A stretch of DNA of 64,000 bases from ANME-2 cluster archaeon. GTDB lineage: Archaea > Halobacteriota > Methanosarcinia > Methanosarcinales > Methanocomedenaceae. The notes under the pieces are model-generated. The model worked only from the letters and a program-made list of their open reading frames with translations. It had not been told where the DNA came from and did no database searches. Each line of letters opens with the position of its first letter. The stretch's first letter is position 1. Shown here piece by piece: positions 1 through 64,000 of the stretch. A program made the position numbers and the translations under genes. Location: the NCBI GenBank assembly GCA_023544605.1, contig JAMJFQ010000001.1, positions 6,410 through 70,409 on the forward strand. The letters are read 5' to 3'.

Positions 1-874
1 CCAGTACCAGACCATGGCTTACCAGATATTCGGATAATCCCATGGTCACATCATCGAACACACTGATGCTGTCATAGATGGCGGACCCTATCTGGACCGC
101 ACATGCCCCTGCCATCATCATCTCTACAGCATCCTGGTAGTTCGCGATACCGCCTACACCTATTACCGGGATATCCAATGCCTGGTACAGGTCATAGACA
201 CACTTTACTGCCACTGGGTGTATGGCAGGTCCTGACAGGCCTCCATACAGGTTGCCAAGGATGGGATACCCGCTGTGAATATCAATAGCCATACTCCGTA
301 CTGTATTTATGGCTACCACCGCATCTGCACCTCCTCTCTGGGCAGCTTCACCGATTGCTACAATATCTGTAACATTGGGGGTCAGTTTTACCCACACAGG
401 TGCATTGGCAGTCTGTTTTGCGGCCCTGGTTATCTCTTCTACTAATAATGGGTCCGTACCCACCACTGCACCGTATCCGCTTGCATGAGGGCAGCTGACA
501 TTCAATTCATAAGCATCTGCACCATCCAGTCCGTCGATAATTTTGGAAAATTCGTCAGGGTGGGCACCGAACACGCTGGCAATCACTGGTACGCCGCTTT
601 CCTTTGCGGTATCCAGTTCGCCCCGGAACTCCTTGTATGAGGGGTTGGGCAGACCCATGGCATTCAAAAATCCACATTCCAGTTTGAACATGGTGGGATT
701 GGGATGACCCGGTTTTGGTTCGATGCCGATGGATTTAGTAACAACTGCACCTGCACCTGAATTTGCCACTCGTTTGAGAGACGAACCTGTAGTACCCAGT
801 ACGCCCGCCGCCAGTATGGTGGGATTTTTCATTCCCATCCCGGTAAGTTCAATGGACAGGTCCGGTTTGGTCAT
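1..874 (-). CDS. pyrD: Dihydroorotate dehydrogenase, N-terminal ~290 codons only (C-terminus runs off the window start)
   Basis: Not in the ORF track because it is open at the window edge. My reverse-strand translation from ATG at 874-872 reads MTKPDLSIELTGMGMKNPTILAAGVLGTTGSS...AYELNVSCPH...VAINTV, which fits the DHOD family pattern. The start lies 1 nt after the stop of the upstream aldolase gene. Confidence 0.8.
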   Translation of the reverse strand, partial: MTKPDLSIELTGMGMKNPTILAAGVLGTTGSSLKRVANSGAGAVVTKSIGIEPKPGHPNPTMFKLECGFLNAMGLPNPSYKEFRGELDTAKESGVPVIASVFGAHPDEFSKIIDGLDGADAYELNVSCPHASGYGAVVGTDPLLVEEITRAAKQTANAPVWVKLTPNVTDIVAIGEAAQRGGADAVVAINTVRSMAIDIHSGYPILGNLYGGLSGPAIHPVAVKCVYDLYQALDIPVIGVGGIANYQDAVEMMMAGACAVQIGSAIYDSISVFDDVTMGLSEYLVSHGLVL

Positions 875-875
875 A

Positions 876-1685
876 TTATCCATAGACCTCTTCTACTGAA
901 AAATCCTCATGCACTATCTTAGAGATCTTCTCAACAATAGCAGTGGGATCCTCTGCCTGGAACACGTTACGTCCTATTGCCACACCTTTGCCTCCGGCAT
1001 GTACCGAATCATACACCACCTGCATAAGGTCACGTTCAGTCTCCATCCTGGGTCCTCCGGCAACCACCACAGGGACAGGACATCCTTCCACCACTTCCCT
1101 GAATGAGTCCGGGTCGCCTGTATAATTGGTCTTGATTATATCTGCCCCCAGTTCTGCCCCCACGCGGGCTGCATGTTTTACATATTCCACATCATGTTCA
1201 GAATCGACTTTAGGTCCCCTTGGATACATCATTGCCAGAAGTGGCATACCCCATTCATCACATTTACCTGCGATCATACCCAACCCTTTCAGCATCTCGG
1301 CCTCATCGTGGGCACCCACATTTATATGGACTGACACGCAGTCAGCTCCCACCTTGATGGCCTCCTCGACTGTTGTGACCAGTACTTTGTGGTTTGGGTC
1401 CGGGCCCAGAGAGGTTGAAGCTGAAAGATGGATGATCAGTCCCACGTCCCTGCCGTAACCACGATGACCGTACTTTGGCAGACCCATATGTCCCAGTACT
1501 GCATTGGCACCGCCATCTGCTACTTTGTTCACCATAAATGAAAGGTCCTTCAAACCTTGTATCGGCCCGGCACCCACACCATGGTCCATAGGAATGATTA
1601 TGCTTTTGCCGGTTTTTCGGTTAATGATCCGCTCCATCCGAACCGATTTGCCTATATTTCCTGCCCGCAGGATATTCGTATGCAT
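876..1685 (-). CDS. DhnA-family class I aldolase, most likely ADH synthase (AroA-prime type) or archaeal FBP aldolase
   Basis: 269 aa with IIPMDHG, HLSAST and DIIKTNYTG segments typical of the DhnA/class IA aldolase fold. ADH synthase and FBP aldolase IA cannot be separated by eye. Confidence 0.65.
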
Positions 1686-1864
1686 AAATTACCACCTGAA
1701 TCCATTGAAAGGTTATTATGGTACTTATTTATTTAGCCACCTGTGAAATACAAGCATTATTATTCACATTAGACATATTTAATAATTGCAAATAGGTTCA
1801 TATGCTATGAATTCATATCAATAAATTGGGGTAATGTAATAAAACGAACGAAAGTGAAGTACCA

Positions 1865-2269
1865 ATGAAATTACATGAAATTTTATTGAAGGACATTATG
1901 ACCAGAGGCGTTATTACCATCAACATGGACCTCTCTGTAAAAGATGCAGCTCACCTGATGTCAAGACAGAAAGTTTCTGCAATAGCAGTTACCGATCATA
2001 CTGGTGAGATTATGGGAGTGATCTCAGAGATGGATTTGCTGAAGACCGTAAATGACGTGTCCCTGTTGGATAAACCGGTTGAGGCTGTTATGAATTATCA
2101 TGTGGTTTCTGTTAAACCTACAACTACATTGAAAACAGCGGCAGAGATCATGATGGAAAAAGGTTACCACAGGTTAATAGTCCTTTCAGAATCGGGTGTA
2201 GGTGCATCATATCGTCCTGTAGGAATAATAAGTGCCAGTGATATTGTAAAGACCATTACACAGCTCTGA
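1865..2269 (+). CDS. CBS-domain pair protein
   Basis: 134 aa made of two CBS-like repeats (IMTRGVITINMDLSVKDAAHLM... and VMNYHVVSVKPTTTLKTAAEIM...). Ends 10 nt from the convergent ClC gene. Confidence 0.75.
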   Translation: MKLHEILLKDIMTRGVITINMDLSVKDAAHLMSRQKVSAIAVTDHTGEIMGVISEMDLLKTVNDVSLLDKPVEAVMNYHVVSVKPTTTLKTAAEIMMEKGYHRLIVLSESGVGASYRPVGIISASDIVKTITQL

Positions 2270-2279
2270 GAATTGTTCG

Positions 2280-4076
2280 TTATAACTGCCGCTTACTGGC
2301 AGGGAGTCTGCAAAACTTTGAGCTTAACTGAGCATGTTCCCTGATAATATCTGATTTAGTTAACATGCCAATCATCCTGGTGGGGTTATTTCGGTCCACA
2401 ACAGGCAGCCGTCCGATCTTGTTATCCAGCAATTTCCTTAGTGCAGATTCAAGTGTCTCGTCCTCATAGGTCACCACCAGCGAGCGTGTCATAATCTCCT
2501 TCACCTGTATAGTATCCCGTTCATCAAAGGGCACTTTTTCTGCGTCCTCGAAAGTGACCATACCTACCAGTTCCAGATTGTCCAGTACAGGGTAACCGAT
2601 ATGGCGGTATTTGTGAATAAGGTTCAATACTGTCTGTACTTTTGTAGCCGGACTCACAGTAATAATGTCGCTGCACATAACATCTTTTACACTGACCAGT
2701 TCCAGTACGTCTATGGTCATTTCGCGGCGGTGGGCAGGGGAGTCTATCCGGCTGGGGACCTGCTTTTCATAAATAGACCACTTACCTGACATGACATATG
2801 CCAGGGTCGAAGCCAGCATAAGGGGCGGCAACAGGTTGTAGTTCCCGGTAAGTTCTGATACCATGATTATTGCGGCAATAGGTGTTTTTGCCACTCCGGC
2901 CAGCAGTGCAGCCATTCCTACAAGCACGAAGGTCGAGTATTCTATTACAATGGTGGGGAAGAGGGTATTGAAGGTAATCCCTAAAAACCCGCCCAGCATC
3001 GCACCGACCACCAGGGTGGGCCCGAACACACCGCCGCTACCACCACTGCTGATACTGAAGGATGTGGCAATGATCTTGGCGAATAGCAATATTATCAGCG
3101 ATCCAACTAACAGTTCCTGGTTAATGGTCAACTGGATCAACCCGTATCCCACACCCAGACTCTGGGGTACGAAAAATGCCATAATGCCCAGCAGTAAACC
3201 ACCAATGGCTGGTTTGAAATGTTTGGGTATGGCAAGTTTCCTGAAAAGGTCTCTTAGCCCGCAGAACACATGGATATAAAAAATGCCCACAGCCGCAGCC
3301 GCAATACCCAGCAGGGCATAGAATATTAGTTCGTTGGGATGATTGAACTGGTAATCGGGCATTGAGAACAGTGAATCCCAGCCGAAAAAAGAACAGAATA
3401 TAGAGTAGGCGATAGTTGACGAAATGAAAGCCGGTACAATTCCTTCTGATTCAGAACCTTGCCTGTACAGTACTTCGATGGCGAAGATGGCACCACCCAG
3501 GGGCGCCTTGAATATACTACCAATACCTGCCGCCATTCCACATATTACCAGGATACGTCGGTCCCTTTCAGTCAGGTTAAGTTTGGTCGCAAGTACTGAG
3601 CCGAAACCTGCGCTGATCTGTGCTATTGGTCCTTCCCTGCCTGCACTGCCTCCTGAACCGATGGTTATCATGGATGCAGCGGCCTTGATGAAAGGCACAC
3701 GTGTACGTATCACGCCTCTGTGCCGATGATAGGAGTCTATGACCGAATCGGTCCCGTGACCCTCTGTTTCGGGTGCATAGCCGTAGACTAAGAAGCCTGC
3801 AACCAGTCCACCAAGGGCCGGTAGAAGTATGAGCAGTAAGTGATGGGGGTTGGAGGGGGGTACGACCAACAGGTCAATATCACCCCCGGGTGTAGCAGGG
3901 TAGTATCCACCTATACCGCCCAACAGGTAGTAGGTGGAGTAATACAAACCTGAATAGAAGAGCACTGCGACCAGGCCGCCGACCACACCTACTATGGTGC
4001 TGAGCAGGGTCCATCGCTGGACCTCTTTCAGGTCGAGTTCACGTACTATCTCAGCAACCCTGCTATTGAACTTCAT
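2280..4076 (-). CDS. ClC-family chloride channel / Cl-/H+ antiporter with C-terminal CBS pair
   Basis: 598 aa with many hydrophobic segments. ClC selectivity motifs are present (GSGGSAGREGP and GGVFGPTL). The C-terminal ~140 aa form two CBS repeats. Confidence 0.9.
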   Translation of the reverse strand: MKFNSRVAEIVRELDLKEVQRWTLLSTIVGVVGGLVAVLFYSGLYYSTYYLLGGIGGYYPATPGGDIDLLVVPPSNPHHLLLILLPALGGLVAGFLVYGYAPETEGHGTDSVIDSYHRHRGVIRTRVPFIKAAASMITIGSGGSAGREGPIAQISAGFGSVLATKLNLTERDRRILVICGMAAGIGSIFKAPLGGAIFAIEVLYRQGSESEGIVPAFISSTIAYSIFCSFFGWDSLFSMPDYQFNHPNELIFYALLGIAAAAVGIFYIHVFCGLRDLFRKLAIPKHFKPAIGGLLLGIMAFFVPQSLGVGYGLIQLTINQELLVGSLIILLFAKIIATSFSISSGGSGGVFGPTLVVGAMLGGFLGITFNTLFPTIVIEYSTFVLVGMAALLAGVAKTPIAAIIMVSELTGNYNLLPPLMLASTLAYVMSGKWSIYEKQVPSRIDSPAHRREMTIDVLELVSVKDVMCSDIITVSPATKVQTVLNLIHKYRHIGYPVLDNLELVGMVTFEDAEKVPFDERDTIQVKEIMTRSLVVTYEDETLESALRKLLDNKIGRLPVVDRNNPTRMIGMLTKSDIIREHAQLSSKFCRLPASKRQL

Positions 4077-4323
4077 TGTTCAACACCAACCTTAAAAAAG
4101 GGAAATTTAATCCGGGTATGATTGGATAGTAAAAAAAATTGAACCGCGCTTTTTCGGTTTGTCCATGAATTGTTATATTTGTAGAATCCGTCTACTAAAC
4201 CTTCTTTATTTTTGTGGTTTATAATTACACCATTCATTATAAGTTTAATGATAATATAAATCATGAAAGAATAAAATGTCGTAATTACCTTGATAATACA
4301 TCTTAAAAGAGGATAAAGGAAGA

Positions 4324-4971
4324 ATGATGGAACTGATACAGGAATCGGTAATGAGTATACTGGATGAAGCACCCGACGCAGGCCATGATATCACCCACAC
4401 CCTGCGGGTCAGGGACCTGTGCCTGCATATTGCTGATACTGAAGGTGGAGACAGGCAGGTGTTGGAAGCTGCGGCCCTGTTACATGACATCGGGCGCCCG
4501 AGGGAGTTTCAGGACCCATCAGTTGACCATGCCGCCATATCCGCTCAAATGGCGCCCGATATACTCACCTCTGCAGGCTTCCCCACGCAGAAAATTCCCG
4601 CAGTTGTCTATGCAATAAAACACCATCGCTACAGTTCGGGAGTAACACCGGACAGCCTGGAAGCCAGGATCCTGCAGGACGCGGACAGGTTGGATATTTC
4701 AGGGGCTCTGGGGGCGGCTATGACCTTTGCATATTCAGGCGCTATGAACCGTAAATTGTACCATTACAGCGACCCCCTGGCCAAGCGAAGGGAAGTGGAC
4801 GGAGATGAATATGCACTGGACCACATTCTCTCAAAACTGATGCTTCTGCCCCGTTTTATGCATACCACTACGGCCCGGCGTCTGGCGCAGGAGCGAAGCA
4901 GGTTCTTGCAGGGATTTGTGGAGCAATTGGCAAGCGAGATAGATCTTGGCAGGAGGCAGCCAGATGGGTAG
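4324..4971 (+). CDS. HD-domain metal-dependent phosphohydrolase
   Basis: 215 aa with GHDITHTLRV and LLHDIGRP (H...HD...D pattern). Confidence 0.75.
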   Translation: MMELIQESVMSILDEAPDAGHDITHTLRVRDLCLHIADTEGGDRQVLEAAALLHDIGRPREFQDPSVDHAAISAQMAPDILTSAGFPTQKIPAVVYAIKHHRYSSGVTPDSLEARILQDADRLDISGALGAAMTFAYSGAMNRKLYHYSDPLAKRREVDGDEYALDHILSKLMLLPRFMHTTTARRLAQERSRFLQGFVEQLASEIDLGRRQPDG

Positions 4972-5389
4972 ACCGATAACCCCTTTATTGACCGTTGACC
5001 TGATGTTGGCCATGGGGGATAGGATTGTACTTATAAAACGGGCAAATCCTCCATACCAGGGCCAATGGGCACTACCAGGCGGATTCGTGGAGGTAGGGGA
5101 GACTGTGGAAGAAGCTGCTGTGCGTGAAGGGAATGAGGAGACCGGTCTGGATGTGGAATTGAAATCACTGGTAGGGGTATTCTCGGACCCTGGCCGTGAC
5201 CCCAGAGGCCATACTGTGAGCATCTGCTTTGCAGCACTGGGCCGGGGCATACCGCAGGCATCCACGGATGCACAGGACGTGGCAATGTTCGACCTTGACG
5301 ACCTCCCACCGCTGGCCTTCGACCATCAACATATCATCAACACGGGCAGGGAGAAATTAAGGGAGCTTATCTTCCAAGCTCAGCATTGA
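4964..5389 (+). CDS. NUDIX hydrolase
   Basis: Nudix box GGFVEVGETVEEAAVREGNEETGL (GX5EX7REUXEEXGU). The track ORF starts at 4946, but the ATG at 4964 overlaps the HD-gene stop (ATGGGTAG), suggesting translational coupling. Confidence 0.85.
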   Translation: MGRPITPLLTVDLMLAMGDRIVLIKRANPPYQGQWALPGGFVEVGETVEEAAVREGNEETGLDVELKSLVGVFSDPGRDPRGHTVSICFAALGRGIPQASTDAQDVAMFDLDDLPPLAFDHQHIINTGREKLRELIFQAQH

Positions 5390-5825
5390 TGCGCCGAAGC
5401 ACCTCCACCAACATGGTTTGCACATCGTCAGTGTGGTTGCTGCCTGCAGTCTCATCTTCCATGTCTAACAGGACGGTTATGCTCTTGGTGATGGTATGTA
5501 TGATGTCAAGCATCTCGTCTTTGGTTATCAGCCCGCTGTAATATGAATAGAACAACGTGCTGCCCGAGCGCTCCAGCTTCTTCTTGAACGATGCCCTGGC
5601 ATTGGACACTTCCTGCCTTGAATAAGGTTCATTAAAGAAGGGTACCAGTTCAGGCAGGTTCTGGCCTATCCAGGTCATCTCACTGCGCCCCTGTGCGTTC
5701 TTGAAATCGGCACAGAGCCTGGCGATAACCCATTCCCTGGCTGTGAGGTGTGTGGTCTGCTTCAACAGCCGGGTGACCTGCGAATGGTCTTTTTTTTCTA
5801 TTTTCTTGAATTTTTCATACTTCAT
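5367..5825 (-). CDS. Hypothetical protein
   Basis: 152-aa ORF with no motif I recognise. Its 3' end overlaps the convergent Nudix gene by 23 nt. Confidence 0.4.
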   Translation of the reverse strand: MKYEKFKKIEKKDHSQVTRLLKQTTHLTAREWVIARLCADFKNAQGRSEMTWIGQNLPELVPFFNEPYSRQEVSNARASFKKKLERSGSTLFYSYYSGLITKDEMLDIIHTITKSITVLLDMEDETAGSNHTDDVQTMLVEVLRRINAELGR

Positions 5826-5916
5826 TGGCGTGCCACCATTTGTATAACAACCATTGTATTACACTTAGTAATACTTCATATGTTTTAAATATATTACAGA
5901 CAACCTGTCAAGACCG

Positions 5917-6327
5917 ATGAAAATACTGCTTCCCATTGATGGGTCTGAGTTTTCCAAAAAGGCAGCCCAGGTAGCTTTGAGAATATCCAAACATCACTCT
6001 GCACACATCGTGCTGTTGCATGTGATAGCCTCATCAGGCCAGGAGAGAAAGAAGTGGATGGAGGAAGGTGCTGATAAACTGCTGGAGGTCTACACGAAAT
6101 CAATGGTGGATGATGGCCTGGATGGAGCCATGATAACGTCACTGATCGAAGATGGGGACCCGGCAGACCAGATCATTCAAACCGCTGAGTTAAATGGTGT
6201 GGACAGGATAATCATGGGGACCCATGGAAAGACCGGACTTAAGAAGATAACGGGGAGTGTCACCGAGAAGGTGCTGCGCAATTCTAAGGTGCTGGTTCTG
6301 GGAGTGCCGCCGAACTATGAGATCTGA
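5917..6327 (+). CDS. Universal stress protein (UspA family)
   Basis: 136 aa: KILLPIDGSEFS N-terminus and C-terminal IIMGTHGKTGLKKITGSVTEKVLRNSKVLVLGV (G-2x-G-9x-G-S/T ATP motif). Confidence 0.85.
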   Translation: MKILLPIDGSEFSKKAAQVALRISKHHSAHIVLLHVIASSGQERKKWMEEGADKLLEVYTKSMVDDGLDGAMITSLIEDGDPADQIIQTAELNGVDRIIMGTHGKTGLKKITGSVTEKVLRNSKVLVLGVPPNYEI

Positions 6328-6360
6328 AGGGCTTACGGGAAAACCGGAGTGTTTGTTATT

Positions 6361-7368
6361 ATGACGGGGCCGTATCTTGCAGGTGTTGATATTGGTGGTA
6401 CAAAAATAACCGTGAGCCTGGCAAACATTGAAGGGATATCTGTCAAAATTTACCAGGGTATCAGGCTGGAGGGCAGCAATACCACAATACCTGAGCAGGT
6501 TGATCTCTTATTAGGGTATGCCTGTGACCATATAGGGGTCAGGGCGGATGAGATCATGGCCGTGGGTGTGAGTTCCTGTGGTCCTTTTGTAAAAGAAAAT
6601 GATGAGTTAATAATAGCTGCACCCAACCTGTGCGGCGGACTTGCAATAGACAGAGGTATCATTCCAAATGACTGGACCAGGATACCATTGGAATCAGTCC
6701 TGTCCCGGCGGTGGGGAAGGATGACGATTGAAAATGACGGTGTGGCTGCAATTATGGCTGAAAGGCTCTTTGGGGCCGGAAGGGGTGAGGACGATGTGGT
6801 ATATGTTACCTGGAGCACCGGAATAGGAAGTGGTGCCTATGTTGACGGCAGGTTGATACATGGTAAGAATGGAAATGCCCCTCATATCGGGCACATCTAT
6901 CTTGCAGAGGACGGCCCTCCTTGTGGATGTGGTAACTTTGGAGATATGGAATCTTTGGTATCCGGGGTAGCCATTGCCCGGGACTTTGGAAGTGTTAGGT
7001 CAGCCGAAGAGGTGTTCGCTGCTTACCGCGGTGGTGATGGTAAGGCTGAAGAAATAATCAACAGGGCTGTTATAAACTTTGCCAGGGGCCTGGCTTCCAT
7101 CAATGCTGTACTGGATACAAGTGTTTTCTTGATAGGGGGCAGCGTGTTCATTAACAACATTGACATCCTGCTGCCCGGTATAGAAGCTGAGTTCTATCGT
7201 TCATTTCCTCTATTATCAGAAGACGTTGATATCAGACCCTGCGCCTTAGGCGCCTTCCTGGGAGATATGGCAGCATTTAGCCTCGTCATGCCCGATGAAT
7301 GGATAAAAAAATGGCAGGATAACAGGCCATGGGAACATGCCCCACCAGCGGTCATACTTGAAAAATAA
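6361..7368 (+). CDS. ROK-family sugar kinase (glucokinase-like)
   Basis: N-terminal GVDIGGTK phosphate-1 motif and ROK zinc signature HIGHIYL...CGCGNFGDME. The track start is 6349 (GTG); the ATG at 6361 gives MTGPYLAGVDIGGTK. Confidence 0.8.
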   Translation: MTGPYLAGVDIGGTKITVSLANIEGISVKIYQGIRLEGSNTTIPEQVDLLLGYACDHIGVRADEIMAVGVSSCGPFVKENDELIIAAPNLCGGLAIDRGIIPNDWTRIPLESVLSRRWGRMTIENDGVAAIMAERLFGAGRGEDDVVYVTWSTGIGSGAYVDGRLIHGKNGNAPHIGHIYLAEDGPPCGCGNFGDMESLVSGVAIARDFGSVRSAEEVFAAYRGGDGKAEEIINRAVINFARGLASINAVLDTSVFLIGGSVFINNIDILLPGIEAEFYRSFPLLSEDVDIRPCALGAFLGDMAAFSLVMPDEWIKKWQDNRPWEHAPPAVILEK

Positions 7369-7380
7369 GGATACTATCCT

Positions 7381-9021
7381 CTATCTCTTCATTGAATCCA
7401 CGATCTCTTTTTTAAGCCCCGGATACTTTGCCAGGTACTCGATGCGCTCTTTATTAAGGGTATCATCCATTTCTTTTATCTGCTCGTCAGTATAGTAGGT
7501 CTCGGGACTGAGACGTTTCATGTCAACTCCCTCGATGTCCTTTGCAACCTGTATGCCGAAATGGGGCTCTTCTATCCATTCAATGGTACCCCGGGAGATG
7601 TTGCGGATAATTGAGGCCATCTCTGGTATCTCTATTCGGTTGACCTTCTGTTTTATGATTCTATGCCCCTTCTCATCTACTTCTCTGACCTCACCTGAAC
7701 CGCCTGTGTTCAAGAGGTAGCATTGTACCTTATCGCTGTTATTCTTCACGAAATCGTAGAACCAGTTACCTTCATCTTCTTCATTTCCCACGATGAAAGG
7801 ATTGGTCCCGACCACGCGTACCGATTCACCTATTCTTGTAGGATCACCGGCTGAGGTCTCGATAGACTCGCCCAGCATGAAATAGGCGGCAGCCTGTTCG
7901 GGTGTCAGTTTAGACGCCATAGGTACTACAGTATTACGGCGGGTGATGAAAGCAATGATCATCCCGTCGATCTCACCTAGCGGGGGCAGGTCGATGGAAT
8001 CAGTGATGTTCTCCTCGCCCAGGTCGGTCCGCTGTATCACACCCCTGCCATTTCCTGTCAGGGTCTCATCAAGGAACTCGACCTTTCCGGTATGGTCTAC
8101 CATCACGTTCTCAAATACCGCATCCCGTCCCTGGGCTGCTTTGTATATCAGCGGTTGGTGCTCTGGATAGATGTCGGTCTTAAGGTAGAACCCTCTCTCA
8201 GTACCAAGGGCTGAACCGTCCTTCTTAAGCAATACAATATCATCCTGGACGATCTCAACACCTTCACCCTCACCGAACAGGGCATGGTTGTGGCATGAAT
8301 GGGTTGTCTTGCCTGTACCAGATAAACCAAAGAACAGCATGCTGTAGCGTTTGAGCTGTCCGCCGGGCTCCTTTGCCCGGACGATCTTAGCCCCTGCATG
8401 AATACCCAGCATATCCTGTGCCTTGGCAAACCACATGGCCATTCTTAAAAAGCCTTTCTTAGCTTCGCCCAGATAGTCTGAACCCAGTACGAAGGTGACA
8501 CCGATTTCGGGGAAAACCAGTATCTGTCTATCCTTCTCCTGCCATTCGGGTATGTATATGAGGTTCAATTTCGGGCTGATTGCCATCTGAGGGATAGTAT
8601 CAGCATCCAACAGCAGTTTTGCCCACATGTATGGCAGCCTGATCGAATCCTTCCTGTATGTTGAAACATATATGGTACATTCCGGACTGTATTCGTCATT
8701 ATCACACATCTTGCGTTTTGTGCTCACAAGAGGTGCTTTCTTAAGATAATTTGCTACCTGTTCCATTGTATTGGGCAGATTTTCCCTAATCTTCTGCTGT
8801 GCAGCATTCAATTTTGGAAGCTGGACGTCAGGGTTGCCTATGTATACGGTGACTCCTGCACTCCTGCTTTTAACTGATGTAGAAAAGTTGTAGTTACCGA
8901 ATTCAGTCTTATTGCCAACTTTCTCAGCCATATCCTGTAATTCCTGCTCAGTTGCCCGAATTACATTGGTCTGGTTGGGAAGTCCAGCAACAATCTTTCT
9001 TACGTCTTCAAGTATTTCCAT
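7381..9021 (-). CDS. pckA: Phosphoenolpyruvate carboxykinase, ATP-dependent type (divergent)
   Basis: 546 aa with kinase-1a motif FFGLSGTGKTT, plus GSDYLGEAKKG, ERGFYLKT and LLNTGGSG segments paralleling the PckA(ATP) motifs. Confidence 0.7.
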   Translation of the reverse strand: MEILEDVRKIVAGLPNQTNVIRATEQELQDMAEKVGNKTEFGNYNFSTSVKSRSAGVTVYIGNPDVQLPKLNAAQQKIRENLPNTMEQVANYLKKAPLVSTKRKMCDNDEYSPECTIYVSTYRKDSIRLPYMWAKLLLDADTIPQMAISPKLNLIYIPEWQEKDRQILVFPEIGVTFVLGSDYLGEAKKGFLRMAMWFAKAQDMLGIHAGAKIVRAKEPGGQLKRYSMLFFGLSGTGKTTHSCHNHALFGEGEGVEIVQDDIVLLKKDGSALGTERGFYLKTDIYPEHQPLIYKAAQGRDAVFENVMVDHTGKVEFLDETLTGNGRGVIQRTDLGEENITDSIDLPPLGEIDGMIIAFITRRNTVVPMASKLTPEQAAAYFMLGESIETSAGDPTRIGESVRVVGTNPFIVGNEEDEGNWFYDFVKNNSDKVQCYLLNTGGSGEVREVDEKGHRIIKQKVNRIEIPEMASIIRNISRGTIEWIEEPHFGIQVAKDIEGVDMKRLSPETYYTDEQIKEMDDTLNKERIEYLAKYPGLKKEIVDSMKR

Positions 9022-9195
9022 GCTTCCCCTCCTTGGAGGCGTACTATTTTACTTTGTCGATTTAACAATTCGATCGTTAATTTCTTTTAACGACCTGCAA
9101 CTATCGTGATCTTTCATGAACCCAATAGTAAATTAAGTTTTAGAGGTAAAATAAAATTTAAAAATTAATCACAGTTACTATGCTAAAAGGATACA

Positions 9196-9552
9196 TTATT
9201 TTACAAAGCTACCCAGGGAGGATGTGGTCTTGAGTCCCATTTCTGTAAGGTAATAAGTCTGGAAACTCCCATCACGCCGGGATTCTACCATGCCTGCATC
9301 CTTTAGCAGCTTAAGATGATACGACAGGGCAGGATATTTATATTCAGTGATCTCCACAAGCACGCACACGCACAGGTCACATACCTCCAGCGCCTTGAGA
9401 ATTCTAAGCCTTACAGGGTCACAAAGCACCCTGAACAGTGAGGCAGCTGTACTAACATCCTCATGCATTGCTTTTTTTACTTTTTGATCCATATCCGGAG
9501 ATAGTTCGTAAGGGATGATACACTCCTTTTTTTTTGGATTATTCTTCTTCAT
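9196..9552 (-). CDS. ArsR/SmtB-family winged-helix transcription regulator
   Basis: 118 aa: LCDPVRLRILKAL...CVCVLVEI...LSYHLKLLKDAGMVESRRDG, the typical ArsR HTH with a Cys cluster. Confidence 0.8.
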   Translation of the reverse strand: MKKNNPKKKECIIPYELSPDMDQKVKKAMHEDVSTAASLFRVLCDPVRLRILKALEVCDLCVCVLVEITEYKYPALSYHLKLLKDAGMVESRRDGSFQTYYLTEMGLKTTSSLGSFVK

Positions 9553-9633
9553 ATTTTCATCTATTTAAACCATCATCTTTTGTTCAGGTATTAAGATCAA
9601 ACGGTAAATAATCATTGCAGCAAAGGATAATAT

Positions 9634-10017
9634 TCAACAGCTGTCCAGCATTTCTCTTATCTGGTAAGTAATATGGTCTATTTCTACAAATAGTGGACCC
9701 AGAGATGAATTTTCGCCTGCAAGCACGACAATGAGTGCTTTGTTACCTGCACCTACTATGATAAGTTTGCTGCGTTCACATTCAATGACCACGCGTTGTG
9801 CAAGATCATTCTTCCCCTGCCCTATCATGATATCGGCCGCGTTTTTCAATGCAGAACTCATAGCTGCAAGTGTATCAGCATTGGTATTTAATGGTACTGA
9901 AGAAGCCAGATTAACACCGCTGCGGCTTGCAACAACTACTGCTTCTATGTTACCCTTTGACTTAAAGCCGATAAGCAGTTCCATCAGTTCCGCTAAAACA
10001 TCACTTGTCATGGTCAT
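9634..10017 (-). CDS. Roadblock/LC7 (MglB-like) domain protein
   Basis: 127 aa: ...IEAVVVASRSGVNLASSV...LIIVGAGNKALIVVLAG pattern typical of Roadblock/LC7. Confidence 0.65.
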   Translation of the reverse strand: MTMTSDVLAELMELLIGFKSKGNIEAVVVASRSGVNLASSVPLNTNADTLAAMSSALKNAADIMIGQGKNDLAQRVVIECERSKLIIVGAGNKALIVVLAGENSSLGPLFVEIDHITYQIREMLDSC

Positions 10018-10202
10018 AATCTATTTTGTTCACATTATAGTAAAGGTGTTTATTTTTCAATTTTATAATCTTTAACGCAATATAAATATAAGTTTGCCGC
10101 TTACATAACCCACAATATTTCAATAAATGATATTATAAGCCATATTACATATATATACGCGTCATAATAGATTGAACATGATCAATGAGGGGATGAATTA
10201 CA

Positions 10203-11825
10203 TTGGCGAAAGATTCGATAGGCATAATCTTTGGAAAAACAGGGACACATGATTTCAGGTTTGCTGTGCCAAATAGCAGCGATGTTAAACGTACGGATTA
10301 TGTAAAAGCCTGGCACGAGACCGACGGTTGGACACTTGCCCAGGTCATATCAATGACCCGTACTAGTGACGATTTCAAACTGGACGAAGCCGCCGATGCG
10401 GCAGGAGGGGCAAAGGTGGACAGCCCCAACAGCAATCTTGTCGCCGAGGCCGTGGTAATAGGAAGTAGGGGTGATGACGGACTATTAAGGTCGCCCCGCA
10501 CTCCTTTTATTCCCGGGGACAAGGTATTTGATGCAGACCATCAACTGATTCGCGCAACCCTGGGGCTGTCCCATGGCGATATATATATGGGACTGCTGGA
10601 AGGGCATGACATCAAGGTGACCCTTGATATGAACAGCCTCATCCAGAAGCACTGCAGTATCCTGGCCAAAACAGGCAGCGGGAAATCATATACTGCGGGT
10701 GTCATACTGGAAGAGATACTTGAACAGGATGTACCGCTGCTTATTATTGACCCTCACGGGGAATACAGTTCACTTAAGGAACCGGGCTCAGGGAACCAGG
10801 CAGACCTGTATAAGAAATACGACATCTCACCCCGGAGCTATGCTTCCAATATCACGGTGTACACACCTGCCAACAAAGTATTGAACCCGAATGCTGATGA
10901 CGTATTCAGGCTCGACGGTATGAACCTGAGCCCCCAGGACCTGATACAGATACTTCCTGATGAAAAATCCAGTAACATGCAGGGTATACTGTTCGAAGCC
11001 ATTTCCAAGATCCGTGCTGAGATGGAGCACTATACTCTTGACGATATTATTTTCGAGGTGGGTAATAATAAGAGCAAACTGAAATGGAATGTGATTTCTT
11101 CCCTGGAATCTATACGGGACGTGGATATTCTCTCTGACAACCCCACCACGTTGGAAGAACTGTTCAGCCGTGGCCGGGCCGCCATCATTGATATGAAGGG
11201 CGTAGCCCCACAGCTGCAATCGATGATCGTTGCAAAACTGTGTGGTGACCTGTTCGAGGCCAGGAAGATGGGAAATGTACCGCCAGGAATGCTGGTGGTG
11301 GAAGAAGCCCACAACTTCTGCCCTGAGCGGGGATTCGACAAGACCCAGAGCACGGAAATACTGCGTACCATTGCATCAGAGGGGCGTAAGTTCGGGCTGG
11401 GAATGATGGTTATCAGCCAGCGGCCGGCCCGTGTGGACAAGAACGTGCTGAGCCAGTGCAATACCCAGATCATCATGAAGATGACAAATCCCAACGACCT
11501 GAAAGCCATAAGCAAGGGGCTGGAAGGTATCAGCAGCGAGGTGGAAGAGGAACTGAAAAGACTTCCGCCAGGTGTGGGTATGCTGGTCTCGAACGATATC
11601 GAACAACCGGTACTGGTGGACATCAGGGTACGCAAGAGTAAACATGGCGGGGAGTCAGTGAACATAGCCAAATCCACAGGCCAGCAAAAAACGTCACACG
11701 AGGATGTAAAAAGAACACCAGCCAGACCGATGTCTTCAACAAACCAGCCATCACGAAAGGAATCGCACCCGACAAAGTCTGAAGGTGGCGGATTGTTTAA
11801 AAAGGTGTTCGGGTCAGGTAAATAA
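10203..11825 (+). CDS. HerA-like (DUF87) FtsK/HerA-clade ATPase
   Basis: 540 aa with a TTG start. Walker A ILAKTGSGKSYT, Walker B GMLVVEEAHNF, ISQRPARVDKNVLSQCNTQIIMKMTNPND. Basic low-complexity C-terminal tail. Confidence 0.75.
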   Translation: MAKDSIGIIFGKTGTHDFRFAVPNSSDVKRTDYVKAWHETDGWTLAQVISMTRTSDDFKLDEAADAAGGAKVDSPNSNLVAEAVVIGSRGDDGLLRSPRTPFIPGDKVFDADHQLIRATLGLSHGDIYMGLLEGHDIKVTLDMNSLIQKHCSILAKTGSGKSYTAGVILEEILEQDVPLLIIDPHGEYSSLKEPGSGNQADLYKKYDISPRSYASNITVYTPANKVLNPNADDVFRLDGMNLSPQDLIQILPDEKSSNMQGILFEAISKIRAEMEHYTLDDIIFEVGNNKSKLKWNVISSLESIRDVDILSDNPTTLEELFSRGRAAIIDMKGVAPQLQSMIVAKLCGDLFEARKMGNVPPGMLVVEEAHNFCPERGFDKTQSTEILRTIASEGRKFGLGMMVISQRPARVDKNVLSQCNTQIIMKMTNPNDLKAISKGLEGISSEVEEELKRLPPGVGMLVSNDIEQPVLVDIRVRKSKHGGESVNIAKSTGQQKTSHEDVKRTPARPMSSTNQPSRKESHPTKSEGGGLFKKVFGSGK

Positions 11826-11843
11826 TATAATATTATCAGAGCG

Positions 11844-13082
11844 CTATTTGGCACGGTACCGTGCAGCCGATTCTTTTAGCGCTTCGATACCCGGCAATTT
11901 CTCACCGGCAAGGAAATCCAGACATGCCCCTCCTCCGGTACTCACATGGTCTATCCTTGAATCCAATCCCGACTTATACAGGGCGGCTGCAATATGGCCG
12001 CCGCCTATGACGCTGAACCCTGATTCCGTGGCAGCCTCTATCAGTTCCATTGTACCCAGGCTGAAGATCTCATTCTCGAACACACCAGCAGGCCCGTTCA
12101 TGATCACGGTCTGAGCATTGCGTATCTCTTTTGAGAACGCCACAATGGTCTCCAACCCAATATCATGGATGGGCAGGTCAGAGTGATGGTTCTTCTTAAG
12201 CATTTCTATGAATTCTTCCACCCGCTCCCCATCCTTATTCAGTGCAACATCAAAGGGCAGTCCTATCTGGTCATTAAACCTGTCCAGCAGTTGTTCTGCA
12301 AGCGGTATCTGGTCAACATATCCCTGACTCTGGATGAATTCCATGTTAGGTTTGCCTATATCCACACCTTTTGCAGCCAGGAAGATGTTCGACACCACAC
12401 CGGTTAACAATACTCTATCAGCCTTTTTATTTGCCAGCACGTGTTCGGTCACTTTAAGGGAGTCGTCCACTTTGGCACCACCCAGCACATATACACAAGG
12501 CCGGTTTTTGCCTTTACAGCCTCTGCTCAGGGAAGTTATCTCTTTCTCCATCAACCTGCCTGCTATGCTGGGGAGTACCTGGGTAAATCCTATGATCGAC
12601 AGGTGCGAGCGGTGGGATACTGCAAATGCATCGTTCATGTAGAAGTCCATCAATGGGTACAACCGCCGTACCATGACTGACATGGCATGTTCCCGGGCAG
12701 GCCGTTTCATGCTTTCTTCTGAAAAGAACCTGACATTCTCGAGCATAAGGATATCGCCTTCCTTAAGTTTCTTTATTTCTGAGATAGCACGGGACCCGAA
12801 GATATCGTCAACATATTTTACATCCTTACCCAGCAGTTTGGACAATTGCTTTGCATGGGGTTCCATGGTGGTAAAGTCCTGTTTGCCAGGTCGGCTCTGG
12901 TGGCTCATGAGCACCAGGCGCGAATCTTCCAGTTCCCTAAGTGTGGTAAGTGAGCTCCGAAACCGTTTATCGTCAAGTATCCCCTGGTCCGGGGTCATAG
13001 GCGAGTTCAGGTCCAGCCTGCAAAGAATCGTTTTCCCTGATAGGTCAAAATCGTCAATGGTAAGATAGTCTCTGGTTGACAA
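11844..13082 (-). CDS. pgk: Phosphoglycerate kinase
   Basis: 412 aa: DDFDLSGKTILCRLDLNSP N-terminus, MSHQSRPG, STGGGA C-terminal motif. Confidence 0.9.
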   Translation of the reverse strand: MSTRDYLTIDDFDLSGKTILCRLDLNSPMTPDQGILDDKRFRSSLTTLRELEDSRLVLMSHQSRPGKQDFTTMEPHAKQLSKLLGKDVKYVDDIFGSRAISEIKKLKEGDILMLENVRFFSEESMKRPAREHAMSVMVRRLYPLMDFYMNDAFAVSHRSHLSIIGFTQVLPSIAGRLMEKEITSLSRGCKGKNRPCVYVLGGAKVDDSLKVTEHVLANKKADRVLLTGVVSNIFLAAKGVDIGKPNMEFIQSQGYVDQIPLAEQLLDRFNDQIGLPFDVALNKDGERVEEFIEMLKKNHHSDLPIHDIGLETIVAFSKEIRNAQTVIMNGPAGVFENEIFSLGTMELIEAATESGFSVIGGGHIAAALYKSGLDSRIDHVSTGGGACLDFLAGEKLPGIEALKESAARYRAK

Positions 13083-13317
13083 GTATGTATACCTCTGTCC
13101 TCTTATCCTGAAATATCTGCTCTAAAATATAACATGAAGGTAATTTAACCTTTTTGGATAAAGGTAAGAATAAGTTTGTATATTCACGAATGTACTTATG
13201 CCAAAAAGAGATTGCAGTCACTAATTTACAATAAAGTTGAGTAACAATTAGGGGACCATTAAAACCTTTATACCTTAAATTACATATAAACTTAAAAAGT
13301 CCGGAGCACCAGCAACC

Positions 13318-14199
13318 ATGAATGTAAACCGCGAGCAAATACTGATAGAAGCCCTCCCTTATATCCGTGAGTTCCACGACTCCATCATGGTCATCAAGGT
13401 AGGAGGCCATGCCATGGTGGACCCAGGGCTCATGGAAGACATAGTCCAGGACGTTGTACTCCTGCGTTATGTAGGTATCCATCCTATCATCGTCCATGGC
13501 GGCGGTCCTGAGATAACCCAGAAAATGGAACAGATGGGAAAGAAGAGCGAGTTCATTGCAGGACTGCGTATCACCGATGATGAGACCATGGAGATAGCCC
13601 GTATGGTATTGGTAGGGAACATCAATACCCGAATCGTATCGTCTATCGGTACCTACGGTGGTAAGGGTCTGGGACTATCAGGCAAGGACGGCCGGCTCAT
13701 CATGGCCAAAAAGAAAGCCCTCCAGCGGGTCACCGTTGAAGGCAGGGAACATGATGTAGACCTGGGCTGGGTAGGGGATGTGGAGCTTATCAATCCAGAG
13801 GTACTCTTAATGGCGGCCGGTAAGGGTTATATCCCGGTCATTGCACCCATTGCAGTAGATGAGCAGGGCAATAGCCTGAACATCAATGCCGATACCGTAG
13901 CCGGCGATATAGCCGCAGCTATGCGGGCCAAGAAACTTATACTCATGACCGATGTGCCGGGTGTATTGCAGGACCCTGCTGACACATCCAGCCGCATCTC
14001 ACGCATAAAGCTTGAACTAATCGAGGACATGATAGGTGATGGCACCATTGCGGGAGGTATGATACCTAAAGTCCGCTCAGCAGCGAATGCAGTGGAAAAA
14101 GGTGTGGAAAAAGTGCATATTATCGATGGCAGCAAGTCCCACAGTATATTGCTGGAACTGTTAACTGACCAAGGGATAGGGACTATGATATACCATTGA
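13318..14199 (+). CDS. argB: Acetylglutamate kinase
   Basis: 293 aa: IMVIKVGGHAM, IIVHGGGPEI, NINADTVAG, matching the amino-acid kinase family / ArgB pattern. Confidence 0.9.
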   Translation: MNVNREQILIEALPYIREFHDSIMVIKVGGHAMVDPGLMEDIVQDVVLLRYVGIHPIIVHGGGPEITQKMEQMGKKSEFIAGLRITDDETMEIARMVLVGNINTRIVSSIGTYGGKGLGLSGKDGRLIMAKKKALQRVTVEGREHDVDLGWVGDVELINPEVLLMAAGKGYIPVIAPIAVDEQGNSLNINADTVAGDIAAAMRAKKLILMTDVPGVLQDPADTSSRISRIKLELIEDMIGDGTIAGGMIPKVRSAANAVEKGVEKVHIIDGSKSHSILLELLTDQGIGTMIYH

Positions 14200-14285
14200 A
14201 GCAGGTTGCATGGTTTTCTTACAGTTAAGCATATAAGGTATCCGAAGTCTATTAAGTCAAACTTTATTGTATGGAGTAACGACCA

Positions 14286-14741
14286 TTGAGCAAGAAGACC
14301 AAAGGTGCAAAGAAAGGATTCTGGGAACGGGCCAAGGAATCAGCAGCCCAGTCACAGGCATTGGCCGAGCGTGAAAAAACCGAAAAGCAAAAAAAAACAG
14401 CCCCAACGTCCGAGTTAAAACCCACCAAGCCTGTTGAAAAGACACCTGAAGAGAGGAAAAAGCTCTATAAGGCTGGTATTATCAAGACAGTGGTTCCGGC
14501 TATTATAGGTACACTTGCCGGATTTATTAGTTTTTCTAGCATGGGTGATGCTACTGAATATCCCTGGCTTTCTATCATGCTCTTTGTTATTATTTTCTCG
14601 TACTATGCCCAGCGTATAGTGTACCCCATAATAGGATTTGACATGAAGGAGTTCGGCAACAAGGACTGGTTCTATGTGGAGTTCATGACAGTCATTTTCT
14701 GGCTCGTGGTCTGGACACTGCTACTCAACCAGCCACTTTGA
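14286..14741 (+). CDS. Hypothetical membrane protein (Lys/Glu-rich N-terminus, three predicted helices)
   Basis: 151-aa ORF with a TTG start and GGAG about 9 nt upstream. Charged N-terminal 60 aa followed by three hydrophobic segments. Confidence 0.5.
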   Translation: MSKKTKGAKKGFWERAKESAAQSQALAEREKTEKQKKTAPTSELKPTKPVEKTPEERKKLYKAGIIKTVVPAIIGTLAGFISFSSMGDATEYPWLSIMLFVIIFSYYAQRIVYPIIGFDMKEFGNKDWFYVEFMTVIFWLVVWTLLLNQPL

Positions 14742-14754
14742 ACTATTTTGAGGT

Positions 14755-16542
14755 GTGATCTTAGTGAGGATAGCCATAGTTAACAAGGACAGGTGTCAGT
14801 TTAAGAAGTGCGGGCTGGAATGCATTCATTTTTGTCCCAGGGTGCGCACCGGGGACGAGACCGTGGTGCAGGGCGAGGACGGCAAAGCCGTGATATCAGA
14901 GGAACTGTGTGTGGGTTGCGGTATCTGCATAAAAAAATGTCCCTTTCATTCGATCATGATCATAGGACTTCCCGAAGAACTGGATACTCCTGTACACAGG
15001 TATGGTGTCAACGGGTTCGCGTTGTACGGGCTGCCCACTCCGCTACAGGGCAAGGTCACGGGTATCCTGGGTCCCAATGGAGTGGGTAAATCCACAGCTG
15101 TCAACATCTTAAGCGGCATCATGATGCCCAACCTGGGCAAGGATGATACCACCTGGGACGAAGTACTGGAGATATATTCGGGCTCGGGTATGTATGAATA
15201 TATGAAAGCTCTCTCAGAAGGTAACATCAGAGCCTCCCATAAACCCCAATATGTCGATAACATTCCCAAGGCTGTGAAAGGCAAGGTATCAGAACTGCTC
15301 GATAAGACCGATGAGCGTGGCATTATGGCCGAGCTGGCAGCCAAGCTTGAGATAGAGTATGTGCTGGACAGGGAGATTAAAGACCTCTCAGGAGGTGAAC
15401 TTCAAAGAGTAGCCCTGGCTGCCTGTGTAAGCCGGGAAGCCGATTTCTATTTTATAGACGAGATAAGCCCATATCTGGATATATACCAGCGTATTAATTC
15501 GGCCCGTATCATACAGGACCTGGCAGATAACAGTGCAGTAATGGTAATAGAACACGACCTGGCCCTGTTGGACCAGCTGGCCGATACCGTACATATAGCC
15601 TATGGCGTTCCTACCGGTTATGGTGTTATCACCCAGCCAAAAGGTGTGAGGGTGGCCATCAACCAGTATCTGCACGGCTTTTTAGCAGAGGAGAATGTAC
15701 GTCTGCGCACCGAGCCTATCAAGTTCGAGGAACATCCGCCGCGGGAGCAAAAAGATATACCTACTTTGCTTGAATTTGGCAGGTTCACCAAGAAATTTGG
15801 CAAAGACGGATTCGAACTGGTGGTGGGAAGCGATACGTTAGGCAATGAAATAAAAAAGGGCGAAGTCATAGGTATTGTGGGGCCGAACGGGATAGGTAAA
15901 TCTACGTTCGTCAAGATACTGGCTGGTGAAGAATCACCCACTACAGGCAGTCTGGAGACTGACCTTACCATAGCGTACAAACCCCAGTACCTGAAAGGAG
16001 ATTATCCTGTTAAGGTGCGGGACTTCCTACGTGGTATCAACACCAAATTCGATGCCAGTTATTACCAGACCGAGATAATCAAACCGCTCCAGCTGGACGG
16101 CCTTATGGATAGGATGCTTACCGAACTCTCGGGTGGTGAATTACAGCGTGCTGCCATTGCTGCCAGCCTGGGTAAAACCGCTGATCTGTATATATTTGAC
16201 GAGCCCAGTGCCCACCTGGATGTGGAACAGCGTGCCCTGGCCACCAGGGTTATCCGCAGGTTCGCTGAGAACAATAATGTGACTGCCATGGTAGTGGACC
16301 ATGATATTTATATGATCGATATGCTATCCGAACGGCTTATAGTGTTTGAGGGACAACCTGCAATAAGAGGTGAGGTTCACGGCCCCTTTAATATGCGAAA
16401 GGGGATGAACCTGTTTTTGAAGAACCTTAATATAACCTTCAGGCGAGACGACGAAACACGCCGGCCCAGGGTGAATAAATCTCATTCCAAACTGGACAGG
16501 CAACAGAAATCGATGGGTGAATATTATTACACATTAGAATAG
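14755..16542 (+). CDS. abcE1: ABCE1 / RNase L inhibitor-type ribosome recycling ATPase
   Basis: N-terminal Fe-S motifs CQFKKCGLECIHFCP and CVGCGICIKKCP. Two ABC domains (GPNGVGKST, GPNGIGKST; LSGGELQR twice). An alternative GTG start at 14764 is possible. Confidence 0.92.
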   Translation: MILVRIAIVNKDRCQFKKCGLECIHFCPRVRTGDETVVQGEDGKAVISEELCVGCGICIKKCPFHSIMIIGLPEELDTPVHRYGVNGFALYGLPTPLQGKVTGILGPNGVGKSTAVNILSGIMMPNLGKDDTTWDEVLEIYSGSGMYEYMKALSEGNIRASHKPQYVDNIPKAVKGKVSELLDKTDERGIMAELAAKLEIEYVLDREIKDLSGGELQRVALAACVSREADFYFIDEISPYLDIYQRINSARIIQDLADNSAVMVIEHDLALLDQLADTVHIAYGVPTGYGVITQPKGVRVAINQYLHGFLAEENVRLRTEPIKFEEHPPREQKDIPTLLEFGRFTKKFGKDGFELVVGSDTLGNEIKKGEVIGIVGPNGIGKSTFVKILAGEESPTTGSLETDLTIAYKPQYLKGDYPVKVRDFLRGINTKFDASYYQTEIIKPLQLDGLMDRMLTELSGGELQRAAIAASLGKTADLYIFDEPSAHLDVEQRALATRVIRRFAENNNVTAMVVDHDIYMIDMLSERLIVFEGQPAIRGEVHGPFNMRKGMNLFLKNLNITFRRDDETRRPRVNKSHSKLDRQQKSMGEYYYTLE

Positions 16543-16637
16543 AGTTAGAATTGTATTTAATATAAATACATTGCAGAATATAGATTTAAATAACAAGATT
16601 TATATAAGAAATTCTTTACTATCAAGCGTGGTGAGTA

Positions 16638-16895
16638 TTGTTGGACTCAAAGGAAATAAAATTTTTATTGTCGGTAATACTTCAAATTCCAGTATGGCTA
16701 ACTGGTGTTTACTGGGGCATATACTGGATGTTCAATTGGATATTAGGTGCTGATTCTCATCCGGGAGAATCAGGATTGACACAGGTGGGAGGCACTATCA
16801 TTTGTGGGCTTCTGCTTTACGCTATTATATTGTTCACATACGGTTTCCTGGCATATTCATTCGACCTGCCAAAACCGTTTTGTAAAAAAACATGA
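16638..16895 (+). CDS. Small hypothetical membrane protein (two hydrophobic helices)
   Basis: 85-aa ORF with a TTG start and two hydrophobic stretches (LLSVILQIPVWLTGVYWGIYWMF; IICGLLLYAIILFTYGFLAY). Lies directly upstream of the cytochrome genes. Coding status is uncertain. Confidence 0.35.
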   Translation: MLDSKEIKFLLSVILQIPVWLTGVYWGIYWMFNWILGADSHPGESGLTQVGGTIICGLLLYAIILFTYGFLAYSFDLPKPFCKKT

Positions 16896-16977
16896 GGATC
16901 ATATTGTGAGAGAAAAGTAAAAATTCCAACGTTGTGGATTACACGGACAGGTAATAATAAAACATGAGGGCAAGGGT

Positions 16978-17613
16978 ATGAGTCTGAAAAAACTTATTCC
17001 AGGAGCATTAACGATACTTACATTGATATTTTTTGCAATTGGATTGATAACATCAGTGACGAGCACCATCATTATTGAAGAGGACTGTAATGAATGTCAT
17101 GATCGTGAATTTGGTCAATCAGCAGAAATTCATGTTGAAGGCGGTCTTATGAACCGTGATTGTACCAACTGTCATGAAAGTATTGAGATCTCACATGGTG
17201 GGTTTGAACTTGATGAATGTGACCACTGCCATTCTACTGATAGGGGTATAACAATGGCCTATACCAAATGTAGCAATTGCCATGCAAGAGACCCTCATGA
17301 GGAAAAGATGTCCACTAATGAATGTATGACATGTCATTCCAAATGTTCCACATGCCATCATGTCTCACAAACCACGGTAATCCAGGGTAGGCATGAAAAT
17401 CTACAGTGTGAAGGCTGCCACATATATCACCTGTACAGGCCCCAATGCATAAGTTGCCACATGAATGCGATCGGATTACATGAGAACATCACCGATGTGA
17501 GTTACAGTACCAGGACATGTATCTCATGCCATGGACCTGCACACAATTCGACATACGCCCAGATTAATGAGGATGTACAACGGGAGTATACCTGGCATTA
17601 TACTGAAGTTTAG
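16978..17613 (+). CDS. Multiheme c-type cytochrome, 9 CxxCH motifs, N-terminal membrane anchor/signal
   Basis: 211 aa. I count CNECH, CTNCH, CDHCH, CSNCH, CMTCH, CSTCH, CEGCH, CISCH, CISCH. The N-terminal hydrophobic helix is ALTILTLIFFAIGLITSV. Confidence 0.9.
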   Translation: MSLKKLIPGALTILTLIFFAIGLITSVTSTIIIEEDCNECHDREFGQSAEIHVEGGLMNRDCTNCHESIEISHGGFELDECDHCHSTDRGITMAYTKCSNCHARDPHEEKMSTNECMTCHSKCSTCHHVSQTTVIQGRHENLQCEGCHIYHLYRPQCISCHMNAIGLHENITDVSYSTRTCISCHGPAHNSTYAQINEDVQREYTWHYTEV

Positions 17614-17639
17614 GTAAAAAAACATGTGGTGAATTAAAT

Positions 17640-18746
17640 ATGGTTGATATGAGAAAAGTGATCGTTACAATTATTATGCTGGTTTTTGTGTTAGTCGCAA
17701 CCCAGGTGTTTCTGGATGCAGCTAATTATGTAAGACACAACAGTTTTTGTAAGTTTTGTCATGAAAGTGAATATGATTCTTATTACGACCCAGGAGATTC
17801 ATTGGATTACGCTCATTCACATTATGACATTTCATGCGCAGGATGTCATGAAGGACATGACCATGTAGCATTTACCTATTCAATTTCTAAAATGATGATC
17901 CTTGATGTGACGGGTGGCTCAACTCCCCCCCAATCCGATGACGATGTTGTATTGGAGAACAAGGAACGATGTCTTGTTTGCCATGAGAATTACAAGATAG
18001 TATTGTCTGAACGTCTGCTTAACCCCCATGCAAATGTAACCAATTGTGCTTCGTGTCATTCAGGCCACACCAGGGGAATGGATGAAAATACATGCGCAGG
18101 GTGCCATCCAGTGCCCTATAATTCACTGGAGGGGGAAGGCGGGAAGCATTCCAAGAAAGGATGCGAGTTCTGTCATCAATCCCATGGTTATATCATGGAA
18201 TGTGAACAGTGTCATGGTTCTTTCCACCAGGGCGTATTTGTGGATTGTGGTGAGTGCCACACTGATGCCCATAAACCTACTGATATAGAATTTACTGATG
18301 TGGCAATAGAGAAGAGCCTATGCATCAAATGTCATACTAATGTCAATGTAACTTTCACTATCAACCCATCGAAACATGCAAACCTGGACTGTATAATGTG
18401 CCATCCATCCCATGGCCAGAAACAACAGTGTTCCAAATGTCACAGGCCTCACGGAGAAGAATCGACCCAGGCAGATTGTTTTGTTTGCCATCGAGGCCAT
18501 ACTCCCAGGGATGTAAAATATTCGGGTAGTACTCCGGCAACATTATGTCTTGAGTGTCACGAGCAGGCAGGGAATACGTTATTGAACAGCAACACGAAAC
18601 ACACTACTATGGCTTGTGTCAAATGTCACCCGAACCATGCCCAGGTTCCCAGTTGCATGGACTGTCATGGAACACCGCACACCAGCACTACTACCGATTG
18701 TGAACGTTGCCACATTTCAGCGCATGAACTGTGGATAAAAAATTAG
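17640..18746 (+). CDS. Multiheme c-type cytochrome, 16 CxxCH motifs, with NapC/NirT-like membrane-anchored N-terminus
   Basis: 368 aa. I count 16 motifs: CKFCH, CAGCH, CLVCH, CASCH, CAGCH, CEFCH, CEQCH, CGECH, CIKCH, CIMCH, CSKCH, CFVCH, CLECH, CVKCH, CMDCH, CERCH. An N-terminal TM helix (VIVTIIMLVFVLVATQVF) is followed by NSFCKFCHESEY. Confidence 0.9.
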   Translation: MVDMRKVIVTIIMLVFVLVATQVFLDAANYVRHNSFCKFCHESEYDSYYDPGDSLDYAHSHYDISCAGCHEGHDHVAFTYSISKMMILDVTGGSTPPQSDDDVVLENKERCLVCHENYKIVLSERLLNPHANVTNCASCHSGHTRGMDENTCAGCHPVPYNSLEGEGGKHSKKGCEFCHQSHGYIMECEQCHGSFHQGVFVDCGECHTDAHKPTDIEFTDVAIEKSLCIKCHTNVNVTFTINPSKHANLDCIMCHPSHGQKQQCSKCHRPHGEESTQADCFVCHRGHTPRDVKYSGSTPATLCLECHEQAGNTLLNSNTKHTTMACVKCHPNHAQVPSCMDCHGTPHTSTTTDCERCHISAHELWIKN

Positions 18747-18759
18747 GAGAGATAAGTAA

Positions 18760-18999
18760 ATGATACCCGATATTTTAAAATCAGATGTGATCTTGTATTA
18801 TTTAGCTGCATTCCTGGGTATAATCTCCATGTCAATGTTGCTGATATTTGTTCCTTTTAAGTCGGTAGCTACTTTGATGATGATGGTATCCGGATTAGGG
18901 ATATTGGGCCTAGGGTTAATGGTCCTGTTCATAGCAATCCTGTGGGACTTAAAGAGGCAGTATCTCGATAAGGAGCATAACACCATTCATCGTGATTAA
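18760..18999 (+). CDS. Small hypothetical membrane protein (two to three helices)
   Basis: 79-aa ORF starting 13 nt after the 16-heme cytochrome stop, with a GGAGAG-type RBS upstream. Strongly hydrophobic (ILYYLAAFLGIISMSMLLIFV; MMMVSGLGILGLGLMVLFIAILW). Confidence 0.45.
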   Translation: MIPDILKSDVILYYLAAFLGIISMSMLLIFVPFKSVATLMMMVSGLGILGLGLMVLFIAILWDLKRQYLDKEHNTIHRD

Positions 19000-19021
19000 T
19001 GTAAAGGAACGATAGTATCTG

Positions 19022-19309
19022 TTAAAACATGAGTTCCAGTGCGGCTTTAGCGGTCATTCCTACTTTAATTCCAAGTTCCTCGGCTGCTTGAGTTGTTCCT
19101 GCTACATTAGCGGCCAGTACATCATCAAAACTGCTTACACCTGTTACCATTACAGCCACGTCACCCAGGTGTTGGGCTGTATCAATGTTCAGGTAACCAC
19201 ACATGATGAAACCTCTGGGTGCCCTGATGACCAGCAGTGGAGCATGTTCCATATCCATTTTGAGTCCCACAGCCGTGCCCCTCTCCAGTTCAATAGGTTC
19301 AATGAGCAT
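19022..19309 (-). CDS. DUF1805 (YunC-like) family protein
   Basis: 95 aa. PRGFIMCGYLNIDTA and the C-terminal GIKVGMTAKAALELM resemble the YunC/DUF1805 pattern as I remember it. Confidence 0.65.
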   Translation of the reverse strand: MLIEPIELERGTAVGLKMDMEHAPLLVIRAPRGFIMCGYLNIDTAQHLGDVAVMVTGVSSFDDVLAANVAGTTQAAEELGIKVGMTAKAALELMF

Positions 19310-19311
19310 AT

Positions 19312-19416
19312 CTAATCTGTCTTTTTAAGGTCCGTGGATTGGCAGGAGGGACAGGACAGTTTGGAACCCATACCCTTGAATTTATTACCACATGCATTGC
19401 ACTCATATCCTGACAT
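19312..19416 (-). CDS. Small zinc-ribbon protein (34 aa; 52 aa if started at 19470)
   Basis: Below the ORF-track cutoff. My translation is MSGYECNACGNKFKGMGSKLSCPSCQSTDLKKTD (CxxC...CxxC). Its stop is 2 nt upstream of the DUF1805 start codon, suggesting co-transcription. Confidence 0.4.
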   Translation of the reverse strand: MSGYECNACGNKFKGMGSKLSCPSCQSTDLKKTD

Positions 19417-19900
19417 GGCAACACCGCTCATGTCAACACTATCGGCAGTACTTGAATCAATGAAGCACATATTAATAACCTCAATTAACATAAAATCGAT
19501 TATAGGTAATAAGATTTCTGCCTATTACTGGTTATTAGAATCGTACATCTTTAGTTCGGATATGTCAGATAAAGTCATCTTAAGGTACCCAGACCCGTAA
19601 TCCACATGATAACAAGAACGGGCAGTAGACAATATAACAGCATTCCTTCACAAAATGAAACTATGAGTTTCATTGATGTGAGGAATATGAACGTTATGAG
19701 TATAATTTGGACACAGCATTGTTTAAGATTAGCCACTCAGTATACCACCCGATAAAACCAATTTAATTTGCCAAATATATAAGGTTTGCTAAAAAATTTT
19801 GGAAAAAATATCGATCTATGAGATTAACAATAGCCAAAATAGTATTCACTAAACAGGTACTTTCCTAAAAAAAGAACACTCATCTTTGATAACAAAGAAC

Positions 19901-22768
19901 CTATGATGCCTCATTTTTGCACTGTATACTTTCTAAGATTTCCTGTGCACTAGTTTCATCGATATTTACAAGCCAGGAAGTGTAGAGAATATCATTTTCA
20001 TTACAGAACCATGAAAATGCATAATTGTAATTTCCGTTACCAGAGGATGTTTTTACTTTATACCCCCAGTCGAAACCATCCATCATAACTTCTCCTTCTT
20101 CCAGTAATGCGGTTTTTGCATTGTCTTTCATGTTTAGTATGATATTCTCTTTTTGCTCGATGCTAAACGGGAGGTCAGGAAGTGGAATTGCAAGGATTGA
20201 GAACTGCGAATGGTCTTGAGTGTAAAAAGCTTTCATGAAGACATTGCGTGTACGGTGGTCAACATTGATCTGTGCAACATTTTGAGTCCATGTTCTATCA
20301 AGTCCTATAGTGCAATCAATAAAATTCAATTCGATATGGTCATCGTATCTTTTGGTCAAATTCGTAAACGGTGGAGTGATGATCTGATCAAATCTATCAT
20401 TCACGTATTCACCAAGCGCATCCAGGGGTTTATCTGTATTTTGATAGTAAATCGTATTTCTTGCAGTTGTAAATTCAAGAATTGGGTGGTCGTCAGTATT
20501 GATCGTGTTACCGGCAAATTCCTGTACGCTCTTGTCTGATAACCTGTAAGGGACGATCATCTGGTATAATAATCTGTATTTACCTTGTGTCACAAGCACA
20601 TCAGACATCATTTCAAAGTCAGACCTGATATTAGTATTTGAAGCTATATGGTCCCTTATTCGACCGTAATCATATTCAATCGGTTCTGTTGAGCCAACAA
20701 TGACTGCATCGTAACCTACTATCCAGAGTGCAGTGTGCGGGAAAACGCTCTCAAAGGTTGCAAGGAAAATCTTGAAATCTTCGTTGTCCGTTTCATAGAG
20801 CGGTATCCACTGGCAGAAAATGCCTCCTCTTTTTAGATCATCCTTTGCAATTTCATACATCTCTTTTGTAAACAACCCACCTTCACCACTGAGCCAGATA
20901 TTTGATGGTTGAGAGATGATCACATCATATTTTGTATCTTCGGATGCAAGAGTATTCCTGGCATCGTCAATAATAAGATTGATCCTGGGGTCATCCAGTG
21001 CATTGTTGTTATGGGAAGAGAAATGTTCTTTTGTTACATCTATTATGCGGGGATTGATCTCAATTATGTCGATCGTCTTTATCTCGTCGAAATTCGTAAT
21101 GGCGTCCAGTGTAAAGCCGCCACCAAGACCTATGAGCATAACATCATCTATATTGGATCTCGCAAATAATGGTATGTAGGCGATCTGGTATTCAGTAACA
21201 AGTTCAATGGGAACATCGCTTGATTCTGATTTACCATCAATCCTGAGCGCGATATATTCATCTTGTTTAACAACTGATACCAAGCCGTATAATCCTTCTT
21301 CGTAATGTATGAGCTCTATGGAATCTTTTGAGTATTTCCAGGCTTCAACATCAGGCATTTGGGTACCATGATAGTATGCACCCGCAAAGAGCGGATTTAT
21401 TGTTACCGTTGCAAGGTAAATGCAGAGTAAGATAGATGATGCTGCAAGTGGGTAGAATTTTGTCTTCCATTTTTGTTCAGAGTTGGTAAAGATCAGTAAT
21501 GCGATGATAATACTGATCGCAGCACCAATGGCACCCGTTTTTGTGATGCCGATAGTGGGGATCAAAATAAAGGTTGCAAAGAATGTACCAAATATCGCGC
21601 CAAAGGTATTTGTGGTGTATATAACGCCAATGTCTGTACCTACACATTTGAACTTTTTGGATATGATCCTGCTGACAATGGGCATGGTTGTGCCCATGAG
21701 TGTTGTGGGGATCAGTGTGATCAGGAAGATCACAATAAGTAAGGATATAATAAAGGGATAGAATGAGTTGAAATTATGATAGAGCGTAAGGTAGAGGGTG
21801 TCAAGTTTATCGATGAAAAAGAGCATAAAGATCACAAAGAGGCCTATCCCAAGTTCGATAAAAGCAAAGGTCGTGATCGGGTAATTGATCTTGTGCATGT
21901 ACTTACTCATTATAAAACTGCCAATAGAGAGTCCTATGAGGAAGGATGCAGTGATAATGGAAAGTGCATATATGCTTGTGCCGAAAGTGAGGGATAAGAA
22001 TCGGATCCAGACAATTTCTGCACTTAGAGCGGCAAAACCTGAGAGGAAAAAGGCCAGAAATACTACCCTTTCGGTCTTATCAAGGCCGCTGTTTATTATT
22101 TTACCATTTGTTTTTCCATTTCTATTCGTATCAGGAATACTCCAGTCGAAATCCTTGCATATTGTATAGAGGTAAATGCCTAACAATATGTTAATCGAAG
22201 CTGTTAACATAATGGTCTTGTTTATCCCTATCGCAGGCAGAAGTATGAAACCTGCTCCAAGAGCGCCTATAGCAGCAAAGATAGTGTCAATGGAATATAC
22301 TATTCCAACGTCTTCTCCTATTGTTTTTATCCTATGGGCATAGATACGGTTCATGATCGGGAATGAACCTCCAATTAAACTTGTAGGTATGATCAGGACA
22401 ACGAATGACAGGACAAAGAGCATGATGCTCATAAAAGGAGTGGCATGAAAAACATCATGGATCAATACATACGGTATTGGAAGCAGTTTAAACATGAGAA
22501 TAACGAAAAGTGCGGATATACCCAATGCTGTCGTGACATATGCTAACAACCTGACAGGGTTTCTGCTTTTATCTGCATATTCACCCAGTACATAGCTTCC
22601 AAGTGCAAGCCCTGCCATGAAGCAGGAGATTACAGCTCCGGTTGCCTGTATGGATGTACCGAATACGTAGGAAAAATTCTTTATCCAGCTTATTTGGTAG
22701 ATCAGCGATGCCATATTTATCATGGCAAAAACGAGCAGGATTAGTCTAACGTTTTTCATTTTCCACAC
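19901..22768 (-). CDS. Polytopic membrane protein fused to a spermidine-synthase-like (class I MTase fold) domain plus an unknown C-terminal domain
   Basis: 955 aa. The first ~460 aa are stacked hydrophobic helices. The middle carries VMLIGLGGGFTLDAI...IDIIEINPRIIDV...IIDDARN...YDVIISQPSNIW (SpeE-like). The last ~230 aa have no motif I recognise. An alternative ATG start is at 22759. Confidence 0.8.
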   Translation of the reverse strand: MWKMKNVRLILLVFAMINMASLIYQISWIKNFSYVFGTSIQATGAVISCFMAGLALGSYVLGEYADKSRNPVRLLAYVTTALGISALFVILMFKLLPIPYVLIHDVFHATPFMSIMLFVLSFVVLIIPTSLIGGSFPIMNRIYAHRIKTIGEDVGIVYSIDTIFAAIGALGAGFILLPAIGINKTIMLTASINILLGIYLYTICKDFDWSIPDTNRNGKTNGKIINSGLDKTERVVFLAFFLSGFAALSAEIVWIRFLSLTFGTSIYALSIITASFLIGLSIGSFIMSKYMHKINYPITTFAFIELGIGLFVIFMLFFIDKLDTLYLTLYHNFNSFYPFIISLLIVIFLITLIPTTLMGTTMPIVSRIISKKFKCVGTDIGVIYTTNTFGAIFGTFFATFILIPTIGITKTGAIGAAISIIIALLIFTNSEQKWKTKFYPLAASSILLCIYLATVTINPLFAGAYYHGTQMPDVEAWKYSKDSIELIHYEEGLYGLVSVVKQDEYIALRIDGKSESSDVPIELVTEYQIAYIPLFARSNIDDVMLIGLGGGFTLDAITNFDEIKTIDIIEINPRIIDVTKEHFSSHNNNALDDPRINLIIDDARNTLASEDTKYDVIISQPSNIWLSGEGGLFTKEMYEIAKDDLKRGGIFCQWIPLYETDNEDFKIFLATFESVFPHTALWIVGYDAVIVGSTEPIEYDYGRIRDHIASNTNIRSDFEMMSDVLVTQGKYRLLYQMIVPYRLSDKSVQEFAGNTINTDDHPILEFTTARNTIYYQNTDKPLDALGEYVNDRFDQIITPPFTNLTKRYDDHIELNFIDCTIGLDRTWTQNVAQINVDHRTRNVFMKAFYTQDHSQFSILAIPLPDLPFSIEQKENIILNMKDNAKTALLEEGEVMMDGFDWGYKVKTSSGNGNYNYAFSWFCNENDILYTSWLVNIDETSAQEILESIQCKNEAS

Positions 22769-22967
22769 ATCTTGGTCCGAAGATTATAATTCGGATGGTT
22801 TGTGGGATTATACTATATTAGGTTAACGCCGTTAACACTCGATGATGGTGTTGTGGCATAAAAAATTAAAACAATCAAAACAGCATTGTCATTTCATTAC
22901 ATTTAGCATAATTTACCCAATTTGTACCAGACTTAATGGTATCTCAAGGACTGAAAGTGCCAAACAC

Positions 22968-22975
22968 TTATATAC
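22968..22975 (+). promoter_or_regulatory. Candidate TATA box for the DUF171/ribosomal-protein operon
   Basis: TTATATAC centred about 33 nt upstream of the ATG at 23005. This would place a TSS a few nt before the start codon. Sequence pattern only. Confidence 0.3.
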
Positions 22976-23004
22976 TGCAACCGCATCATTTGCGGAAAGT
23001 ATAG

Positions 23005-23898
23005 ATGATACCTTCACCAGCGATCAAACAACAGTCAGACCTGACAATTCTCATACCATCATCCCTGACATCAGAGACAAGGGATGAGAGGATAAGGACA
23101 TACAAGGTCGGCCAGATCGCCAGGGCGGCATCGGTGTTTCGGGTCAGTAAGATAATCATCTACCGCGACCCCCAGTTCGATGATAGCAGGTTCATTGACC
23201 TGCTGTTGAGATATGCAGAAACTCCACAGTATCTGCGAAAACATCTATTCCCGCTCCAGAAGGAACTTAAGTACGCCGGAATATTACCTCCGCTGCGTAC
23301 TCAACATCATCCAAAAGCATCAAGATCATCTGATCTCAGCGATGGAGAATTCCGCGTTGGGGTCGTGGTCCCCGGACCAAAGAAGAGCGAGAAAAAAGTC
23401 GGATCTGACGCAGGCACATGGGTCGATATCGGAATCGATAGCCCGGTTCCCATCAAGTCCTCCCTTCGGGGGGTGCAAATGGGCAAGCGTGTTAATGTCA
23501 GGATCTTTTCGCGACGACCGATACAAGGTGAACTTGTAGAAACGGACGACATCCCTCTCTATTGGGGATACCGAACAATAGTGGAAAATAGCCTTGCAGG
23601 GGCACTGGATAACATATCCAGACAGGATACCCTGATGTTGGCCACCTCACGAAAGGGAAAGGTACTTGATACCCCAGCCCTCGAGGAATTGGGCAGACAG
23701 GTGAGGTTAAAATCACATACTGTTGTGGTATTCGGATCTCCCAGTGAGGGCGTGGAGTCTATATTAGCACGAGATGGCATAGACCTCTCAAAATTTCAGT
23801 GTGAATCACTGAATACCGTACCCGGTCAGGGCACAGCAACAGTACGGACAGAAGAGGCCGTATGGGTGACACTGTCTCTGTTGAACCTGGTCAGGTAG
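23005..23898 (+). CDS. SPOUT-superfamily putative RNA methyltransferase (DUF171 / Methyltrn_RNA_3)
   Basis: 297 aa: LTILIPSSL, YKVGQIARAASVFRVSKIIIY, ETPQYLRKHLFP...AGILPPLRTQHH. The position directly upstream of rpl3 is typical in archaea. Confidence 0.8.
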   Translation: MIPSPAIKQQSDLTILIPSSLTSETRDERIRTYKVGQIARAASVFRVSKIIIYRDPQFDDSRFIDLLLRYAETPQYLRKHLFPLQKELKYAGILPPLRTQHHPKASRSSDLSDGEFRVGVVVPGPKKSEKKVGSDAGTWVDIGIDSPVPIKSSLRGVQMGKRVNVRIFSRRPIQGELVETDDIPLYWGYRTIVENSLAGALDNISRQDTLMLATSRKGKVLDTPALEELGRQVRLKSHTVVVFGSPSEGVESILARDGIDLSKFQCESLNTVPGQGTATVRTEEAVWVTLSLLNLVR

Positions 23899-23959
23899 GG
23901 TTGCAGCGTTAATACATCGCGATAGAAATGCATATTCCAGGAGATAAAGGAGGAAAACA

Positions 23960-24976
23960 ATGGCAAACGTACATAGACCAAGGCGAGGTTCACTGGCTTT
24001 CAGTCCCAGAAAAAGGGCAAAGAGTCAGGTGCCTACGGTAAGATCTTGGTCCACAAGTAATGGAGAGCCCAAAATGGGCGGTTTTGCAGGATATAAGGTC
24101 GGTATGAGCCATGTGATAATGATGGATGATATGCCGAAAAGCCTTACAGCAGGCATGGAGATATCAGTACCGGTAACAGTGCTTGAAGTACCCGCCATGA
24201 AGATAGCCGCTGTCAGGGCATACAGTAAAAAGGGACCTTACGGCACAAAGATATTGGGTGAGGCAATATCCAATGAACTTGACCCGATACTGGACCGTAA
24301 ACTTTTCAGACCTAAAAAAGCCAACCCGGAAAAAGGTCTCGCCAGTATTGAGAAACTGGTGGAAGAGGGAGCTGTGGAAAATATTCATGTTATTTCTTAT
24401 ACCCTGCCATCCCTGTTATCAGGAGTACCGACGAAAAAACCTGATGTGATGGAGAACAGGATTGTTGGCGGAGACATGGCTGCGAGGTTTGAATATGCAA
24501 AATCCATTATGGGCAAGTCGGTAACAGTTTCTGATGTTTTTGATTCAGGTGACATTGTTGACACTTTAGCCATAACCAAGGGCAAAGGTACACAGGGGCC
24601 CGTTAAAAGATGGCATATCAACCTGATGAAAAACAAGCACAGCAGGCAGGGCAGTCTTCGGCAGGTAGGAACGCTGGGACCGTGGAACCCATCCAGGGTT
24701 AGCTGGCGAGTACCCCAACTGGGCCAGACCGGTTACCACCAGAGGACAGAGTATAATAAACGCATTCTTAAAATCGGTGAGAATGTTGAAGAAGTAACTC
24801 CTGCAGGTGGATTCCTGAAATATGGGAAGTTGAACAACGAATATCTGCTGATCAAAGGCAGCGTCCCTGGTCCTAAAAAGCGTCTTATCAGGTTAAGACC
24901 GGCTATCAGGGCCGAAACCAGGAATACTGGAATGCCACAGATCACACACATCAGTGTGGAGTCCAAACAGGGGTGA
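23960..24976 (+). CDS. rpl3: 50S ribosomal protein L3 (uL3)
   Basis: [21 protein letters not shown]-terminus, GGAGG RBS upstream, first gene of the conserved L3-L4-L23-L2 order. Confidence 0.95.
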
Positions 24977-24981
24977 GATAG

Positions 24982-25740
24982 ATGAGCAAGGCAAAAATCA
25001 TTGATTTAACAGGAGCACAAAAAGGCGAAATTGAGCTCCCTGACGTATTTGATGAGATCTACAGGCCGGACCTGATAAAAAAGGCAGTACTGGCTGCTCA
25101 GGCAAATAGGCTTCAGGTATACGGCCCCACGCCTTATGCCGGTATGCAGACTTCGGCACATAACGCGGGTCCGGGCAGAGGTTCTGCCAGGGTACCCAGG
25201 ATAAAGAACGGTAACAGGGTTGCCCGGATACCCCAGGCAAGAGGCGGCAGGAAAGCCCATCCACCAAAGGTGGAAAAAGATTACTCTGAGAAGATAAACA
25301 AAAAAGAACGCTTAAAGGCCATAAATTCAGCGATAGCGGCCACTGGCAATATTGAACTTACAAAGCAGCGGGGACACAGGTTCGAAGCAGAACTGCCAAT
25401 AGTCGCTGTGGATGAGTTCCAGAATATCCAGACTACAAAAGAAGTAAAAGGATTCATGGAAACCATCAATGTGTACCAGGATGTCATGCGTGCCAAGAAC
25501 GGCAAGCATATCAGAGCAGGCGGCGGCAAGAGGCGCGGTCGCAAGTATAAGCGACCCAAGAGTCTGCTCATCGTAGTGAGCCAGGATAATGGCATAGTAC
25601 AGGCTGCACGGAACCTGCCTGGAGTGGATGTGGTAATGGTCAACAGATTGAATGCAGAACTACTGGCACCAGGAACCCATGCAGGCAGGCTGGCCATCTG
25701 GACCGAATCTGCCATACGTGCAATGGGGGGGGTGGCGTAG
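24982..25740 (+). CDS. rpl4: 50S ribosomal protein L4 (uL4)
   Basis: 252 aa, ...[28 protein letters not shown]..., operon position. Confidence 0.93.
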
Positions 25741-25992
25741 ATGTCAGCCATCAAACATCCCTTTGTTACAGAGAAAGCGACCTACGATATCGAGGACAAC
25801 AACAAACTGCAGTTCATAGTTGACATCAACGCTACCAAGGACCAGATAAAGCGGGAAATTGGAGAATTATACAATATCCCCATTATCAGCGTGAATACCA
25901 TGATAACCATGAAAGGCAAGAAAAAGGCCATCGTTACCTTTGAAGGTGATACTACTGCCGGTGAGTTGGCCTCAAAACTTGGCATATTCTAA
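25741..25992 (+). CDS. rpl23: 50S ribosomal protein L23 (uL23)
   Basis: 83 aa, IKHPFVTEKA...NKLQFIVD...ATKDQIK. The start abuts the L4 stop. Confidence 0.93.
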   Translation: MSAIKHPFVTEKATYDIEDNNKLQFIVDINATKDQIKREIGELYNIPIISVNTMITMKGKKKAIVTFEGDTTAGELASKLGIF

Positions 25993-26007
25993 GGAGAGGT
26001 GAAAGGT

Positions 26008-26721
26008 ATGGGAAAGAGAATAATCTCACAGAACCGAGGAAAAGGGACACCCACATACCGGGCACCCTCCCACAGGTTCAAAGCTGAACTGAAACATTTT
26101 AAAGTTGACAAAGACCAGACGGTCACTGGAGATGTCATTGAGATTCTGCATGACACTGCCAGGTCTGCCCCCATTGCGAGGGTGAAACTTGATAACGGGG
26201 AAGAACGACTGATACTTGTCCCTGAAGGTATTGCAGTGGGACAGCAGATCTCCTGCGGGATATCTGCCGAGGTCAAGCCGGGCAATACATTGCCCCTGAG
26301 CGAGATACCTGAAGGTGTGCTGGTCTGTAACATTGAGAATAAGCCGGGGGACGGCGGACAGTTCGCCCGCTCAAGCGGCGTGTATGCTGTACTGGTTGCC
26401 CATGATGTTGGCAAAAGTGTGGTGCAGCTTCCCAGTGGTGTGATGAAGTGGTTGAGTCCGCTGTGCAAGGCTACCATCGGAGTGGTGGCTGGCGGCGGCA
26501 GGACCGATAAACCCTTTGTCAAGGCTGGCAAGAAATATCATAAGCTCAAAACAAGGGCTGCAAAGTATCCCCGGGTATGTGGTGTGGCAATGAACGCCAT
26601 AGACCACCCCTTCGGAGGTGGCGGATGGCAGCACCCAGGAAGACCCACGACGGTGAGTAGAAGAGCGCCACCGGGCCGAAAGGTCGGTTCAATAGCTGCA
26701 AGGCGAACAGGAAAGAGGTGA
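26008..26721 (+). CDS. rpl2: 50S ribosomal protein L2 (uL2)
   Basis: [23 protein letters not shown]...; C-terminal [12 protein letters not shown]. The ATG at 26008 is preferred over the track start 25999 because GGAGAGGTGA lies just upstream. Confidence 0.95.
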
Positions 26722-26727
26722 GAAGGC

Positions 26728-27141
26728 ATGGCAAAGAAAACAACCACCAAACTCCCAAAGAGAAAAGGTGAATATACTTATCGCGGAAAGACCGTTAATG
26801 AGCTCAAGACATTAAGCACTGAAGAGTTTTCCCAACTTATACCTGCAAGACAGCGCAGGACAATAAAACGCGGGCTTAGCGATGAACATAAAAAGATAAT
26901 GCAGAAGATCAAGGATGGTGAGACATCCATCAGGACACATAGACGGGATATGATCATACTTCCCGATATGGTGGGTCTCAATCTGGAGATATATAATGGA
27001 AAGAGCTTTGAGAAGGTCGAGGTCATTCCTGAGATGATGGGGCACTATTTCGGGGAATATTCCCTGACGCGCAAGCGAGTGAACCACGGGTCGGCCGGTG
27101 TAGGTGCTACCAAGTCCAGCAAGTTCGTACCTTTGAAGTGA
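26728..27141 (+). CDS. rps19: 30S ribosomal protein S19 (uS19)
   Basis: 137 aa, ...[11 protein letters not shown]...[13 protein letters not shown]...[12 protein letters not shown]. Confidence 0.93.
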
Positions 27142-27154
27142 TGGAGGAAAAAGG

Positions 27155-27610
27155 ATGTCAAGAATTCAATATTCAGTTCAAGCCGAACCGGAAACCTCAT
27201 CCATTGCAATGGGACACGAACTACACATCTCACCCAGGCATTCCAGGGAGATATGCAGGGCTATTAAGGGTATGAAGACCGAGCGTGCAAAGCAGTATCT
27301 TGAGGGAGTTATTGCCCTCAAACAAGCAGTACCGTTCAAGCGGCACAATGATAGTATGGGGCATCGCAGGGGTCCCATGGCTGCCGGCAGGTACCCCCAG
27401 AAAGCTGCCAAAGAATTCATCAAGATTCTGGTAAATGCAGAGGCTAATGCTGAATATAAGGGGCTTGATCCCCTGCGGATGAAGATCAGCCACATTTCCA
27501 TTAAAAAAGGACGTGTGATACTGGGTTACCGGCCCAGAGCACGAGGCAGCTCTTCTCCCAAGAATACAGAAACAGTGAACGTAGAAGTGATACTACAAGA
27601 GGTGCAGTGA
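27155..27610 (+). CDS. rpl22: 50S ribosomal protein L22 (uL22)
   Basis: 151 aa, ...[21 protein letters not shown]...AVPFKRHN..., operon position. Confidence 0.93.
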
Positions 27611-27612
27611 AC

Positions 27613-28617
27613 ATGGGAATTGAGAGAAAGTTCGTACAGGATGGACTGACCAAAGCAAGGATCAACGAGTATTTCACCAAGCAATTAGAACGTGCCGGAT
27701 ACGGTGGAATGGTCATGAACCGCACACCCATGGGCACCCAGATAACGCTTATTGCAGAGAAACCAGGGATGGTCATTGGTAAAGGTGGTAAGACCATACA
27801 GCGCCTGACCAGGGACATGTCATATATTTTCAATGTGGACAATCCCCAGATAGAGGTTCAGGAGGTAAAAGTACCTGAACTTAATGCCCAGATGATGGCT
27901 AACCGCCTCGCAAATGCTCTGGAGAGAGGCTGGTATTTCAGGAAGGCAGGTCACAATATGCTGCGCCGTATCATGGATTCGGGAGCACTGGGGTGTCAGA
28001 TCATAATTTCTGGAAAACTCACCGGTCCTCGGTCCAGGGTTTCCAAGATGGTTGATGGTTATATCAAACATGCAGGCAAACCTGCTGAGGAACTGGTGGA
28101 TTCGGGTTATGCCATGGCAGTGAAGAAATTAGGCGCTATCGGTTGCTGTGTACGCATCGTACCACCGGGCACCGTACTTCCCGGCAAGTTCCATATGCTA
28201 AAAGAGGCGGCTCCTGAAATAACTGAAGCTACCCAAGCCGAGGTCAAGGAAGATATCAAAGTGGTAGTAGAAAAGGCTCCTGAGAAAAAGGAATCTGAAA
28301 TGACCAATATCCGGCAGGTTGGCAGTATATGGGAGCACAGGCATGATAACATGGACTGGCATCCAATGTCCAGACCACACACATCACCTGCAGTGACTCA
28401 ACCAGAAGTGACTGTGGAAACACAACCAGAAGCACAGCCCCAAGAAGTGGAAGCGACGAAAGCTACTCCAGTGGAAACTGCAGCTCAGCCTGACACCGAA
28501 ACACCAGTGGGCGAGCAGGTGCGTGTCCATAATGGTGTTGAAGAACACAAGCATGACGGCTATGATTACTGGCATCCTGTCAAAAGGATGCACAAGGCCG
28601 AAGAGGATGATGCGTGA
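27613..28617 (+). CDS. rps3: 30S ribosomal protein S3 (uS3) with a long C-terminal extension
   Basis: KH domain ([17 protein letters not shown]) and S3 C-domain, then ~130 extra residues rich in E/T/P/Q with two His-rich motifs. ATG at 27613 (the track GTG at 27607 overlaps the L22 stop). Confidence 0.92.
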
Positions 28618-28817
28618 TGGCTATACTACGAGTGGATGAGATACGGAATATGAGTTCTGAAGAGAGACTTGATGAACTTGATACTCTTAACGGCGAACTT
28701 ATTCGTGAGCGCGCTATAGCTTCGGCTGGCGGTGCACCTGAGAATCCGGGCCGTATCGGCGAGATACTCAGGACCATAGCACGGATCAAGACCATACAAA
28801 AAGAGATTGGAGAATAA
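28617..28817 (+). CDS. rpl29: 50S ribosomal protein L29 (uL29)
   Basis: [33 protein letters not shown]. The ATG overlaps the S3 stop (TGATG). Confidence 0.92.
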
Positions 28818-28830
28818 TCGGAGGAAATAC

Positions 28831-29166
28831 ATGCAGATAACACCCCAAAACCTCATCCATCATGAACTTATAGGGCTTGAGGCTTCGGTGGTGCACAGCT
28901 CAAATACTGCTCAGATAGGAATTAAAGGAAAAGTGATTGACGAAACGAGAAATACATTACGTATTGATGTGGGTGAAAGGCTCGTTAAGATCGTGCCAAA
29001 GTCCCATACTCAATTCATGTTCACAATACCCGCAAGTGATGGTAGACGTTACCTGCCAGAAACAGATACGCGGGTCCAAGTGGATGGAACTTTATTGCTC
29101 TCACAACCCGAAAATCGCATTCAATCAAAGTTCAAAAAAACAATCAAGCGAAGAGTAAATATTTAA
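28831..29166 (+). CDS. rnp1: RNase P protein component 1 (Rpp29/Pop4 homolog)
   Basis: MQITPQNLIHHELIGLEASVVHSSN...GKVIDETRNTLRI. The position between L29 and S17 is canonical for archaea. The ATG at 28831 has a GGAGG RBS (track start is 28807). Confidence 0.88.
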   Translation: MQITPQNLIHHELIGLEASVVHSSNTAQIGIKGKVIDETRNTLRIDVGERLVKIVPKSHTQFMFTIPASDGRRYLPETDTRVQVDGTLLLSQPENRIQSKFKKTIKRRVNI

Positions 29167-29192
29167 ATTGACGAATATCGAGGTAAATAATA

Positions 29193-29516
29193 ATGACACG
29201 AAATATAGGGCTGGACGTCGAAGCTCCCGTTGAGGAGTGCATTGACATCAATTGTCCTTTCCATGGTACATTGCCAGTCAGGGGCCAGGTTTTTACCGGG
29301 TCGGTCGTGGCCAGTAAGATGGAGAAGACAGTGGTGGTCAAGCGGACGTTCGAGAAGCTCATAACCAAATACGATCGACTCGAGAAGAGACAATCAAAGA
29401 TCCATGCACATAACCCCCCATGCATTAATGCAAAAGAGGGAGATGAAGTAAAGGTTGCGGAATGCAGACCACTTAGCAAGACCAAGACCTTTGTGGTGAT
29501 CGAGGTGACGAAATGA
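29193..29516 (+). CDS. rps17: 30S ribosomal protein S17 (uS17)
   Basis: 107 aa, ...[29 protein letters not shown]... Confidence 0.93.
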
Positions 29517-29911
29517 TAGGAATGAAAGCCAAGATACCACGTGCCTTGAATGCAGGTGCCAGGCTTGACTGTGTGGATAATACAGGTGCCAGGCAGGTAG
29601 AGATCATATCTGTGAAGAAATACCGTGGTGTAAAGAACAGGCATCCCAAAGGTGGCATAGGTGATATGCTTGTAGTAAGTGTGAAAAAAGGCACACCAGA
29701 GATGCGCAAACAGGTATTGAAAGCCGTTGTAGTACGGCAGAAGAAAGAGTTCAGGCGACCTGACGGTCTGAGAGTATCCTTTGAGGATAATGCCGTGGTG
29801 ATCACGGATGATGATGGGATACCCAAAGGAACAGATATCAAGGGCCCGGTGGCCAGGGAAGCTGCAGAGCGGTTCAGTAAGATCGCATCAGTAGCTTCTA
29901 TTATTGTGTGA
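29513..29911 (+). CDS. rpl14: 50S ribosomal protein L14 (uL14)
   Basis: ...[20 protein letters not shown].... The start overlaps the S17 stop (ATGA). An alternative ATG is at 29522. Confidence 0.93.
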
Positions 29912-29921
29912 GGTGTGCTAT

Positions 29922-30293
29922 ATGAAGATCAAATCAACACAACCAAGAAAACAGCGCAAAGCACGCTATAACGCACGGCTGCACCAGCGCCAGAAACTGA
30001 TGAGTGCCCCCCTGTCCCCCGAGTTGCGGGTTAAATACAATAAGCGCAATCTCCCAGTAAGGAAAGGGGACACGGTCATGGTCATGCGAGGGGACCATAC
30101 TGGTACTGAAGGGAAGGTGGAACTGATAGACCTGAAACACATTACTGTTGTGGTTGAGGGTGTTAGTGTGCCAAAGGCTGACGGTACAGAAGTGCCCAGG
30201 CCTGTACACCCATCCAACGTGATGATAACCAAGCTGGACCTTAATGACGAGATAAGAGAACTAACACTTTCACGAGGAGGCGAAGAACAGTGA
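29922..30293 (+). CDS. rpl24: 50S ribosomal protein L24 (uL24)
   Basis: [18 protein letters not shown]...[21 protein letters not shown] (KOW motif). The ATG at 29922 is preferred over the track start 29904. Confidence 0.92.
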
Positions 30294-31006
30294 GCAGACA
30301 TCTGAAGAGGATCGCATCCCCAAAGAGCTGGGCCGTATCCAAAAAGACCAATATATGGATCACTAAACCCAACCCAGGTCCTCACTCCGGGAAACAGTCG
30401 ATACCACTGGCAGTTCTTATCAGGGATATGCTGAAACTGACAGATAATTTGAGAGAGACCAAGCGGGTATTGAACGAAGGCAATGTTCTGGTCGACGGGG
30501 TAGTGAGAAGGAACCACAAGTTCCCGGTAGGTGTTTTTGACGTGATCAGCATTCCCAAGATCGAGACCAGTTATAGGATACTCCTGGACCCCAGGGGAAA
30601 GCTGATGGTCAATGAGCTGGACGTGAAAGACCCTAAGAAACCCTGTAAGATACTGAACAAAACCACAATAAAAGGTGGAAAGGTTCAGTTGAACTTACAC
30701 GATGGTACAAATATCATTGCCAGCAATGACTATAATTCCAACGATACAGTCATTTTGACCATACCTGACAAGGGTATAGATAAGCATATCAGATACGAGC
30801 CTGGTAACAAGGCGGTCATCACAGGTGGTACCCATTCAGGGGAACTGGCCAGCATCAAAGAAATCAAGAAAGTGAGAAGCAGCAGACACAACATGGTCGT
30901 GCTCACCAGAAATGATGGTACTGATTTCGAGACTATCGAGGACTATGTGTTCGTGGTAGGAATTGATAAACCAGAGTTCAATCTGGGAGGTGATGTCCAT
31001 GACTGA
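30290..31006 (+). CDS. rps4e: 30S ribosomal protein S4e (eS4)
   Basis: [19 protein letters not shown]... The GTG start overlaps the L24 stop. Confidence 0.93.
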
Positions 31007-31517
31007 GAATAATGTGATGAGAACGCCGAAGGTCGACAAGCTTACCGTCCATATAGGTGTGGGCGAGAGCGGTGAGAACCTGAACAATGCCGAAGAGATC
31101 CTTAAAACCATTGCCAAGCAGCAAGGTGTAAGAACTAAGGCAAAACGGACATTACTGGCGTTCAGTATCAAAAAGCATGAACCCATCGGCTGCAAAGTAA
31201 TCTTAAGAGGGGAATTGGCCGAGAATTTCTTGAAGACCGGACTGGGTATCATTGAGAACGAATTGAAAGAATCACAGTTCGATGATACAGGTAATTTCAG
31301 TTTCGGGATAGAAGAACACACCGATTTTCCTGAGATGAGATATGACCCTAATATCGGTATTTTCGGTATGGATGTTACAGTATCCCTGATCAGGCCCGGA
31401 TACCGGGTGGCCAGGCGCAAGATACAGAAACAGAAGATACCAAACAGCCATAAGATTACTAAACAAGATGCTATTGCATTTATTAAGGACTCATATGGAG
31501 TGGAGGTACTGGCATGA
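30999..31517 (+). CDS. rpl5: 50S ribosomal protein L5 (uL5)
   Basis: [25 protein letters not shown]... The ATG at 30999 (GGAGGTGA RBS) overlaps the S4e stop by 8 nt. The track start 30963 is an upstream extension. Confidence 0.92.
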
Positions 31518-31681
31518 CAGAAAAAACAGTAGCCCAAACACAACAGAAGTTCGGTCGTGGTGCTAACCAGTGTAAAAGATGCGGCCGGAAACAGGGTCTG
31601 GTACGGAAATACGGAATATACCTATGTCGTCAGTGTTTCAGGGAAATTGCTCCCGACATGGGATTTACCAAGAATTCATGA
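31514..31681 (+). CDS. rps14: 30S ribosomal protein S14 (uS14, zinc-binding type)
   Basis: Below the ORF-track cutoff. My translation is [55 protein letters not shown] (CxxC...CxxC), in the expected L5-S14-S8 position. Confidence 0.9.
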
Positions 31682-31692
31682 GGTGAAAAAAT

Positions 31693-32085
31693 ATGGTATT
31701 ATTAGACCCACTGGCAGATGCGCTCTCCACAATGAAGAATGCAGAGAGCACAGGCAAGTCTCATTGCATCATTCATCCCGCTTCCAAGCTGATCGGTAAT
31801 GTATTGAAGGTCATGCAGGATATGGGATATGTAGGACAGTTCGAGTTCATAGACGACGGCATGGCCGGTATAATCAAAGTTGAACTCATAGGAAAAATAA
31901 ACAAATGCGGAGTCATAAAACCCAGGTCATCGGTCGGGTATAACGACTTTGAGAGATGGGAGAAACGCTACCTCCCCGCCAGCAATTTCGGTGCCTTGAT
32001 ACTTACCACACCCAAAGGTGTGCAGTCGCATTACGATGCCAGGGCCCAGACAGTTGGCGGCCAGCTGCTTGCATATGTATACTGA
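31693..32085 (+). CDS. rps8: 30S ribosomal protein S8 (uS8)
   Basis: [22 protein letters not shown]..., 130 aa. Confidence 0.93.
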
Positions 32086-32096
32086 GGTGTGAAATA

Positions 32097-32633
32097 ATGG
32101 CAAAGGAGATAAAAAGAACCGTGGAAATCCCAGATGAAGTGAATGTAGTACTGGAGGGTAGCATGTGTACTGTCACAGGTCCAAAAGGCACTATGTCTCG
32201 TTCACTCTGGTATCCCGGTATCGTTATAGAACTGGTTGATAACCAGGTTACGGTGGATTCACCCAATCCCAGGAAAAAACAGCAGGCCATGATCGGTACC
32301 ATTTCGTCGCACATCAATAATATGGTAAAAGGTGTCACCAATGGGTATACCTATACGATGAAGATGGTATTTTCCCACTTTCCTATTCAGTTGAAGGTTG
32401 AAGGTAATGCCCTAAATATCGGAAATTTCCTTGGCGAGAAGAAACCGAGAAAAGCCAAGATAATGGGTGAAACCACGGTGGATGTCAAAGGTGACGAGGT
32501 AGTGGTCAGTGGTATCAACATTGAAGATGTTGGTCAGACCGCTGCCAATATCCAGCAAGCGACCAAGATAAAGAGATTTGACCCCAGGGTATTCCAGGAC
32601 GGAATATATGTGGTGGAGAAGACGACAGCGTAG
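32097..32633 (+). CDS. rpl6: 50S ribosomal protein L6 (uL6)
   Basis: [31 protein letters not shown]... The ATG at 32097 follows the S8 stop. The track ORF start 31956 is an in-frame upstream extension overlapping S8. Confidence 0.92.
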
Positions 32634-33371
32634 GTGATGGTAATGGAAGATGCGATAATCGAAGAATTTACTTCACTCAAAGGGGTTGGCGAATCCAAGG
32701 CTAAGGCTCTGTATGAAGCAGGATACACATCATTTGAAGACCTGAACAAAGCCACAGTAGATGAGTTAGCTGCAATTAAAGGAATAACCATACCCTTGGC
32801 CGAGCAGATATTGAATGAAGTTTCTCAGTTCATAGAGGAAGTCGAAACAAAAGAAGCTGAAGAATCCGAGACTGTTGAGGAACTGGAACAAGAAGTGGAA
32901 GAGGTTGAGGAAGAAGAAGGTGAGGATGAGTTTGAGGAGGAGATAGAAGTTGTCCCCACTGCAGAACTTGAAATGGACCCAGAATCCACGAGGCTTCTTA
33001 AGGTTCGGAAGAAGCAAAAGCTCAAAAAACCCCACTTTGTCCAGACAGACCAGCATAAGAAGAAGAAATTAAAGGATACATGGAGAAAACCCAGAGGCTT
33101 ACATAACAAGAAGCGCAAGTATATCCTGGGCAAAGGCGAGATGGCACGTCCGGGATATGGAAGTCCTGTTGCGGTCAAGGGATTGCATCCATCTGGCTTT
33201 GAGGAAGTTCTGCTATCCAGAGCCCGGGACCTTGACAATGTAGACCCTGCTACACAGGCTGTTCGTATTGCCAGGACCGTGGGACAGCGAAAACGCATGG
33301 ATATTGTGAAGAAGGCACTGAGTTTAGGACTGAAGATACTCAATCCACCTTACGAAGAGGAGGTGCAGTGA
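32634..33371 (+). CDS. rpl32e: 50S ribosomal protein L32e (eL32) with N-terminal helix-hairpin-helix and acidic extension
   Basis: The C-terminal ~130 aa are eL32 ([29 protein letters not shown]...). The N-terminus carries [17 protein letters not shown] / [15 protein letters not shown] HhH-like repeats followed by a poly-E stretch. Confidence 0.9.
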
Positions 33372-33372
33372 G

Positions 33373-33825
33373 ATGTCTGATCTCAGAAACCAGAAGACGA
33401 TTGCAGCCAAAGTGTTGAAGGTAGGGGTGCACCGTGTATGGTTCGACCCGGAAGCAGCAGGTGAGATCGCTAATGCCATCACCCGGGAAGATGTGAGGGA
33501 ACTCATATCCAGCGGTGTGATAAAAGCCCATCCTGTGAAAGGTGTATCCAGGGGTCGTGCCCGGAAGGTGGATGTCAAAAGGGCATATGGACACCGCAAA
33601 GGTCACGGTTCCAGAAGCGGGGCCAAAGGCGCCCGCAATCCCCGAAAACAGCAGTGGATCAAGAAAATACGTGCCCTCAGGAGAAGACTACACGAACTAA
33701 AGGCCGATGGTACACTGGATAAATCTGCTTACTGCACCATGTACCGCAAGGCTAAAGGTGGCGTGTACAGGAACGTGGCACATATGGAAGCGCATATCGA
33801 ATCCATTGAACTCAAGGAGACATGA
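33373..33825 (+). CDS. rpl19e: 50S ribosomal protein L19e (eL19)
   Basis: [27 protein letters not shown]..., 150 aa. Confidence 0.93.
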
Positions 33826-34355
33826 CGATTATGGCAACAGGACCAAGATACAAAGTAGCATTTAGACGTAGAAGGGAGGGAAGGACAGATTTTCACCAGC
33901 GGCTCAAATTGCTGGTGTCTAAACAGACAAGGATAGTGGCACGCAGGAGCCTGAAACATATGAGACTCCAGCTGGTAATAGCAAAGCCCGAAGGTGATTA
34001 TACTTTGGTCCATGCCGATTCCACTGAACTCGGTAGTTTTGGCTATGCTGGCCCCACAGGTAATACCCCTTCGGCGTACCTTACAGGACTGCTTTTTGGA
34101 TATAAAGTACAACAAGCCGGGTATGAGAACGCGGTGCTGGATATGGGACTACAGGTCTCATCCAAGGGAAACCGGATATATGCCGCATTGAAGGGCATTG
34201 TGGATTCCGGTCTGGATGTACCCCATGACCCTGTGATATTCCCAGACGAGCCCAGAATAAGGGGTGAAGTGATCATGGAGTATACAGGTATAGATATCCC
34301 TGCAATGTTCGATGAGACCTCGGCGAAGATTAAAAATGAATTCGGGGAGGATTAA
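33822..34355 (+). CDS. rpl18: 50S ribosomal protein L18 (uL18)
   Basis: [27 protein letters not shown]... The start overlaps the L19e stop. An alternative ATG is at 33831. Confidence 0.93.
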
Positions 34356-34358
34356 ATA

Positions 34359-34979
34359 ATGGCATATAGTTACGAGACAGAATGGGTCCCAATAACCAGA
34401 TTAGGGACACTGGTAAAAGAAGGCCAGGTCACCTCAATGGATGAGGCCCTGGAATCAGGTCTTCCCATCAGAGAACCCCAGATCGTTGATACACTGCTTC
34501 CTGAACTGAAGGAAGAAGTACTGGACATTAATATGGTTCAGAGAATGACCGACTCTGGTCGGCGAGTGAAGTTCAGAGCCGTAGTGGTTGTGGGCAATGA
34601 GGATGGTTTTATTGGCCTGGGTCAGGGTAAGGATGCCCAGGTAGGACCCGCCATACGCAAGGCTATCGACATTGCCAAACTGAACATATCAGGCGTAAAG
34701 AGAGGTTGCGGTTCATGGGAATGCGGTTGTGGCATAGAGCATACCGTTCCTTTTGAGGTAGTGGGTAAGATGGGTAGTGTCAAGGTGATACTGAAACCAG
34801 CTCCAAGAGGTTTGGGACTGGCTGCTGGAAAGACTGCCAAGACCGTTATGCAACTGGCCGGTATCAAGGATGTCTGGACCAGGACCGAGGGCCAGACCAG
34901 GACTACACTTAATTTTGCAAAAGCTACCTTCGAAGCGCTGAAAAAGACAGCAGTAATACGTACCAAGGGGGTAAAGTAA
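34359..34979 (+). CDS. rps5: 30S ribosomal protein S5 (uS5)
   Basis: 206 aa, ...[31 protein letters not shown]... Confidence 0.93.
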
Positions 34980-35440
34980 TGTACTCTGTGGTACGGCTTA
35001 GAAGTACCGTCAATACCAGACCCGAGATAAGGGATACCCTTAAGATGCTCAGGCTGAACAGGGTCAATCATTGTGTTGTTCTCAGTGAGAATGTCCATAA
35101 CAAGGGTATGATCCAGAAAGTGAAGGATTATGTGGCATGGGGTAACATCACCCCGGAAGCTCTTGCGCAATTGATGCATAAAAGGGGCGAATTGAGGGGC
35201 GGTGCCAGGTTGACCGATGAATATGTGAAGGAGCATACATCATTCGATGGTATTGATGCACTGGCGCAGGCTATCCATTCAGGCGACATTTCTATGAAGG
35301 ATGTGCCGCAGCTCAAACCGCTGTTCAGGCTTCATCCTCCCAGAAAAGGACACAAAGGTATCAAGAAGACTGTGCCTGAAGGCGGTGTACTGGGATATCA
35401 TGGCGAGGACATTAATGCCCTCCTTCATAAGATGAGGTGA
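34979..35440 (+). CDS. rpl30: 50S ribosomal protein L30 (uL30)
   Basis: [34 protein letters not shown]..., 153 aa. Confidence 0.92.
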
Positions 35441-35445
35441 TTCAT

Positions 35446-35940
35446 ATGAAAAAGAATGTAAGCAAATTCAGAGGTTCACGGACATGTGGAGGCGGTACCC
35501 ATAAGAACCGGAGAGGCGGTGGCAGCCGTGGAGGACGCGGCAAAGCAGGTGGATGTAAACACCATTTTGTACGCAACTACCTCAATGGCCTTGCCTATGG
35601 GAAACACGGCTTCAAACGACCACAGAAGATGTTATCTTATCTGCCTATCGTGAACGTGGGTGAACTGGATGAACTGGCTGAACAACTGGTTTTGGACGCC
35701 CAGGCGCAAAAGGAAGGCGACGTATTCCACATAAACCTGGCTGAATTGTACATTGATAAGGTGCTGGGCAGCGGTATGGTGACCAAATCCATGGTGTTGA
35801 CGGTTTCACAATGCAGCGAGAAAGCAAAGACCAAGATAGAAGAGGCTGGCGGTAGCGTTGTGGAGTATGTTCCATCAGGGGTCGAGCAGTTTCCCGAGCC
35901 GCAAGAGCCTTTTGAACCGGTTGATGAAAAAATCGACTAA
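35446..35940 (+). CDS. rpl15: 50S ribosomal protein L15 (uL15)
   Basis: [35 protein letters not shown]... The ATG at 35446 has a GAGGTGA RBS (track start 35437). Confidence 0.92.
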
Positions 35941-35959
35941 AATTATGAAATTGGAATAG

Positions 35960-35986
35960 AAAACAATAATGTTAAATTATTGTTTT
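35960..35986 (+). terminator. Perfect 11-bp stem hairpin between rpl15 and secY (possible terminator/attenuator)
   Basis: AAAACAATAAT-GTTAA-ATTATTGTTTT read directly. The 3' arm ends in a T4 run, in the 74-nt L15-SecY spacer. Confidence 0.35.
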
Positions 35987-36023
35987 ACTATTCAATTATT
36001 CTAATAATACACAGGTGCATCTG

Positions 36024-37565
36024 ATGACCTTCAAGGATACTATAGAACCATTTTTAAGAAGACTGCCTGCGGTGTCAAGACCTGAAGGGCATGTGCATTT
36101 CAAGAAGAAACTGGGCTGGACCATAGGTATATTGCTCCTTTACTTCGCCCTGTCCAATATTCCTCTTTTTGGCATGTCCGCGGAATCCATAGACCTGTTT
36201 GAACAGTACAGAGCATTCTTTGCCGGGGCCTCAGGCTCACTCATGCTATTAGGTATCGGCCCCATTGTTACTGCATCCATCGTGCTGCAATTATTGGTAG
36301 GTGCTGATGTAATCAGGATGGACCTGAGTGACCCGCAGGACCAGGCTATCTTCCAGGGAACCCAGAAATTACTGGTGTTTGTTATGATCGTGCTGGAATC
36401 TTTACCCCAGATATTGGGCGGATATATCCTTCCGGATATTGGTCTGGCAACGATACTCTCAGCGGATTTTAATCTTTCACCGGCAGGTGGAGTGGATCTG
36501 GTCATATTAATAATCTTTATCCAGATATTCATTGGCGGCACTCTGGTGCTGTTCATGGATGAGGTGGTATCCAAATGGGGTATCGGTTCAGGTGTCGGCC
36601 TGTTCATTGTGGCAGGTGTGGCCCAGTCGATCGTAACGGGCCTGTTCAGTATCACCAGACCAGGCGGACCTGGCAGTGCACCTGTCGGATTGCTCCCTAA
36701 ATGGTTGTTTTTCACCACTGATGTGGGGCTGGGTAACTTGCTGGCAGACAATATGTTCCAGAACGTGTTCATTGACGGTGGAATACTAGCACTGATTAGT
36801 ACAATTTTGATATTCCTCATGGTAGTGTATGTGGAATCTACACGTATCGAGATCCCCTTGGCACACAGTGCAGTTCGGGGTGCCAGAGGACGATTCCCTG
36901 TCAAGCTTATCTATGCCAGTGTGCTTCCCATGATCCTGGTCAGGGCACTGCAGGCCAATCTCCAGATGATTGGTCTGCTACTGTACGGCAAGGGGATCAC
37001 ATTCCTTGGCACGTTCACCGGTAATACTGCAACCAGTGGACTGATGTATTACCTGGCACCTCTTAACAGTCCCAGTGACTGGATACCCAGTCTGGTGAAA
37101 CAGAACTTCGCCGACCTTAATACCCAGTATGCCAACACGACAGGGTTTGTACCTGTGGATGTGCCAGCCACTTGGCAGATAGGTATGCATGTGTTTGTCG
37201 ATGCTGCCATGTTGATCCTTGGCGGAATCATATTTGCGCTGTTCTGGGTGGAAACCACAGGAATGAACGCCAAGAACACAGCCCAGAAGATACACAATTC
37301 GGGTATGCAGATACCGGGATTCAGGCGGAACATTGACAGTATCGAGCGGGTTATGAACCGGTACATCCCCAGGGTTACTATTATCGGCGGTGCTTTTATC
37401 GGCCTGTTGACACTGGTGGCCAGCTTATTGGGCACGCTGGGAGGTGCGGGTGGTACAGGTCTGCTGCTGGCTGTAAGTATTGTGTATCGTCTGTATGAGG
37501 ACCTGGCATCCGAACAGATGATGGAGATGCATCCAATGATGAGACAGTTCCTTGGAGGCACCTGA
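36024..37565 (+). CDS. secY: Preprotein translocase subunit SecY
   Basis: About 513 aa with 10 hydrophobic segments. ...LGIGPIVTASIVLQLL... plus the operon position after L15. The track start is 36015 (GTG). Confidence 0.93.
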   Translation: MTFKDTIEPFLRRLPAVSRPEGHVHFKKKLGWTIGILLLYFALSNIPLFGMSAESIDLFEQYRAFFAGASGSLMLLGIGPIVTASIVLQLLVGADVIRMDLSDPQDQAIFQGTQKLLVFVMIVLESLPQILGGYILPDIGLATILSADFNLSPAGGVDLVILIIFIQIFIGGTLVLFMDEVVSKWGIGSGVGLFIVAGVAQSIVTGLFSITRPGGPGSAPVGLLPKWLFFTTDVGLGNLLADNMFQNVFIDGGILALISTILIFLMVVYVESTRIEIPLAHSAVRGARGRFPVKLIYASVLPMILVRALQANLQMIGLLLYGKGITFLGTFTGNTATSGLMYYLAPLNSPSDWIPSLVKQNFADLNTQYANTTGFVPVDVPATWQIGMHVFVDAAMLILGGIIFALFWVETTGMNAKNTAQKIHNSGMQIPGFRRNIDSIERVMNRYIPRVTIIGGAFIGLLTLVASLLGTLGGAGGTGLLLAVSIVYRLYEDLASEQMMEMHPMMRQFLGGT

Positions 37566-37569
37566 AACA

Positions 37570-38220
37570 ATGGTCAATCTGGTACTGGTGGGTGCACCAG
37601 GCGCGGGCAAAGGTACCCAGGCCATGAAGATCTCACAGAAATACGCTATACCTCATATATCCACGGGTGATATTTTGAGGGACAACCTGGAACGGGGTAC
37701 CCAACTGGGTCTTCAAGCAAAGGAATTCATGGACCGCGGGGAACTGGTACCTGACATTGTGCTAATAGGTATTATTAAAGACAGGCTGTCAGAGCCGGAT
37801 ACTGCTACAGGGTTTCTGCTGGACGGTTATCCGCGCACATTTCCACAGGCTGAGGCATTGGATGATATTCTGGGCCAGATAACAAAGGAACTGGATGTGG
37901 TGATCGATATCGAAGTACCGGATGAGGTACTGGTTAAGCGGTTGGCTGGAAGGAGGATGTGCCGCTGTGGTGCCAGTTATCATGTACTATTCAACCCACC
38001 AGAGGTAGACGGGAAATGTGATCATTGTGATGGGGAGCTGTACCAGCGGGATGATGATACCGAAGAAGCTGTGAAAACAAGATTGGTGGCCTATTATGCC
38101 CAGACCCACCCATTGATTGATTATTATAGCACGAAAGGTCTGCTCAGGACCGTGAACGGTACTGGCAGCATCGATGATATTTTTAGAGAAATATGTGCTG
38201 CAATAGATCGGATATTGTAG
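37570..38220 (+). CDS. adk: Adenylate kinase (bacterial-type, Cys4 zinc lid)
   Basis: MVNLVLVGAPGAGKGTQA P-loop; lid CRCGASYH...CDHCDG. The ATG at 37570 is preferred over the track start 37552, which overlaps secY. Confidence 0.92.
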   Translation: MVNLVLVGAPGAGKGTQAMKISQKYAIPHISTGDILRDNLERGTQLGLQAKEFMDRGELVPDIVLIGIIKDRLSEPDTATGFLLDGYPRTFPQAEALDDILGQITKELDVVIDIEVPDEVLVKRLAGRRMCRCGASYHVLFNPPEVDGKCDHCDGELYQRDDDTEEAVKTRLVAYYAQTHPLIDYYSTKGLLRTVNGTGSIDDIFREICAAIDRIL

Positions 38221-38232
38221 TTGGGAATAAGC

Positions 38233-38844
38233 ATGTCGAACACAAACTGGAAGCAGACACTGGATAGGGCCGCATTAGCCCTTGGTTTCGGACTGATGCT
38301 CGGAATTATTGTATTAGGAGAAAATTTCAGGGTACAGGTAGGGGAAGTAGTTCAAATTATGCTTGGCCCATTGCCCGAGATGTTACCTTTTCACATAATG
38401 CTGTTCGTCATGGCTGCTATTACCGGTCTGTATGCTTCGCTGATACAGAAATACACCATGGACTGGGAACTGATGCGGCGGGTGCAGGACCAGATGAAGC
38501 ATTTCCAGCAGGAGTTCAAGGAAGCGCAAATGGCAGATAACCAGGCTAAAATAAAGAAACTGGAAGCACAGCGCTCAGTCATGATGGAAGACCAGATGAA
38601 GATGAGTAAACAGCAGTTCAAACCCATGGCATATATCAGTATTATCTCGTTGCCACTGTTCATGTGGGCATACCTGTTCATTAGCCAGCACCCTGATCCC
38701 ATATTGATATTTCCGTTCTGGGGCGAGAAGATCCTGACCGGTTTTGCACTGGGACCCATCCAGTACTGGATATACTGGTATTTTATCTGTAGTATGCCAA
38801 TAAGCCAGATCATACGAAAGAGCCTGAACATCGGCGGCGTTTGA
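38233..38844 (+). CDS. DUF106-family membrane protein (archaeal Oxa1/YidC/EMC3-like insertase homolog)
   Basis: Three hydrophobic segments with a long charged coiled segment between TM1 and TM2 (QDQMKHFQQEFKEAQMADNQAKIKKLEAQR). The secY-adk-DUF106-cmk neighbourhood is conserved. Confidence 0.7.
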   Translation: MSNTNWKQTLDRAALALGFGLMLGIIVLGENFRVQVGEVVQIMLGPLPEMLPFHIMLFVMAAITGLYASLIQKYTMDWELMRRVQDQMKHFQQEFKEAQMADNQAKIKKLEAQRSVMMEDQMKMSKQQFKPMAYISIISLPLFMWAYLFISQHPDPILIFPFWGEKILTGFALGPIQYWIYWYFICSMPISQIIRKSLNIGGV

Positions 38845-38846
38845 AT

Positions 38847-39386
38847 ATGATAATCACTGTAAGCGGTCCTCCGGGGAGCGGGAAGAGTACGCTTTCAAAG
38901 ATCATTGCGAAACATTTCAACCTCGAACTTGTATCATCAGGCGATGTATTCCGTGCTATGGCTGCAAAGCGCAATGTGAGTTTGGAGGAGTTCGGGCATA
39001 TTGCCGAGGCTGATCCTGCCATTGATAAGGAGATAGACCTTTCACAGATGGAACTATCAAAGACCGGGGGGGATTTCCTATTCGAGGGTAGGCTTTCGGG
39101 CAGGTTGATAGATGCTGATCTGAAGATCATGCTCAAGACCGATATGCAGGTCAGGGCGCGCAGGATATCTGAGCGGGAAAATATCCCTTTGGAGCAAGCT
39201 ATGCATGAGACCGTTGAGCGCCAGGAGAGTGAGGCTAAGCGGTACCTGAAATACTATGGTTTTGACAATTCTGATTTGACGCTGTATGACCTGGTGCTGG
39301 AGTCCAGTGTGTGGGACCCGCAGGCAATCGCAAATATCGCCATTACAGCAATTGAATCAATGAAGGATAAAGAGCGGAGGGGTTAG
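38847..39386 (+). CDS. cmk: Cytidylate kinase (archaeal type)
   Basis: MIITVSGPPGSGKSTLSKIIA...SSGDVFR. Confidence 0.88.
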   Translation: MIITVSGPPGSGKSTLSKIIAKHFNLELVSSGDVFRAMAAKRNVSLEEFGHIAEADPAIDKEIDLSQMELSKTGGDFLFEGRLSGRLIDADLKIMLKTDMQVRARRISERENIPLEQAMHETVERQESEAKRYLKYYGFDNSDLTLYDLVLESSVWDPQAIANIAITAIESMKDKERRG

Positions 39387-40394
39387 ATGAAGCGCACACT
39401 GCCTGCTGATATCGAGCGGGAATTGAAAGAGAAGGTAGATGATACCACTGACCCTACATATGGATTTCTGCCTAACAAACGCCCTATACTGGAGCACATT
39501 AAGAATGGGGTCATCAATCTGGACAAACCGTCCGGGCCGACCAGCCACGAGGTAGTGTCCTGGATAAAGAAGATACTTGACCTACCCAGGGCAGGACACG
39601 GCGGGACACTGGACCCCAAGGTCACGGGACTGCTGCCTGTAATGCTGGGAGATGCTACCAAGTCAGTGGGGGCGCTGATGAGTGCAGGGAAAGAATATAT
39701 ATGTTTAATGAAATTACACTCCACCGTAAAAAAGACCGCTCTTAACAGGGTTGTCCAGGAGTTTACCGGTCCGATTTACCAAAGACCTCCGGTCAAGTCT
39801 GCAGTGAAGCGTGAGGTAAGGATAAGGAATATCTATTACCTTGATATCCTTGAGATGGAAGGTACCAGCGTGCTGATGCGCGTTGGTTGTGAGTCTGGGA
39901 CCTATATCCGGAAGCTGTGTCATGATATGGGCGCGGCGCTGGGTACTGGTGCACATATGCAGGAACTCCGGCGTACACGCAGCGGACCGTTTCAAGAAGA
40001 CGACAGCAAGATAACGCTGTTCGATCTGAAGGATGCGATGGTGATATACCAGGAGTCCGGGGATGAGAGCGAATTGCGGCGGGTGATACTGCCAATGGAG
40101 GCGGGTCTTGTCCATTTGCCCCGCATCGTGATACGCGACAGCACTGTGGATGCCATCTGTCATGGAGCCAGCCTGGCCGCACCCGGTGTGGTGAAGGTTG
40201 ATACCGGTATGAACCCGGGTGACAGGGCACTGGTCATGAGCCTGAAGGGCGAAGCGGTGGCGCTGGCAGATACCTTGATGGACTCGGATGCCATGCTGGA
40301 AGCGGATACCGGTCTGGTGGCCAATACAAAACGGGTGCTGATGCCTGAAGGTATGTATCCAAAGGGTTGGACAGCAAAGACGAAAAAAAGGTGA
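39387..40394 (+). CDS. cbf5: tRNA/rRNA pseudouridine synthase Cbf5 (TruB family with PUA domain)
   Basis: 335 aa: GVINLDKPSGPTSHEV, GHGGTLDPKVTGLLPV (catalytic Asp motif), C-terminal PUA-like region. Confidence 0.92.
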   Translation: MKRTLPADIERELKEKVDDTTDPTYGFLPNKRPILEHIKNGVINLDKPSGPTSHEVVSWIKKILDLPRAGHGGTLDPKVTGLLPVMLGDATKSVGALMSAGKEYICLMKLHSTVKKTALNRVVQEFTGPIYQRPPVKSAVKREVRIRNIYYLDILEMEGTSVLMRVGCESGTYIRKLCHDMGAALGTGAHMQELRRTRSGPFQEDDSKITLFDLKDAMVIYQESGDESELRRVILPMEAGLVHLPRIVIRDSTVDAICHGASLAAPGVVKVDTGMNPGDRALVMSLKGEAVALADTLMDSDAMLEADTGLVANTKRVLMPEGMYPKGWTAKTKKR

Positions 40395-40444
40395 CAAAAC
40401 GGACTGAAAAATTATCAGTTAAACGAAAAATAAGACACCTATAA

Positions 40445-40529
40445 GCCGAGGTAGTCTAGCGGTATGGCGCAAGCCTGGAAAGCTTGTGGGGCTTGGTTCC
40501 CCTCGGGAGTTCGAATCTCCCCCTCGGCG
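40445..40529 (+). tRNA. tRNA-Ser (anticodon GGA)
   Basis: Hand-folded. Acceptor GCCGAGG/CCTCGGC + G; anticodon stem CAAGC/GCTTG with loop CTGGAAA. Long variable arm (GGGG...CCCC) typical of Ser; T arm GGGAG-TTCGAAT-CTCCC. No encoded CCA. A T5 run follows. Confidence 0.9.
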
Positions 40530-40530
40530 C

Positions 40531-40740
40531 TTATTTTTCTGAAATGCTCACCGCACCCTTGCAATCCTCAACACAAACCCCGCACCCGATACACTTCTCA
40601 GGGTCCACCACAGGCTTTTCCATCAAAAACACATTGATCTTCCTTCGCGTAATAGCACCCTGCTTGCATACATCAGGCAGCGGGCACATGGGTGAATTAT
40701 CACATTGGTCAGGGTCGATATACGCTACTTTTTTAGCCAT
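40531..40740 (-). CDS. Small 4Fe-4S ferredoxin-domain protein
   Basis: MAKKVAYIDPDQCDNSPMCPLPDVCKQGAI...CIGCGVCVEDC. The ATG at 40740 follows the upstream methyltransferase stop by 8 nt (track start 40770). Confidence 0.7.
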   Translation of the reverse strand: MAKKVAYIDPDQCDNSPMCPLPDVCKQGAITRRKINVFLMEKPVVDPEKCIGCGVCVEDCKGAVSISEK

Positions 40741-40748
40741 CTTATGAT

Positions 40749-41333
40749 TCACTCCGGCGGTCTGGAACACACTACAAGGTAATGATACGGTCCAGCCTCC
40801 CTCGTCTCCACCAGTTCGAATCCGCTTAGCCGCAGTAAGTCTAAAACATCCAGTTCAGAGAAACGATGTTCCACAGGCGGACCCACCGGTGTCTCTTCTT
40901 TCTTCCAGTCAACCACTACCAGGATACCGTCGCTCTCCAGTATCCTTATAACCTCTTTCAGTACCAAAGGGTGGTCATCCAGTTCATGGAACACATTTGC
41001 CATGAACACTACATCAGCTGCCCCGTCAGGCACAGGGAAACTGGACTCACCTGACAATACAGGCTTGATATTGGTGATGTTTAGGATTCGTGCTTTGCTT
41101 TGAATAACCTCCACCATCTCATCCAGAATATCCAGTGCATATACCTCTTTTACTAGTGCAGCGGCTGGAAATGCGAAATATCCGGTTCCTGCACCGACAT
41201 CAACAAATACCGTATTTTCTCTCAGATAAAGCATCTTAAGAATGGATTCGGGGTCAAGGAACTCTTTGCGACCGGGGTCATCAAGTACTGCAACGTTTTT
41301 TGCATCGAATTTATGGGACATGTAAATCTCCAT
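40749..41333 (-). CDS. Class I SAM-dependent methyltransferase
   Basis: 194 aa with motif I VDVGAGTGYFAFPAA, then VFMANVFHE. An alternative ATG is at 41321. Confidence 0.8.
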   Translation of the reverse strand: MEIYMSHKFDAKNVAVLDDPGRKEFLDPESILKMLYLRENTVFVDVGAGTGYFAFPAAALVKEVYALDILDEMVEVIQSKARILNITNIKPVLSGESSFPVPDGAADVVFMANVFHELDDHPLVLKEVIRILESDGILVVVDWKKEETPVGPPVEHRFSELDVLDLLRLSGFELVETREAGPYHYLVVCSRPPE

Positions 41334-41483
41334 TCATTTTATAATCATAAAGGGATATAAATTTATTGTGCGGTTTTGGCACAAACACACAATACTCTGT
41401 AATTTTATTTCATTAACATTCAAATAACCGTTGCCATCAGCCGTCGAACAGGTTAAATCTCATCAGGTATTACCTACCGTACT

Positions 41484-42158
41484 ATGCGCATATCATATCT
41501 GGCCCTTTCAGAAGCGCGATGCACGGTACAGGTATCTGGCTGCAACTTCAGGTGCCGTGGCTGTTTTAGTAATGAGAGGCACCAGGGTGGTGTGGAAGTA
41601 TCCCCAGCCCGCATCGCCGAACACATACCCACAGGCAGGGAAGTTATGCTGGCCGGGGGCGAGCCCACTATGAATAGGCAGGAGCTGCTTTCACTCCTGC
41701 ATGAACTGGAGGGGCGCAAGGTCATTATTTCCACCAACGGATACTGCCTGGATAGAGAACTGTTGGAAAACCTCGCTGACGTTACGGTCCACATCGACCT
41801 CAAAGCCCTGGACCCTGACCTGCACAGGTGGTACACGGGCAAGGATAACAGCAGGGTACTGGAAGCAGTAAGGATGCTTCATGACCAGGGATTCGACTTT
41901 GAGGTGAACACCGTCTATATCCCTGAAGTAATTGATGCTGGTGAGATCGAGCGCATAGCAGCATTTTTGTCAGATATAGGCGATATCAGGTACAAGGTCA
42001 TACGATACGTACCTGTTTGCGGTTTTTCCAGAAGACCGGGAAAAGAAGAGATATTTGCCGCCGTCAGTGCTGCCGGCAAGCATCTGGACACTGTTTCAAG
42101 TTCCATTAAAAACCGCAGTCATCCTGAGCACAGGCACGTGTTGCGACTGGACCGATGA
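41484..42158 (+). CDS. Radical SAM protein (activating-enzyme-like)
   Basis: 224 aa with CNFRCRGC (Cx3Cx2C) near the N-terminus and the GGEPT SAM-binding motif. Confidence 0.8.
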   Translation: MRISYLALSEARCTVQVSGCNFRCRGCFSNERHQGGVEVSPARIAEHIPTGREVMLAGGEPTMNRQELLSLLHELEGRKVIISTNGYCLDRELLENLADVTVHIDLKALDPDLHRWYTGKDNSRVLEAVRMLHDQGFDFEVNTVYIPEVIDAGEIERIAAFLSDIGDIRYKVIRYVPVCGFSRRPGKEEIFAAVSAAGKHLDTVSSSIKNRSHPEHRHVLRLDR

Positions 42159-42314
42159 TCTTGTGATCGAATTACTTTCACTCTACTCTTGGCTTTACTA
42201 TATTAACCGGGCGGTCAATCCCTGATCGTACAATAAGTATGGGAAGGAATATCACCGTTCACTCTTTTATTCCGTCATACTATTCCTTCCCCCATCCCCT
42301 TAAAAAGGCCATTC

Positions 42315-42773
42315 CTATTTCAGCAGGTTGTTGTATGACTTCTCTATCAGGTCATCCACCTGGATCTGGTACTCTTTTGCCACCAGTATTCCCAGCACCT
42401 CTATTGTGAACAGCCCCCCGGTCTCGCTGCGCTTTTGATTTATGTTCGCAATGATCTTTTGTTTTTCAAGTCCGGTATTGGCCATTATCCTTTCAACTAT
42501 CTGCTCGAACACGTCCTTCTCCTGGAACACAGCTGCATCAGGTTTAAATCCTATAGGGATATCCACACTTTCTATATCAAACCGTGCTATGAGCATCCCC
42601 TCTTCCCTGGCTATGATACCGTCATCGATCGCTGCCTTCACAAAAGACTTTGCCGTATCTGGCTTGAACCAGTTAAGGTCCATGGACAGGGCCATGACGA
42701 ACTCGTTCTCCTTCAGTCGATCGGTCCCTTTGCGCTTGAAAGGCTGGGCAGCGGTGTACAGAATATCGTTCAT
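42315..42773 (-). CDS. Conserved hypothetical protein, co-oriented 7 nt downstream of radB (possibly DUF2240-like)
   Basis: An ORF of about 152 aa from the ATG at 42773 (MNDILYTAAQPFKRKG...). No catalytic motif recognised. The family name is from memory only. Confidence 0.5.
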   Translation of the reverse strand: MNDILYTAAQPFKRKGTDRLKENEFVMALSMDLNWFKPDTAKSFVKAAIDDGIIAREEGMLIARFDIESVDIPIGFKPDAAVFQEKDVFEQIVERIMANTGLEKQKIIANINQKRSETGGLFTIEVLGILVAKEYQIQVDDLIEKSYNNLLK

Positions 42774-42780
42774 AATGTTC

Positions 42781-43452
42781 CTATAAAATACCTTTTTCGG
42801 TAATAACAAGTTCTACTGACTGTCCTTCTTCCCTTGAGCGATGTTTTATCAGGGCAGCCCGTCTTATATTGATACCTGTCCTCTCCATCTTTATTATGGT
42901 CTTGGAAAGGTGTTCTATGAGATTACCACCCAGAGGACGTACCCCCCCAGTCTCGGTATCAGTGTAGACCTGGTTTGTTATCACAACCGCCATATCGAAT
43001 TTCCGTGCCAGCCTGTGAAGACCTGCCAGCTGTTCCACCAGTTTACGCCTCACACTCGCATTCCCTTCATCGTCCGGCGATAATCCGAACCGGTAAAAGA
43101 GGGTGGCAGAGTCCACGATCACCAGCCCGATACCTGTAGCTGCCAGTTTTTCAATATCCACCACCGCAGAATACTGCTGCTGGAAATCCTTTGGTTCATA
43201 GATAATAAGGTCTTTAGCAAGCTCTTTTGCATCCCCTTGTGCCATCTGGCTGAAACGTTCTGCTGAGAACCCTTCGGTATCGATGATGACCACTCTCTCC
43301 CCACCCCTGATACACTGTATTGCAAGCTGGGTGCAGATATTTGTCTTGCCAGTACCGGATGCACCGTATACCTGGGTTATTATGCTGCGTTCGATGCCTC
43401 CACCCAGCAGTTCGTCAAGTTTTCCACTCCCTGAAGGCATGCGTTTATCCAC
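42781..43452 (-). CDS. radB: DNA repair and recombination protein RadB
   Basis: 223 aa. LDELLGGGIERSIITQVYGASGTGKTNICTQLA (Walker A), VIVDSAT (Walker B). A short RecA-core-only protein without the N-terminal HhH domain, as in RadB. Confidence 0.88.
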   Translation of the reverse strand: MDKRMPSGSGKLDELLGGGIERSIITQVYGASGTGKTNICTQLAIQCIRGGERVVIIDTEGFSAERFSQMAQGDAKELAKDLIIYEPKDFQQQYSAVVDIEKLAATGIGLVIVDSATLFYRFGLSPDDEGNASVRRKLVEQLAGLHRLARKFDMAVVITNQVYTDTETGGVRPLGGNLIEHLSKTIIKMERTGINIRRAALIKHRSREEGQSVELVITEKGIL

Positions 43453-43506
43453 GGCGCTGTTATTATCGTTATTACTCTGTGTTGTCAGTGTCAGTACCCC
43501 TGTCAG

Positions 43507-44505
43507 TTATAGATCATTTATCGTCAATAGAGATATACCGTCAGTTTCCTCCGTCTTAGGGATCGGTTCGCCTGTCAGTATCCAGCCTTTCTTAGCAGGC
43601 AAGGCATCCATGTACAGCTTCATTATATTCAGGTCATCGGGAGTTGGCGTTTCCATGTATTTAATTAATACATTGTCGTCCCCATTATCAGCAAATGCAT
43701 CAAAAACGTACGGCACCCCTGCCGCATCCACGAAACTGATATCCCTGTATTTCCTGTACTGCTTCAATCTGTTCAGTGCAAGTTCCACCAGTTCCTGGGG
43801 TGATTCCCCAAAGATGATCCCGGCCGGAGGCGAGGGTATTTCAGTATCATCTGTCTGCATATCAATATCAACAGGCAGGTCAAACATCTCATTAAAGAAA
43901 GTATCTGGTTCAAGTCGTACAAATGTCTCATCTGCTATCAGATAGACCGAAATAATGTCACCGATGGTGTTAGGTGCCAGACCGTCATCCCCCAATATAG
44001 CCTCCTTTATGCTGGGCGTGTAAGTATCAGCAAAATCCTTGATATCGGTAAGAGGTATCCTGATAGCCAGTCTCCGGTGTGGTCCCCTGTCATATACCTT
44101 GAACCCAAAATCCCTATTAATTTCAGCTTTCATGTTATTTACGATAAGTTGTACATTACTCCTATCCCCCAACAGGTCTTCGATCAGGCTGCTTTGCACC
44201 TTGACCGATTTCTTGCCGGTTACCATTACAACAGAATCAAGATAACGGATATCCTCTATATCCATTTCCAGGAGCACATCCTTTATGCTCTTGATCACAT
44301 CACAGTCCTGTGATGGTGCCATGAACACTAATATCCATTCACCGCCCGCTCTTACGGTAATAGGCTTGCCGGATTCAACTAATGCTTCCAATAAATTGTT
44401 GAATGGATTATTTTTCACATCTAACACCTTGGGTGAATGGAACTTATACGGTAGTATTGATATATTGATGCTAATACTATAGAAATAGTTTATCAAATTA
44501 TGCAC
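43507..44505 (-). CDS. Hypothetical protein (first gene of the radB operon)
   Basis: 332-aa ORF with no motif I can assign. True start is uncertain (the first ~25 codons look non-genic). Its stop is 54 nt upstream of the radB start, same strand. Confidence 0.5.
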   Translation of the reverse strand: MHNLINYFYSISINISILPYKFHSPKVLDVKNNPFNNLLEALVESGKPITVRAGGEWILVFMAPSQDCDVIKSIKDVLLEMDIEDIRYLDSVVMVTGKKSVKVQSSLIEDLLGDRSNVQLIVNNMKAEINRDFGFKVYDRGPHRRLAIRIPLTDIKDFADTYTPSIKEAILGDDGLAPNTIGDIISVYLIADETFVRLEPDTFFNEMFDLPVDIDMQTDDTEIPSPPAGIIFGESPQELVELALNRLKQYRKYRDISFVDAAGVPYVFDAFADNGDDNVLIKYMETPTPDDLNIMKLYMDALPAKKGWILTGEPIPKTEETDGISLLTINDL

Positions 44506-44516
44506 GGGGAATTTGT

Positions 44517-45065
44517 GTGATCGAAGTAGAGATCAAAGCGCCACTATCTGAGAGAGAAGCAGTGATGTCCATGCTTATAGAACGTGGATGTACTTATCTG
44601 GGACATCGCATACAGAGTGATACCTATTATAATGCCCAAGACCGGGATTTTGCCAAAACAGATGAAGCACTCAGGATCCGCAAGGACGGTGAATGCCACC
44701 TGATCACGTACAAGGGTCCGAAGGTCGGCACAATTTCAAAGAGTCGCAAGGAGGTTGAACTGGAGATCAGCAGCCCGGAGGTGGCAGATGAACTGCTTAC
44801 ATGTCTGGGATACAGCAAAGTGATGAACATCAATAAGACCAGGGACAATTACCGGTTGGACCAGTATACCATATCCCTGGATAATGTGAGGGGACTGGGC
44901 GATTATATTGAGATCGAGACAGCTGCACAAACTGAAGGAGAAGTACCGCATAAGGTCGAGAATATGATCGCCTTATTTACCAGTATGGGGCTTACGAAGG
45001 ATATCCTTATCACAAAGTCTTATCTTGAACTGCTAAAGGAGAAGAGTAGTGAAGGCTTAGATTAG
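44517..45065 (+). CDS. CYTH-domain protein (class IV adenylyl cyclase / triphosphate tunnel metalloenzyme)
   Basis: 182 aa. The N-terminal MIEVEIKAPL carries the ExExK signature; later ALRIRKDG...ITYKGPK is typical of CyaB/ThTPase-like proteins. Confidence 0.8.
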   Translation: MIEVEIKAPLSEREAVMSMLIERGCTYLGHRIQSDTYYNAQDRDFAKTDEALRIRKDGECHLITYKGPKVGTISKSRKEVELEISSPEVADELLTCLGYSKVMNINKTRDNYRLDQYTISLDNVRGLGDYIEIETAAQTEGEVPHKVENMIALFTSMGLTKDILITKSYLELLKEKSSEGLD

Positions 45066-45066
45066 A

Positions 45067-45546
45067 TCAGATCACCTTGCTCTCTCCATGGACAGTCCGT
45101 ATGATCATCCTACCACTTTTCACATCAAATTCTACAATACGCCCGTAATTCCCACCCACATCTTCGGCTAGCAAAGGAATACCCTTCTCCTTTAACAATT
45201 TCTTAGACTGAACGATGTTCTTAGTACCGATGCAGTTCTCTGAGTCTTTTGATGTCTGGAACATCATTGAACCGCCGCATATCTTTGCCACCAGGTTTTT
45301 CTTATTGCATCCCAGTTTTTCAAGTTCCCTCACCATTTCATCTATTGCCGAATCCACAAATTTTCCGGGTTTAACATTGGGACGATTTGCCAAGTTACAG
45401 GGGAGCATGATATGGGACATACCCCCGATACCCTCGCTTTTATCGTAAATAGTAAGTCCAAGGCAGGAACCCAGACCATGAATGGCTAATACATCATTGT
45501 CACTGGATATGACCATTTCAGCCATGTTCACTCGTCTGTATGCCAT
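45067..45546 (-). CDS. cheD: Chemoreceptor glutamine deamidase CheD
   Basis: 159 aa: HGLGSCLGLTIYD (catalytic Cys context), GMSHIMLP. Confidence 0.85.
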   Translation of the reverse strand: MAYRRVNMAEMVISSDNDVLAIHGLGSCLGLTIYDKSEGIGGMSHIMLPCNLANRPNVKPGKFVDSAIDEMVRELEKLGCNKKNLVAKICGGSMMFQTSKDSENCIGTKNIVQSKKLLKEKGIPLLAEDVGGNYGRIVEFDVKSGRMIIRTVHGESKVI

Positions 45547-45588
45547 GATTCCTCACCCTATACTCTTAGAATATCAGCCAGTTATAAT

Positions 45589-46212
45589 TTAATCAATCCC
45601 GACTTTAAGATCGATCTTGTCAATAATTTTATTGATTGACTCCTGCTCAAGCAACAGGAGCAGGTTTATGCTAATAACATTTTCCGCTATCAATAATTCA
45701 CTTTTGACCGTAAGCGCATAAACTGTCTCTTGATTTAGTTTCAGGATAGAGTCCTGAGTAATTGCTCCCATCATATCTATTGTTACCTGGGGTGCTGAAG
45801 GGATGATGGTAATGTTGAGCAAATTACTTATTATACTGATATATGACCCGCATAAAATATTGCTCAACTCGCCCAGGCAAGAATATCCAGTAGGACTTGC
45901 TACGAATTCATCGTTAATATCTTTCTTGAGCATAGAACAAAGATGTTCCCTGGCCAGTTCAAGAGGTATCAGTGTTAGCAAACTCCCATCCAGATCCACT
46001 TGGAGTTCGTGATGAATACCCACAACGAGTGTCCCAGGGTCACCCAGCAGATACTGTATGTCATCCAGGGGCAGGAAGAATATATCACTAAATCTGACGT
46101 TCACCTTCCGGTCCAGTAAACGGGACAGGGAGGTGGCAGCGTTCCTGCTGCTGAGCCGTCCCATTCTATCCATAAAAGATGTTTGTTTTTCAGTTAATTG
46201 CAACGTTTTCAT
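45589..46212 (-). CDS. cheC: CheC-family CheY-P phosphatase
   Basis: 207 aa. The second site SCLGELSNILCG fits S/DxxxExxNxxxG. The first site (DRMGRLSSRNAA) is degenerate. Confidence 0.75.
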   Translation of the reverse strand: MKTLQLTEKQTSFMDRMGRLSSRNAATSLSRLLDRKVNVRFSDIFFLPLDDIQYLLGDPGTLVVGIHHELQVDLDGSLLTLIPLELAREHLCSMLKKDINDEFVASPTGYSCLGELSNILCGSYISIISNLLNITIIPSAPQVTIDMMGAITQDSILKLNQETVYALTVKSELLIAENVISINLLLLLEQESINKIIDKIDLKVGID

Positions 46213-46231
46213 TTTTTACCTCGATATTTGG

Positions 46232-48310
46232 TTATAATAATGTATTAAGCAGAGAATTAATATCCAGTATCAATGCAACCGTTCCACTCTTAATGATAGT
46301 GGCACCTGCAAATCCCGGAAGACGCCCCAGGGACCGCCCTAATGATTTTATCACCACTTCTTGCTGACCCACCAGTTCGTCAACCATCAATCCAACAAGT
46401 CGTTCTTCATGTTCCACAATGACCACAAAGTAGTTGTCATCAGAAAGGTTGCTTTTTGCCTCAAAAAGTTCACTCAGCCTTACCAGCGGAATAACTTTTT
46501 CTCTTATGAGACAGGTCTCTTTTTTATCAACCATTTTTATCTGGTCTTTGTGAATTTTGATAGACTCAAACACGTTATTGAGCGGTAGCACATATATCTG
46601 GCCAGCCACCTTCACTACAAGACCCTTAATGATGGCAAGAGTCAGGGGTAATTTCAACTTCAAACGTGTCCCTTCACCTGGTGTGGAATAGGTTTTAATG
46701 CTGCCACCTAACCGTTCGATATCTCTCTTGACCACATCCATTCCCACCCCCCTGCCTGATATGTCAGAAACTGTTGCTGCGGTGCTGAATCCTGGTAGGA
46801 ATATTAATGAGACCAATTCATCATCGCACATAGCAGCGGCTTCATCTTCTGATATCACTCCTTTTGATAGAGCGGATTTCATTACTATATCTGGATTGAT
46901 GCCTGCGCCGTCATCCGATATTTCAATGATTACATGGTTCTTTTCACGACTGGCCTTAAGTTTCACGATCCCTTCATCAGATTTTCCAGCAGCCAATCGC
47001 TCTTTTGGCATCTCGATACCATGGTCAATTGAATTTCTTAAAATGTGTACCAGAGGGTCATTTATCCCATCAAGTACCGTTCTGTCCAGTTCAATATCTC
47101 CGCCTTCCACCACAAGTTTGACCTTCTTACCACGGCTTCGGGACAGATCACGGATAATACGTGGATATTTACTAAAAATATGGTCAACAGGAATCATCCT
47201 TATTGACATTATATCTTCCTGCAATTCCTCTACTATCCGGCTTAGATGGCCCACTGATTCTGCAAGTTCTGGACTATCGTACTTTGATATGGTATGCTCA
47301 AGCCCGACCTTGTTGATCAACAGTTCACCCACGTGATTCATCAAAATATCCAGTTGGTGGATATTGACCCTGATGTTCTGAATGGTCAGAGTAGGTGCAG
47401 CTGCCTGATTTACAGGTATTTTATTCAGGGGAGTATTTTCTGTTACCTGTACCACTGGTGGAGTAACACTTTCCTGGGCTACCTCCTCGATGTCCAGGGA
47501 ATCCAGGTCGAACTCTTCCGTTTCATCCTCTTTCTCACCTTCAAATATCTTGATTTCAACATCAGAGATCTCAGAAACCGCAAGGGCGCTCTCTTTGAGA
47601 ATATCTCTATCGGCATTAGATGCCAGTATTACATGAAATGTTCCAGGATTTGTCTCCTTGATGGTTGTCTCGGGCGGGTAGACTGCAATTTTGTCACCGA
47701 ATTTTTCAAGGTTACGTATTACAATAGTGGCCTTGGCAGACTTAAGCCCGCATCCCGCGTCAATTGTGACGGTTATTTTATATACATTTTCACCAGATTC
47801 AACAGCTTTGGAAGCGCACCTTAATTCATCTATACTCAGTTCGATCTCGCCAATTTTATCATCATTTTTTTGAATCCCACCGTTTTTTTGAATCCCGCCA
47901 TTTTTTTGAACGCCACCATTGGTTTGTGTTTTATCCAGGACCGACACAAGTTTTTCAATTAATTCTTTTTGTTCAATTATGTCTTTATTTTCTGCAATAG
48001 CTTCTATCATGGATTCAATGACATCAAAACTTTCAAAAATCACATCCATGATCGGCTGGTCAATATCTATCTCTTTATTGCGTATCTTATCAAGCAGGTT
48101 CTCCATTTCATGTGCCAGATGGGCCACTTCATTATACTCCATTGTGGCAGAATTACCTTTTATGGTATGAGCGGCCCTGAATATCTCATTGATCAGGTCA
48201 TTGTTCCCAGTATCCTGTTCAAGTTCAACAAGGGAACGATTCATATTCTGGAGGTGGTCCCTCATATCATTGATGTATATATCCTTGTATTCTTCAAGGT
48301 CATTACTCAT
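46232..48310 (-). CDS. cheA: Chemotaxis histidine kinase CheA
   Basis: 692 aa: HPt AAHTIKGNSATM, N box HILRNSIDHGIE, G1 DDGAGI, G2 GRGVGMDVV, C-terminal CheW-like domain. Confidence 0.93.
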   Translation of the reverse strand: MSNDLEEYKDIYINDMRDHLQNMNRSLVELEQDTGNNDLINEIFRAAHTIKGNSATMEYNEVAHLAHEMENLLDKIRNKEIDIDQPIMDVIFESFDVIESMIEAIAENKDIIEQKELIEKLVSVLDKTQTNGGVQKNGGIQKNGGIQKNDDKIGEIELSIDELRCASKAVESGENVYKITVTIDAGCGLKSAKATIVIRNLEKFGDKIAVYPPETTIKETNPGTFHVILASNADRDILKESALAVSEISDVEIKIFEGEKEDETEEFDLDSLDIEEVAQESVTPPVVQVTENTPLNKIPVNQAAAPTLTIQNIRVNIHQLDILMNHVGELLINKVGLEHTISKYDSPELAESVGHLSRIVEELQEDIMSIRMIPVDHIFSKYPRIIRDLSRSRGKKVKLVVEGGDIELDRTVLDGINDPLVHILRNSIDHGIEMPKERLAAGKSDEGIVKLKASREKNHVIIEISDDGAGINPDIVMKSALSKGVISEDEAAAMCDDELVSLIFLPGFSTAATVSDISGRGVGMDVVKRDIERLGGSIKTYSTPGEGTRLKLKLPLTLAIIKGLVVKVAGQIYVLPLNNVFESIKIHKDQIKMVDKKETCLIREKVIPLVRLSELFEAKSNLSDDNYFVVIVEHEERLVGLMVDELVGQQEVVIKSLGRSLGRLPGFAGATIIKSGTVALILDINSLLNTLL

Positions 48311-48876
48311 TGCGAATTCACCAACTCGATAAGCTTGTCGGTAATAGCCTCGGGTGATAACACATAATCCACATGGCCTGATTCAATGGCATTTCTCGGC
48401 ATATCTTTGGCAATACAGCTATGTTTGCTCTGTGCAATTGTGATGCCACCTGCATTTTTTATAGCTTCGATACCCTTAGTACCATCAGCTCCTGCTCCCG
48501 TGAGGACAACTGCTATGGATTGGTCCCCATACTCTAAAGCAGCGGATTCCATGGTAATGTCAATGGACGGTTTGACATGATGTCTGGGTGGGCTATCTTT
48601 CAGTATTATTCTACCGTGTTTTATTGTCAGGTGTTTTTCCGTGGGCGCTATATATACAATCCCGGGCTTTAGCATCTCCATATGCTCCCCCTCTTTCACT
48701 ATGATTACACTTTTATTTTGAAGGGTTTGGGCAAGTTGTTTGCTGAAATTAGCTATTATATGCTGTATAACTACAATGGGAACAGGGAAATCATGAGGCA
48801 GTTTGGGTATAATATTTTTCAGTACCGTTGGGCCGCCGGTTGATGCTCCTATTACAACAACTGAAATCATGGTCAC
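48307..48876 (-). CDS. cheB: Chemotaxis methylesterase CheB, catalytic domain only (no receiver domain)
   Basis: 189 aa beginning directly with ISVVVIGASTGGP. Catalytic Ser (GASTGG), His (VVIQHI) and Asp (GAGADGTKG) contexts are present. Only 24 nt separate it from the cheY stop. Confidence 0.85.
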   Translation of the reverse strand: MTMISVVVIGASTGGPTVLKNIIPKLPHDFPVPIVVIQHIIANFSKQLAQTLQNKSVIIVKEGEHMEMLKPGIVYIAPTEKHLTIKHGRIILKDSPPRHHVKPSIDITMESAALEYGDQSIAVVLTGAGADGTKGIEAIKNAGGITIAQSKHSCIAKDMPRNAIESGHVDYVLSPEAITDKLIELVNSQ

Positions 48877-48900
48877 AGTATGCCGTTATTATTCAAAAGA

Positions 48901-49260
48901 TCACAGGAGTGCTTTGTTTATGATCTCTATTATTGTCTTTTCATTGAAAGGTTTCACAATAAAATCTTTTGCACCGGCCATTATAGATTCCATTACCAGT
49001 TTCTGTTGGCCCAGTGCACTTATCATCACTATGCGTGCATTCGGGTCTTCGGACCTTATGGATTTTACTGCCTCGATACCCGTGGTTTTTGGCATCACAA
49101 TATCCATGGTAACCAGATCAGGTTTGAGTTCCCTGTACTTCAGGACAGCTTCAACCCCGTCTACCGCTTCTCCGATGACCCGGTGACCATTATTAGATAG
49201 GATATCTTTCAATAGCGAACGAATAAAATCAGCATCATCTACGACCAATATATCTGCCAT
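48901..49260 (-). CDS. cheY: Chemotaxis response regulator CheY
   Basis: 119 aa single REC domain: ILVVDDADFIR, DLVTMDIVMP (phospho-Asp), IVKPF. Confidence 0.9.
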   Translation of the reverse strand: MADILVVDDADFIRSLLKDILSNNGHRVIGEAVDGVEAVLKYRELKPDLVTMDIVMPKTTGIEAVKSIRSEDPNARIVMISALGQQKLVMESIMAGAKDFIVKPFNEKTIIEIINKALL

Positions 49261-49290
49261 GTATTTTCCTCATATTGAGTTATTAAACTA

Positions 49291-49782
49291 TCAGGTATTT
49301 ACTGTTTCCATTTCTTCCTTAATTTTTATCGTTTGCGCCAATTCAAGGTCGCTCAGTATTTTTTCAAAGTCAAGAAGGATCAATATTCTATCATCGATTT
49401 TACATATACCTTTCAGATACTCCTGGGTTTGAGCATGTTTGATGGAGGGAACACTGACAATCATGTCCAATGATATCGTTTTCACTTCGTAGACCGAATC
49501 AACAACAGCACCGAAAGGTTCACCCTGCAGGTCGATAATAATTATCCTGTTCGCATCGTTTTCCAACGGTTCCATTTCAAAACGTTTGCGCATATCGATC
49601 ACTGTGGTGATCTGTCCTCTCAGGTTGATGACACCTTCAACAAAATCAGGCAGTTTTGGTATCCTGGTAATTTCTACCATACGGATAATCTCCCGTACAC
49701 AGGAAATATCGACGCAGTACTCCTCACCACCCAGACTGAAAATGACAACCTGCACCTCTTGGGATCCAACGTGTTCGGTCAT
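49291..49782 (-). CDS. cheW: Chemotaxis coupling protein CheW
   Basis: 163 aa: VVIFSLGGEEYCVDISCVREI...GVINLRGQITTVIDMRKRF. Confidence 0.9.
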   Translation of the reverse strand: MTEHVGSQEVQVVIFSLGGEEYCVDISCVREIIRMVEITRIPKLPDFVEGVINLRGQITTVIDMRKRFEMEPLENDANRIIIIDLQGEPFGAVVDSVYEVKTISLDMIVSVPSIKHAQTQEYLKGICKIDDRILILLDFEKILSDLELAQTIKIKEEMETVNT

Positions 49783-49794
49783 GTGAACTACCCT

Positions 49795-51834
49795 TTATGA
49801 TACTTTAAACTTGCTTACCGATTCTTGCAGATTATTAGCAAGCTGGGCCAGTTCCTGGGCAGAGGAGGTCAACTCTTCCATGGATGCAGTCTGCTCCTCG
49901 GTTGATGCAGCTGACTCTTCAGTGGAATTCAGGTTATCGTCCACGATTGACGCCATGCGGTCCATTGCATTTACCACATTATCAGTATTGACTTTTTGCG
50001 CTTCTACAATATCGGTAATACCTTTAATCCTGGTTGCGGTTTCATTCACTGCTTCGGAAATGTTCTCCAGCAGGTGCAATGCGTTGCTGGTCATTTCAAT
50101 ACCTTCGGCAGCCACGGAAGTACCCACTTCAGTATATTTTACCGCATTGTTCGTATCTTCAGAGATTTCTTTTATAAGGGCATCGATCTGTTCAGCGGCC
50201 TTCTTTGACTCTTCGGCAAGGTTCCTGACCTCAGCTGCTACAACAGCGAATCCGCGCCCCTGTTCACCGGCCCTGGCCGCCTCGATGGCAGCATTGAGTG
50301 CAAGCAGATTGGTCTGGTCGGCAATTGAAGTGATAACGTCCACGATACTGCTGATCTTGCGTGATTTCACTCCCAGTCCTTCAACAGCAGATGCAGAATC
50401 AGCAAGTTTTTCTTTAACCACTTCAAGTTTATCCATTGCTTCCTTGGCTGCTACACTACTCGTATTTGCCATTTCGTTGGTATGCTCTGAGAACTCCTTG
50501 ACCTTGTCCACAGTACTGGAGATCTCATCAGTGGTCTGGGAGAGCCTGACAAGTTCCCTTGACATGTTTTCTACTTCTCTTGCCTGGTCATTGGCACCCT
50601 GTGCAATGAGCTGTATTTTTGAAGATACCTGCTCGGTTGTAGCACTAAGTTCCTCACTGGACGCTGCCAGTTCCTGGGCTGTAGAGCCAACCGTAATGGC
50701 AACATCCTTGATGTTGGTGATTATTTTCTTGATATCTTCTTTCATTTTGATAAATGTCTTTGCCAGGTCACCTATCTCGTCATTGCTGGCAACGTCAATT
50801 TTATGTGTGAGGTCTCCCTTTGCGATATGATTAACATGGTTTCCAAAGTCAGATATAGATCTAATTACTCTCTGTATGATCCCTAACATTAACATAACCA
50901 GTCCCAGCACCAGTAAAGTGGCCAGTGCAACCATAATTATTGACATCCTGATATTGTTTTGGACTTTATCTTTTATGGTCAACTGTATCTGGTTATTAGA
51001 GGAAAGAATATCATCAAGATTCATGTGTATCCTTTTTTCGTTCGAACCAAGTTGGTACAATAACTCAGATTGTGCAATATCATTTTCTCCTAACTGTTCG
51101 TTTAAGGTTACGACCTGACTAAAAATGATTGAATTCTGATTGGTTAACTGAATCAGTTGATCTTTACTATTATCGTCAAGATCGGATGCTGAAATGTCTG
51201 TTTTAATCGATGATATAAGATTTTCAACTTTCTGTGCATTGGTATTTGTGGGTTCGAACAAATATTGGGATTCAGATGACTGTAATTCCAATATTTTATT
51301 ACATAGATCAGGTATATTAAGTGACTTTGTAAATGCCAGCATCTCGTTAGATTTTGTAATCATCTGGCCGCCAAGACCAGTATTACTATTACCGATATCT
51401 TCTATTATAACGATACTTGAATCATGCATATCCATGATTTCCATAGCAATTTCTTCAAAATATTTTTGAGAAGACAACAGATTGTTGGCGGCGTTTTTAT
51501 CCTCAATTATATCGACATAAGATACTATCTGTATCTGATATGATTCAATATTTAACAGACTTTCCTGGAAATCCTGCCGGATCTGCTGCCTTGTTGGATA
51601 ATCGTCTACAAGTAAATATTTATGGATCATTATGATACAATGATTGACCTCATCATGTGTTTTATATGCTATTGATGAGAGGGGCCACCTAATTTCAAGG
51701 ATTTCGTCCACATTATCCTGCATGGTAATAATATTATATACCGAAATAGTACCTATGATTGCCATTAATACGGCAAATGCCAAAAAACTTGAAACAAGTG
51801 TTTTTTTAATAGTCATCCGTTTAGTATCACTCAT
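49795..51834 (-). CDS. Methyl-accepting chemotaxis protein (two TM helices, ~270-aa outer domain, HAMP, signalling domain)
   Basis: 679 aa: HAMP (DEIGDLAKTFIKM) and the highly conserved hairpin LLALNAAIEAARAGEQGRGFAVVAAEVRNLAEES. Confidence 0.92.
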   Translation of the reverse strand: MSDTKRMTIKKTLVSSFLAFAVLMAIIGTISVYNIITMQDNVDEILEIRWPLSSIAYKTHDEVNHCIIMIHKYLLVDDYPTRQQIRQDFQESLLNIESYQIQIVSYVDIIEDKNAANNLLSSQKYFEEIAMEIMDMHDSSIVIIEDIGNSNTGLGGQMITKSNEMLAFTKSLNIPDLCNKILELQSSESQYLFEPTNTNAQKVENLISSIKTDISASDLDDNSKDQLIQLTNQNSIIFSQVVTLNEQLGENDIAQSELLYQLGSNEKRIHMNLDDILSSNNQIQLTIKDKVQNNIRMSIIMVALATLLVLGLVMLMLGIIQRVIRSISDFGNHVNHIAKGDLTHKIDVASNDEIGDLAKTFIKMKEDIKKIITNIKDVAITVGSTAQELAASSEELSATTEQVSSKIQLIAQGANDQAREVENMSRELVRLSQTTDEISSTVDKVKEFSEHTNEMANTSSVAAKEAMDKLEVVKEKLADSASAVEGLGVKSRKISSIVDVITSIADQTNLLALNAAIEAARAGEQGRGFAVVAAEVRNLAEESKKAAEQIDALIKEISEDTNNAVKYTEVGTSVAAEGIEMTSNALHLLENISEAVNETATRIKGITDIVEAQKVNTDNVVNAMDRMASIVDDNLNSTEESAASTEEQTASMEELTSSAQELAQLANNLQESVSKFKVS

Positions 51835-51931
51835 TATATCCCCTCAGATATCAAATAGTTCATTTTTGCCTAAATATAATAATGAATAAGTATAATAATA
51901 ATCAGTATTTAAACTTATCCCACTTGAAATG

Positions 51932-52116
51932 CAAGAAAATCCTCCCTTCGGTCGGATTAACTTGAGTACATAATCTTATAGATTATATACAACAAGAAAA
52001 TCCTCCCTTCGGTCGGATTAACTTGAGTACATAATCTTATAGATTATATACAACAAGAAAATCCTCCCTCACGGTAGGATTAACTTGACTGCATAAAGTT
52101 ATACTTTATGTACTAT
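51932..52116. repeat. Three tandem 61-bp units in the mcp/cheR divergent intergenic region, each with two palindromes
   Basis: Units start at 51932, 51993 and 52054. Units 1 and 2 are identical. Unit 3 differs, yet both inverted repeats (AATCC...GGATT; ATAATCT-TAT-AGATTAT vs CATAAAGT-TAT-ACTTTATG) remain self-complementary. Confidence 0.9.
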
Positions 52117-52136
52117 AAAAAAAGAGCATTATCATC

Positions 52137-52976
52137 ATGACCGAGCAGGACCGTCTACTCACACTCAAAAAAATAATATTGGATAAATTGAATTTTGATC
52201 TGGGGCAGTATAAGGAAAGTTATATTGAACGGAGGGTCAACACCAGGATTAACCTGACCCATACGGGTAACCTTCATGAATATATCAAGCTGCTGGAAAA
52301 AGACCAGGCAGAACTCATGAACCTGATGGATTCACTTACCGTGAACGTGACCAAATTTTTCAGGAATATTGAGACCTTTGAGACACTGGAAAAAGACATT
52401 ATTCCAAAAATAATAAAGAACAAGAATAACAGTTCCAGGGATATAATAAAAGTGTGGAGTGCAGGCTGTTCTTCCGGTGAGGAATTATATACGCTGACCA
52501 TTTTATTTCTTGAGGCATTGGAAAAATCGGGAAAACAGTATAAGTTATTGGTCCAGGGCACTGATATTGACCGAAAAAGCCTCACAAAAGCCAGGATTGG
52601 CAGATACAGGAGCGAAAATGTAAAGAGTATCCGAAAAGATCTGCTTGAGAAATATTTTGAAAATGATGGAACCTATTACCATGTTAAACCTCACGTTAAA
52701 GAGCATGTAAAGATCAATCATCTTGATCTTAGTTCTGACTTTGATAGATTAAGTATTACGTATGAATTGATCTTATGCAGGAACGTGGTGATATATTTTA
52801 ATAAAGATGTGAAACAGGCTCTATTTATGAAATTTTACAATATGCTGCAAAAGGACGGTTTTCTGGTACTGGGTAAGAACGAATCCATCACAGGTGATGC
52901 TTTATGTCATCTGGAAAACGTGAACATTTCAGAACGCGTGTACAAAAAGACCCTGCACGGCAAGATCACAGACTAA
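52137..52976 (+). CDS. cheR: Chemotaxis protein methyltransferase CheR
   Basis: 279 aa: ...TVNVTKFFRN..., VWSAGCSSGEELYTL (SAM motif), ILCRNVVIYF. Confidence 0.9.
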   Translation: MTEQDRLLTLKKIILDKLNFDLGQYKESYIERRVNTRINLTHTGNLHEYIKLLEKDQAELMNLMDSLTVNVTKFFRNIETFETLEKDIIPKIIKNKNNSSRDIIKVWSAGCSSGEELYTLTILFLEALEKSGKQYKLLVQGTDIDRKSLTKARIGRYRSENVKSIRKDLLEKYFENDGTYYHVKPHVKEHVKINHLDLSSDFDRLSITYELILCRNVVIYFNKDVKQALFMKFYNMLQKDGFLVLGKNESITGDALCHLENVNISERVYKKTLHGKITD

Positions 52977-54376
52977 ACATCAATCTTCTTTAAATCTTTC
53001 ATCGTCAAAGACCCACTTTCCAGGAATGTTGGGTCAATAGATATCATCAGAATATTCTTGTTCTTTATGGTGTTGGCCTTAAGCTCATCAAAAAAACCCT
53101 CTATGATGCCGACACTATTGGTTTCAACAAGATATTCGGTGTTGTCTATGAACAACATGACATTGTTGACCTTATCATAATATGATTGAATGACCTTTGC
53201 AATTTTTGGGACATTTACCGTGCACACACAATTGGGGATCTTTACTTCCTCGGTGGTCAACCAGACTACTGGCATTTTGTCATTACCCACCAAATTCCTA
53301 ACTTCATCGGGATGCTTTCTTGTAACACATAATCCTTTGAATCCCCTTTTGTTCATGTATTTAAATATTTCAAAACGTTTCTCATCATTTGCATCAATGA
53401 TCATGTAATTAGTTCCCGGTTTCAGATCGTATTTGTAACCCCTGATCTTAATGTCAGTAAAGATTACCAGGAACATTGTGAATTCCATCTGGTCAATGAA
53501 ATAGCTGCCTTTGACTATATAAGCCTGGGAAACGGGTTCACTGAACACAACGGATTCCATTTTTATTGCCAGCGTATCCTGATCAACATTCTCTGGCGCA
53601 TCGAAGGTGATCTGTGTATCAATAAGGTCGCTGAAAGTGCTCAGGAATGAGTTAATAAAGACATTTCCCATTTCATTAAAAACTGAATGGACCACATCCT
53701 CATGTCCTGATACATCTTCTCCCATTAATGTCCCCACAACCTCAAGGGCGGATTGTTTTGGTATGAGGAGGGCGGAAGAGCCTACATTGGTACCTGAAAG
53801 ATTATAATTTACACCGATACATTGTGTGCCGATATAGCCAGGTATCTCAGAGGGTCTGATGGCCCTAAAATCAGATATGGAGACCTTTACATTCCCGTCT
53901 ACCATTTTAGATAATGCTTGTATACCCCTTAAAATGCCGTTCTTGATAAAATCCTTCAGGATGGTGCGGTCTGAGGTAATATCATGGCGAACCTCATCAA
54001 GCGCAGTACTTTGTAAGCATTTGTTTGCTACACTTTTGATCTTGTCTTTGTCAAAAGGTTTGGTGATATAATCCGAAGCACCTGCCTCAATAGCCTCTGA
54101 AACGCGAAAATCCTGGACATCAGCGCTGCACACAACGATCTTAGCACCGGAATCCTTGTTAATAATGTCTTTTATCGCTGAGAGCCCATCCTTTTCAGGC
54201 ATGACAAGATCCATTAAGACCAGGTCCGGTTTGACCTCGAAGTACTTTGCAACGGCATCGTTCCCATCTATTGCTTCTGTGACCTGGTGTCCCATTTCAA
54301 GGAATATATTTTTAAGCATCGTTCTGGTGAGAATAGAATCATCTGCAACTAATACCTTAGCCATTTTATACCTCAA
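52973..54376 (-). CDS. Three-domain protein: CheY-like receiver + CheC-like domain + DUF835-like C-terminal domain
   Basis: 467 aa. REC: VLVADDSILTR...DLVLMDLVMP...YITKPF. Middle: CheC-like (SVFNEMGNVFINS near the S/DxxxExxNxxxG pattern). C-terminus: GTNYMIID...GFKGLCVTRKHPDEVR...PVVWLT...MLFIDNTEYLV matches my memory of DUF835. The probable ATG is at 54364. The 3' end overlaps cheR by 4 nt. Confidence 0.7.
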   Translation of the reverse strand: MRYKMAKVLVADDSILTRTMLKNIFLEMGHQVTEAIDGNDAVAKYFEVKPDLVLMDLVMPEKDGLSAIKDIINKDSGAKIVVCSADVQDFRVSEAIEAGASDYITKPFDKDKIKSVANKCLQSTALDEVRHDITSDRTILKDFIKNGILRGIQALSKMVDGNVKVSISDFRAIRPSEIPGYIGTQCIGVNYNLSGTNVGSSALLIPKQSALEVVGTLMGEDVSGHEDVVHSVFNEMGNVFINSFLSTFSDLIDTQITFDAPENVDQDTLAIKMESVVFSEPVSQAYIVKGSYFIDQMEFTMFLVIFTDIKIRGYKYDLKPGTNYMIIDANDEKRFEIFKYMNKRGFKGLCVTRKHPDEVRNLVGNDKMPVVWLTTEEVKIPNCVCTVNVPKIAKVIQSYYDKVNNVMLFIDNTEYLVETNSVGIIEGFFDELKANTIKNKNILMISIDPTFLESGSLTMKDLKKIDV

Positions 54377-54524
54377 TATTCAAAACCTGAATTCTATTAA
54401 TGATTAGACATAAGTTAAATACGTTCTATTTTAGATATATAACGGAAATCATTTAACTATTCCCATGATTAGATTTAAATCTTAGTAAAATGAAAGCATA
54501 CCCTTGACGTTCTTATAATACTCA

Positions 54525-55301
54525 ATGAAATGGGGAATCATATTGAAAACAAGTGCTTTTGCCGTGGACAATATACCATTGATAGGACCGGGTCATGATA
54601 TTGCTGATATCATCTGCCAGAGAATTGACGTGAATGAATACGATATAATAATAATTGCTTCAACAATCGTTTCAAAAGCAGAAGGGCGCATCGTCCATAC
54701 AGATGAAATAATTCCTACGACACAGGCCGAAAAGATAGCCAAAAAAACTGGCGCAGAGGAGGCTTTTGTCCAGGCAGTATTGGATGAGAGTACCGAGGTC
54801 ATCATGGAATCACCCATCTTCCTGGTGCGGCATACCAGTGGTAATATATGCATTAACGGAGGCGTTGACCAGTCAAATGTGGAGGATGGACTGCTACTGC
54901 TGCCGAACGATCCTGATGAAAGCGCAAAAAAGATCAAAGAGGATATTTTCGGGTTTACAAAAAAGCGGGTCAGTGTGATCATAACCGATACAAACGGCCG
55001 GGCGTTTAGGGAAGGACAGATCGGTATTGCTCTTGGAGCAGCAGGTATTGACACACATCACGATTGGCGGGGGAGCACCGACCTGTTCGGTCATATTTTG
55101 GAAGTGGCCAATGAGGCAGTGGTGGATGAGCTTGCAGGGTTTGCCAATTGCCTGATGGGTGAGGGGAACTGGGGTACACCTGTCGTGGTGATAAGGGGAC
55201 TTGAATTGTATTCTGACAATGATGGTATGGATGCCATATACCGGTCAAAAGATACCGATATTATCAGAAAAGCACTGCTGGCTTACCAGCAGGGGATATA
55301 A
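54525..55301 (+). CDS. cofE: Coenzyme F420:L-glutamate ligase CofE
   Basis: 258 aa: IIIASTIVSKAEGR, ITDTNGRAFREGQIGIALGAAG, VVDELAGFANCLMGEGNWGTPVVVIRG. Confidence 0.85.
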   Translation: MKWGIILKTSAFAVDNIPLIGPGHDIADIICQRIDVNEYDIIIIASTIVSKAEGRIVHTDEIIPTTQAEKIAKKTGAEEAFVQAVLDESTEVIMESPIFLVRHTSGNICINGGVDQSNVEDGLLLLPNDPDESAKKIKEDIFGFTKKRVSVIITDTNGRAFREGQIGIALGAAGIDTHHDWRGSTDLFGHILEVANEAVVDELAGFANCLMGEGNWGTPVVVIRGLELYSDNDGMDAIYRSKDTDIIRKALLAYQQGI

Positions 55302-55305
55302 AGGT

Positions 55306-56187
55306 TCACTTCCGGTAAACCCAGGCTGAGGCTATGAACTCGCGAAGGAACTTTGCACCAAGCAGCGCAGTGTTGCCGCTGTCAAACTGGGGAGCCATCT
55401 CTACAAGGTCAAAACCAGCGCACAATGGGGCCAGCCAGCGTATCAGGGAAAGTACCTGGCGGTCGGTGAGCCCGAAGGGTTCGGGAGTGCCCGTTGCCGG
55501 GGCAAAGGCCGGATCGATCGCATCCATGTCCAGGGACAGGTACAGATGTCTGGTATCAAGCTGCCTGGTCAGTTCAATGAGGATGTGTGCCATCCCCTTA
55601 TCCATCACAAGGTCAGCCGGGTAATAGGTAATATTCTGTGCCTTTGTCAATGAATACTCATCTTTTGTACCGCTTCTTATCCCAATGGAAACATACCTGG
55701 GGGTCACATCTTCAATAATATGGCGGCTTACACAAGCATGGTTGTTGGATTGACCTTTATATTCACTCCTCAGATCAAGATGTGCATCCAGTACCACCAC
55801 ACCAAGATCATCGTACACGGCTTTTGATGCACCAGCGCACGGCAATGTGAGGGAATGCTCCCCACCCAGCATTATGGGTATTTTGCCATCGGCCAGTATC
55901 TTGTTGACCATCCCGGATACGGCAGATATGGCCTGATCGACGGTGTGGTCTTCCCCGATGTCCACATCTCCTGCATCATGGAAAGGGACATCTGATAGGT
56001 CTATATCAAAAAAGGAGTTATAGGTCTCGAAGTTATACGAAGCTTCACGAATTGCATCTGGAGCCATTCTGCTCCCCTTCCTGAAACTGGATGTGCCGTC
56101 AAAAGGAGCCCCGAAAATTACAAAAGCAGCATCCGAATAGCTTGAATCAGCGTCTGCAAAGTAAAGTTTCCCACCCATGCATATCAT
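55306..56187 (-). CDS. speB: Agmatinase (arginase/ureohydrolase family)
   Basis: 293 aa with the Mn-binding motifs LGGEHSLT, VVLDAHLDLR and SLDMDAIDPAFAP. Confidence 0.85.
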   Translation of the reverse strand: MICMGGKLYFADADSSYSDAAFVIFGAPFDGTSSFRKGSRMAPDAIREASYNFETYNSFFDIDLSDVPFHDAGDVDIGEDHTVDQAISAVSGMVNKILADGKIPIMLGGEHSLTLPCAGASKAVYDDLGVVVLDAHLDLRSEYKGQSNNHACVSRHIIEDVTPRYVSIGIRSGTKDEYSLTKAQNITYYPADLVMDKGMAHILIELTRQLDTRHLYLSLDMDAIDPAFAPATGTPEPFGLTDRQVLSLIRWLAPLCAGFDLVEMAPQFDSGNTALLGAKFLREFIASAWVYRK

Positions 56188-56208
56188 TCCTTGATAAAGT
56201 AGGTTGGA

Positions 56209-56595
56209 TCAGACCCGCATATCTATCTTCATCTTGCCCATAGCTATCAAGTACTGGACATCTTTTCCAACTTCTATTTTGTTCTTGTACGCGTCAGGTA
56301 TCGTTAGTTCCACAGTAGAATAGTCACTCATATCCATTATCTGGACCACATCACCAGAGATGGAGAGCACCTGCCCGTTCTTTCGTTCCACAAGCGGGAC
56401 ATATATTTTTTGGGTAACAGGTGAGATGATCGAGCGTTTTTGATTATCAAAAATACCTACAGCATCTACCCGTGCTTTGGCACTGCCATGTTTCCCAGGT
56501 TTTGAGTGTGAAATTGATTTAATGGTACAGGGTTCGTCGTCTATTATCACATACCGGCCTTCCTTCAATGTGCGTACTTCTGTCTGCTCTTTCAT
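56209..56595 (-). CDS. eif5a: Translation initiation factor 5A (aIF5A)
   Basis: 128 aa with the hypusine loop SKPGKHGSAKA. Confidence 0.92.
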   Translation of the reverse strand: MKEQTEVRTLKEGRYVIIDDEPCTIKSISHSKPGKHGSAKARVDAVGIFDNQKRSIISPVTQKIYVPLVERKNGQVLSISGDVVQIMDMSDYSTVELTIPDAYKNKIEVGKDVQYLIAMGKMKIDMRV

Positions 56596-56822
56596 ATAAT
56601 AAGTTCCTCCGGTTAGAGGTAATTTTAGTGACGTTTAATAGCATGGGGGCTTATATACATATCGATAACTTTGATACCATTCGCTGTTTTAGAAAATTCT
56701 TAAATATATCTTCGTACAATAAACCAAGCACAGAAGGTGAGCTTAGGTCAGAAGAATCTGATGATGATGGTGACCCTCAATACATTTCTCCCACGATTGA
56801 AAATGGTTTATAAGGGGTAGTA

Positions 56823-57332
56823 ATTCACAGTGTTCTATTAGATGAAATCCCGCAACTTGTCCAATTAGAGGTCCAATCATTCACTGATAGTGATTATCCT
56901 ATTGACGAAAAACTATTCTGGAAATTAAATAATAGCCAACATGCTGTATTATTTAGCGCACTCCAGGATGCAGTGGTGGTGGGTTATGTCTGTTTGATAA
57001 TGCGTAAACAGACAAGCCGGATATATTCCTTGATCGTAGGTAAGGCCTACAGGGGAAAAGGTATAGGCACAAAATTACTCGAAGCCGCTGAGAGGTATGC
57101 AATCAGTCAAGGAGCAGAAGCTGTCAGGCTTGAGGTAAGATGCAACAGCAAAGCTCTTAGATTATACCAAAAGCTTGGATATACAGTTGTGGAAAAAAAA
57201 TTGAATTATTATGGTGATGGCGGGGACGCCTTCAGTATGAACAAAGAAATAGTACAACATCGGATTGAGGACGTTGAGACAATTAACATTAAAAGAAAGA
57301 GACAAAATCCAGCGGTTACTACAGCAGCTTGA
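56823..57332 (+). CDS. GNAT-family N-acetyltransferase (RimI-like); start codon unresolved
   Basis: Acetyl-CoA motif VGKAYRGKGIGTKLLEAAE. The GNAT N-terminal strands (IHSVLLDEIPQLVQLEVQSF...) are encoded in frame from 56814, right after a TAA. There is no ATG/GTG/TTG before the GTG at 56973, so 56823 (ATT) is only a guess. Confidence 0.6.
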   Translation: MHSVLLDEIPQLVQLEVQSFTDSDYPIDEKLFWKLNNSQHAVLFSALQDAVVVGYVCLIMRKQTSRIYSLIVGKAYRGKGIGTKLLEAAERYAISQGAEAVRLEVRCNSKALRLYQKLGYTVVEKKLNYYGDGGDAFSMNKEIVQHRIEDVETINIKRKRQNPAVTTAA

Positions 57333-58128
57333 TAACAAGCTTTGGGTGTATTATTTTCCGGTGATCCTCAGTAATGAATTAATGTTGGATACTATCGACA
57401 ACTCTACTATCCTTCTGTCAAAGGAGGAAGGTAACTGGAATCTGTTCGTCCAGCCGCTGGGCGACAGTTCCAATGGTACTTTAGAAAAGACATTCAATTA
57501 CCCGAGGGAACTGAACGGAAACAATGAAGGTGCGTTCTATAACTGCACTGCATCGTTTGTGGAGAATCTTGACCCTGACCTGTACAGCATCAAGGAAGAA
57601 TGCGGTGATTACATTTACTTCAAAGATGAACAGGTCTCATTAAATGGTAAGAGATTCAACCAGATAAGGAATCACATCAATTTTTTCAAAAAGCATTATA
57701 ATTACACGGTTCGTCCATATTCAACTGAGGATTATAATGAGTGCTTTGAATTATTTAACGGGTGGAAAGCAAAGAAGGAGGGCAATATACCAATCAAGGA
57801 TGAACACATTGCCCAGTTGTTCCAGAACCTCTGCCTGTTCCCGGACATGTTCGGGATAACAATAAGGGTGGACGGAAAAATTGTGGGATTCAGCCTCGGA
57901 GGATTACTTGCACAAAATGAGGCCATCTGCATAATCCGCAAGACCGATAGACAGTATAATGGCCTGTCTGAGTTCATAGATAATGAATTCTATAAATACG
58001 TGCCTGAGAATGTTAACCTGGTGAATGATGGGGACGACCTTAATTCAGAATCCCTGAGAAACTATAAGATGAAATGGCATCCTGCCCAAATAAGGAAATA
58101 TTATACTGTCCAGCAAGTGAATTGTTAA
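57265..58128 (+). CDS. DUF2156-like protein (lysyl-phosphatidylglycerol synthase C-terminal-domain-like fold)
   Basis: 287 aa with a TTG start. ...LNGKRFNQIRNHINFFKKHY..., ...DRQYNGLSEFIDNEF..., ...ESLRNYKMKWHP... resemble DUF2156 as I recall it. Overlaps the GNAT ORF by 68 nt in another frame. Confidence 0.5.
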   Translation: MRTLRQLTLKERDKIQRLLQQLDNKLWVYYFPVILSNELMLDTIDNSTILLSKEEGNWNLFVQPLGDSSNGTLEKTFNYPRELNGNNEGAFYNCTASFVENLDPDLYSIKEECGDYIYFKDEQVSLNGKRFNQIRNHINFFKKHYNYTVRPYSTEDYNECFELFNGWKAKKEGNIPIKDEHIAQLFQNLCLFPDMFGITIRVDGKIVGFSLGGLLAQNEAICIIRKTDRQYNGLSEFIDNEFYKYVPENVNLVNDGDDLNSESLRNYKMKWHPAQIRKYYTVQQVNC

Positions 58129-58233
58129 TACATTATGTAAGCAAGTCCCGACCGTTCATATTGTAACACGATGTAAATGGTCTGGGGATATTCAATTCAG
58201 GTATATATCCCCAGGTCTCTTTCCTTTGTCTCC

Positions 58234-59391
58234 CTATTCCACAAACGGATTATCGTATTCAAGTATGGCCTGTGCTACCTCTTCCCTCATCAGGTCGGGG
58301 GGTGGCACCTGTCCACTTAGTAGCAGGTCCCTCATTTTGGTGCCACTGAAATTAACGATTTCTTTTTCCGAATGCGGGCAAGTCTTATCACTGGCAATGC
58401 TGGTGCACTTCTTGCAGTAGAAGAATGAGCGGAAGAAGATGGGTTGGATATCCAGGTCATCGAACTCGTTAAATATCTCATGAGCTGCAAAAGGATGGTA
58501 GTAATCACCTACACCTGCATGGTCCCGGCCCACTATGAAATGGGTACATCCGTAGTTCTTGCGGACAATGGCATGGAAAATGGCCTCCCTGGGACCTGCA
58601 TAGCGCATCTCGGTCTGGAAGATGGACATGGCAGCCCTGTCATGAGGGAAGTAGTTGTCCAGCAAAGCTGCATAGGAATCCAGTATTACATCATCCCTGA
58701 AATCCCCGCTTTTCTTCTTTCCTATCACGGGATTAATGAACAACCCATCAGTGATAGTAAGTGCAGATTTCTGGACATATTCATGACCCAGGTGGGGGAC
58801 ATTGCGTGTCTGGAAGCCGGCTATAGTATTCCAACCCTTTTCCCTGAACAGGGCTCTTGTCTGGGCTGGTTTTAGGGCATAGTCTGAATAAGGGGTCTCT
58901 ATCTCATTTATCAGGTCGATTGTCCCTCCCAGCAGAAGTTCATTCATGTCATTGGTCAATGCTACACCAGGATGGGTGGCATCATTTGTACCAAAAACAT
59001 TTTGGGAATGGATCTCCGTGTCGAATCCATATATTTCCTCTATGTGCAGTATTGCTACAGCGACTCCATGGTGGTCCAGCACAACATCTTCCCCCGTAGA
59101 TATCCTGCCTGCGTCCTCCCCGGAGATGTCCAGCACGATGGGTATGGTCCATGGCAGACCGTTTGAAAGCCGTTTTAATTCCAGTACATTCAGATAATCG
59201 TCTTCTCCCATGAAACCTTCCAGAGGGCTGAACAGTCCGCTGGCTATATTCTCAAGTTCCTTAGCCCTGTCCAGACTGATACTGATGTTTGTCATTCCAG
59301 GGATCTGTTCCAGGACCTTTTGTTTTTCTTCCTGATCAAGGATTCTGTTGATTAGTTTTCCACCATGGGGTTTTATCTGATTAATATTCAT
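58234..59391 (-). CDS. sat: Sulfate adenylyltransferase (ATP sulfurylase)
   Basis: 385 aa: FQTRNVPHLGHEY (QxRNxxHxxH) and HFIVGRDHAGVG (GRDHAG). Confidence 0.9.
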   Translation of the reverse strand: MNINQIKPHGGKLINRILDQEEKQKVLEQIPGMTNISISLDRAKELENIASGLFSPLEGFMGEDDYLNVLELKRLSNGLPWTIPIVLDISGEDAGRISTGEDVVLDHHGVAVAILHIEEIYGFDTEIHSQNVFGTNDATHPGVALTNDMNELLLGGTIDLINEIETPYSDYALKPAQTRALFREKGWNTIAGFQTRNVPHLGHEYVQKSALTITDGLFINPVIGKKKSGDFRDDVILDSYAALLDNYFPHDRAAMSIFQTEMRYAGPREAIFHAIVRKNYGCTHFIVGRDHAGVGDYYHPFAAHEIFNEFDDLDIQPIFFRSFFYCKKCTSIASDKTCPHSEKEIVNFSGTKMRDLLLSGQVPPPDLMREEVAQAILEYDNPFVE

Positions 59392-59551
59392 CTGTAAGCT
59401 CCTTTTTGATTGTCTTTAATTAGGTATTATTATATGGTATCTGGTTTTAAGGCAAAATAGTGCACTCGATCAAATCCTGACAATATGGCATAACGTGGAG
59501 TAGTATACATAACGTTTTAAATAATCAATTTTATACATAAGTAAGATAAAT

Positions 59552-59574
59552 AATTCTATAAATTCTATAAATTC
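59552..59574 (+). promoter_or_regulatory. Tandem TATA-like 9-mers (AATTCTATA x2) upstream of ORF 59593
   Basis: AATTCTATAAATTCTATAAATTC read directly. The second TCTATAAA is centred about 26 nt upstream of the ATG at 59593, the spacing expected for a leaderless archaeal transcript. Confidence 0.35.
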
Positions 59575-59592
59575 AAATGTAAAGGTCAAGTA

Positions 59593-60057
59593 ATGGATAA
59601 AAAGATCGAACAGGCTGAAATCACATCTATGCTGCATAGTTGTTTCTTTGGGCTTGAAAAAGCTCACAATAAACTAACTGGAAGCGGTCATAAAGCAGTA
59701 GTACCTCAAGTTGCTCGGATGCTTCCACAAATATTAAATGTAAAAGGCGAGCTGAGGTTCGATAATGATAAAACCCTGGATGAAAATCTCCAGGATCTGC
59801 AGGATTATTTCAATAATCCTGAGTTCTTTGAAGAAGTATTGATCGAAAAGATTGACGATAACAGGTATTCTTTCGAGATCAAAGGCTGTTTCCTGGCAAA
59901 GACCGGAGTCCACAGTATTTTAAAACCGGACAGCAACACATGTATGTTAGTTTATATTATTGCATCAATGATAAACATCAAGACAGGCAAGTCATTACGT
60001 ATTTCCAATTCTGTGTTCTCTGAACTTGGCACTAAGACCTCTATTGAAATTGTATAA
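59593..60057 (+). CDS. Hypothetical protein embedded in the sulfate-assimilation cluster
   Basis: 154-aa ORF with no motif confidently assigned. Divergent from sat and convergent with cysH (9-nt gap). Confidence 0.5.
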   Translation: MDKKIEQAEITSMLHSCFFGLEKAHNKLTGSGHKAVVPQVARMLPQILNVKGELRFDNDKTLDENLQDLQDYFNNPEFFEEVLIEKIDDNRYSFEIKGCFLAKTGVHSILKPDSNTCMLVYIIASMINIKTGKSLRISNSVFSELGTKTSIEIV

Positions 60058-60066
60058 TATTTTAGC

Positions 60067-60795
60067 CTATTTTACATTACCTGCATGCAGTCCACATTCT
60101 TTCTTGGTTGCTTCTTCCCACCACCACCGGCCTTCCCGCTCATGCTGGTTGGGAAGCACTGGCCTGGTACAGGGTTCGCATCCGATACTGATAAATCCCT
60201 GTTCATGCAGTTCATTATACGGGACATCGTTGGCCCGGATATAGTCCCATACCTGTTCAGATTTCCAGTTGGCAATAGGGTTGAACTTGACGAGCTGATG
60301 GTCGGCGCTGCCGAATGTCGGGTCGTCCTGTATCACAGGTACGTGGGTCCTGGTATTCGGGCTCTGGTCTTTACGCTGTCCGGTTATCCAGGCATCGAGT
60401 TGTGAAAGTGCCCGTCTCAGGGGGTCCACTTTGCGGGCCTGGCAGCATTCCTGGTGGCCGTCACGGTAGAAGGAGAACAGTCCTTTTTCCTTGACCAGAT
60501 TTTCGGTTTTGTCCCTGTTGGCAAAGAATATCTCGATATCGATGCCATAATGTTCCCGCACGTTCTCGATGAACGTGTACGTTTTTGAGTGAAGTCGTCC
60601 TGTATCAAGGCTGAACACCCTCACATTGTCGCTGAGCTTTGCTGCCATGTCAACCAGTACCACATCCTCAGCACCGCTAAAAGAGATGGCTACACTAGTT
60701 CCATAGGTGTCCAGTGCTAATTTCAGGATATCCTGGGGTGAGCTGTGCTCATATTCGGTTGCAAGTCTTTCAATTTCTGATATTTCCATTATCAT
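60067..60795 (-). CDS. cysH: Adenylylsulfate (APS)/PAPS reductase, thioredoxin-dependent CysH family, Fe-S type
   Basis: 242 aa. C-terminal catalytic KECGLH, plus the Cys pair and CxxC (HQECCQARK ... SIGCEPCT) that mark [4Fe-4S]-containing APS reductases. Confidence 0.85.
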
Positions 60796-61038
60796 TTATT
60801 CACCTTTTTGAATGAGCATCCTGTAATGGGTGCCAAGTTTTTCCAGTTTGATTATGCGGTTTCCATCTTCCTTCACACTGCGAGAGACGTTCCTGACAGG
60901 TTCCCCTGCTTCAAGGGCGACTTCCAGTATCTCTCCAGGGAGCATGTCTTTCAGTTCGAACTTAGTCCTTACCATGTTCATGGGACAGACCTCACCGCAG
61001 GTATCTATTGACCTTGAAGGTGCCATATCTTTATTCAT
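60796..61038 (-). CDS. tusA: TusA/SirA-like sulfur-carrier protein
   Basis: 80 aa: DTCGEVCPMNMVRTKFELKDM (conserved Cys-Pro context). Its start overlaps the sir stop (ATGA) and its stop abuts the cysH start. Confidence 0.8.
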   Translation of the reverse strand: MNKDMAPSRSIDTCGEVCPMNMVRTKFELKDMLPGEILEVALEAGEPVRNVSRSVKEDGNRIIKLEKLGTHYRMLIQKGE

Positions 61039-61898
61039 AACACAGCCTTCCTGAATGTCTCAAGGCCTATACGATTGACTGTATCGCCAATGCGTTCGCT
61101 TTTTGTGGCATTCTCTTTAAAGAACTGGATAGTCTTATCAAGTATCTCAAAGAGCTGTGACTCGTCTACTAATTCGACGAACTTAACAGCCAGCTGTGGG
61201 AACCTCCCTACTTTTCCACCTATGAGGAGGGTATAACCTGTCTTGTTGATCACCCAGGCGTCAGTGGGACAGGATGAGATACAATCGCCGCACAGGTCGC
61301 ATTTCTCACGGTCGAATGTGACAACACCGTCCTCGACAATGATAGCGTCCATACGGCAGATCTCCTGGCACAGACCGCAGCCGGTGCATTCTTCCTTGAG
61401 CCATTTTGGTTCAACGCCACCCATGATGCCGAAATCATTCTCCTGGGGTTTGGCACAGGAGGCGGAGCATCCGGCAATGCTGATCTTGAACTTATGCGGT
61501 ACCCCAGCGGCAAAATATTTTTCATCTATTTTCCGGGCCAGGTCCTGGGGGTTGACAAGACCGCGGGGACAGACAGTGTTGCCCTGGCAAGCAATAATTC
61601 CCCTGATGCGGGGTCCGCATGTACCTTTGCGCAGTCCTGCCTCTGCCATGTCTTCCCTGACAGATTCCACATCATCTAAGTGTATGAACGGTATCTCAAT
61701 ACCCTGACGTGTAGTCAGGTGTATGTGCCCGTCACCGAATTCTTCCGCTGCTTTGGCCAGGGCCCTGAGCTGGTCGGCTTCCACGTAGCCGCCCACGATC
61801 CTCAAGCGGAAGGCAAACTGGTTATGCTGGCGCTGGCGCATGAATCCGCCGGATTTTAACGATTCATAATCAACTTGATCTTGTGACATTATAATCAT
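61035..61898 (-). CDS. Small siroheme-type sulfite reductase-like protein with inserted 2x[4Fe-4S] ferredoxin domain
   Basis: 287 aa. Siroheme/Fe-S coupling motif CQGNTVC (CX5C) ... CSASC (CX3C). Ferredoxin motifs CTGCGLCQEIC and CDLCGDCISSCP. Confidence 0.8.
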   Translation of the reverse strand: MIIMSQDQVDYESLKSGGFMRQRQHNQFAFRLRIVGGYVEADQLRALAKAAEEFGDGHIHLTTRQGIEIPFIHLDDVESVREDMAEAGLRKGTCGPRIRGIIACQGNTVCPRGLVNPQDLARKIDEKYFAAGVPHKFKISIAGCSASCAKPQENDFGIMGGVEPKWLKEECTGCGLCQEICRMDAIIVEDGVVTFDREKCDLCGDCISSCPTDAWVINKTGYTLLIGGKVGRFPQLAVKFVELVDESQLFEILDKTIQFFKENATKSERIGDTVNRIGLETFRKAVL

Positions 61899-62008
61899 CC
61901 ATTAACATTTAGTATATTATTATATTTGCCTGATGTGGCAAAAGTTGCTGTTTTCCAACAATAGATTAAGTTTGTATAAAATTGTACCAGTACTAGGAGT
62001 CGAAAAAG

Positions 62009-62968
62009 TTGTTCAATGTGATACTGGCATATATAGCGGCCCTGTTCATGGGTGTCAATATAGGCGGGAACAATGCCGCAGCTTCGATGGGTGCGGCCTA
62101 CGGAGCTGGTGCCAGGACCAAACGCCAGGCAGTGATATTGATAGCTGTGTTCTCTTTGCTGGGTGCGGTACTTAGCGGTGGTGAGGTCATAAAGACGTTG
62201 GGACATGGTATTGTGCCAGGCCAAAGTATCACTGTTGCAGCTGCCATTATTGCAGTTTCGGCTGCGGGTATCAGTATGTTTGCAGCGAACATGGTGAAAA
62301 TTCCGGTCTCCACAAGCCAGGCCGCTGTGGGTGCTGTAGCTGGCGTGGGAGTCTATGTGGGTGTATTGAACACGGATGTACTGTTCGATATTGCGACCTG
62401 GTGGCTTGTCACACCAATAATAGCCTTTGTTCTTGCGTATATTACCGGTAAATATCTGCATCCTGTTATCCTGATGTGGCTTGTTGACCATGAGTCTGAG
62501 GAGTCGATAAGGAAGTTGATCAACATTCTGCTCACTATATCAGGCTGCTATGTGGCATATTCGGCAGGTGCGAACAATGCCGCAAATGCAGTAGGTCCCT
62601 TCGTGGGGGCAGGCATAATGACTCCTTTCACCGGGGCTGTGGTCGGCGGGCTGGCCATAGGTGCCGGTGCAATGGTTTTGGGTTCCAGGGTGCTTGAGAC
62701 TGTAGGAAAGGGTATCACAGAACTATGCGTAATACGGGCAGTATTTGTGGAGTTCTTGGCTGCAATAATCGTGCATTCTGCATCAGTAATGGGCATCCCG
62801 GTCTCACTGGGCGAGATAGTGACGGCTTCCATAATCGGGATAGGATGTGCCAATGAGGGACTCCTGGCAGCAAGGACTGTCACGGTACAGCGTATAATCA
62901 CCATGTGGTTTGTCTCGCCGCTGGTGGCTGGTATTATTACTTATGCAGCTTTGGTGGTAGTTGGGTAA
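62009..62968 (+). CDS. PiT-family (PHO4) inorganic anion transporter, candidate sulfate permease (CysP-like)
   Basis: 319 aa with a TTG start and about 10 hydrophobic segments. Two PiT signature repeats read GVNIGGNNAAASMG and SAGANNAANAVGP. Confidence 0.8.
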   Translation: MFNVILAYIAALFMGVNIGGNNAAASMGAAYGAGARTKRQAVILIAVFSLLGAVLSGGEVIKTLGHGIVPGQSITVAAAIIAVSAAGISMFAANMVKIPVSTSQAAVGAVAGVGVYVGVLNTDVLFDIATWWLVTPIIAFVLAYITGKYLHPVILMWLVDHESEESIRKLINILLTISGCYVAYSAGANNAANAVGPFVGAGIMTPFTGAVVGGLAIGAGAMVLGSRVLETVGKGITELCVIRAVFVEFLAAIIVHSASVMGIPVSLGEIVTASIIGIGCANEGLLAARTVTVQRIITMWFVSPLVAGIITYAALVVVG

Positions 62969-63144
62969 CTAGAGCTGCCTTAGCTTGAATATTATGGAGA
63001 AGAGCACCCGGGCATAGAGAGAATGGGACGGGTTGTTCACCTTTGGAAAACAAATTATGATTATATTCTGATGTTAGTGGTTTTGTGTCCCTGTCATTTA
63101 GATATGACGCAGTGGTTAAATTATAGCGCATATTCCGTGTACAA

Positions 63145-63782
63145 TCAAGGCCCACTTTTCTGAATTAAAAACCCATGATTAAATAAATCTTTTTCTAAGG
63201 CTTCATAATCTTCGAATTTCCTTGAAATAATACGCCAAAATTGTTCGTTATGTTTTCTCTCAATTAAGTGTACCATTTCGTGAAAAAGCACATATTCGAT
63301 CAATATTTTCGGCAAATATTTCAAGAGGATATTAATTTTCATAGATCGAGATTTTTATGTTCTGCGTCGTTTAGTGCGGATAAAATCAGAGACTTTTGTG
63401 TAAATATCCAAGCTTTATGTTTTTCTATTATAATGTCCGGATTCTTGTGATCTTTTGGTAATATAAGTAGTAATTTTCCCGTCTTGAATTCAACCCTTGC
63501 AATCTGTCTAATATGCTCTTCCCCAAGCACGTTTAATTTTCTAACTTCAGGGTGTTGCATAAACTTGCTGGATGGATTGATAAAAAGTATCTTATTTTTA
63601 TTTTCTGTAGATTTATTCTTGTTAAGAATGATAATAGCCCCTGGAGCTCCAGGATTATAGAATAATTTTTCAGGAAGAAGGATAACGCATTCAATTAAAT
63701 CACCTTCAAGCATCTTCGTCCTAATAGCCTTCTCCTTACCTCCCCTAAACAAACACGAAAAATCATTTATTTCTACTGACAC
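63145..63782 (-). pseudogene. Decayed type I restriction-modification remnant: HsdM C-terminal fragment joined to fragments of a DUF45/YgjP-like HExxH metallohydrolase
   Basis: ORF 63339-63782 carries the HsdM C-terminal pattern (IECVILLPEKLFYNPGAPGAIIILNKNK...ILFINPS...LGEEHIRQI), then a DUF45-like N-terminus. ORF 63145-63342 holds only the HExxH end (LFHEMVHLIERKHN). Both are far shorter than intact family members. Confidence 0.65.
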
Positions 63783-64000
63783 TGATTAATAAAGGCAAGA
63801 AGACCAGAGCTACTAAAAATACGGTTAAACCTGCTGCAGCAAAGCTTACATGGAAACCATATGAATCAGCGATCAATCCCCCTATAAAGGGACCTATTGC
63901 AAAACCAAATGAACCGAACAGGTTGAACCCACCCATTGCAGTCCCTCTCTTTTCAGGAACTGTAAAGTCACCTGCTAATGCTGCTGATGGGGGATACATA
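63763..64000 (-). CDS. MFS transporter, C-terminal part only (continues beyond the window end)
   Basis: ...PEKRGTAMGGFNLFGSFGFAIGPFIGGLIAD... followed by a final hydrophobic helix. The ORF is open at the window edge. Confidence 0.7.
   Translation of the reverse strand, partial: MYPPSAALAGDFTVPEKRGTAMGGFNLFGSFGFAIGPFIGGLIADSYGFHVSFAAAGLTVFLVALVFLPLLISVSRNK

Follow-up and report, generated by a model that had tools for sequence, protein, structure and literature searches.

Anaerobic methanotrophic (ANME) archaea pass electrons from reduced methanophenazine or menaquinol to an extracellular cytochrome network. Comparative genomics has proposed for ANME-2a/b/c a candidate methanophenazine:cytochrome c oxidoreductase, Mco, consisting of a VhtC-type cytochrome b and a 7/11-heme MHC, with no equivalent in ANME-3, and has suggested that small anchored cytochromes could act in a CymA-like manner, none of them being implicated by homology (PMC9012536). 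Among the searchable papers, the ANME genomics literature reports no CymA or NapC homolog. The stretch of DNA analysed here, 64 kb from an ANME-2 cluster archaeon and hereafter called the window, encodes a 368-amino-acid c-type cytochrome with 16 hemes (17640..18746, + strand, ATG start; defined by ORF translation and motif count), which a sequence-only reading had taken for a NapC/NirT/CymA-like pool-oxidising head fused to a long heme wire. The locus raises the questions of whether this head is a genuine member of that family and whether it could draw electrons from the membrane pool.

The protein is 100 % identical to NCBI MCL7414464.1, annotated as 'cytochrome c3 family protein [ANME-2 cluster archaeon]'. 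A regular-expression count gives exactly 16 CxxCH motifs, the number previously claimed, together with 32 Cys and 35 His. Residues 7-24 form the hydrophobic segment VIVTIIMLVFVLVATQVF, directly preceded by R5 and K6, and residues 34-45 read NSFCKFCHESEY and contain the first heme site, so that the earlier description of one N-terminal TM-like helix followed by heme 1 stands. The heme-1 motif, C37-K-F-C40-H41 (17748..17762, + strand), is preceded by an invariant F36 and followed by E42-S43. It had been classed as an (E/D)FCxSCHEM-type site; the FCxxCHE part of that claim is borne out, but the Met of the canonical CxxCHxM, two residues after the heme-1 His, is missing and Ser43 stands in its place. 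The corresponding starts are EEFCISCHEM in E. coli NapC, TEFCVSCHSM in TorC and PFCTSCHIM in D. vulgaris NrfH. The Cys spacing from heme 1 to heme 2 is 29 residues in the window protein, 30 in NapC, 29 in TorC and 23 in NrfH. The resemblance of the heme-1 region to NapC/NirT proteins exceeds chance as judged by profile statistics, which are significant.

The head, residues 1-145 (17640..18074, + strand), is delimited by profiles, hhalign and an AF2 model, and carries four hemes, at C37, C66, C111 and C136, with H59, H130 and H143 as conserved probable distal ligands. Scored singly, the window protein falls under the gathering threshold (24.1 bits) of the Pfam model Cytochrom_NNT (PF03264): the whole sequence receives 20.7 bits and the isolated head 22.4-23.7 bits. 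Positions 9-81 of the model match residues 7-79 in an in-register alignment that spans the TM helix, heme 1 and heme 2. Matches of the protein to the NCBIfam models for NrfH and NapC are weak, and a single-sequence phmmer search against PDB returned no meaningful NrfH match (E 4.7, misaligned), profiles alone being successful. The orthologs score higher: the heads of eight of them reach 26.4, 25.3, 22.6, 32.7, 21.8, 27.9, 23.2 and 29.4 bits, five passing the threshold; membership in Cytochrom_NNT fails narrowly for the window protein and holds for most of these eight orthologs. A 16-heme relative from Methanocellales (MDI6888738.1; 370 aa, 36 % identical over the full length) reaches 42.1 bits. 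The ortholog clusters (n=13, 44-82 % identity) have all 16 heme sites and the head in common, and the 82 % ortholog is already named 'NapC/NirT family cytochrome c' by NCBI.

A profile built from residues 1-150 of 12 family heads finds NrfH of D. vulgaris (2J7A_C) as its top match in PDB (E 7e-4), with an alignment that is collinear over the TM helix and the four heme motifs (profile 15-143 against NrfH 21-140). In an exhaustive HMMER search over 1.84e9 representative proteins the same profile yields 186 matches at E<=1e-3; 99 of these were scanned, and 80 of the 99 are PF03264 members (best 8e-33). A less exhaustive homologue search with the head profile returned two fragments only. When the family heads are aligned by hhalign with NrfH, E. 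coli NapC, TorC and 23 canonical heads, the match has a probability of 99.5 % and E 7e-23. AF2 modelling of the head from a deeper alignment gives a pLDDT of 89.7 and a pTM of 0.77, with a long helix over residues 4-30 and, following heme 2, an amphipathic one over residues 75-91, the two that frame the quinol site in NrfH according to its published description; an AF2 model of the full 16-heme protein from a 12-sequence alignment (pLDDT 46) was discarded. By these profile comparisons the N-terminus is a true but divergent NapC/NirT/NrfH relative, and the homology that had been proposed for it holds only at the family level.

The placement of heme 1 at the membrane depends on whether the N-terminal helix is retained. 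This predicted anchor helix, residues 4-30 in the model (17649..17729, + strand), is supported by the ORF, PF03264, the NrfH alignment and AF2, and its uncharged core comprises 19 residues (7-25). It could also be regarded as a cleaved Sec signal peptide, in which case the mature 16-heme cytochrome would be soluble in the pseudoperiplasm and its heme 1 away from the membrane. The positively charged n-region (R5, K6), a candidate cleavage site at L25-D26-A27/A28, and the classical signal peptides carried by many secreted homologs of the C-terminal module would agree with such cleavage. The candidate site is weak, however: the orthologs read QSG/M, NVA/L and KIG/W there, and their alignment contains no conserved small-x-small site. 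The helix is also matched, residue for residue, by the NrfH TM anchor and by the N-terminal part of PF03264, AF2 gives one continuous helix 4-30 (pLDDT >95) unbroken to four residues before F36-C37 and leading into heme 1, and in the relative ImcH the N-terminus is retained, as shown experimentally. The alignments and the model favour an uncleaved anchor that would hold heme 1 against the outer surface of the cytoplasmic membrane, and leave cleavage very improbable.

Hemes 5-16 lie in a separate module, residues ~146-368 (18075..18743, + strand), recognised by its homology to stand-alone secreted 12-heme cytochromes. When 107 more distant homologs of the 16-heme protein were compared with it by BLAST, 76 proved to be proteins of ~260-310 aa that begin with a classical signal peptide, contain exactly 12 CxxCH motifs and match residues ~145-368 (33-38 % identity, E values down to 1e-36); these secreted proteins belong to Desulfobacterota, Nitrospirota and related groups. 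Archaeal proteins (P0017-19) are the nearest stand-alone versions; they are 279-284 aa long and 45-48 % identical, with a lipoprotein-like N-terminus and 11 hemes, and one of them comes from a Methanosarcinaceae MAG. Against PDB the full-length family profile matches MtrA (6R2Q_A, E 9e-7) and the dodecaheme GSU1996 (3OV0_A, E 2e-4), and the NCBIfam DmsE decaheme model gives a match far under its cut-off. The existence of the 12-heme module alone, as secreted cytochromes in bacteria and in Methanosarcinaceae, indicates that the fusion is real. The suggestion of a membrane head joined to a long heme chain is therefore upheld, both the four-heme NapC/NirT head and the 12-heme module having free-standing relatives, and comparison of homologs shows the protein to be a 16-heme cytochrome c of two fused modules, 4 + 12 hemes, with a probable type-II membrane anchor. 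The further suggestion that one polypeptide reaches from the membrane pool to the outside is unsupported; the 16-heme protein has no S-layer or cell-surface domain.

The amphipathic helix after heme 2, residues 75-91 (17862..17912, + strand), is placed by the alignments and AF2 as the counterpart of the quinol-site helix of NrfH, with T79 equivalent to NrfH K82, K84 (five residues after Thr79) to R88, and M85 to D89; the family has a near-invariant Asp89 of its own one helical turn past Met85. Sites were mapped in a MAFFT alignment of 123 heads, which agrees with the hhalign alignment to NrfH, NapC and TorC, and residues were counted in the family (n=12) and in related NapC/NirT-like heads (n=108). 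The proximal ligand Met49 of NrfH, in CxxCHxM, corresponds to Ser43; the family never has Met at this position (S/R/A/I/K/G/V), which is Met in NapC, TorC and NrfH and in 69 of the 108 related heads. NrfH Lys82, the equivalent of CymA Lys91, binds quinol and corresponds to Thr79; Lys occurs in 8/12 of the family, the subgroup of the window protein has T/T/L/T, and Lys or Arg is found in 44/108 related heads. NrfH Asp89, which occupies the distal heme-1 position and binds quinol, corresponds to Met85, and here Met is invariant (12/12); the related heads have Glu or Asp in 69/108, including Glu in NapC and Asp in TorC, and Met in 5/108, all five of them in proteins with at least 10 hemes. The distal His61 of NrfH is retained as His59, invariant in the family and present in 108/108 related heads.

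These alignments predict His41/Met85 ligation, or a Met cap, for heme 1. The canonical site is probably ancestral and Met85 derived, because the Methanocellales relative keeps the CHIM motif and the Glu. Two further interpretations of the site were rejected. A strict 'Met swap', in which loss of the CxxCHxM Met covaries with Met at the Asp89 column, fails on three related heads that have Met at both positions and many that have it at neither. Nor does Lys82 tell users of menaquinone from users of methanophenazine, Lys being found both in Methanoperedenaceae and in ANME-3/ANME-2 paralogs. Lys91 is essential in CymA (PMC2762525), and NrfH of W. succinogenes likewise needs the corresponding Lys. 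Given the quinol-site changes, function is not established by homology, least of all for the window copy, which lacks the Lys. CymA, however, is without Met49 and Asp89 and yet is a working menaquinol dehydrogenase (PMC3279761), and menaquinol analogues still interact with ImcH, whose residue at this distal site is Gln; by analogy with these two proteins pool oxidation may still occur despite the altered residues.

The distribution of the family was scanned in one genome per GTDB species, which gave eight loci: one in an ANME-2 cluster MAG, two paralogs in a Methanosarcinales MAG, one in each of four Methanosarcinaceae MAGs and one in a Methanoperedenaceae MAG. Two of the Methanosarcinaceae MAGs, HMMV2 and B4-05, are ANME-3 / Ca. 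Methanovorans. ANME-2 MAGs have two paralogs, one of the window type, with Thr79 and a 9-heme neighbour, and one of the P0012 type (represented by MCL7414598.1), in which the Lys is retained. Among 104 proteins with a related head at the N-terminus, 41 have at least 10 hemes, in some cases as many as several dozen. A NapC/NirT head with a long wire is a known, though experimentally unexplored, kind of protein, as these 41 heads, ImcH and the Geoglobus decaheme indicate; what sets the ANME family apart is its 4+12 architecture, together with a remodelled heme-1 site, a distribution centred on ANME lineages and a conserved 9-heme partner.

This partner is a 211-aa cytochrome that carries nine hemes and begins with a hydrophobic helix of its own, encoded upstream (16978..17613, + strand) at 26 nt from the 16-heme gene, and it is the one other ORF in the 64-kb window with at least two CxxCH motifs. 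The pair of 9-heme and 16-heme genes is kept at ANME-2, ANME-3 and Methanoperedenaceae loci; the 9-heme gene was not found at the HMMV2 locus nor at the P0012-type paralog locus that was examined. Against PDB and Pfam the 9-heme protein gives generic c3/c7 matches only. Downstream, at 13 nt, lies a gene for a 79-aa protein with two hydrophobic segments (18760..18999, + strand), which has no family match and is conserved only beside the closest (82 %) orthologs. The flanks are housekeeping genes (ABCE1 and a ribosomal protein operon), and no cytochrome b, NrfD-like, FeS or other respiratory partner is found near the 16-heme gene. A scan for sigma-70 promoters and intrinsic terminators, a model that archaeal promoters fall outside, gave counts at the level of shuffled sequence (11 vs 9.5 and 1 vs 2.1, respectively).

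In the reading preferred here, a reduced carrier, methanophenazine in ANME-2/-3 and menaquinol in Methanoperedenaceae, would be oxidised beside heme 1 with release of its protons outside, and the electrons would travel down the 16-heme chain into the pseudoperiplasm, to be passed to the co-encoded 9-heme cytochrome and/or large S-layer cytochromes. The 16-heme protein would then admit electrons to extracellular electron transfer in the manner of CymA and ImcH, a role to which a little less than an even chance is given; methanophenazine oxidation by it is plausible. A more specific proposal is that the window protein is the first of an ANME-associated, NapC/NirT-derived family comprising single-polypeptide carrier:cytochrome c oxidoreductases in which the heme-1 Met has shifted from the proximal side to the distal helix (His41/Met85), supplying the missing step from methanophenazine or menaquinol to extracellular cytochromes, notably in ANME-3 without Mco; in this full form it is tentative and rather unlikely. 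The case for pool oxidation is weakened by the alignment of Ser43, Thr79 and Met85 with all three residues of NrfH/CymA quinol chemistry. If heme 1 is hexacoordinate, with His and Met as ligands, the site might be closed, and the real pool oxidase might be the P0012-type paralog in the same MAGs, which retains the Lys, or Mco. The gene neighbourhood is one of housekeeping genes, with no respiratory partner nearby.

The same observations can be accommodated by a membrane-tethered relay, in which the head is an evolutionary remnant serving as anchor and first four hemes, is fed by Mco, the Lys-retaining paralog or Rnf-associated cytochromes, and passes electrons outward with the 9-heme partner. 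The equivalents of Met49, Lys82 and Asp89 are all gone in the window subgroup, including the Lys that CymA cannot do without (PMC2762525), a Lys-retaining paralog is present within the same MAGs, ANME-2a/b/c already possess a proposed MpH2 oxidase in Mco (PMC9012536), and with Met85 on its distal side heme 1 could be an ordinary hexacoordinate heme that only transfers electrons. Yet the TM helix, the short link to heme 1, F36, H59 and the Met/Asp face of the amphipathic helix are conserved beyond the needs of a tether, Lys or Arg at the K82 column is present in only 44/108 NapC/NirT-like heads, and CymA manages without two of the three residues (PMC3279761). The relay is doubtful on this evidence, while keeping an appreciable share of the probability. 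Electron flow in the reverse direction, from outside to the membrane pool, or another process such as the reduction of soluble or solid acceptors (metals, humics), is improbable. NapC/NirT relatives do run both ways, ImoA of Sideroxydans being proposed as a pool reducer during Fe(II) oxidation; a homolog occurs in a Methanocellales MAG, of a lineage not known as methanotrophic, and Methanoperedenaceae reduce metals. The distribution is nevertheless dominated by ANME lineages, in which the net electron flux is outward, and no context genes suggest another substrate.

With respect to the missing step, ANME-2, ANME-3 and Methanoperedenaceae have in common a genuine NapC/NirT/NrfH homolog that continues into a fused 12-heme chain, which provides a concrete candidate gene, and the remodelling of its heme-1 site, where Met is lost on one side and an invariant Met gained on the other, is unusual. 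These points are tempered by the fact that head-plus-wire proteins are common in metagenomes, that orthologs are already annotated as NapC/NirT, and that the window copy is without the Lys essential in CymA.

Compared with known systems, the C-terminal module resembles the MtrA/DmsE decahemes and GSU1996 in being a densely packed chain of CxxCH motifs; those proteins are soluble or porin-inserted and have no membrane head, and the similarity is low and partly compositional. To our knowledge, NrfH of Desulfovibrio vulgaris (PDB 2J7A/2VR0) is the only NapC/NirT-family quinol dehydrogenase whose structure has been solved. Like the head described here, with its predicted anchor, it has one N-terminal TM helix, four CxxCH hemes in the same order with heme 1 ~10 residues past the helix, the distal His (H61 = H59), and an amphipathic helix after heme 2. 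It differs in having only four hemes and docking onto NrfA, in the Met49 ligation of heme 1, and in the Asp89 and Lys82 of its quinol site, whereas the 16-heme protein has Ser43, Met85 and Thr79 at these positions, a heme 4 with its own His candidates, and 12 extra hemes fused to the head. CymA of Shewanella and NapC and TorC of E. coli share the F-C-x-x-C-H-E start of heme 1 and the heme 1 to heme 2 spacing of 29-30 residues, and are membrane-anchored entry points for electrons from the pool to the periplasm. CymA is also like the 16-heme protein in being without Met49 and Asp89 (PMC3279761), while NapC and TorC are unlike it in being acidic at the D89 column or close to it. CymA and NapC have four hemes and TorC five, the Lys is retained, and electrons are delivered to separate soluble partners rather than to a fused wire.

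ImcH of Geobacter sulfurreducens, an entry point to extracellular electron transfer, is similar in its NapC/NirT-derived head, its extra hemes and its non-canonical distal heme-1 residue (Gln179); it differs in being bacterial, with seven hemes, three TM helices and a retained Lys (K173), compared with one predicted TM helix and a distal Met in the 16-heme protein. Among archaea, Methanocellales MDI6888738.1 and Methanosarcinales UZE92253.1 (321 aa, 12 hemes) have the same head-plus-wire architecture and are uncharacterised; the canonical CHIM and Glu that the Methanocellales protein keeps are both swapped in the ANME family. GAH_01256 of Geoglobus ahangari, a predicted decaheme NapC/NirT protein proposed to supply electrons to Fe(III) reduction as a quinol dehydrogenase, is counted with them by its description. 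Finally, Mco parallels the pool-oxidase reading of the 16-heme protein in being proposed to move electrons from MpH2 to periplasmic hemes (PMC9012536), but it is unrelated, multi-subunit, dependent on a cytochrome-b membrane subunit and absent in ANME-3, whereas the 16-heme family is built as a single polypeptide and is present in ANME-3.

The 16-heme gene is preceded, 26 nt upstream, by a gene for a 9-heme cytochrome of 211 amino acids (16978-17613, + strand), and this 9-heme/16-heme pair is kept at ANME-2, ANME-3 and Methanoperedenaceae loci. The 9-heme protein carries a hydrophobic helix at its N-terminus, with a conserved 'RKLIPGxL' start and separated from heme 1 by a gap of only about 8 residues. 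Comparison with families and the PDB returned generic c3/c7 matches only, and nothing informative beyond these.

The cytochrome pair is surrounded by genes syntenic with those of the ortholog loci: the ABCE1 gene (RNase L inhibitor-type; 14755-16542, + strand, start codon given as GTG) and the AA-kinase, EMC6-like and ribosomal-protein genes. The cytochrome cassette therefore lies in a housekeeping neighbourhood. A gene at 19901-22768 (- strand), with the DUF1805 gene on one side and the ribosomal-protein operon on the other, encodes a 955-amino-acid fusion of an MFS-like multi-transmembrane region (PF07690) with a spermine/spermidine synthase domain (PF01564). The three syntenic loci with the 82% ortholog (L001-L003) are without this fusion and have a small Zn-ribbon gene in its place. 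This contrast between closely related genomes has the appearance of an insertion or a loss. An ORF of 79 amino acids with two hydrophobic segments follows the 16-heme gene after 13 nt (18760-18999, + strand). It has no match in Pfam; it also adjoins the 82% orthologs and is missing from the Methanoperedenaceae and ANME-3 loci. At two Methanosarcinaceae (ANME-3-type) loci, a gene for a secreted 11-heme cytochrome of 341 amino acids (L009:2533-3558 and L015:1999-3024, both - strand) is divergent from and just upstream of the 9-heme/16-heme pair, forming a three-cytochrome cluster. No cluster of this type is present in the window.

The heme motifs of the 16-heme protein vary among its orthologs. 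Alignment A1 shows that in the ANME-3 and Methanoperedenaceae-type orthologs (P0006-P0011) the last motif is C-G-x-x-C-H, a CX3CH variant, so that a strict regular expression gives 15 hemes for these proteins; the window protein has C-E-R-C-H at this site. In the P0011 ortholog (L005:1524-2645 and L013; Methanoperedenaceae UBA10536) the heme-2 motif is C-T-A-Y-H rather than CxxCH, with Tyr in place of the second Cys; the site either binds heme through a single thioether or reflects a mistake in the assembly.

ANME-2 genomes also encode a second paralog of the 16-heme protein, 373 amino acids in length (cluster P0012), found as MCL7414598.1 in the ANME-2 MAG series to which the window belongs and at L012 in CSMAG_1931. 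At L012, the sole locus examined, this paralog has no 9-heme neighbour. The P0012-type paralog keeps the Lys equivalent to NrfH K82 and CymA K91, the residue linked to quinol binding.

Follow-up and report, generated by a model that had tools for sequence, protein, structure and literature searches.

The window, that is, the whole stretch of 64,000 nucleotides that was analyzed, comes from an ANME-2 cluster archaeon and carries the divergent genes mcp and cheR, of which mcp is the first gene of a cheW-cheY-cheB-cheA operon. The CheR encoded here is 94% identical to that of another ANME-2 cluster archaeon, the closest relative (locus L001, GCA_029210685.1), and the next CheR relatives, at 60-67%, belong to 'Candidatus Methanocomedens' and other Methanosarcinales MAGs. 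The spacer between the two genes is 302 bp long and contains three units of a repeat. The features at this locus are as follows:

49795..51834, minus strand: mcp, methyl-accepting chemotaxis protein with 4HB_MCP, HAMP and MCPsignal domains (Pfam)
51835..51931, no strand: mcp-proximal part of the spacer, outside the repeat, 112/118 identical to L001 (spacer alignment by eye)
51907-51914, minus strand: TATA-like box TATTTAAA, putative promoter element of mcp
51932..51992, plus strand: unit 1, consensus-type copy of the B1 subfamily (covariance model score 93.5 bits)
51932..51964, plus strand: hairpin A of unit 1 (folds, covariation, stem variants)
51966..51990, plus strand: hairpin B of unit 1 (repeat search, folds, covariation); that of unit 2 lies at 52027-52051
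51993..52053, plus strand: unit 2, identical to unit 1 (repeat searches, covariance model)
51993-52025 and 52054-52087, plus strand: hairpins A of units 2 and 3, the latter with AATCCT/AGGATT, same structure as in unit 1
52054..52115, plus strand: unit 3, 62 nt, B2 subfamily (covariance model score 81.3 bits)
52092..52110, plus strand: hairpin B of unit 3, CATAAAGT-TAT-ACTTTATG, 8 bp, perfect
52104..52111, plus strand: TATA-box-like CTTTATGT in the 3' arm of hairpin B of unit 3 (sequence)
52116..52123, plus strand: T + A7 run directly 3' of the array; the same run, GATAAAAAAAGG, stands in unit-free orthologous spacers
52137..52976, plus strand: cheR, with CheR_N and CheR methyltransferase domains (Pfam)

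The original prediction had described this array as three head-to-tail 61-bp units, and the description holds in its particulars. The array spans 51932-52115, and its units start at 51932, 51993 and 52054. On the window, Tandem Repeats Finder detects a repeat at 51932-52103 (period 61, 2.8 copies, 93% matches, score 293), a repeat search places the copies at 51932, 51993 and 52054/52055, and a 29-nt probe taken from the unit matches the 64-kb window only within the array, with a chance expectation of 0. Units 1 and 2 are indeed 100% identical by repeat search, and if the window is a short-read assembly, the copy number of two such identical 61-bp units is insecure. Most of the divergent spacer, 184 of its 302 bp, is filled by the array, which ends 21 nt before the cheR ATG (about 20 nt in the earlier estimate). 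Both of the palindromes that had been noticed in each unit are present as well. Element A reads AATCC-N11-GGATT in units 1 and 2, with its arms at 51938-51942 and 51954-51958 in unit 1 and 61 positions further on in unit 2, and it reads AATCCT-N10-AGGATT in unit 3 (52060-52065 and 52076-52081). Element B reads ATAATCT-TAT-AGATTAT at 51970-51986 and 52031-52047 in units 1 and 2, and in unit 3 it has the sequence and position listed above.

Each unit has an ordered architecture of about 61 nt. It begins with CAAGAAAA as its fixed 5' end and continues with hairpin A, which is bulged, with the linker (A/T)ACTTGAGT(A/G)CATA, which is conserved, with an AT-rich hairpin B and with the end TAC(A/T)A. 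Folding resolves hairpin A into a lower stem CAAG/CTTG, an AA/AA internal loop, the stem AATCC/GGATT, an inner CC/GG and a loop, to which unit 3 adds the one base that makes it 62 nt long. Hairpin B has a loop of 3 nt, and in unit 1 its core at 51970-51986 is extended by GTA.../...TAC over a C.A mismatch. The two hairpins differ in sequence and in shape. The flanks of hairpin B (GTAC, CTAC or GTGC) engage in pairing, and hairpin A is flanked by AA. A single unit forms both hairpins with RNA or DNA parameters and on both strands, and RNA folding of a single unit on either strand gives -15.0, -20.2 and -22.3 kcal/mol (z = -2.9 to -6.2). In the repeat search no inverted pair joins the two ends of the unit (CAAGAAAATCC... 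versus ...ATTATATACAA), which are not complementary.

Comparison of related che loci shows that the array is a variable feature of this spacer. In L001 the gene order is the same and the mcp-cheR spacer of 241 bp holds two units, both with a hairpin B of the unit 3 type and one with the stem A version AATTC/GAATT. Among the eight related che loci, seven (L002, L003 and L026-L030) have the same gene order and mcp-cheR spacers of 124-132 bp without a unit. The mcp-proximal 97 bp are conserved in all related che loci. The empty site reads ATGA^TAAAAAAAGG, and its A7 run stays right after the array in the window; from this alignment, the T + A7 run 3' of the array is best read as a pre-existing A-rich target adjoining the element. 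To the left of the array, the flanks of the window and of L001 share 95% identity, whereas units at the same position are only 82-90% identical (82% for unit 1). Over 57 nt, unit 1 does not differ from a copy that lies next to a DUF356 gene in a different MAG (L008), at an unrelated locus. Thus, units 1 and 2 appear to be fresh, and they look like a recent arrival of a consensus-type copy.

That copy is one of many. A degenerate 24-nt pattern, searched in one genome per species, returned 14 single copies on separate contigs from about 10 Methanosarcinales/ANME-2 MAGs, and a second pattern with another anchor returned 8 further copies from metagenomes and nothing from viral contigs; searches of plasmids, phages and viral contigs were likewise without a match. 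From 14 copies we built the covariance model R1, which at E < 1e-5 detects 26 copies in the ~290 kb of ANME-2/Methanosarcinales DNA collected at that stage. Within the window it finds the array only, and one additional copy lies in loci that had been retrieved for CheR and not for the element. Strict-pattern matches number 1-2 per MAG, and copy number per genome looks low. Several copies lie at contig ends, as is expected because such repeats break assemblies. The flanking genes are unrelated housekeeping genes without a common function: they encode D-aminoacyl-tRNA deacylase, thioredoxin, HMG-CoA reductase, a multihaem cytochrome c together with a tRNA, DUF356, glutamate dehydrogenase, a diaminopimelate-type decarboxylase, CDC48, CitG, a radical SAM protein together with a MinD-like protein, NikR and an AAA_14 ATPase. 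All four configurations of gene orientation are present, with no orientation bias. About half of the copies adjoin the 3' end of a gene or lie between convergent genes (for example L008, at 0 and 42 nt, and L018), and a downstream gene on the same strand is found at only about half of the loci, which is the chance level.

Several lines of evidence indicate that pairing within the hairpins is constrained across this family. In the model-guided alignment, 91.4% of the stem cells pair, compared with 28-39% when the partners are slid by 1-3 columns; 6 of 15 pairs are altered on both sides; and the covariation score is 0.244, a value reached by 0/500 shuffles, compared with 0.060 in shuffles. Stem A occurs in at least five versions (AATCC/GGATT, AATCCT/AGGATT, AATTC/GAATT, AACTGC/GCAGTT and AAATGC/GCATTT) and stem B in three or four, namely ATAATCT/AGATTAT (B1), ATAAAGT/ACTTTAT (B2), ATACTT/AAGTAT and ATATTT/AAATAT. 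Between units 1/2 and unit 3, element B differs in two neighboring pairs that are altered on both sides (T-A to A-T and C-G to G-C), which had been taken as compensatory change under structural constraint. For the repeat family as a whole, this idea is strongly supported; as a local event at cheR it did not stand. Each of B1 and B2 is spread over many unrelated loci, and the version of hairpin B seen in unit 3 (CATAAAGT/ACTTTATG) turns up again at L001, L004, L005, L013 and L014; units 1/2 and unit 3 therefore belong to two genome-wide subfamilies, and their difference did not arise by compensation at cheR. In hairpin A the loop, TCCCTTCGGTC, is better conserved than the stems, as is the linker ACTTGAGT(A/G)CATA, and part of this conservation comes from the search patterns themselves. 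Between the plus and the minus strand, exceptions of the G.U type are balanced (G.U versus A.C, 4:4), and the data therefore fit pairing in RNA as well as in single-stranded DNA, and on either strand.

A second locus offers a comparison of filled and empty sites. The spacer between the convergent genes for DUF356 and an HTH protein is 117 bp long with the element in L008 and L016, and 55-66 bp long without it in L031-L035, in which the DUF356 protein is 93-95% identical to that of L008. The empty site reads TAAGAAAT^CCTG(G/A)AATGG and the filled site TAAGAAA[60-nt element]CCAGAAATGG, so that the two differ by a 60-nt insertion with no duplication and no inverted ends. The evidence from filled and empty sites comes from two loci, cheR and DUF356|HTH, and the difference could in principle reflect precise deletion rather than insertion.

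The position of the element relative to its surroundings follows a simple rule. An A-rich run lies within 14 nt 3' of the element at 14 of 18 independent loci, compared with a background of 12% in AT-rich DNA (p = 2.7e-10), and the 5' flanks at the 18 loci show no enrichment of A-runs. The run is already present in both of the empty sites. This A-rich run (T-rich on the other strand) does not amount to a fixed tetranucleotide, and pairing between it and the foot of the hairpin (4 nt, GTAT/GTAC) is not possible; a guide/target rule in the style of IS608 gives no fit on either strand. In the ~306 kb of fetched DNA we found neither a transposase nor an autonomous parent with the same ends, half-element searches returning known copies only, and no solo A-halves apart from B-halves. 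Among the flanking genes examined, no Y1 transposase gene was seen beside any copy.

Based on these observations we favor, with a probability of roughly 0.65, the hypothesis that the 61-bp unit belongs to a family of short, non-coding, non-autonomous mobile repeats that occupy intergenic regions of ANME-2 (Methanosarcinales) genomes. The element would spread by insertion, without terminal inverted repeats (TIRs) or target duplication (TSD), and would land immediately 5' of a (T)(C)A-rich run. We infer that the hairpins are what is selected, most likely recognized as folded single-stranded DNA (or RNA) by a trans-acting copying enzyme. Such recognition would explain the existence of subfamilies with different yet always complementary stems, and only variants that preserve the structure would found subfamilies. 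With CAAGAAAA at its 5' end, the element itself starts with an A-rich run of the kind it prefers, and a new copy could therefore land directly 5' of a resident copy. Landing of this kind would produce head-to-tail arrays with a period of 61 bp, and the cheR array, which mixes two subfamilies, would have formed in this way: an older B2-type copy (unit 3) would have been joined by a fresh B1 copy, which was then doubled to give units 1 and 2. The identical pair could equally have been made by slippage between A-rich ends.

Small dispersed hairpin repeats are a known class, and it is useful to ask where this family stands within it. In REP families, sub-families with alternative complementary stem residues are known; the definition of a REP requires that one end of the palindrome carry an unpaired tetranucleotide, GTAG or CGTC, and the REP survey covers bacterial phyla only (PMC3733652). 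Like REP/BIME sequences, our elements are short extragenic hairpin repeats (21-65 nt in the class), single or clustered, mostly intergenic and in either orientation, with alternative complementary stem sub-families and without TIRs or TSD. Unlike them, they carry no unpaired GTAG/CGTC tag, have two unlike hairpins per unit, cluster head-to-tail and not as inverted dimers, reside in an archaeal host and show, beside their copies, no counterpart of the single-copy RAYT gene that REPs flank. A second likeness is to IS200/IS605 and its miniatures, among which PATE-type elements are derived from IS200/IS605 ends: here too there are subterminal hairpins near both ends, no TIR/TSD and insertion next to a sequence-defined site instead of at random. 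In IS200/IS605 elements, a guide 5' of the hairpin foot pairs with a conserved tetra- or pentanucleotide, and insertion takes place on the 3' side of the latter; the IS200-type TnpA is the only Y1 subclass in Archaea (PMC6006769). In contrast, the left and right hairpins of our element are unlike each other, its target is a loose A/T-rich run and not a fixed tetranucleotide, no match of a guide to the target was found, and no TnpA/TnpB-bearing parent with its ends was seen in the ~306 kb. Classical MITEs, for example the SM elements of Sulfolobus, are small, non-coding, multi-copy and intergenic, with presence/absence polymorphism. The element shares small size, lack of coding capacity, multiple copies and polymorphic presence between relatives, but it has no TIRs, two filled/empty comparisons show no TSD, and at 61 nt it is shorter than typical MITEs. 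Pneumococcal BOX elements comprise three distinct modules, the internal one of which can reiterate in tandem, and neisserial Correia elements have TIRs and a TA duplication and can create promoters for adjacent genes on insertion. With both of these the element shares the character of a modular small repeat with a stable fold; they have no sequence relation to it, and their hosts are bacterial. In this comparison the element appears to resemble REP sequences and IS200/IS605-type ends most, yet to fail the defining features of each.

No description of the element was found in the literature searched (MITEs in Methanosarcina, ANME-2 repeats, archaeal REP/RAYT), and in this archaeal lineage no such repeat seems to have been described before. 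The analysis thereby defines an apparently undescribed small repeat family in ANME-2, a group that cannot be grown in pure culture; the family shows insertion polymorphism at two loci, its covariation is clear and its targeting rule is simple. Such elements break assemblies, mark recent genome change and may donate promoters. A more far-reaching version of the hypothesis, which we offer tentatively and against the odds, is that this is the first hairpin-defined mobile repeat family without TIRs and TSD described in Archaea, that a new rule, insertion just 5' of an A-tract, makes it self-targeting and array-forming, that hairpin B acts as a portable TATA box able to rewire leaderless genes such as cheR, and that the family is an archaeal counterpart of REP/RAYT or of IS200-type single-strand elements. 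If it is true that a single-strand DNA enzyme recognizes the hairpins, REP-like biology would be extended to Archaea.

The strongest competitor, which we nevertheless consider unlikely, is that the element works at the RNA level as a module in neighboring mRNAs, that is, as a 3'-end stabilizer, terminator or translation modulator, with its spread being secondary and with the cheR array serving as a structured leader or antisense barrier. Many bacterial REP, BOX and ERIC elements act at the RNA level, and the good folding of a single unit as RNA on either strand is what such a role would call for. The stem variants include U.G intermediates (in hairpin B, ATACTT/AAGTAT to ATATTT/AAGTAT to ATATTT/AAATAT; in the lower stem, C-G to U.G to U-A). 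The minus strand presents hairpin A followed by TTTTCTTG and a T run before hairpin B, an arrangement that resembles an archaeal terminator, and a gene's 3' end lies next to about half of the copies. However, there is no orientation bias, sense and antisense copies between co-directional genes being about equal in number, and the 4:4 balance of G.U and A.C exceptions does not single out an RNA strand. Rfam 15 contains no match at gathering score for this region of the window, permissive thresholds giving sub-threshold chance hits only. At cheR itself, the absence of a Shine-Dalgarno sequence and the end of the array 21 nt before the ATG fit a leaderless mRNA that starts downstream of the hairpins. 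Finally, most orthologous spacers lack the element, so any function would be dispensable.

Archaeal promoters have a TATA box about 26 nt upstream of the start, and leaderless mRNAs are frequent. Since the host is archaeal, it is this promoter logic that applies, and not the bacterial operator logic assumed in the original prediction. The TATA-box-like CTTTATGT in unit 3 is centered ~29 nt upstream of the cheR ATG, which is conserved in relatives and has no Shine-Dalgarno sequence before it. In the unit-free loci L027, L028 and L030, an A/T-rich run ATAAAAAA is centered ~32 nt upstream of the cheR ATG, and in the window this run lies only ~15-20 nt from it. Given that CTTTATGT is suitably placed and the run is too close, unit 3 probably supplies the TATA box and core promoter of a leaderless or near-leaderless cheR mRNA. 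Another explanation is that the whole family is a portable promoter or regulatory DNA site, in which hairpin B, with a TATA-like center and a TAT(A/G)TAC flank, is bound by TBP/TFB or by a global regulator, so that the copies define a regulon and cheR has three tandem promoters or sites. TATA-like motifs do occur in and beside hairpin B in all subfamilies, its outer GTAC...GTAC is more conserved than the inner positions, and a start codon on the same strand lies 25-30 nt beyond hairpin B at three loci, those of cheR, CDC48 (L014) and the MinD-like gene (L022). We regard this explanation as improbable for the family, given that a downstream gene on the same strand occurs only at the chance level, that the neighboring genes share no function and that the inner stem positions co-vary, which recognition of double-stranded DNA by a protein does not require. 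About half of the copies face gene 3' ends or lie between convergent genes, including those of L008 and L018, so that promoter donation would be a by-product and not the purpose of the family. As regards mcp, the conserved mcp-proximal motif CAGTATTTAAA(C/T)TTATCC is TATA-like on the minus strand and lies ~75 nt upstream of the mcp start codon; this ATG is preceded by a strong GAGGGG Shine-Dalgarno sequence.

The explanation put forward in the original prediction, in which the divergent mcp and cheR genes are controlled by an array of operators or by a leader or small RNA dedicated to them, is in our judgment very improbable: it accords with the location of the array, the regular 61-bp spacing and the two dyads per unit, but dispersed copies lie at many unrelated, non-chemotaxis loci and at gene 3' ends, the units and their palindromes are missing from seven of the eight related che spacers in an otherwise identical gene order, units 1 and 2 look recently arrived, and hairpin A shows the opposite of a dimeric operator, in which conserved half-sites and a free spacer would be expected, as its arms co-vary (AATCC, AATTC, AACTGC, AAATGC) and its loop TCCCTTCGGTC is largely conserved. 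The dispersal and the loss from orthologous spacers are both outcomes that the original prediction had itself named as counting against it. Under the mobile-repeat hypothesis the array would be incidental to chemotaxis, and an effect on cheR transcription is plausible as a by-product. The analysis thus offers no new view of the control of archaeal chemotaxis, and annotation of the array as a regulatory site of che genes should be avoided. Two other classes were considered and rejected. A CRISPR mini-array would show unique spacers between its conserved repeats, whereas here the whole 61-bp period recurs, with no difference between units 1 and 2 along their length, and copies at other places stand alone. 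C/D-box, H/ACA, K-turn and tRNA-like structures do not fit a consensus without C/D boxes, with an unconserved ACA and without tandem G.A pairs.

Several copies lie in settings of interest in their own right. In L007, four copies (two variant-type, one consensus-type and one decayed) lie within 3 kb at 929-3835, where they occupy successive intergenic regions around nikR and a gene for an AAA_14-DUF4143 ATPase and form a local hot spot. The 442-aa ORF between two variant copies (L007, L025) was considered as a transposase and rejected, since its product is this AAA_14-DUF4143 ATPase, which is not a known transposase. A 1.6-kb block consisting of this gene and a variant element at its 3' end is 93% identical between the L025 (4964-6548) and L007 (1214-2819) contigs despite differing flanks, and L019 (5018-5204) keeps only a piece of ~190 bp with the element and the last 57 nt of the gene; the AAA_14-DUF4143 gene cassette may itself be mobile. 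In L005, a partial 3' half of the B2 type, TTATACTTTATATGCCA, stands directly 5' of a full element at ~3030-3060 on the minus strand; it represents the remains of a further tandem arrangement, away from cheR. The copy that is flanked by a tRNA gene, at its 3' end, and by the start of the multihaem cytochrome c gene, both on the opposite strand, is kept in three species-level MAGs (L006, L011 and L012), in which the 3' flank differs slightly (CACTAAAAA versus CAAGAAAAA). In L009 (555-2722), a gene for an IS1634-family transposase encodes residues 1-254, followed by 335 bp of foreign DNA that include a 5'-truncated element and then by a repeat of residues 4-24 fused to residues 237-575; the junction of the element lies within a shared AAAAT(T)CC motif. 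We rejected this case as an insertion into the transposase gene, since it is a complex rearrangement with duplicated gene segments and is unusable for defining boundaries, and it could be a real rearrangement or an assembly chimera.

Two further observations concern other parts of the window. At 23405-23501 Rfam identifies an L4-Archaeoglobi ribosomal-protein leader, whose 43.1 bits exceed the gathering score; the genome is of the Methanosarcinales type, and the match points to an archaeal origin of the window. The cheA ORF (46232-48310, minus strand) contains an 18-bp tandem repeat at 47863-47920 (3.2 copies of CATTTTTTTGAATCCCAC), which presumably encodes a short repeated linker peptide.

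Follow-up and report, generated by a model that had tools for sequence, protein, structure and literature searches.

A compact gene cluster for a predicted APS-dependent, assimilatory sulfate-reduction route in an ANME-2 archaeon

The bacterial and plant APS pathway, as found in P. aeruginosa and M. tuberculosis, employs a [4Fe-4S] CysH, and the cysH operon of B. subtilis includes a PiT-type permease, CysP. Sulfite inhibits methyl-CoM reductase (Mcr), and keeping the former away from the latter is a physiological problem that M. thermolithotrophicus shares with the archaeon studied here. M. thermolithotrophicus works with an APS kinase and a PAP phosphatase; its PAPS reductase is AprAB-like and of dissimilatory type, and its sulfite reductase, Fsr, depends on F420 (Jespersen et al. 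2023). [quoted passage not shown] (2018, PMC6286981, Table S1), without discussion or test of the cluster. In Methanohalophilus mahii the three are consecutive (WP_013037172/171/170) and the table gives no APS kinase, while in Ca. Methanoperedens BLZ1 they fall within five consecutive accessions (KPQ42275, KPQ42278 and KPQ42279). A Group IIId Dsr-LP of M. maripaludis, MMP_RS00450, was studied for sulfite stress and proved to be a functional sulfite reductase in vivo, making cells resistant to sulfite and able to grow with it as their only source of sulfur; no sat/cysH cluster was reported for it (Day et al. 2024 preprint). Finally, the type 4e neighborhoods of Iyer, Burroughs and Aravind (2006) combine SirA (TusA), a sulfite reductase, a PAPS-reductase-family protein, ATP sulfurylase and ThiS/E1/JAB components.

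We analyzed a 64,000-nucleotide stretch of a methane-oxidizing ANME-2 cluster archaeon (the window), in which six genes, sat, orf154, cysH, tusA-like, sir and a PiT permease gene, occupy positions 58234-62968; all except orf154 match their families strongly in profile searches. On the minus strand, sir (61035-61898), the tusA-like gene (60796-61038) and cysH (60067-60795) are translationally coupled: the stop of sir and the start of tusA overlap in ATGA, and the tusA stop directly abuts the cysH start. The permease gene (62009-62968, plus strand) diverges from sir. We rejected sat (58234-59391, minus strand) as a member of the sir-tusA-cysH operon because the plus-strand orf154 (59593-60057) intervenes between cysH and sat, convergent with the former and divergent from the latter. 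The region would then be read as four transcription units. The initial annotation had correctly recognized sat, sir, tusA, cysH and the permease within 4.7 kb, the tight minus-strand coupling and the divergent permease, but it overlooked the conserved 154-residue orf154, and sat lies outside the operon. The three enzyme types are those of M. mahii and BLZ1; in contrast to those sets, the window has the tusA-like gene inserted between sir and cysH, and its sat forms a separate, oppositely arranged unit behind the V4R-like gene orf154. Multihaem cytochromes are also encoded in the window.

We consider it likely that the genes here specify an assimilatory route that leads from sulfate to sulfide by way of APS, and as a whole the set is plausible as the compact transporter-to-sulfide route originally proposed. 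Sulfate would enter through the PiT permease (319 residues; PHO4 domain, PF01384, E = 5.5e-58), a putative sulfate importer whose best NCBIfam match is the CysP sulfate-permease model NF053884 (E = 1.6e-85). Its 287 bits fall under the equivalog cut-off of 400, which counts against the assimilatory reading; the match to PitA reached only 16 bits. A CysP-like permease near cysH recalls the Bacillus cysH operon, a likeness gauged by the NF053884 match only. The divergent PiT/sir pairing is kept in seven other loci (L001, L082, L083, L087, L088, L002 and L003; 64-90% identity). Within the divergent promoter region (61899-62008), GCAACTTTTGCC lies at 61937-61948, just 5' of a TATA-like box. The pattern GCAAC[AT]TTTGCC recurs at the equivalent site upstream of sir in L001, L002, L003, L082, L083 and L087, which comprise ANME-2-group (ANME-2 cluster/Methanosarcinales) MAGs, one metagenome contig, Methanococcoides and Methanolobus. 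Taken alone, one match within the window carries no significance (0.73 expected by chance), and we hold the element to be conserved because its position is kept across relatives.

A candidate regulator of the cluster is orf154, which gave no sequence match in Pfam, NCBIfam or PDB. Its homologue in L087 occupies the same position with 73% identity. Across a family of 55 representative clusters, C99, H107 and the C117 column are invariant and H15 is nearly so; longer members are fusions to wHTH/AsnC, DeoR, MarR, CBS or receiver domains. An AF2 model (pLDDT 93.5) matched H-NOX, Bet3 and YslB in Foldseek at a probability of ~1, with TM-scores of only 0.45-0.55. The model thus suggests an H-NOX/V4R/Bet3-like fold, and orf154 would be a sensor-like protein that stands alone.

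Activation of sulfate would fall to Sat (385 residues; PUA_2 and ATP-sulfurylase domains, PF14306 and PF01747), which scored 526 bits against NF003166 (cut-off 387) and 267 bits, under the cut-off of 669, against the bifunctional Sat/CysC model NF004040. Both motifs by which the gene had been recognized, QTRNVPHLGH at position 194 and GRDHAG at 288, are present, and Pfam and NCBIfam profiles revealed no fused APS-kinase domain. The sequence is 100% identical to a protein filed at NCBI under 'ANME-2 cluster archaeon'. The best solved homologue is the characterized ATP sulfurylase of M. thermolithotrophicus (8A8D, E = 3.5e-142), by analogy with which Sat, of the homo-oligomeric ATP sulfurylase type, would convert sulfate and ATP to APS.

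The next enzyme, CysH (242 residues; PAPS_reduct domain, PF01507), scored 268 bits against TIGR02055 (cut-off 235) and 157 bits, under the cut-off of 254, against the PAPS-reductase model TIGR02057. It is 64% identical over 234 residues to the P. aeruginosa APS reductase 2GOY (348 bits, E = 2.7e-103), an enzyme defined by both structure and biochemistry, whereas PAPS reductases, those of E. coli and yeast included, reached only 57-87 bits. Its five cysteines are exactly those first described, with no others: CC at 117-118, CEPC at 206-209 and ECGLH at 233-237. By match, Cys117, Cys118, Cys206 and Cys209 are cluster ligands and Cys234 lies within ECGLH, so that the full complement of cluster and catalytic cysteines of the bacterial and plant enzymes is present. 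We therefore agree with the annotation of CysH as the APS rather than the PAPS type, and predict a bacterial-type, thioredoxin-dependent [4Fe-4S] assimilatory APS reductase that would convert APS to sulfite and AMP. Acquisition of cysH from bacteria is the most likely origin. Since CysH is of the [4Fe-4S] APS reductase type, no APS kinase is required, and direct action on APS would likewise make a PAPS reductase and a PAP phosphatase unnecessary. The claim that the window holds no APS kinase stands within the scope covered: Pfam gave no match among 46 window ORFs (the six of the cluster and 40 others, all from outside the ribosomal-protein block at ~23-40 kb), and the APS-kinase P-loop motif was absent from every frame of the window.

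The sulfite so formed would be reduced by Sir (287 residues; NIR_SIR_ferr PF03460, NIR_SIR PF01077 and two Fer4 motifs). Among solved structures it matches the C-terminal half of Fsr best (7NP8 residues 342-609, E = 8.8e-46), so that the window shares both a homologous ATP sulfurylase and this sulfite-reductase module with M. thermolithotrophicus; unlike that organism, it pairs a CysH-type Fe-S APS reductase, predicted to act on APS, with a Dsr-LP that has no F420H2-oxidase domain. Scores against CysI/Sir-type models were 29 bits (TIGR02041) and 41 bits (TIGR02042). Of the groups considered for Sir, Dsr-LP stands, specifically Group IIId as a stand-alone homologue of the Fsr C-terminal half, and alSir does not; aSir and CysI were also rejected. 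On alignment all siroheme and sulfite-binding residues are kept: R31, R99, K136 and K138 correspond to the sulfite-binding R355, R423, K460 and K462 of Fsr, R64 to its assimilatory-trait arginine R388, and the siroheme-cluster motif reads C104-x5-C110...C144-x3-C148. These arginines and lysines and the CX5C...CX3C cysteines are invariant across 19 homologues. The Fsr structure paper ties the sulfite-binding Arg/Lys, R388 and CX5C...CX3C to complete reduction to sulfide. Additional ferredoxin cysteines lie at 171/174/177/181 and 200/203/206/210. Sir is accordingly predicted to be a sulfite reductase of the siroheme-[4Fe-4S] kind into which a 2x[4Fe-4S] ferredoxin domain has been inserted, and belongs to the same structural class as MMP_RS00450; compared by class, the two share the siroheme-[4Fe-4S] center, two extra [4Fe-4S] clusters, the four sulfite-binding residues and the lack of an F420H2-oxidase domain. 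Equivalent to Fsr's catalytic half but lacking the oxidase half, Sir would carry out the six-electron reduction of sulfite to sulfide, probably with electrons from ferredoxin or another Fe-S donor passed through the two extra clusters. Tight sir-tusA-cysH coupling would prevent sulfite from building up. Fsr-type enzymes also reduce nitrite, some of them preferentially, which counts against this assignment. Compared with the bacterial APS pathway, the sulfite reductase is thus a small Group IIId Dsr-LP rather than a CysJI/Sir aSir type, and the host is an archaeon.

That ANME-2 cells themselves carry out dissimilatory sulfate reduction has long been hypothesized, and a complete sulfate-to-sulfide enzyme series in a window with multihaem cytochromes could be taken to favor the idea. 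We regard it as highly improbable here. CysH is of the thioredoxin-dependent assimilatory type and not AprAB; no dissimilatory components were found, with Qmo, DsrAB, DsrC and DsrMK missing among the window ORFs scanned; and Sir has R64 and CX5C, assimilatory traits that the Fsr study connects with a complete reduction independent of any DsrC-type acceptor. Yu et al. (2018, PMC6286981) concluded likewise for ANME in general.

The TusA-like protein (80 residues; PF01206, E = 4.9e-18) belongs to the SirA/YedF/YeeD family, does not reach the cut-off of either equivalog model, TusA or YedF, and has TM0983, YedF, TusA and YeeD as PDB relatives. Cys18 lies within a VCP motif that is invariant in 58 of 58 sir-adjacent homologues, while Cys14 is confined to the five copies from the ANME-2 group (window, L001, L082, L083 and L087). 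No other unit is as widely conserved as the sir-tusA pair (58 of 90 loci), and tusA follows bacterial Sir orthologues (44-50% identity) in 53 bacterial loci. In L057, the one locus annotated in full, and to some extent in L049, cysDN and O-acetylhomoserine sulfhydrylase accompany the pair in an assimilation cluster. The clostridial relatives fit type 4e (L057: aprAB-like, cysD, cysN, OAH sulfhydrylase, sir, tusA, ThiF and JAB). The window resembles those neighborhoods in having a SirA/TusA gene beside sulfite reductase and sulfate-activation genes, but differs in having no ThiS-like carrier, E1 or JAB protease; ThiS, ThiF and a PALP enzyme are encoded near the Methanohalophilus locus L088. Judging from the conserved gene pairing, this putative small sulfur-carrier protein most likely accepts reduced sulfur as a Cys18 persulfide or passes it on in that form towards biosynthesis.

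The breadth of the sir-tusA pairing would also fit a system that primarily detoxifies and assimilates sulfite or thiosulfate, with Sir-TusA as its core, TusA handling thiosulfate-derived sulfane sulfur, the permease importing an oxyanion other than sulfate, and sat and cysH as accessories. M. maripaludis mutants in the Group IIId Dsr-LP are less fit with sulfite and with thiosulfate (Day et al. 2024), the TusA-like YeeD (PDB relative 8K1R) works in thiosulfate uptake, and the literature describes promiscuous oxyanion transporters and an upregulation of Methanoperedens Group III Dsr-LPs under sulfide stress that was read as sulfite detoxification. However, co-translation of cysH with sir and tusA, and the adjacency of sat in the window, L087 and L088, would be unexpected if APS were irrelevant, and the only meaningful family match of the permease is to CysP. 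We think this explanation improbable.

ANME-2a usually inhabit sulfidic settings, where making sulfide from sulfate seems unnecessary. This weighs against sulfate assimilation and in favor of a role in supplying sulfite for coenzyme M, with Sat and CysH feeding cysteate/sulfolactate synthesis and Sir, with TusA, acting only as a safety valve for excess sulfite. Yu et al. (2018, PMC6286981) raise this for ANME and methanogen APS reductases, as CoM synthesis needs sulfite from a source that is unknown, and Susanti 2012 draws the same link for Dsr-LP. Yet sir comes first in the coupled operon with cysH, an arrangement in keeping with flux all the way to sulfide; neither the window nor the related loci examined contain a CoM-biosynthesis gene; and in L057, and partly L049, orthologous Sir is linked to the assimilatory O-acetylhomoserine sulfhydrylase. 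A coenzyme M role is therefore unlikely in our judgment, and we retain the assimilatory APS route. Against it stand the failure of M. infernus to grow on sulfate although it carries the genes, which are thus not sufficient (Jespersen et al. 2023), and the remark that Dsr-LPs at native expression give methanogens no sulfite tolerance (Susanti and Mukhopadhyay 2012). Thioredoxin, cysteine synthase and a ThiS/E1 partner were also not found in the window.

The window is 100% identical to an 'ANME-2 cluster archaeon' MAG at NCBI. The closest relatives of the window are mud-volcano ANME-2a MAGs, and gene order is kept among Methanosarcinales and ANME. L087 has an identical six-gene architecture, and PiT|sir-tusA-cysH occurs in three ANME-2-group MAGs. 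Partial orders are PiT|sir-cysH-sat in Methanohalophilus sp. RSK (L088; 54-71% identity to the window proteins), PiT|sir-cysH in Methanococcoides and Methanolobus, and sir-cysH in Methanoperedenaceae; sat adjoins in the window, L087 and L088. The cluster is common to part of the Methanosarcinales. The suggestion in the initial annotation that such a composition might be uncharacterized in this lineage is not supported, as the enzyme trio already appears in Yu et al. (2018). Because the gene set had been catalogued in related methanogens and methanotrophs, our finding is a modest extension and not a new pathway. What is new is the presence of this probable route in the ANME-2a family, whose marine genomes were reported to have neither sat nor the bacterial-type APS reductase and Group III Dsr-LP pair (Yu et al. 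2018, PMC6286981), and the consolidation, in the ANME-2 genome studied here, of the reductase genes next to sat.

The cluster occupies positions 58234 to 62968 of the window, where Pfam and NCBIfam profiles gave strong family matches for every gene except one encoding a protein of 154 residues (orf154). The initial annotation had read this interval as a complete assimilatory sulfate-reduction cluster without need of an APS kinase. The genes it named are present, and the addition of orf154 brings their number to six rather than five; taken as a whole, its observation was confirmed, while its interpretation was borne out in part only. On the minus strand, sir (61035-61898) is the first gene of sir-tusA-cysH. 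Its stop overlaps the start of the tusA-like gene (60796-61038) as ATGA, and the stop of the latter abuts the start of cysH (60067-60795), from which we conclude that the three genes form a single translationally coupled unit. The sat gene (58234-59391, minus strand) is a separate unit. Between cysH and sat lies orf154 (59593-60057, plus strand), convergent with the former and divergent from the latter, and the PiT-family permease gene (62009-62968) is also on the plus strand.

The remainder of the window is consistent with an ANME-2 archaeon, as it carries multihaem cytochromes, a ribosomal-protein operon and a chemotaxis cluster. Two neighbouring multihaem c-type cytochrome genes are found at 16978-18746 (plus strand), and an Rfam match to the "L4-Archaeoglobi" ribosomal-protein leader at 23405-23501, where the ribosomal operon begins. 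The chemotaxis cluster at 45589-54376 is a full one (CheA, CheB, CheW, CheC, MCP and CheR) and includes a receiver-CheX-DUF835 fusion protein at 52973-54376. GC content over 58-63 kb (0.42-0.48) is the same as in the rest of the window, and this lack of a compositional signal led us to reject a recent foreign island. The nearest relatives, 85-94% identical, are metagenome contigs and MAGs labelled "ANME-2 cluster archaeon"; the accession of one of them, JAMJFR01, falls in the series assigned to an Fe(III)-reducing ANME-2a enrichment from a terrestrial mud volcano. In a scan of genome contigs, the best among the matches listed was 54% identical.

Sat combines PUA-like and ATP-sulfurylase domains, retains both the HxxH and GRDHAG motifs, and scores 526 against NF003166 (cut-off 387); these features identify it as a predicted homo-oligomeric ATP sulfurylase. 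It is closest to the characterised M. thermolithotrophicus ATP sulfurylase (8A8D, E = 3.5e-142) and has no fused kinase domain. CysH has the PAPS_reduct fold (PF01507, E = 1e-55), passes the APS-reductase model TIGR02055 (268 bits, cut-off 235) and fails the PAPS-specific model TIGR02057 (157 against 254). It contains five cysteines in total. Four of these (C117, C118, C206 and C209, as CC...CEPC) align with the Fe-S ligands in the CC and CEPC motifs of the P. aeruginosa APS reductase (2GOY), and the fifth, C234, is the C-terminal catalytic cysteine within ECGLH (residues 233-237). Among solved structures, 2GOY matches CysH with 348 bits (E = 2.7e-103, 64% identity over 234 residues), whereas PAPS reductases from E. 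coli, yeast and other sources reach only 57-87 bits. The cysteines, the TIGR02055 score and the identity to 2GOY thus uphold the earlier reading of CysH, which we classify by sequence as an assimilatory [4Fe-4S] APS reductase of the TIGR02055 type. The cysteine motif alone is no proof of APS preference, since the CysH of B. subtilis binds Fe-S too yet is listed as bifunctional. At 64% identity with the P. aeruginosa enzyme, which has been characterised, CysH would be expected to prefer APS over PAPS and to use thioredoxin as reductant. A six-frame motif scan of the window detected neither thioredoxin nor APS-kinase motifs in a credible ORF. This 64% identity across domains suggests that cysH was acquired from bacteria; together with the tree of Yu et al. 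2018 (PMC6286981), who reached this view for Methanoperedens and four Methanosarcinales methanogens, it points to a bacterial origin of the gene.

Among solved structures, Sir is most similar to the F420-dependent sulfite reductases (Fsr) of M. thermolithotrophicus and M. jannaschii, over their residues 342-609 (E = 8.8e-46 and 9.6e-42). Sir, at 287 residues, aligns solely to this part of the 620-residue Fsr and lacks the fused F420H2-oxidase (Fsr-N) domain. With residues numbered in Fsr according to its structure paper (PMC10229431), the sulfite-binding residues R31, R99, K136 and K138 of Sir correspond to Fsr R355, R423, K460 and K462, and the "assimilatory-trait" arginine R64 to R388. The siroheme-coupled [4Fe-4S] motif is present as C104-x5-C110 ... 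C144-x3-C148, so that the siroheme ligands, when checked on alignment, proved to be retained; across 19 aligned homologues, the motif, the sulfite-binding residues and R64 are all invariant. Two CxxCxxCxxxC motifs (171-181 and 200-210) with Fer4 Pfam matches form a ferredoxin insert. Susanti and Mukhopadhyay 2012 define Group IIId of the Dsr-like proteins (Dsr-LPs) by the siroheme motif, the ferredoxin insert, all four sulfite-binding Arg/Lys residues (subgroup d) and the absence of Fsr-N, and by these definitions Sir is assigned, at the sequence level, to Group IIId. Three other sulfite reductase types were considered and rejected. An alSir (Group I Dsr-LP) is ruled out by the two-cluster ferredoxin insert, as the alSir core has no ferredoxin domains. 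For AsrC, the TIGR02912 score was 175 bits against a cut-off of 324, and no asrAB-like genes adjoin sir. The aSir type (CysI or ferredoxin-Sir) is a two-fold pseudo-symmetric protein of about 570 residues, and the 287-residue Sir scored 29 against 757 with TIGR02041 and 41 against 732 with TIGR02042.

Susanti and Mukhopadhyay 2012 described Group IIId Dsr-LP as "the precursor of Fsr-C", and the class was long termed uncharacterised. In a 2024 preprint, the M. maripaludis Group IIId Dsr-LP was important for fitness under sulfite and thiosulfate and, when overexpressed, gave growth on sulfite as sole sulfur source. The window cluster might likewise have its core role in sulfite or thiosulfate handling, a possibility to which we assign a lower probability than to sulfate assimilation. 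Dissimilatory reduction is effectively excluded by the types of enzyme present. Gene context lends support to an assimilatory function for Group IIId Dsr-LPs, a class whose role in the cell is under debate.

The permease has the PHO4 fold and, of the curated models, gives a meaningful match only to that of the PiT-type sulfate permease CysP (NF053884, E = 1.6e-85). As the score of 287 bits lies under the model cut-off of 400, sulfate is a putative substrate; the conserved linkage to sir and cysH supports a sulfur oxyanion. The TusA-like protein (PF01206, E = 5e-18) has an active-site Cys18-Pro19, the cysteine of which aligns with the invariant cysteine of 58 homologues and tentatively with Cys19 of E. 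coli TusA, the latter alignment being a lead only. Its scores reject orthology to E. coli TusA or YedF (NF001423, 16.5 against 78; NF008242, 48 against 79), and it is best classified, from these profiles, as a member of a distinct subgroup of the TusA/SirA family. In the ANME-2-group proteins (window, L001, L082, L083 and L087, the last four being related loci) a second cysteine, Cys14, precedes the active-site cysteine by four residues (DTCGEVCP); it is missing from all 53 bacterial sir-adjacent homologues (DITDVVCP). Cys14 and Cys18 could form a CxxxC redox or polysulfide site. We also considered that TusA might act as a DsrC-like co-substrate, taking partly reduced sulfur from Sir. This is now less likely because Sir has aSir/Fsr traits (R64 equivalent to R388, and CX5C instead of a CxnCCx3C of the DsrB type), which were tied in the Fsr structure paper (PMC10229431) to full reduction by six electrons. 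TusA may instead serve as a downstream persulfide relay.

For orf154, neither single-sequence nor profile searches gave a family or PDB match at the sequence level; the profile matches that did arise were due to AsnC-type domains fused in longer family members. The family is small and unannotated (55 representative clusters), with H15, C99, H107 and C117 conserved, and its longer members are fusions to wHTH/AsnC, DeoR, MarR, CBS or receiver domains. An AF2 model (pLDDT 93.5) resembles the H-NOX/V4R, Bet3 and YslB folds. Judged by the domains fused to its longer relatives, orf154 is probably a sensor of a small-molecule ligand or of redox state, and such a sensor would be plausible for this cluster. 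The gene is found in the same place in the metagenome contig L087, at 73% identity. In the sir/PiT intergenic region, a 12-bp element, GCAACTTTTGCC, lies at 61937-61948 (minus strand), immediately upstream of a TATA-like box before sir. The pattern GCAAC[AT]TTTGCC recurs at the equivalent site in six archaeal relatives (L001, L002, L003, L082, L083 and L087), comprising ANME-2-group MAGs and a contig, Methanococcoides and Methanolobus, with Sir identity as low as 52%, and a variant is present in Methanohalophilus (L088). We consider it a candidate operator of a sulfur-responsive regulator.

Synteny across Methanosarcinales and ANME showed that the sir-cysH linkage is conserved. L087, an ENA metagenome contig, has the order of the window throughout (PiT, sir-tusA-cysH, orf154, sat; 73-94% identity), and three ANME-2-group MAGs (two "ANME-2 cluster archaeon", one "Methanosarcinales archaeon") have PiT and sir-tusA-cysH with sat not adjoining. 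On L086, a related MAG contig, an 85%-identical sat is accompanied by the downstream genes of the window (LPG-synthase-C-like, GNAT, aIF5A, agmatinase/arginase, F420 ligase and CheR) and has FdhD on the other side in place of the cluster. From this we conclude that the reductase module moved beside sat in the window genome, or split off elsewhere. Past the permease, at 63145-63999, are a 147-residue piece of an N6 DNA methylase (covering profile positions 186-271 of 311), a 65-residue YgjP-like tail and an apparently truncated membrane-transporter (MFS-like) ORF. These remnants and the L086 context together point to a rearrangement by which the module came to lie beside sat. The cultured methanogen Methanohalophilus sp. 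RSK (L088, 1-13591) carries PiT and sir-cysH-sat in a single block, flanked by two TusA genes, ThiS, ThiF, PALP (CysM/CysK-like), a cysteine-desulfurase-like aminotransferase, DUF169 and a thioredoxin-like gene; PiT and sir-cysH are found in Methanococcoides and Methanolobus. In Methanoperedenaceae (L084, 9134-10729; L085, 1005-2600) a 75%-identical cysH is paired with a different Dsr-LP, 37% identical to the window Sir, without tusA or PiT, and the sulfite-reductase partner of this type of cysH has apparently been swapped between lineages.

In 58 of 90 loci, a tusA-like gene lies on the strand of sir and no more than 300 bp from it; 53 of these 58 are bacterial, mostly from Clostridia. The bacterial Sir orthologues that have a tusA-like gene next to them (about 50 loci besides L057, mostly Clostridia) are 44-50% identical. 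Around sir-tusA in L057 (Roseburia porci, 4180-13865) are genes for aprA-like and aprB-like (ferredoxin) proteins, cysD, cysN, O-acetylhomoserine sulfhydrylase, ThiF, JAB and a thioredoxin-reductase-like protein. Judged by gene content, this is a predicted assimilation cluster whose AprAB-like reductase recalls the PAPS reductase of M. thermolithotrophicus, and its context is that of the sulfur-assimilation neighbourhood (SirA with sulfite reductase) of Iyer, Burroughs and Aravind 2006.

The initial annotation had further supposed that a cluster of this composition might be uncharacterised in the lineage. This did not hold, as Yu et al. 2018 (PMC6286981) surveyed exactly the question of sulfate-assimilation genes and already catalogue the same enzyme set in relatives. 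In their Table S1, the accessions of sat, APS reductase and Group III Dsr-LP from Methanohalophilus mahii follow one another directly and no APS kinase is given, while the trio of Ca. Methanoperedens BLZ1 lies inside five consecutive accession numbers; the paper further cites the growth of Ca. M. nitroreducens in a bioreactor where sulfate was the only source of sulfur. For marine ANME-2a/2b/2c they reported no sat, and for an ANME-2a genome neither bacterial-type APS reductase nor Group III Dsr-LP; a later preprint describes Group III Dsr-LP as "not present in marine ANME". Sulfate assimilation is not covered in the comparative ANME genomics of Chadwick et al. 2022. The window and the related ANME-2-group MAGs carry the range of a known gene set into the ANME-2a family and do not represent a new pathway, and the advance over Yu et al. 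2018 is incremental. In the window, the set is consolidated with tusA and a sensor-like gene. It differs from the set of M. thermolithotrophicus, which comprises APS kinase, an AprAB-like PAPS reductase, PAP phosphatase and the F420-dependent Fsr; no member of that set turned up in the window ORFs that were scanned or in the motif search. Cultured relatives for which these enzymes are on record (Methanohalophilus and, with related sets, Methanococcoides and Methanolobus) would allow direct testing of the route, and the compact set of five or six genes could lend itself to transfer into model methanogens.

Family memberships, catalytic residues and conserved linkage are shown here and form the basis of the route that we propose. 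Sulfate would be imported by the CysP-like permease and converted by Sat to APS, which Fe-S CysH, with thioredoxin, would reduce directly to sulfite. The Dsr-LP would then reduce sulfite to sulfide, with electrons passing via its two extra clusters, and the TusA-like protein would pass on the reduced sulfur. Substrates, reductants, the role of TusA and function in vivo are inferred parts of this scheme. The main caution is that of Jespersen et al. 2023, that "genetic potential is not enough"; a second is that Fsr-type enzymes can prefer nitrite. Alternatively, the same genes might provide sulfite for coenzyme M while Sir acted as a safety valve, a reading less probable than assimilation of sulfate to sulfide. 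As an extension of the assimilatory route, we offer the tentative and rather doubtful proposal that some ANME-2a-family methanotrophs, of the lineage related to terrestrial mud-volcano MAGs, live on sulfate as sole sulfur source by a minimal path from Sat through Fe-S CysH to the stand-alone Group IIId Dsr-LP. The TusA-like protein, with Cys14 and its CxxxC, would capture the sulfur as a protein persulfide, so that neither sulfite nor free sulfide arises near methyl-CoM reductase (Mcr), under control of the V4R-like orf154 and the GCAAC[AT]TTTGCC element. To our knowledge, no archaeon has been shown to use this path. If the cluster works, it would provide a second and simpler archaeal way, after the M. 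thermolithotrophicus pathway, to reconcile methyl-CoM-reductase chemistry with the reduction of sulfate. Some members of the ANME-2a family would then be independent of the sulfide of a sulfate-reducing partner for their anabolic sulfur, which fits the occurrence of these members in iron-rich, sulfide-poor mud-volcano settings.
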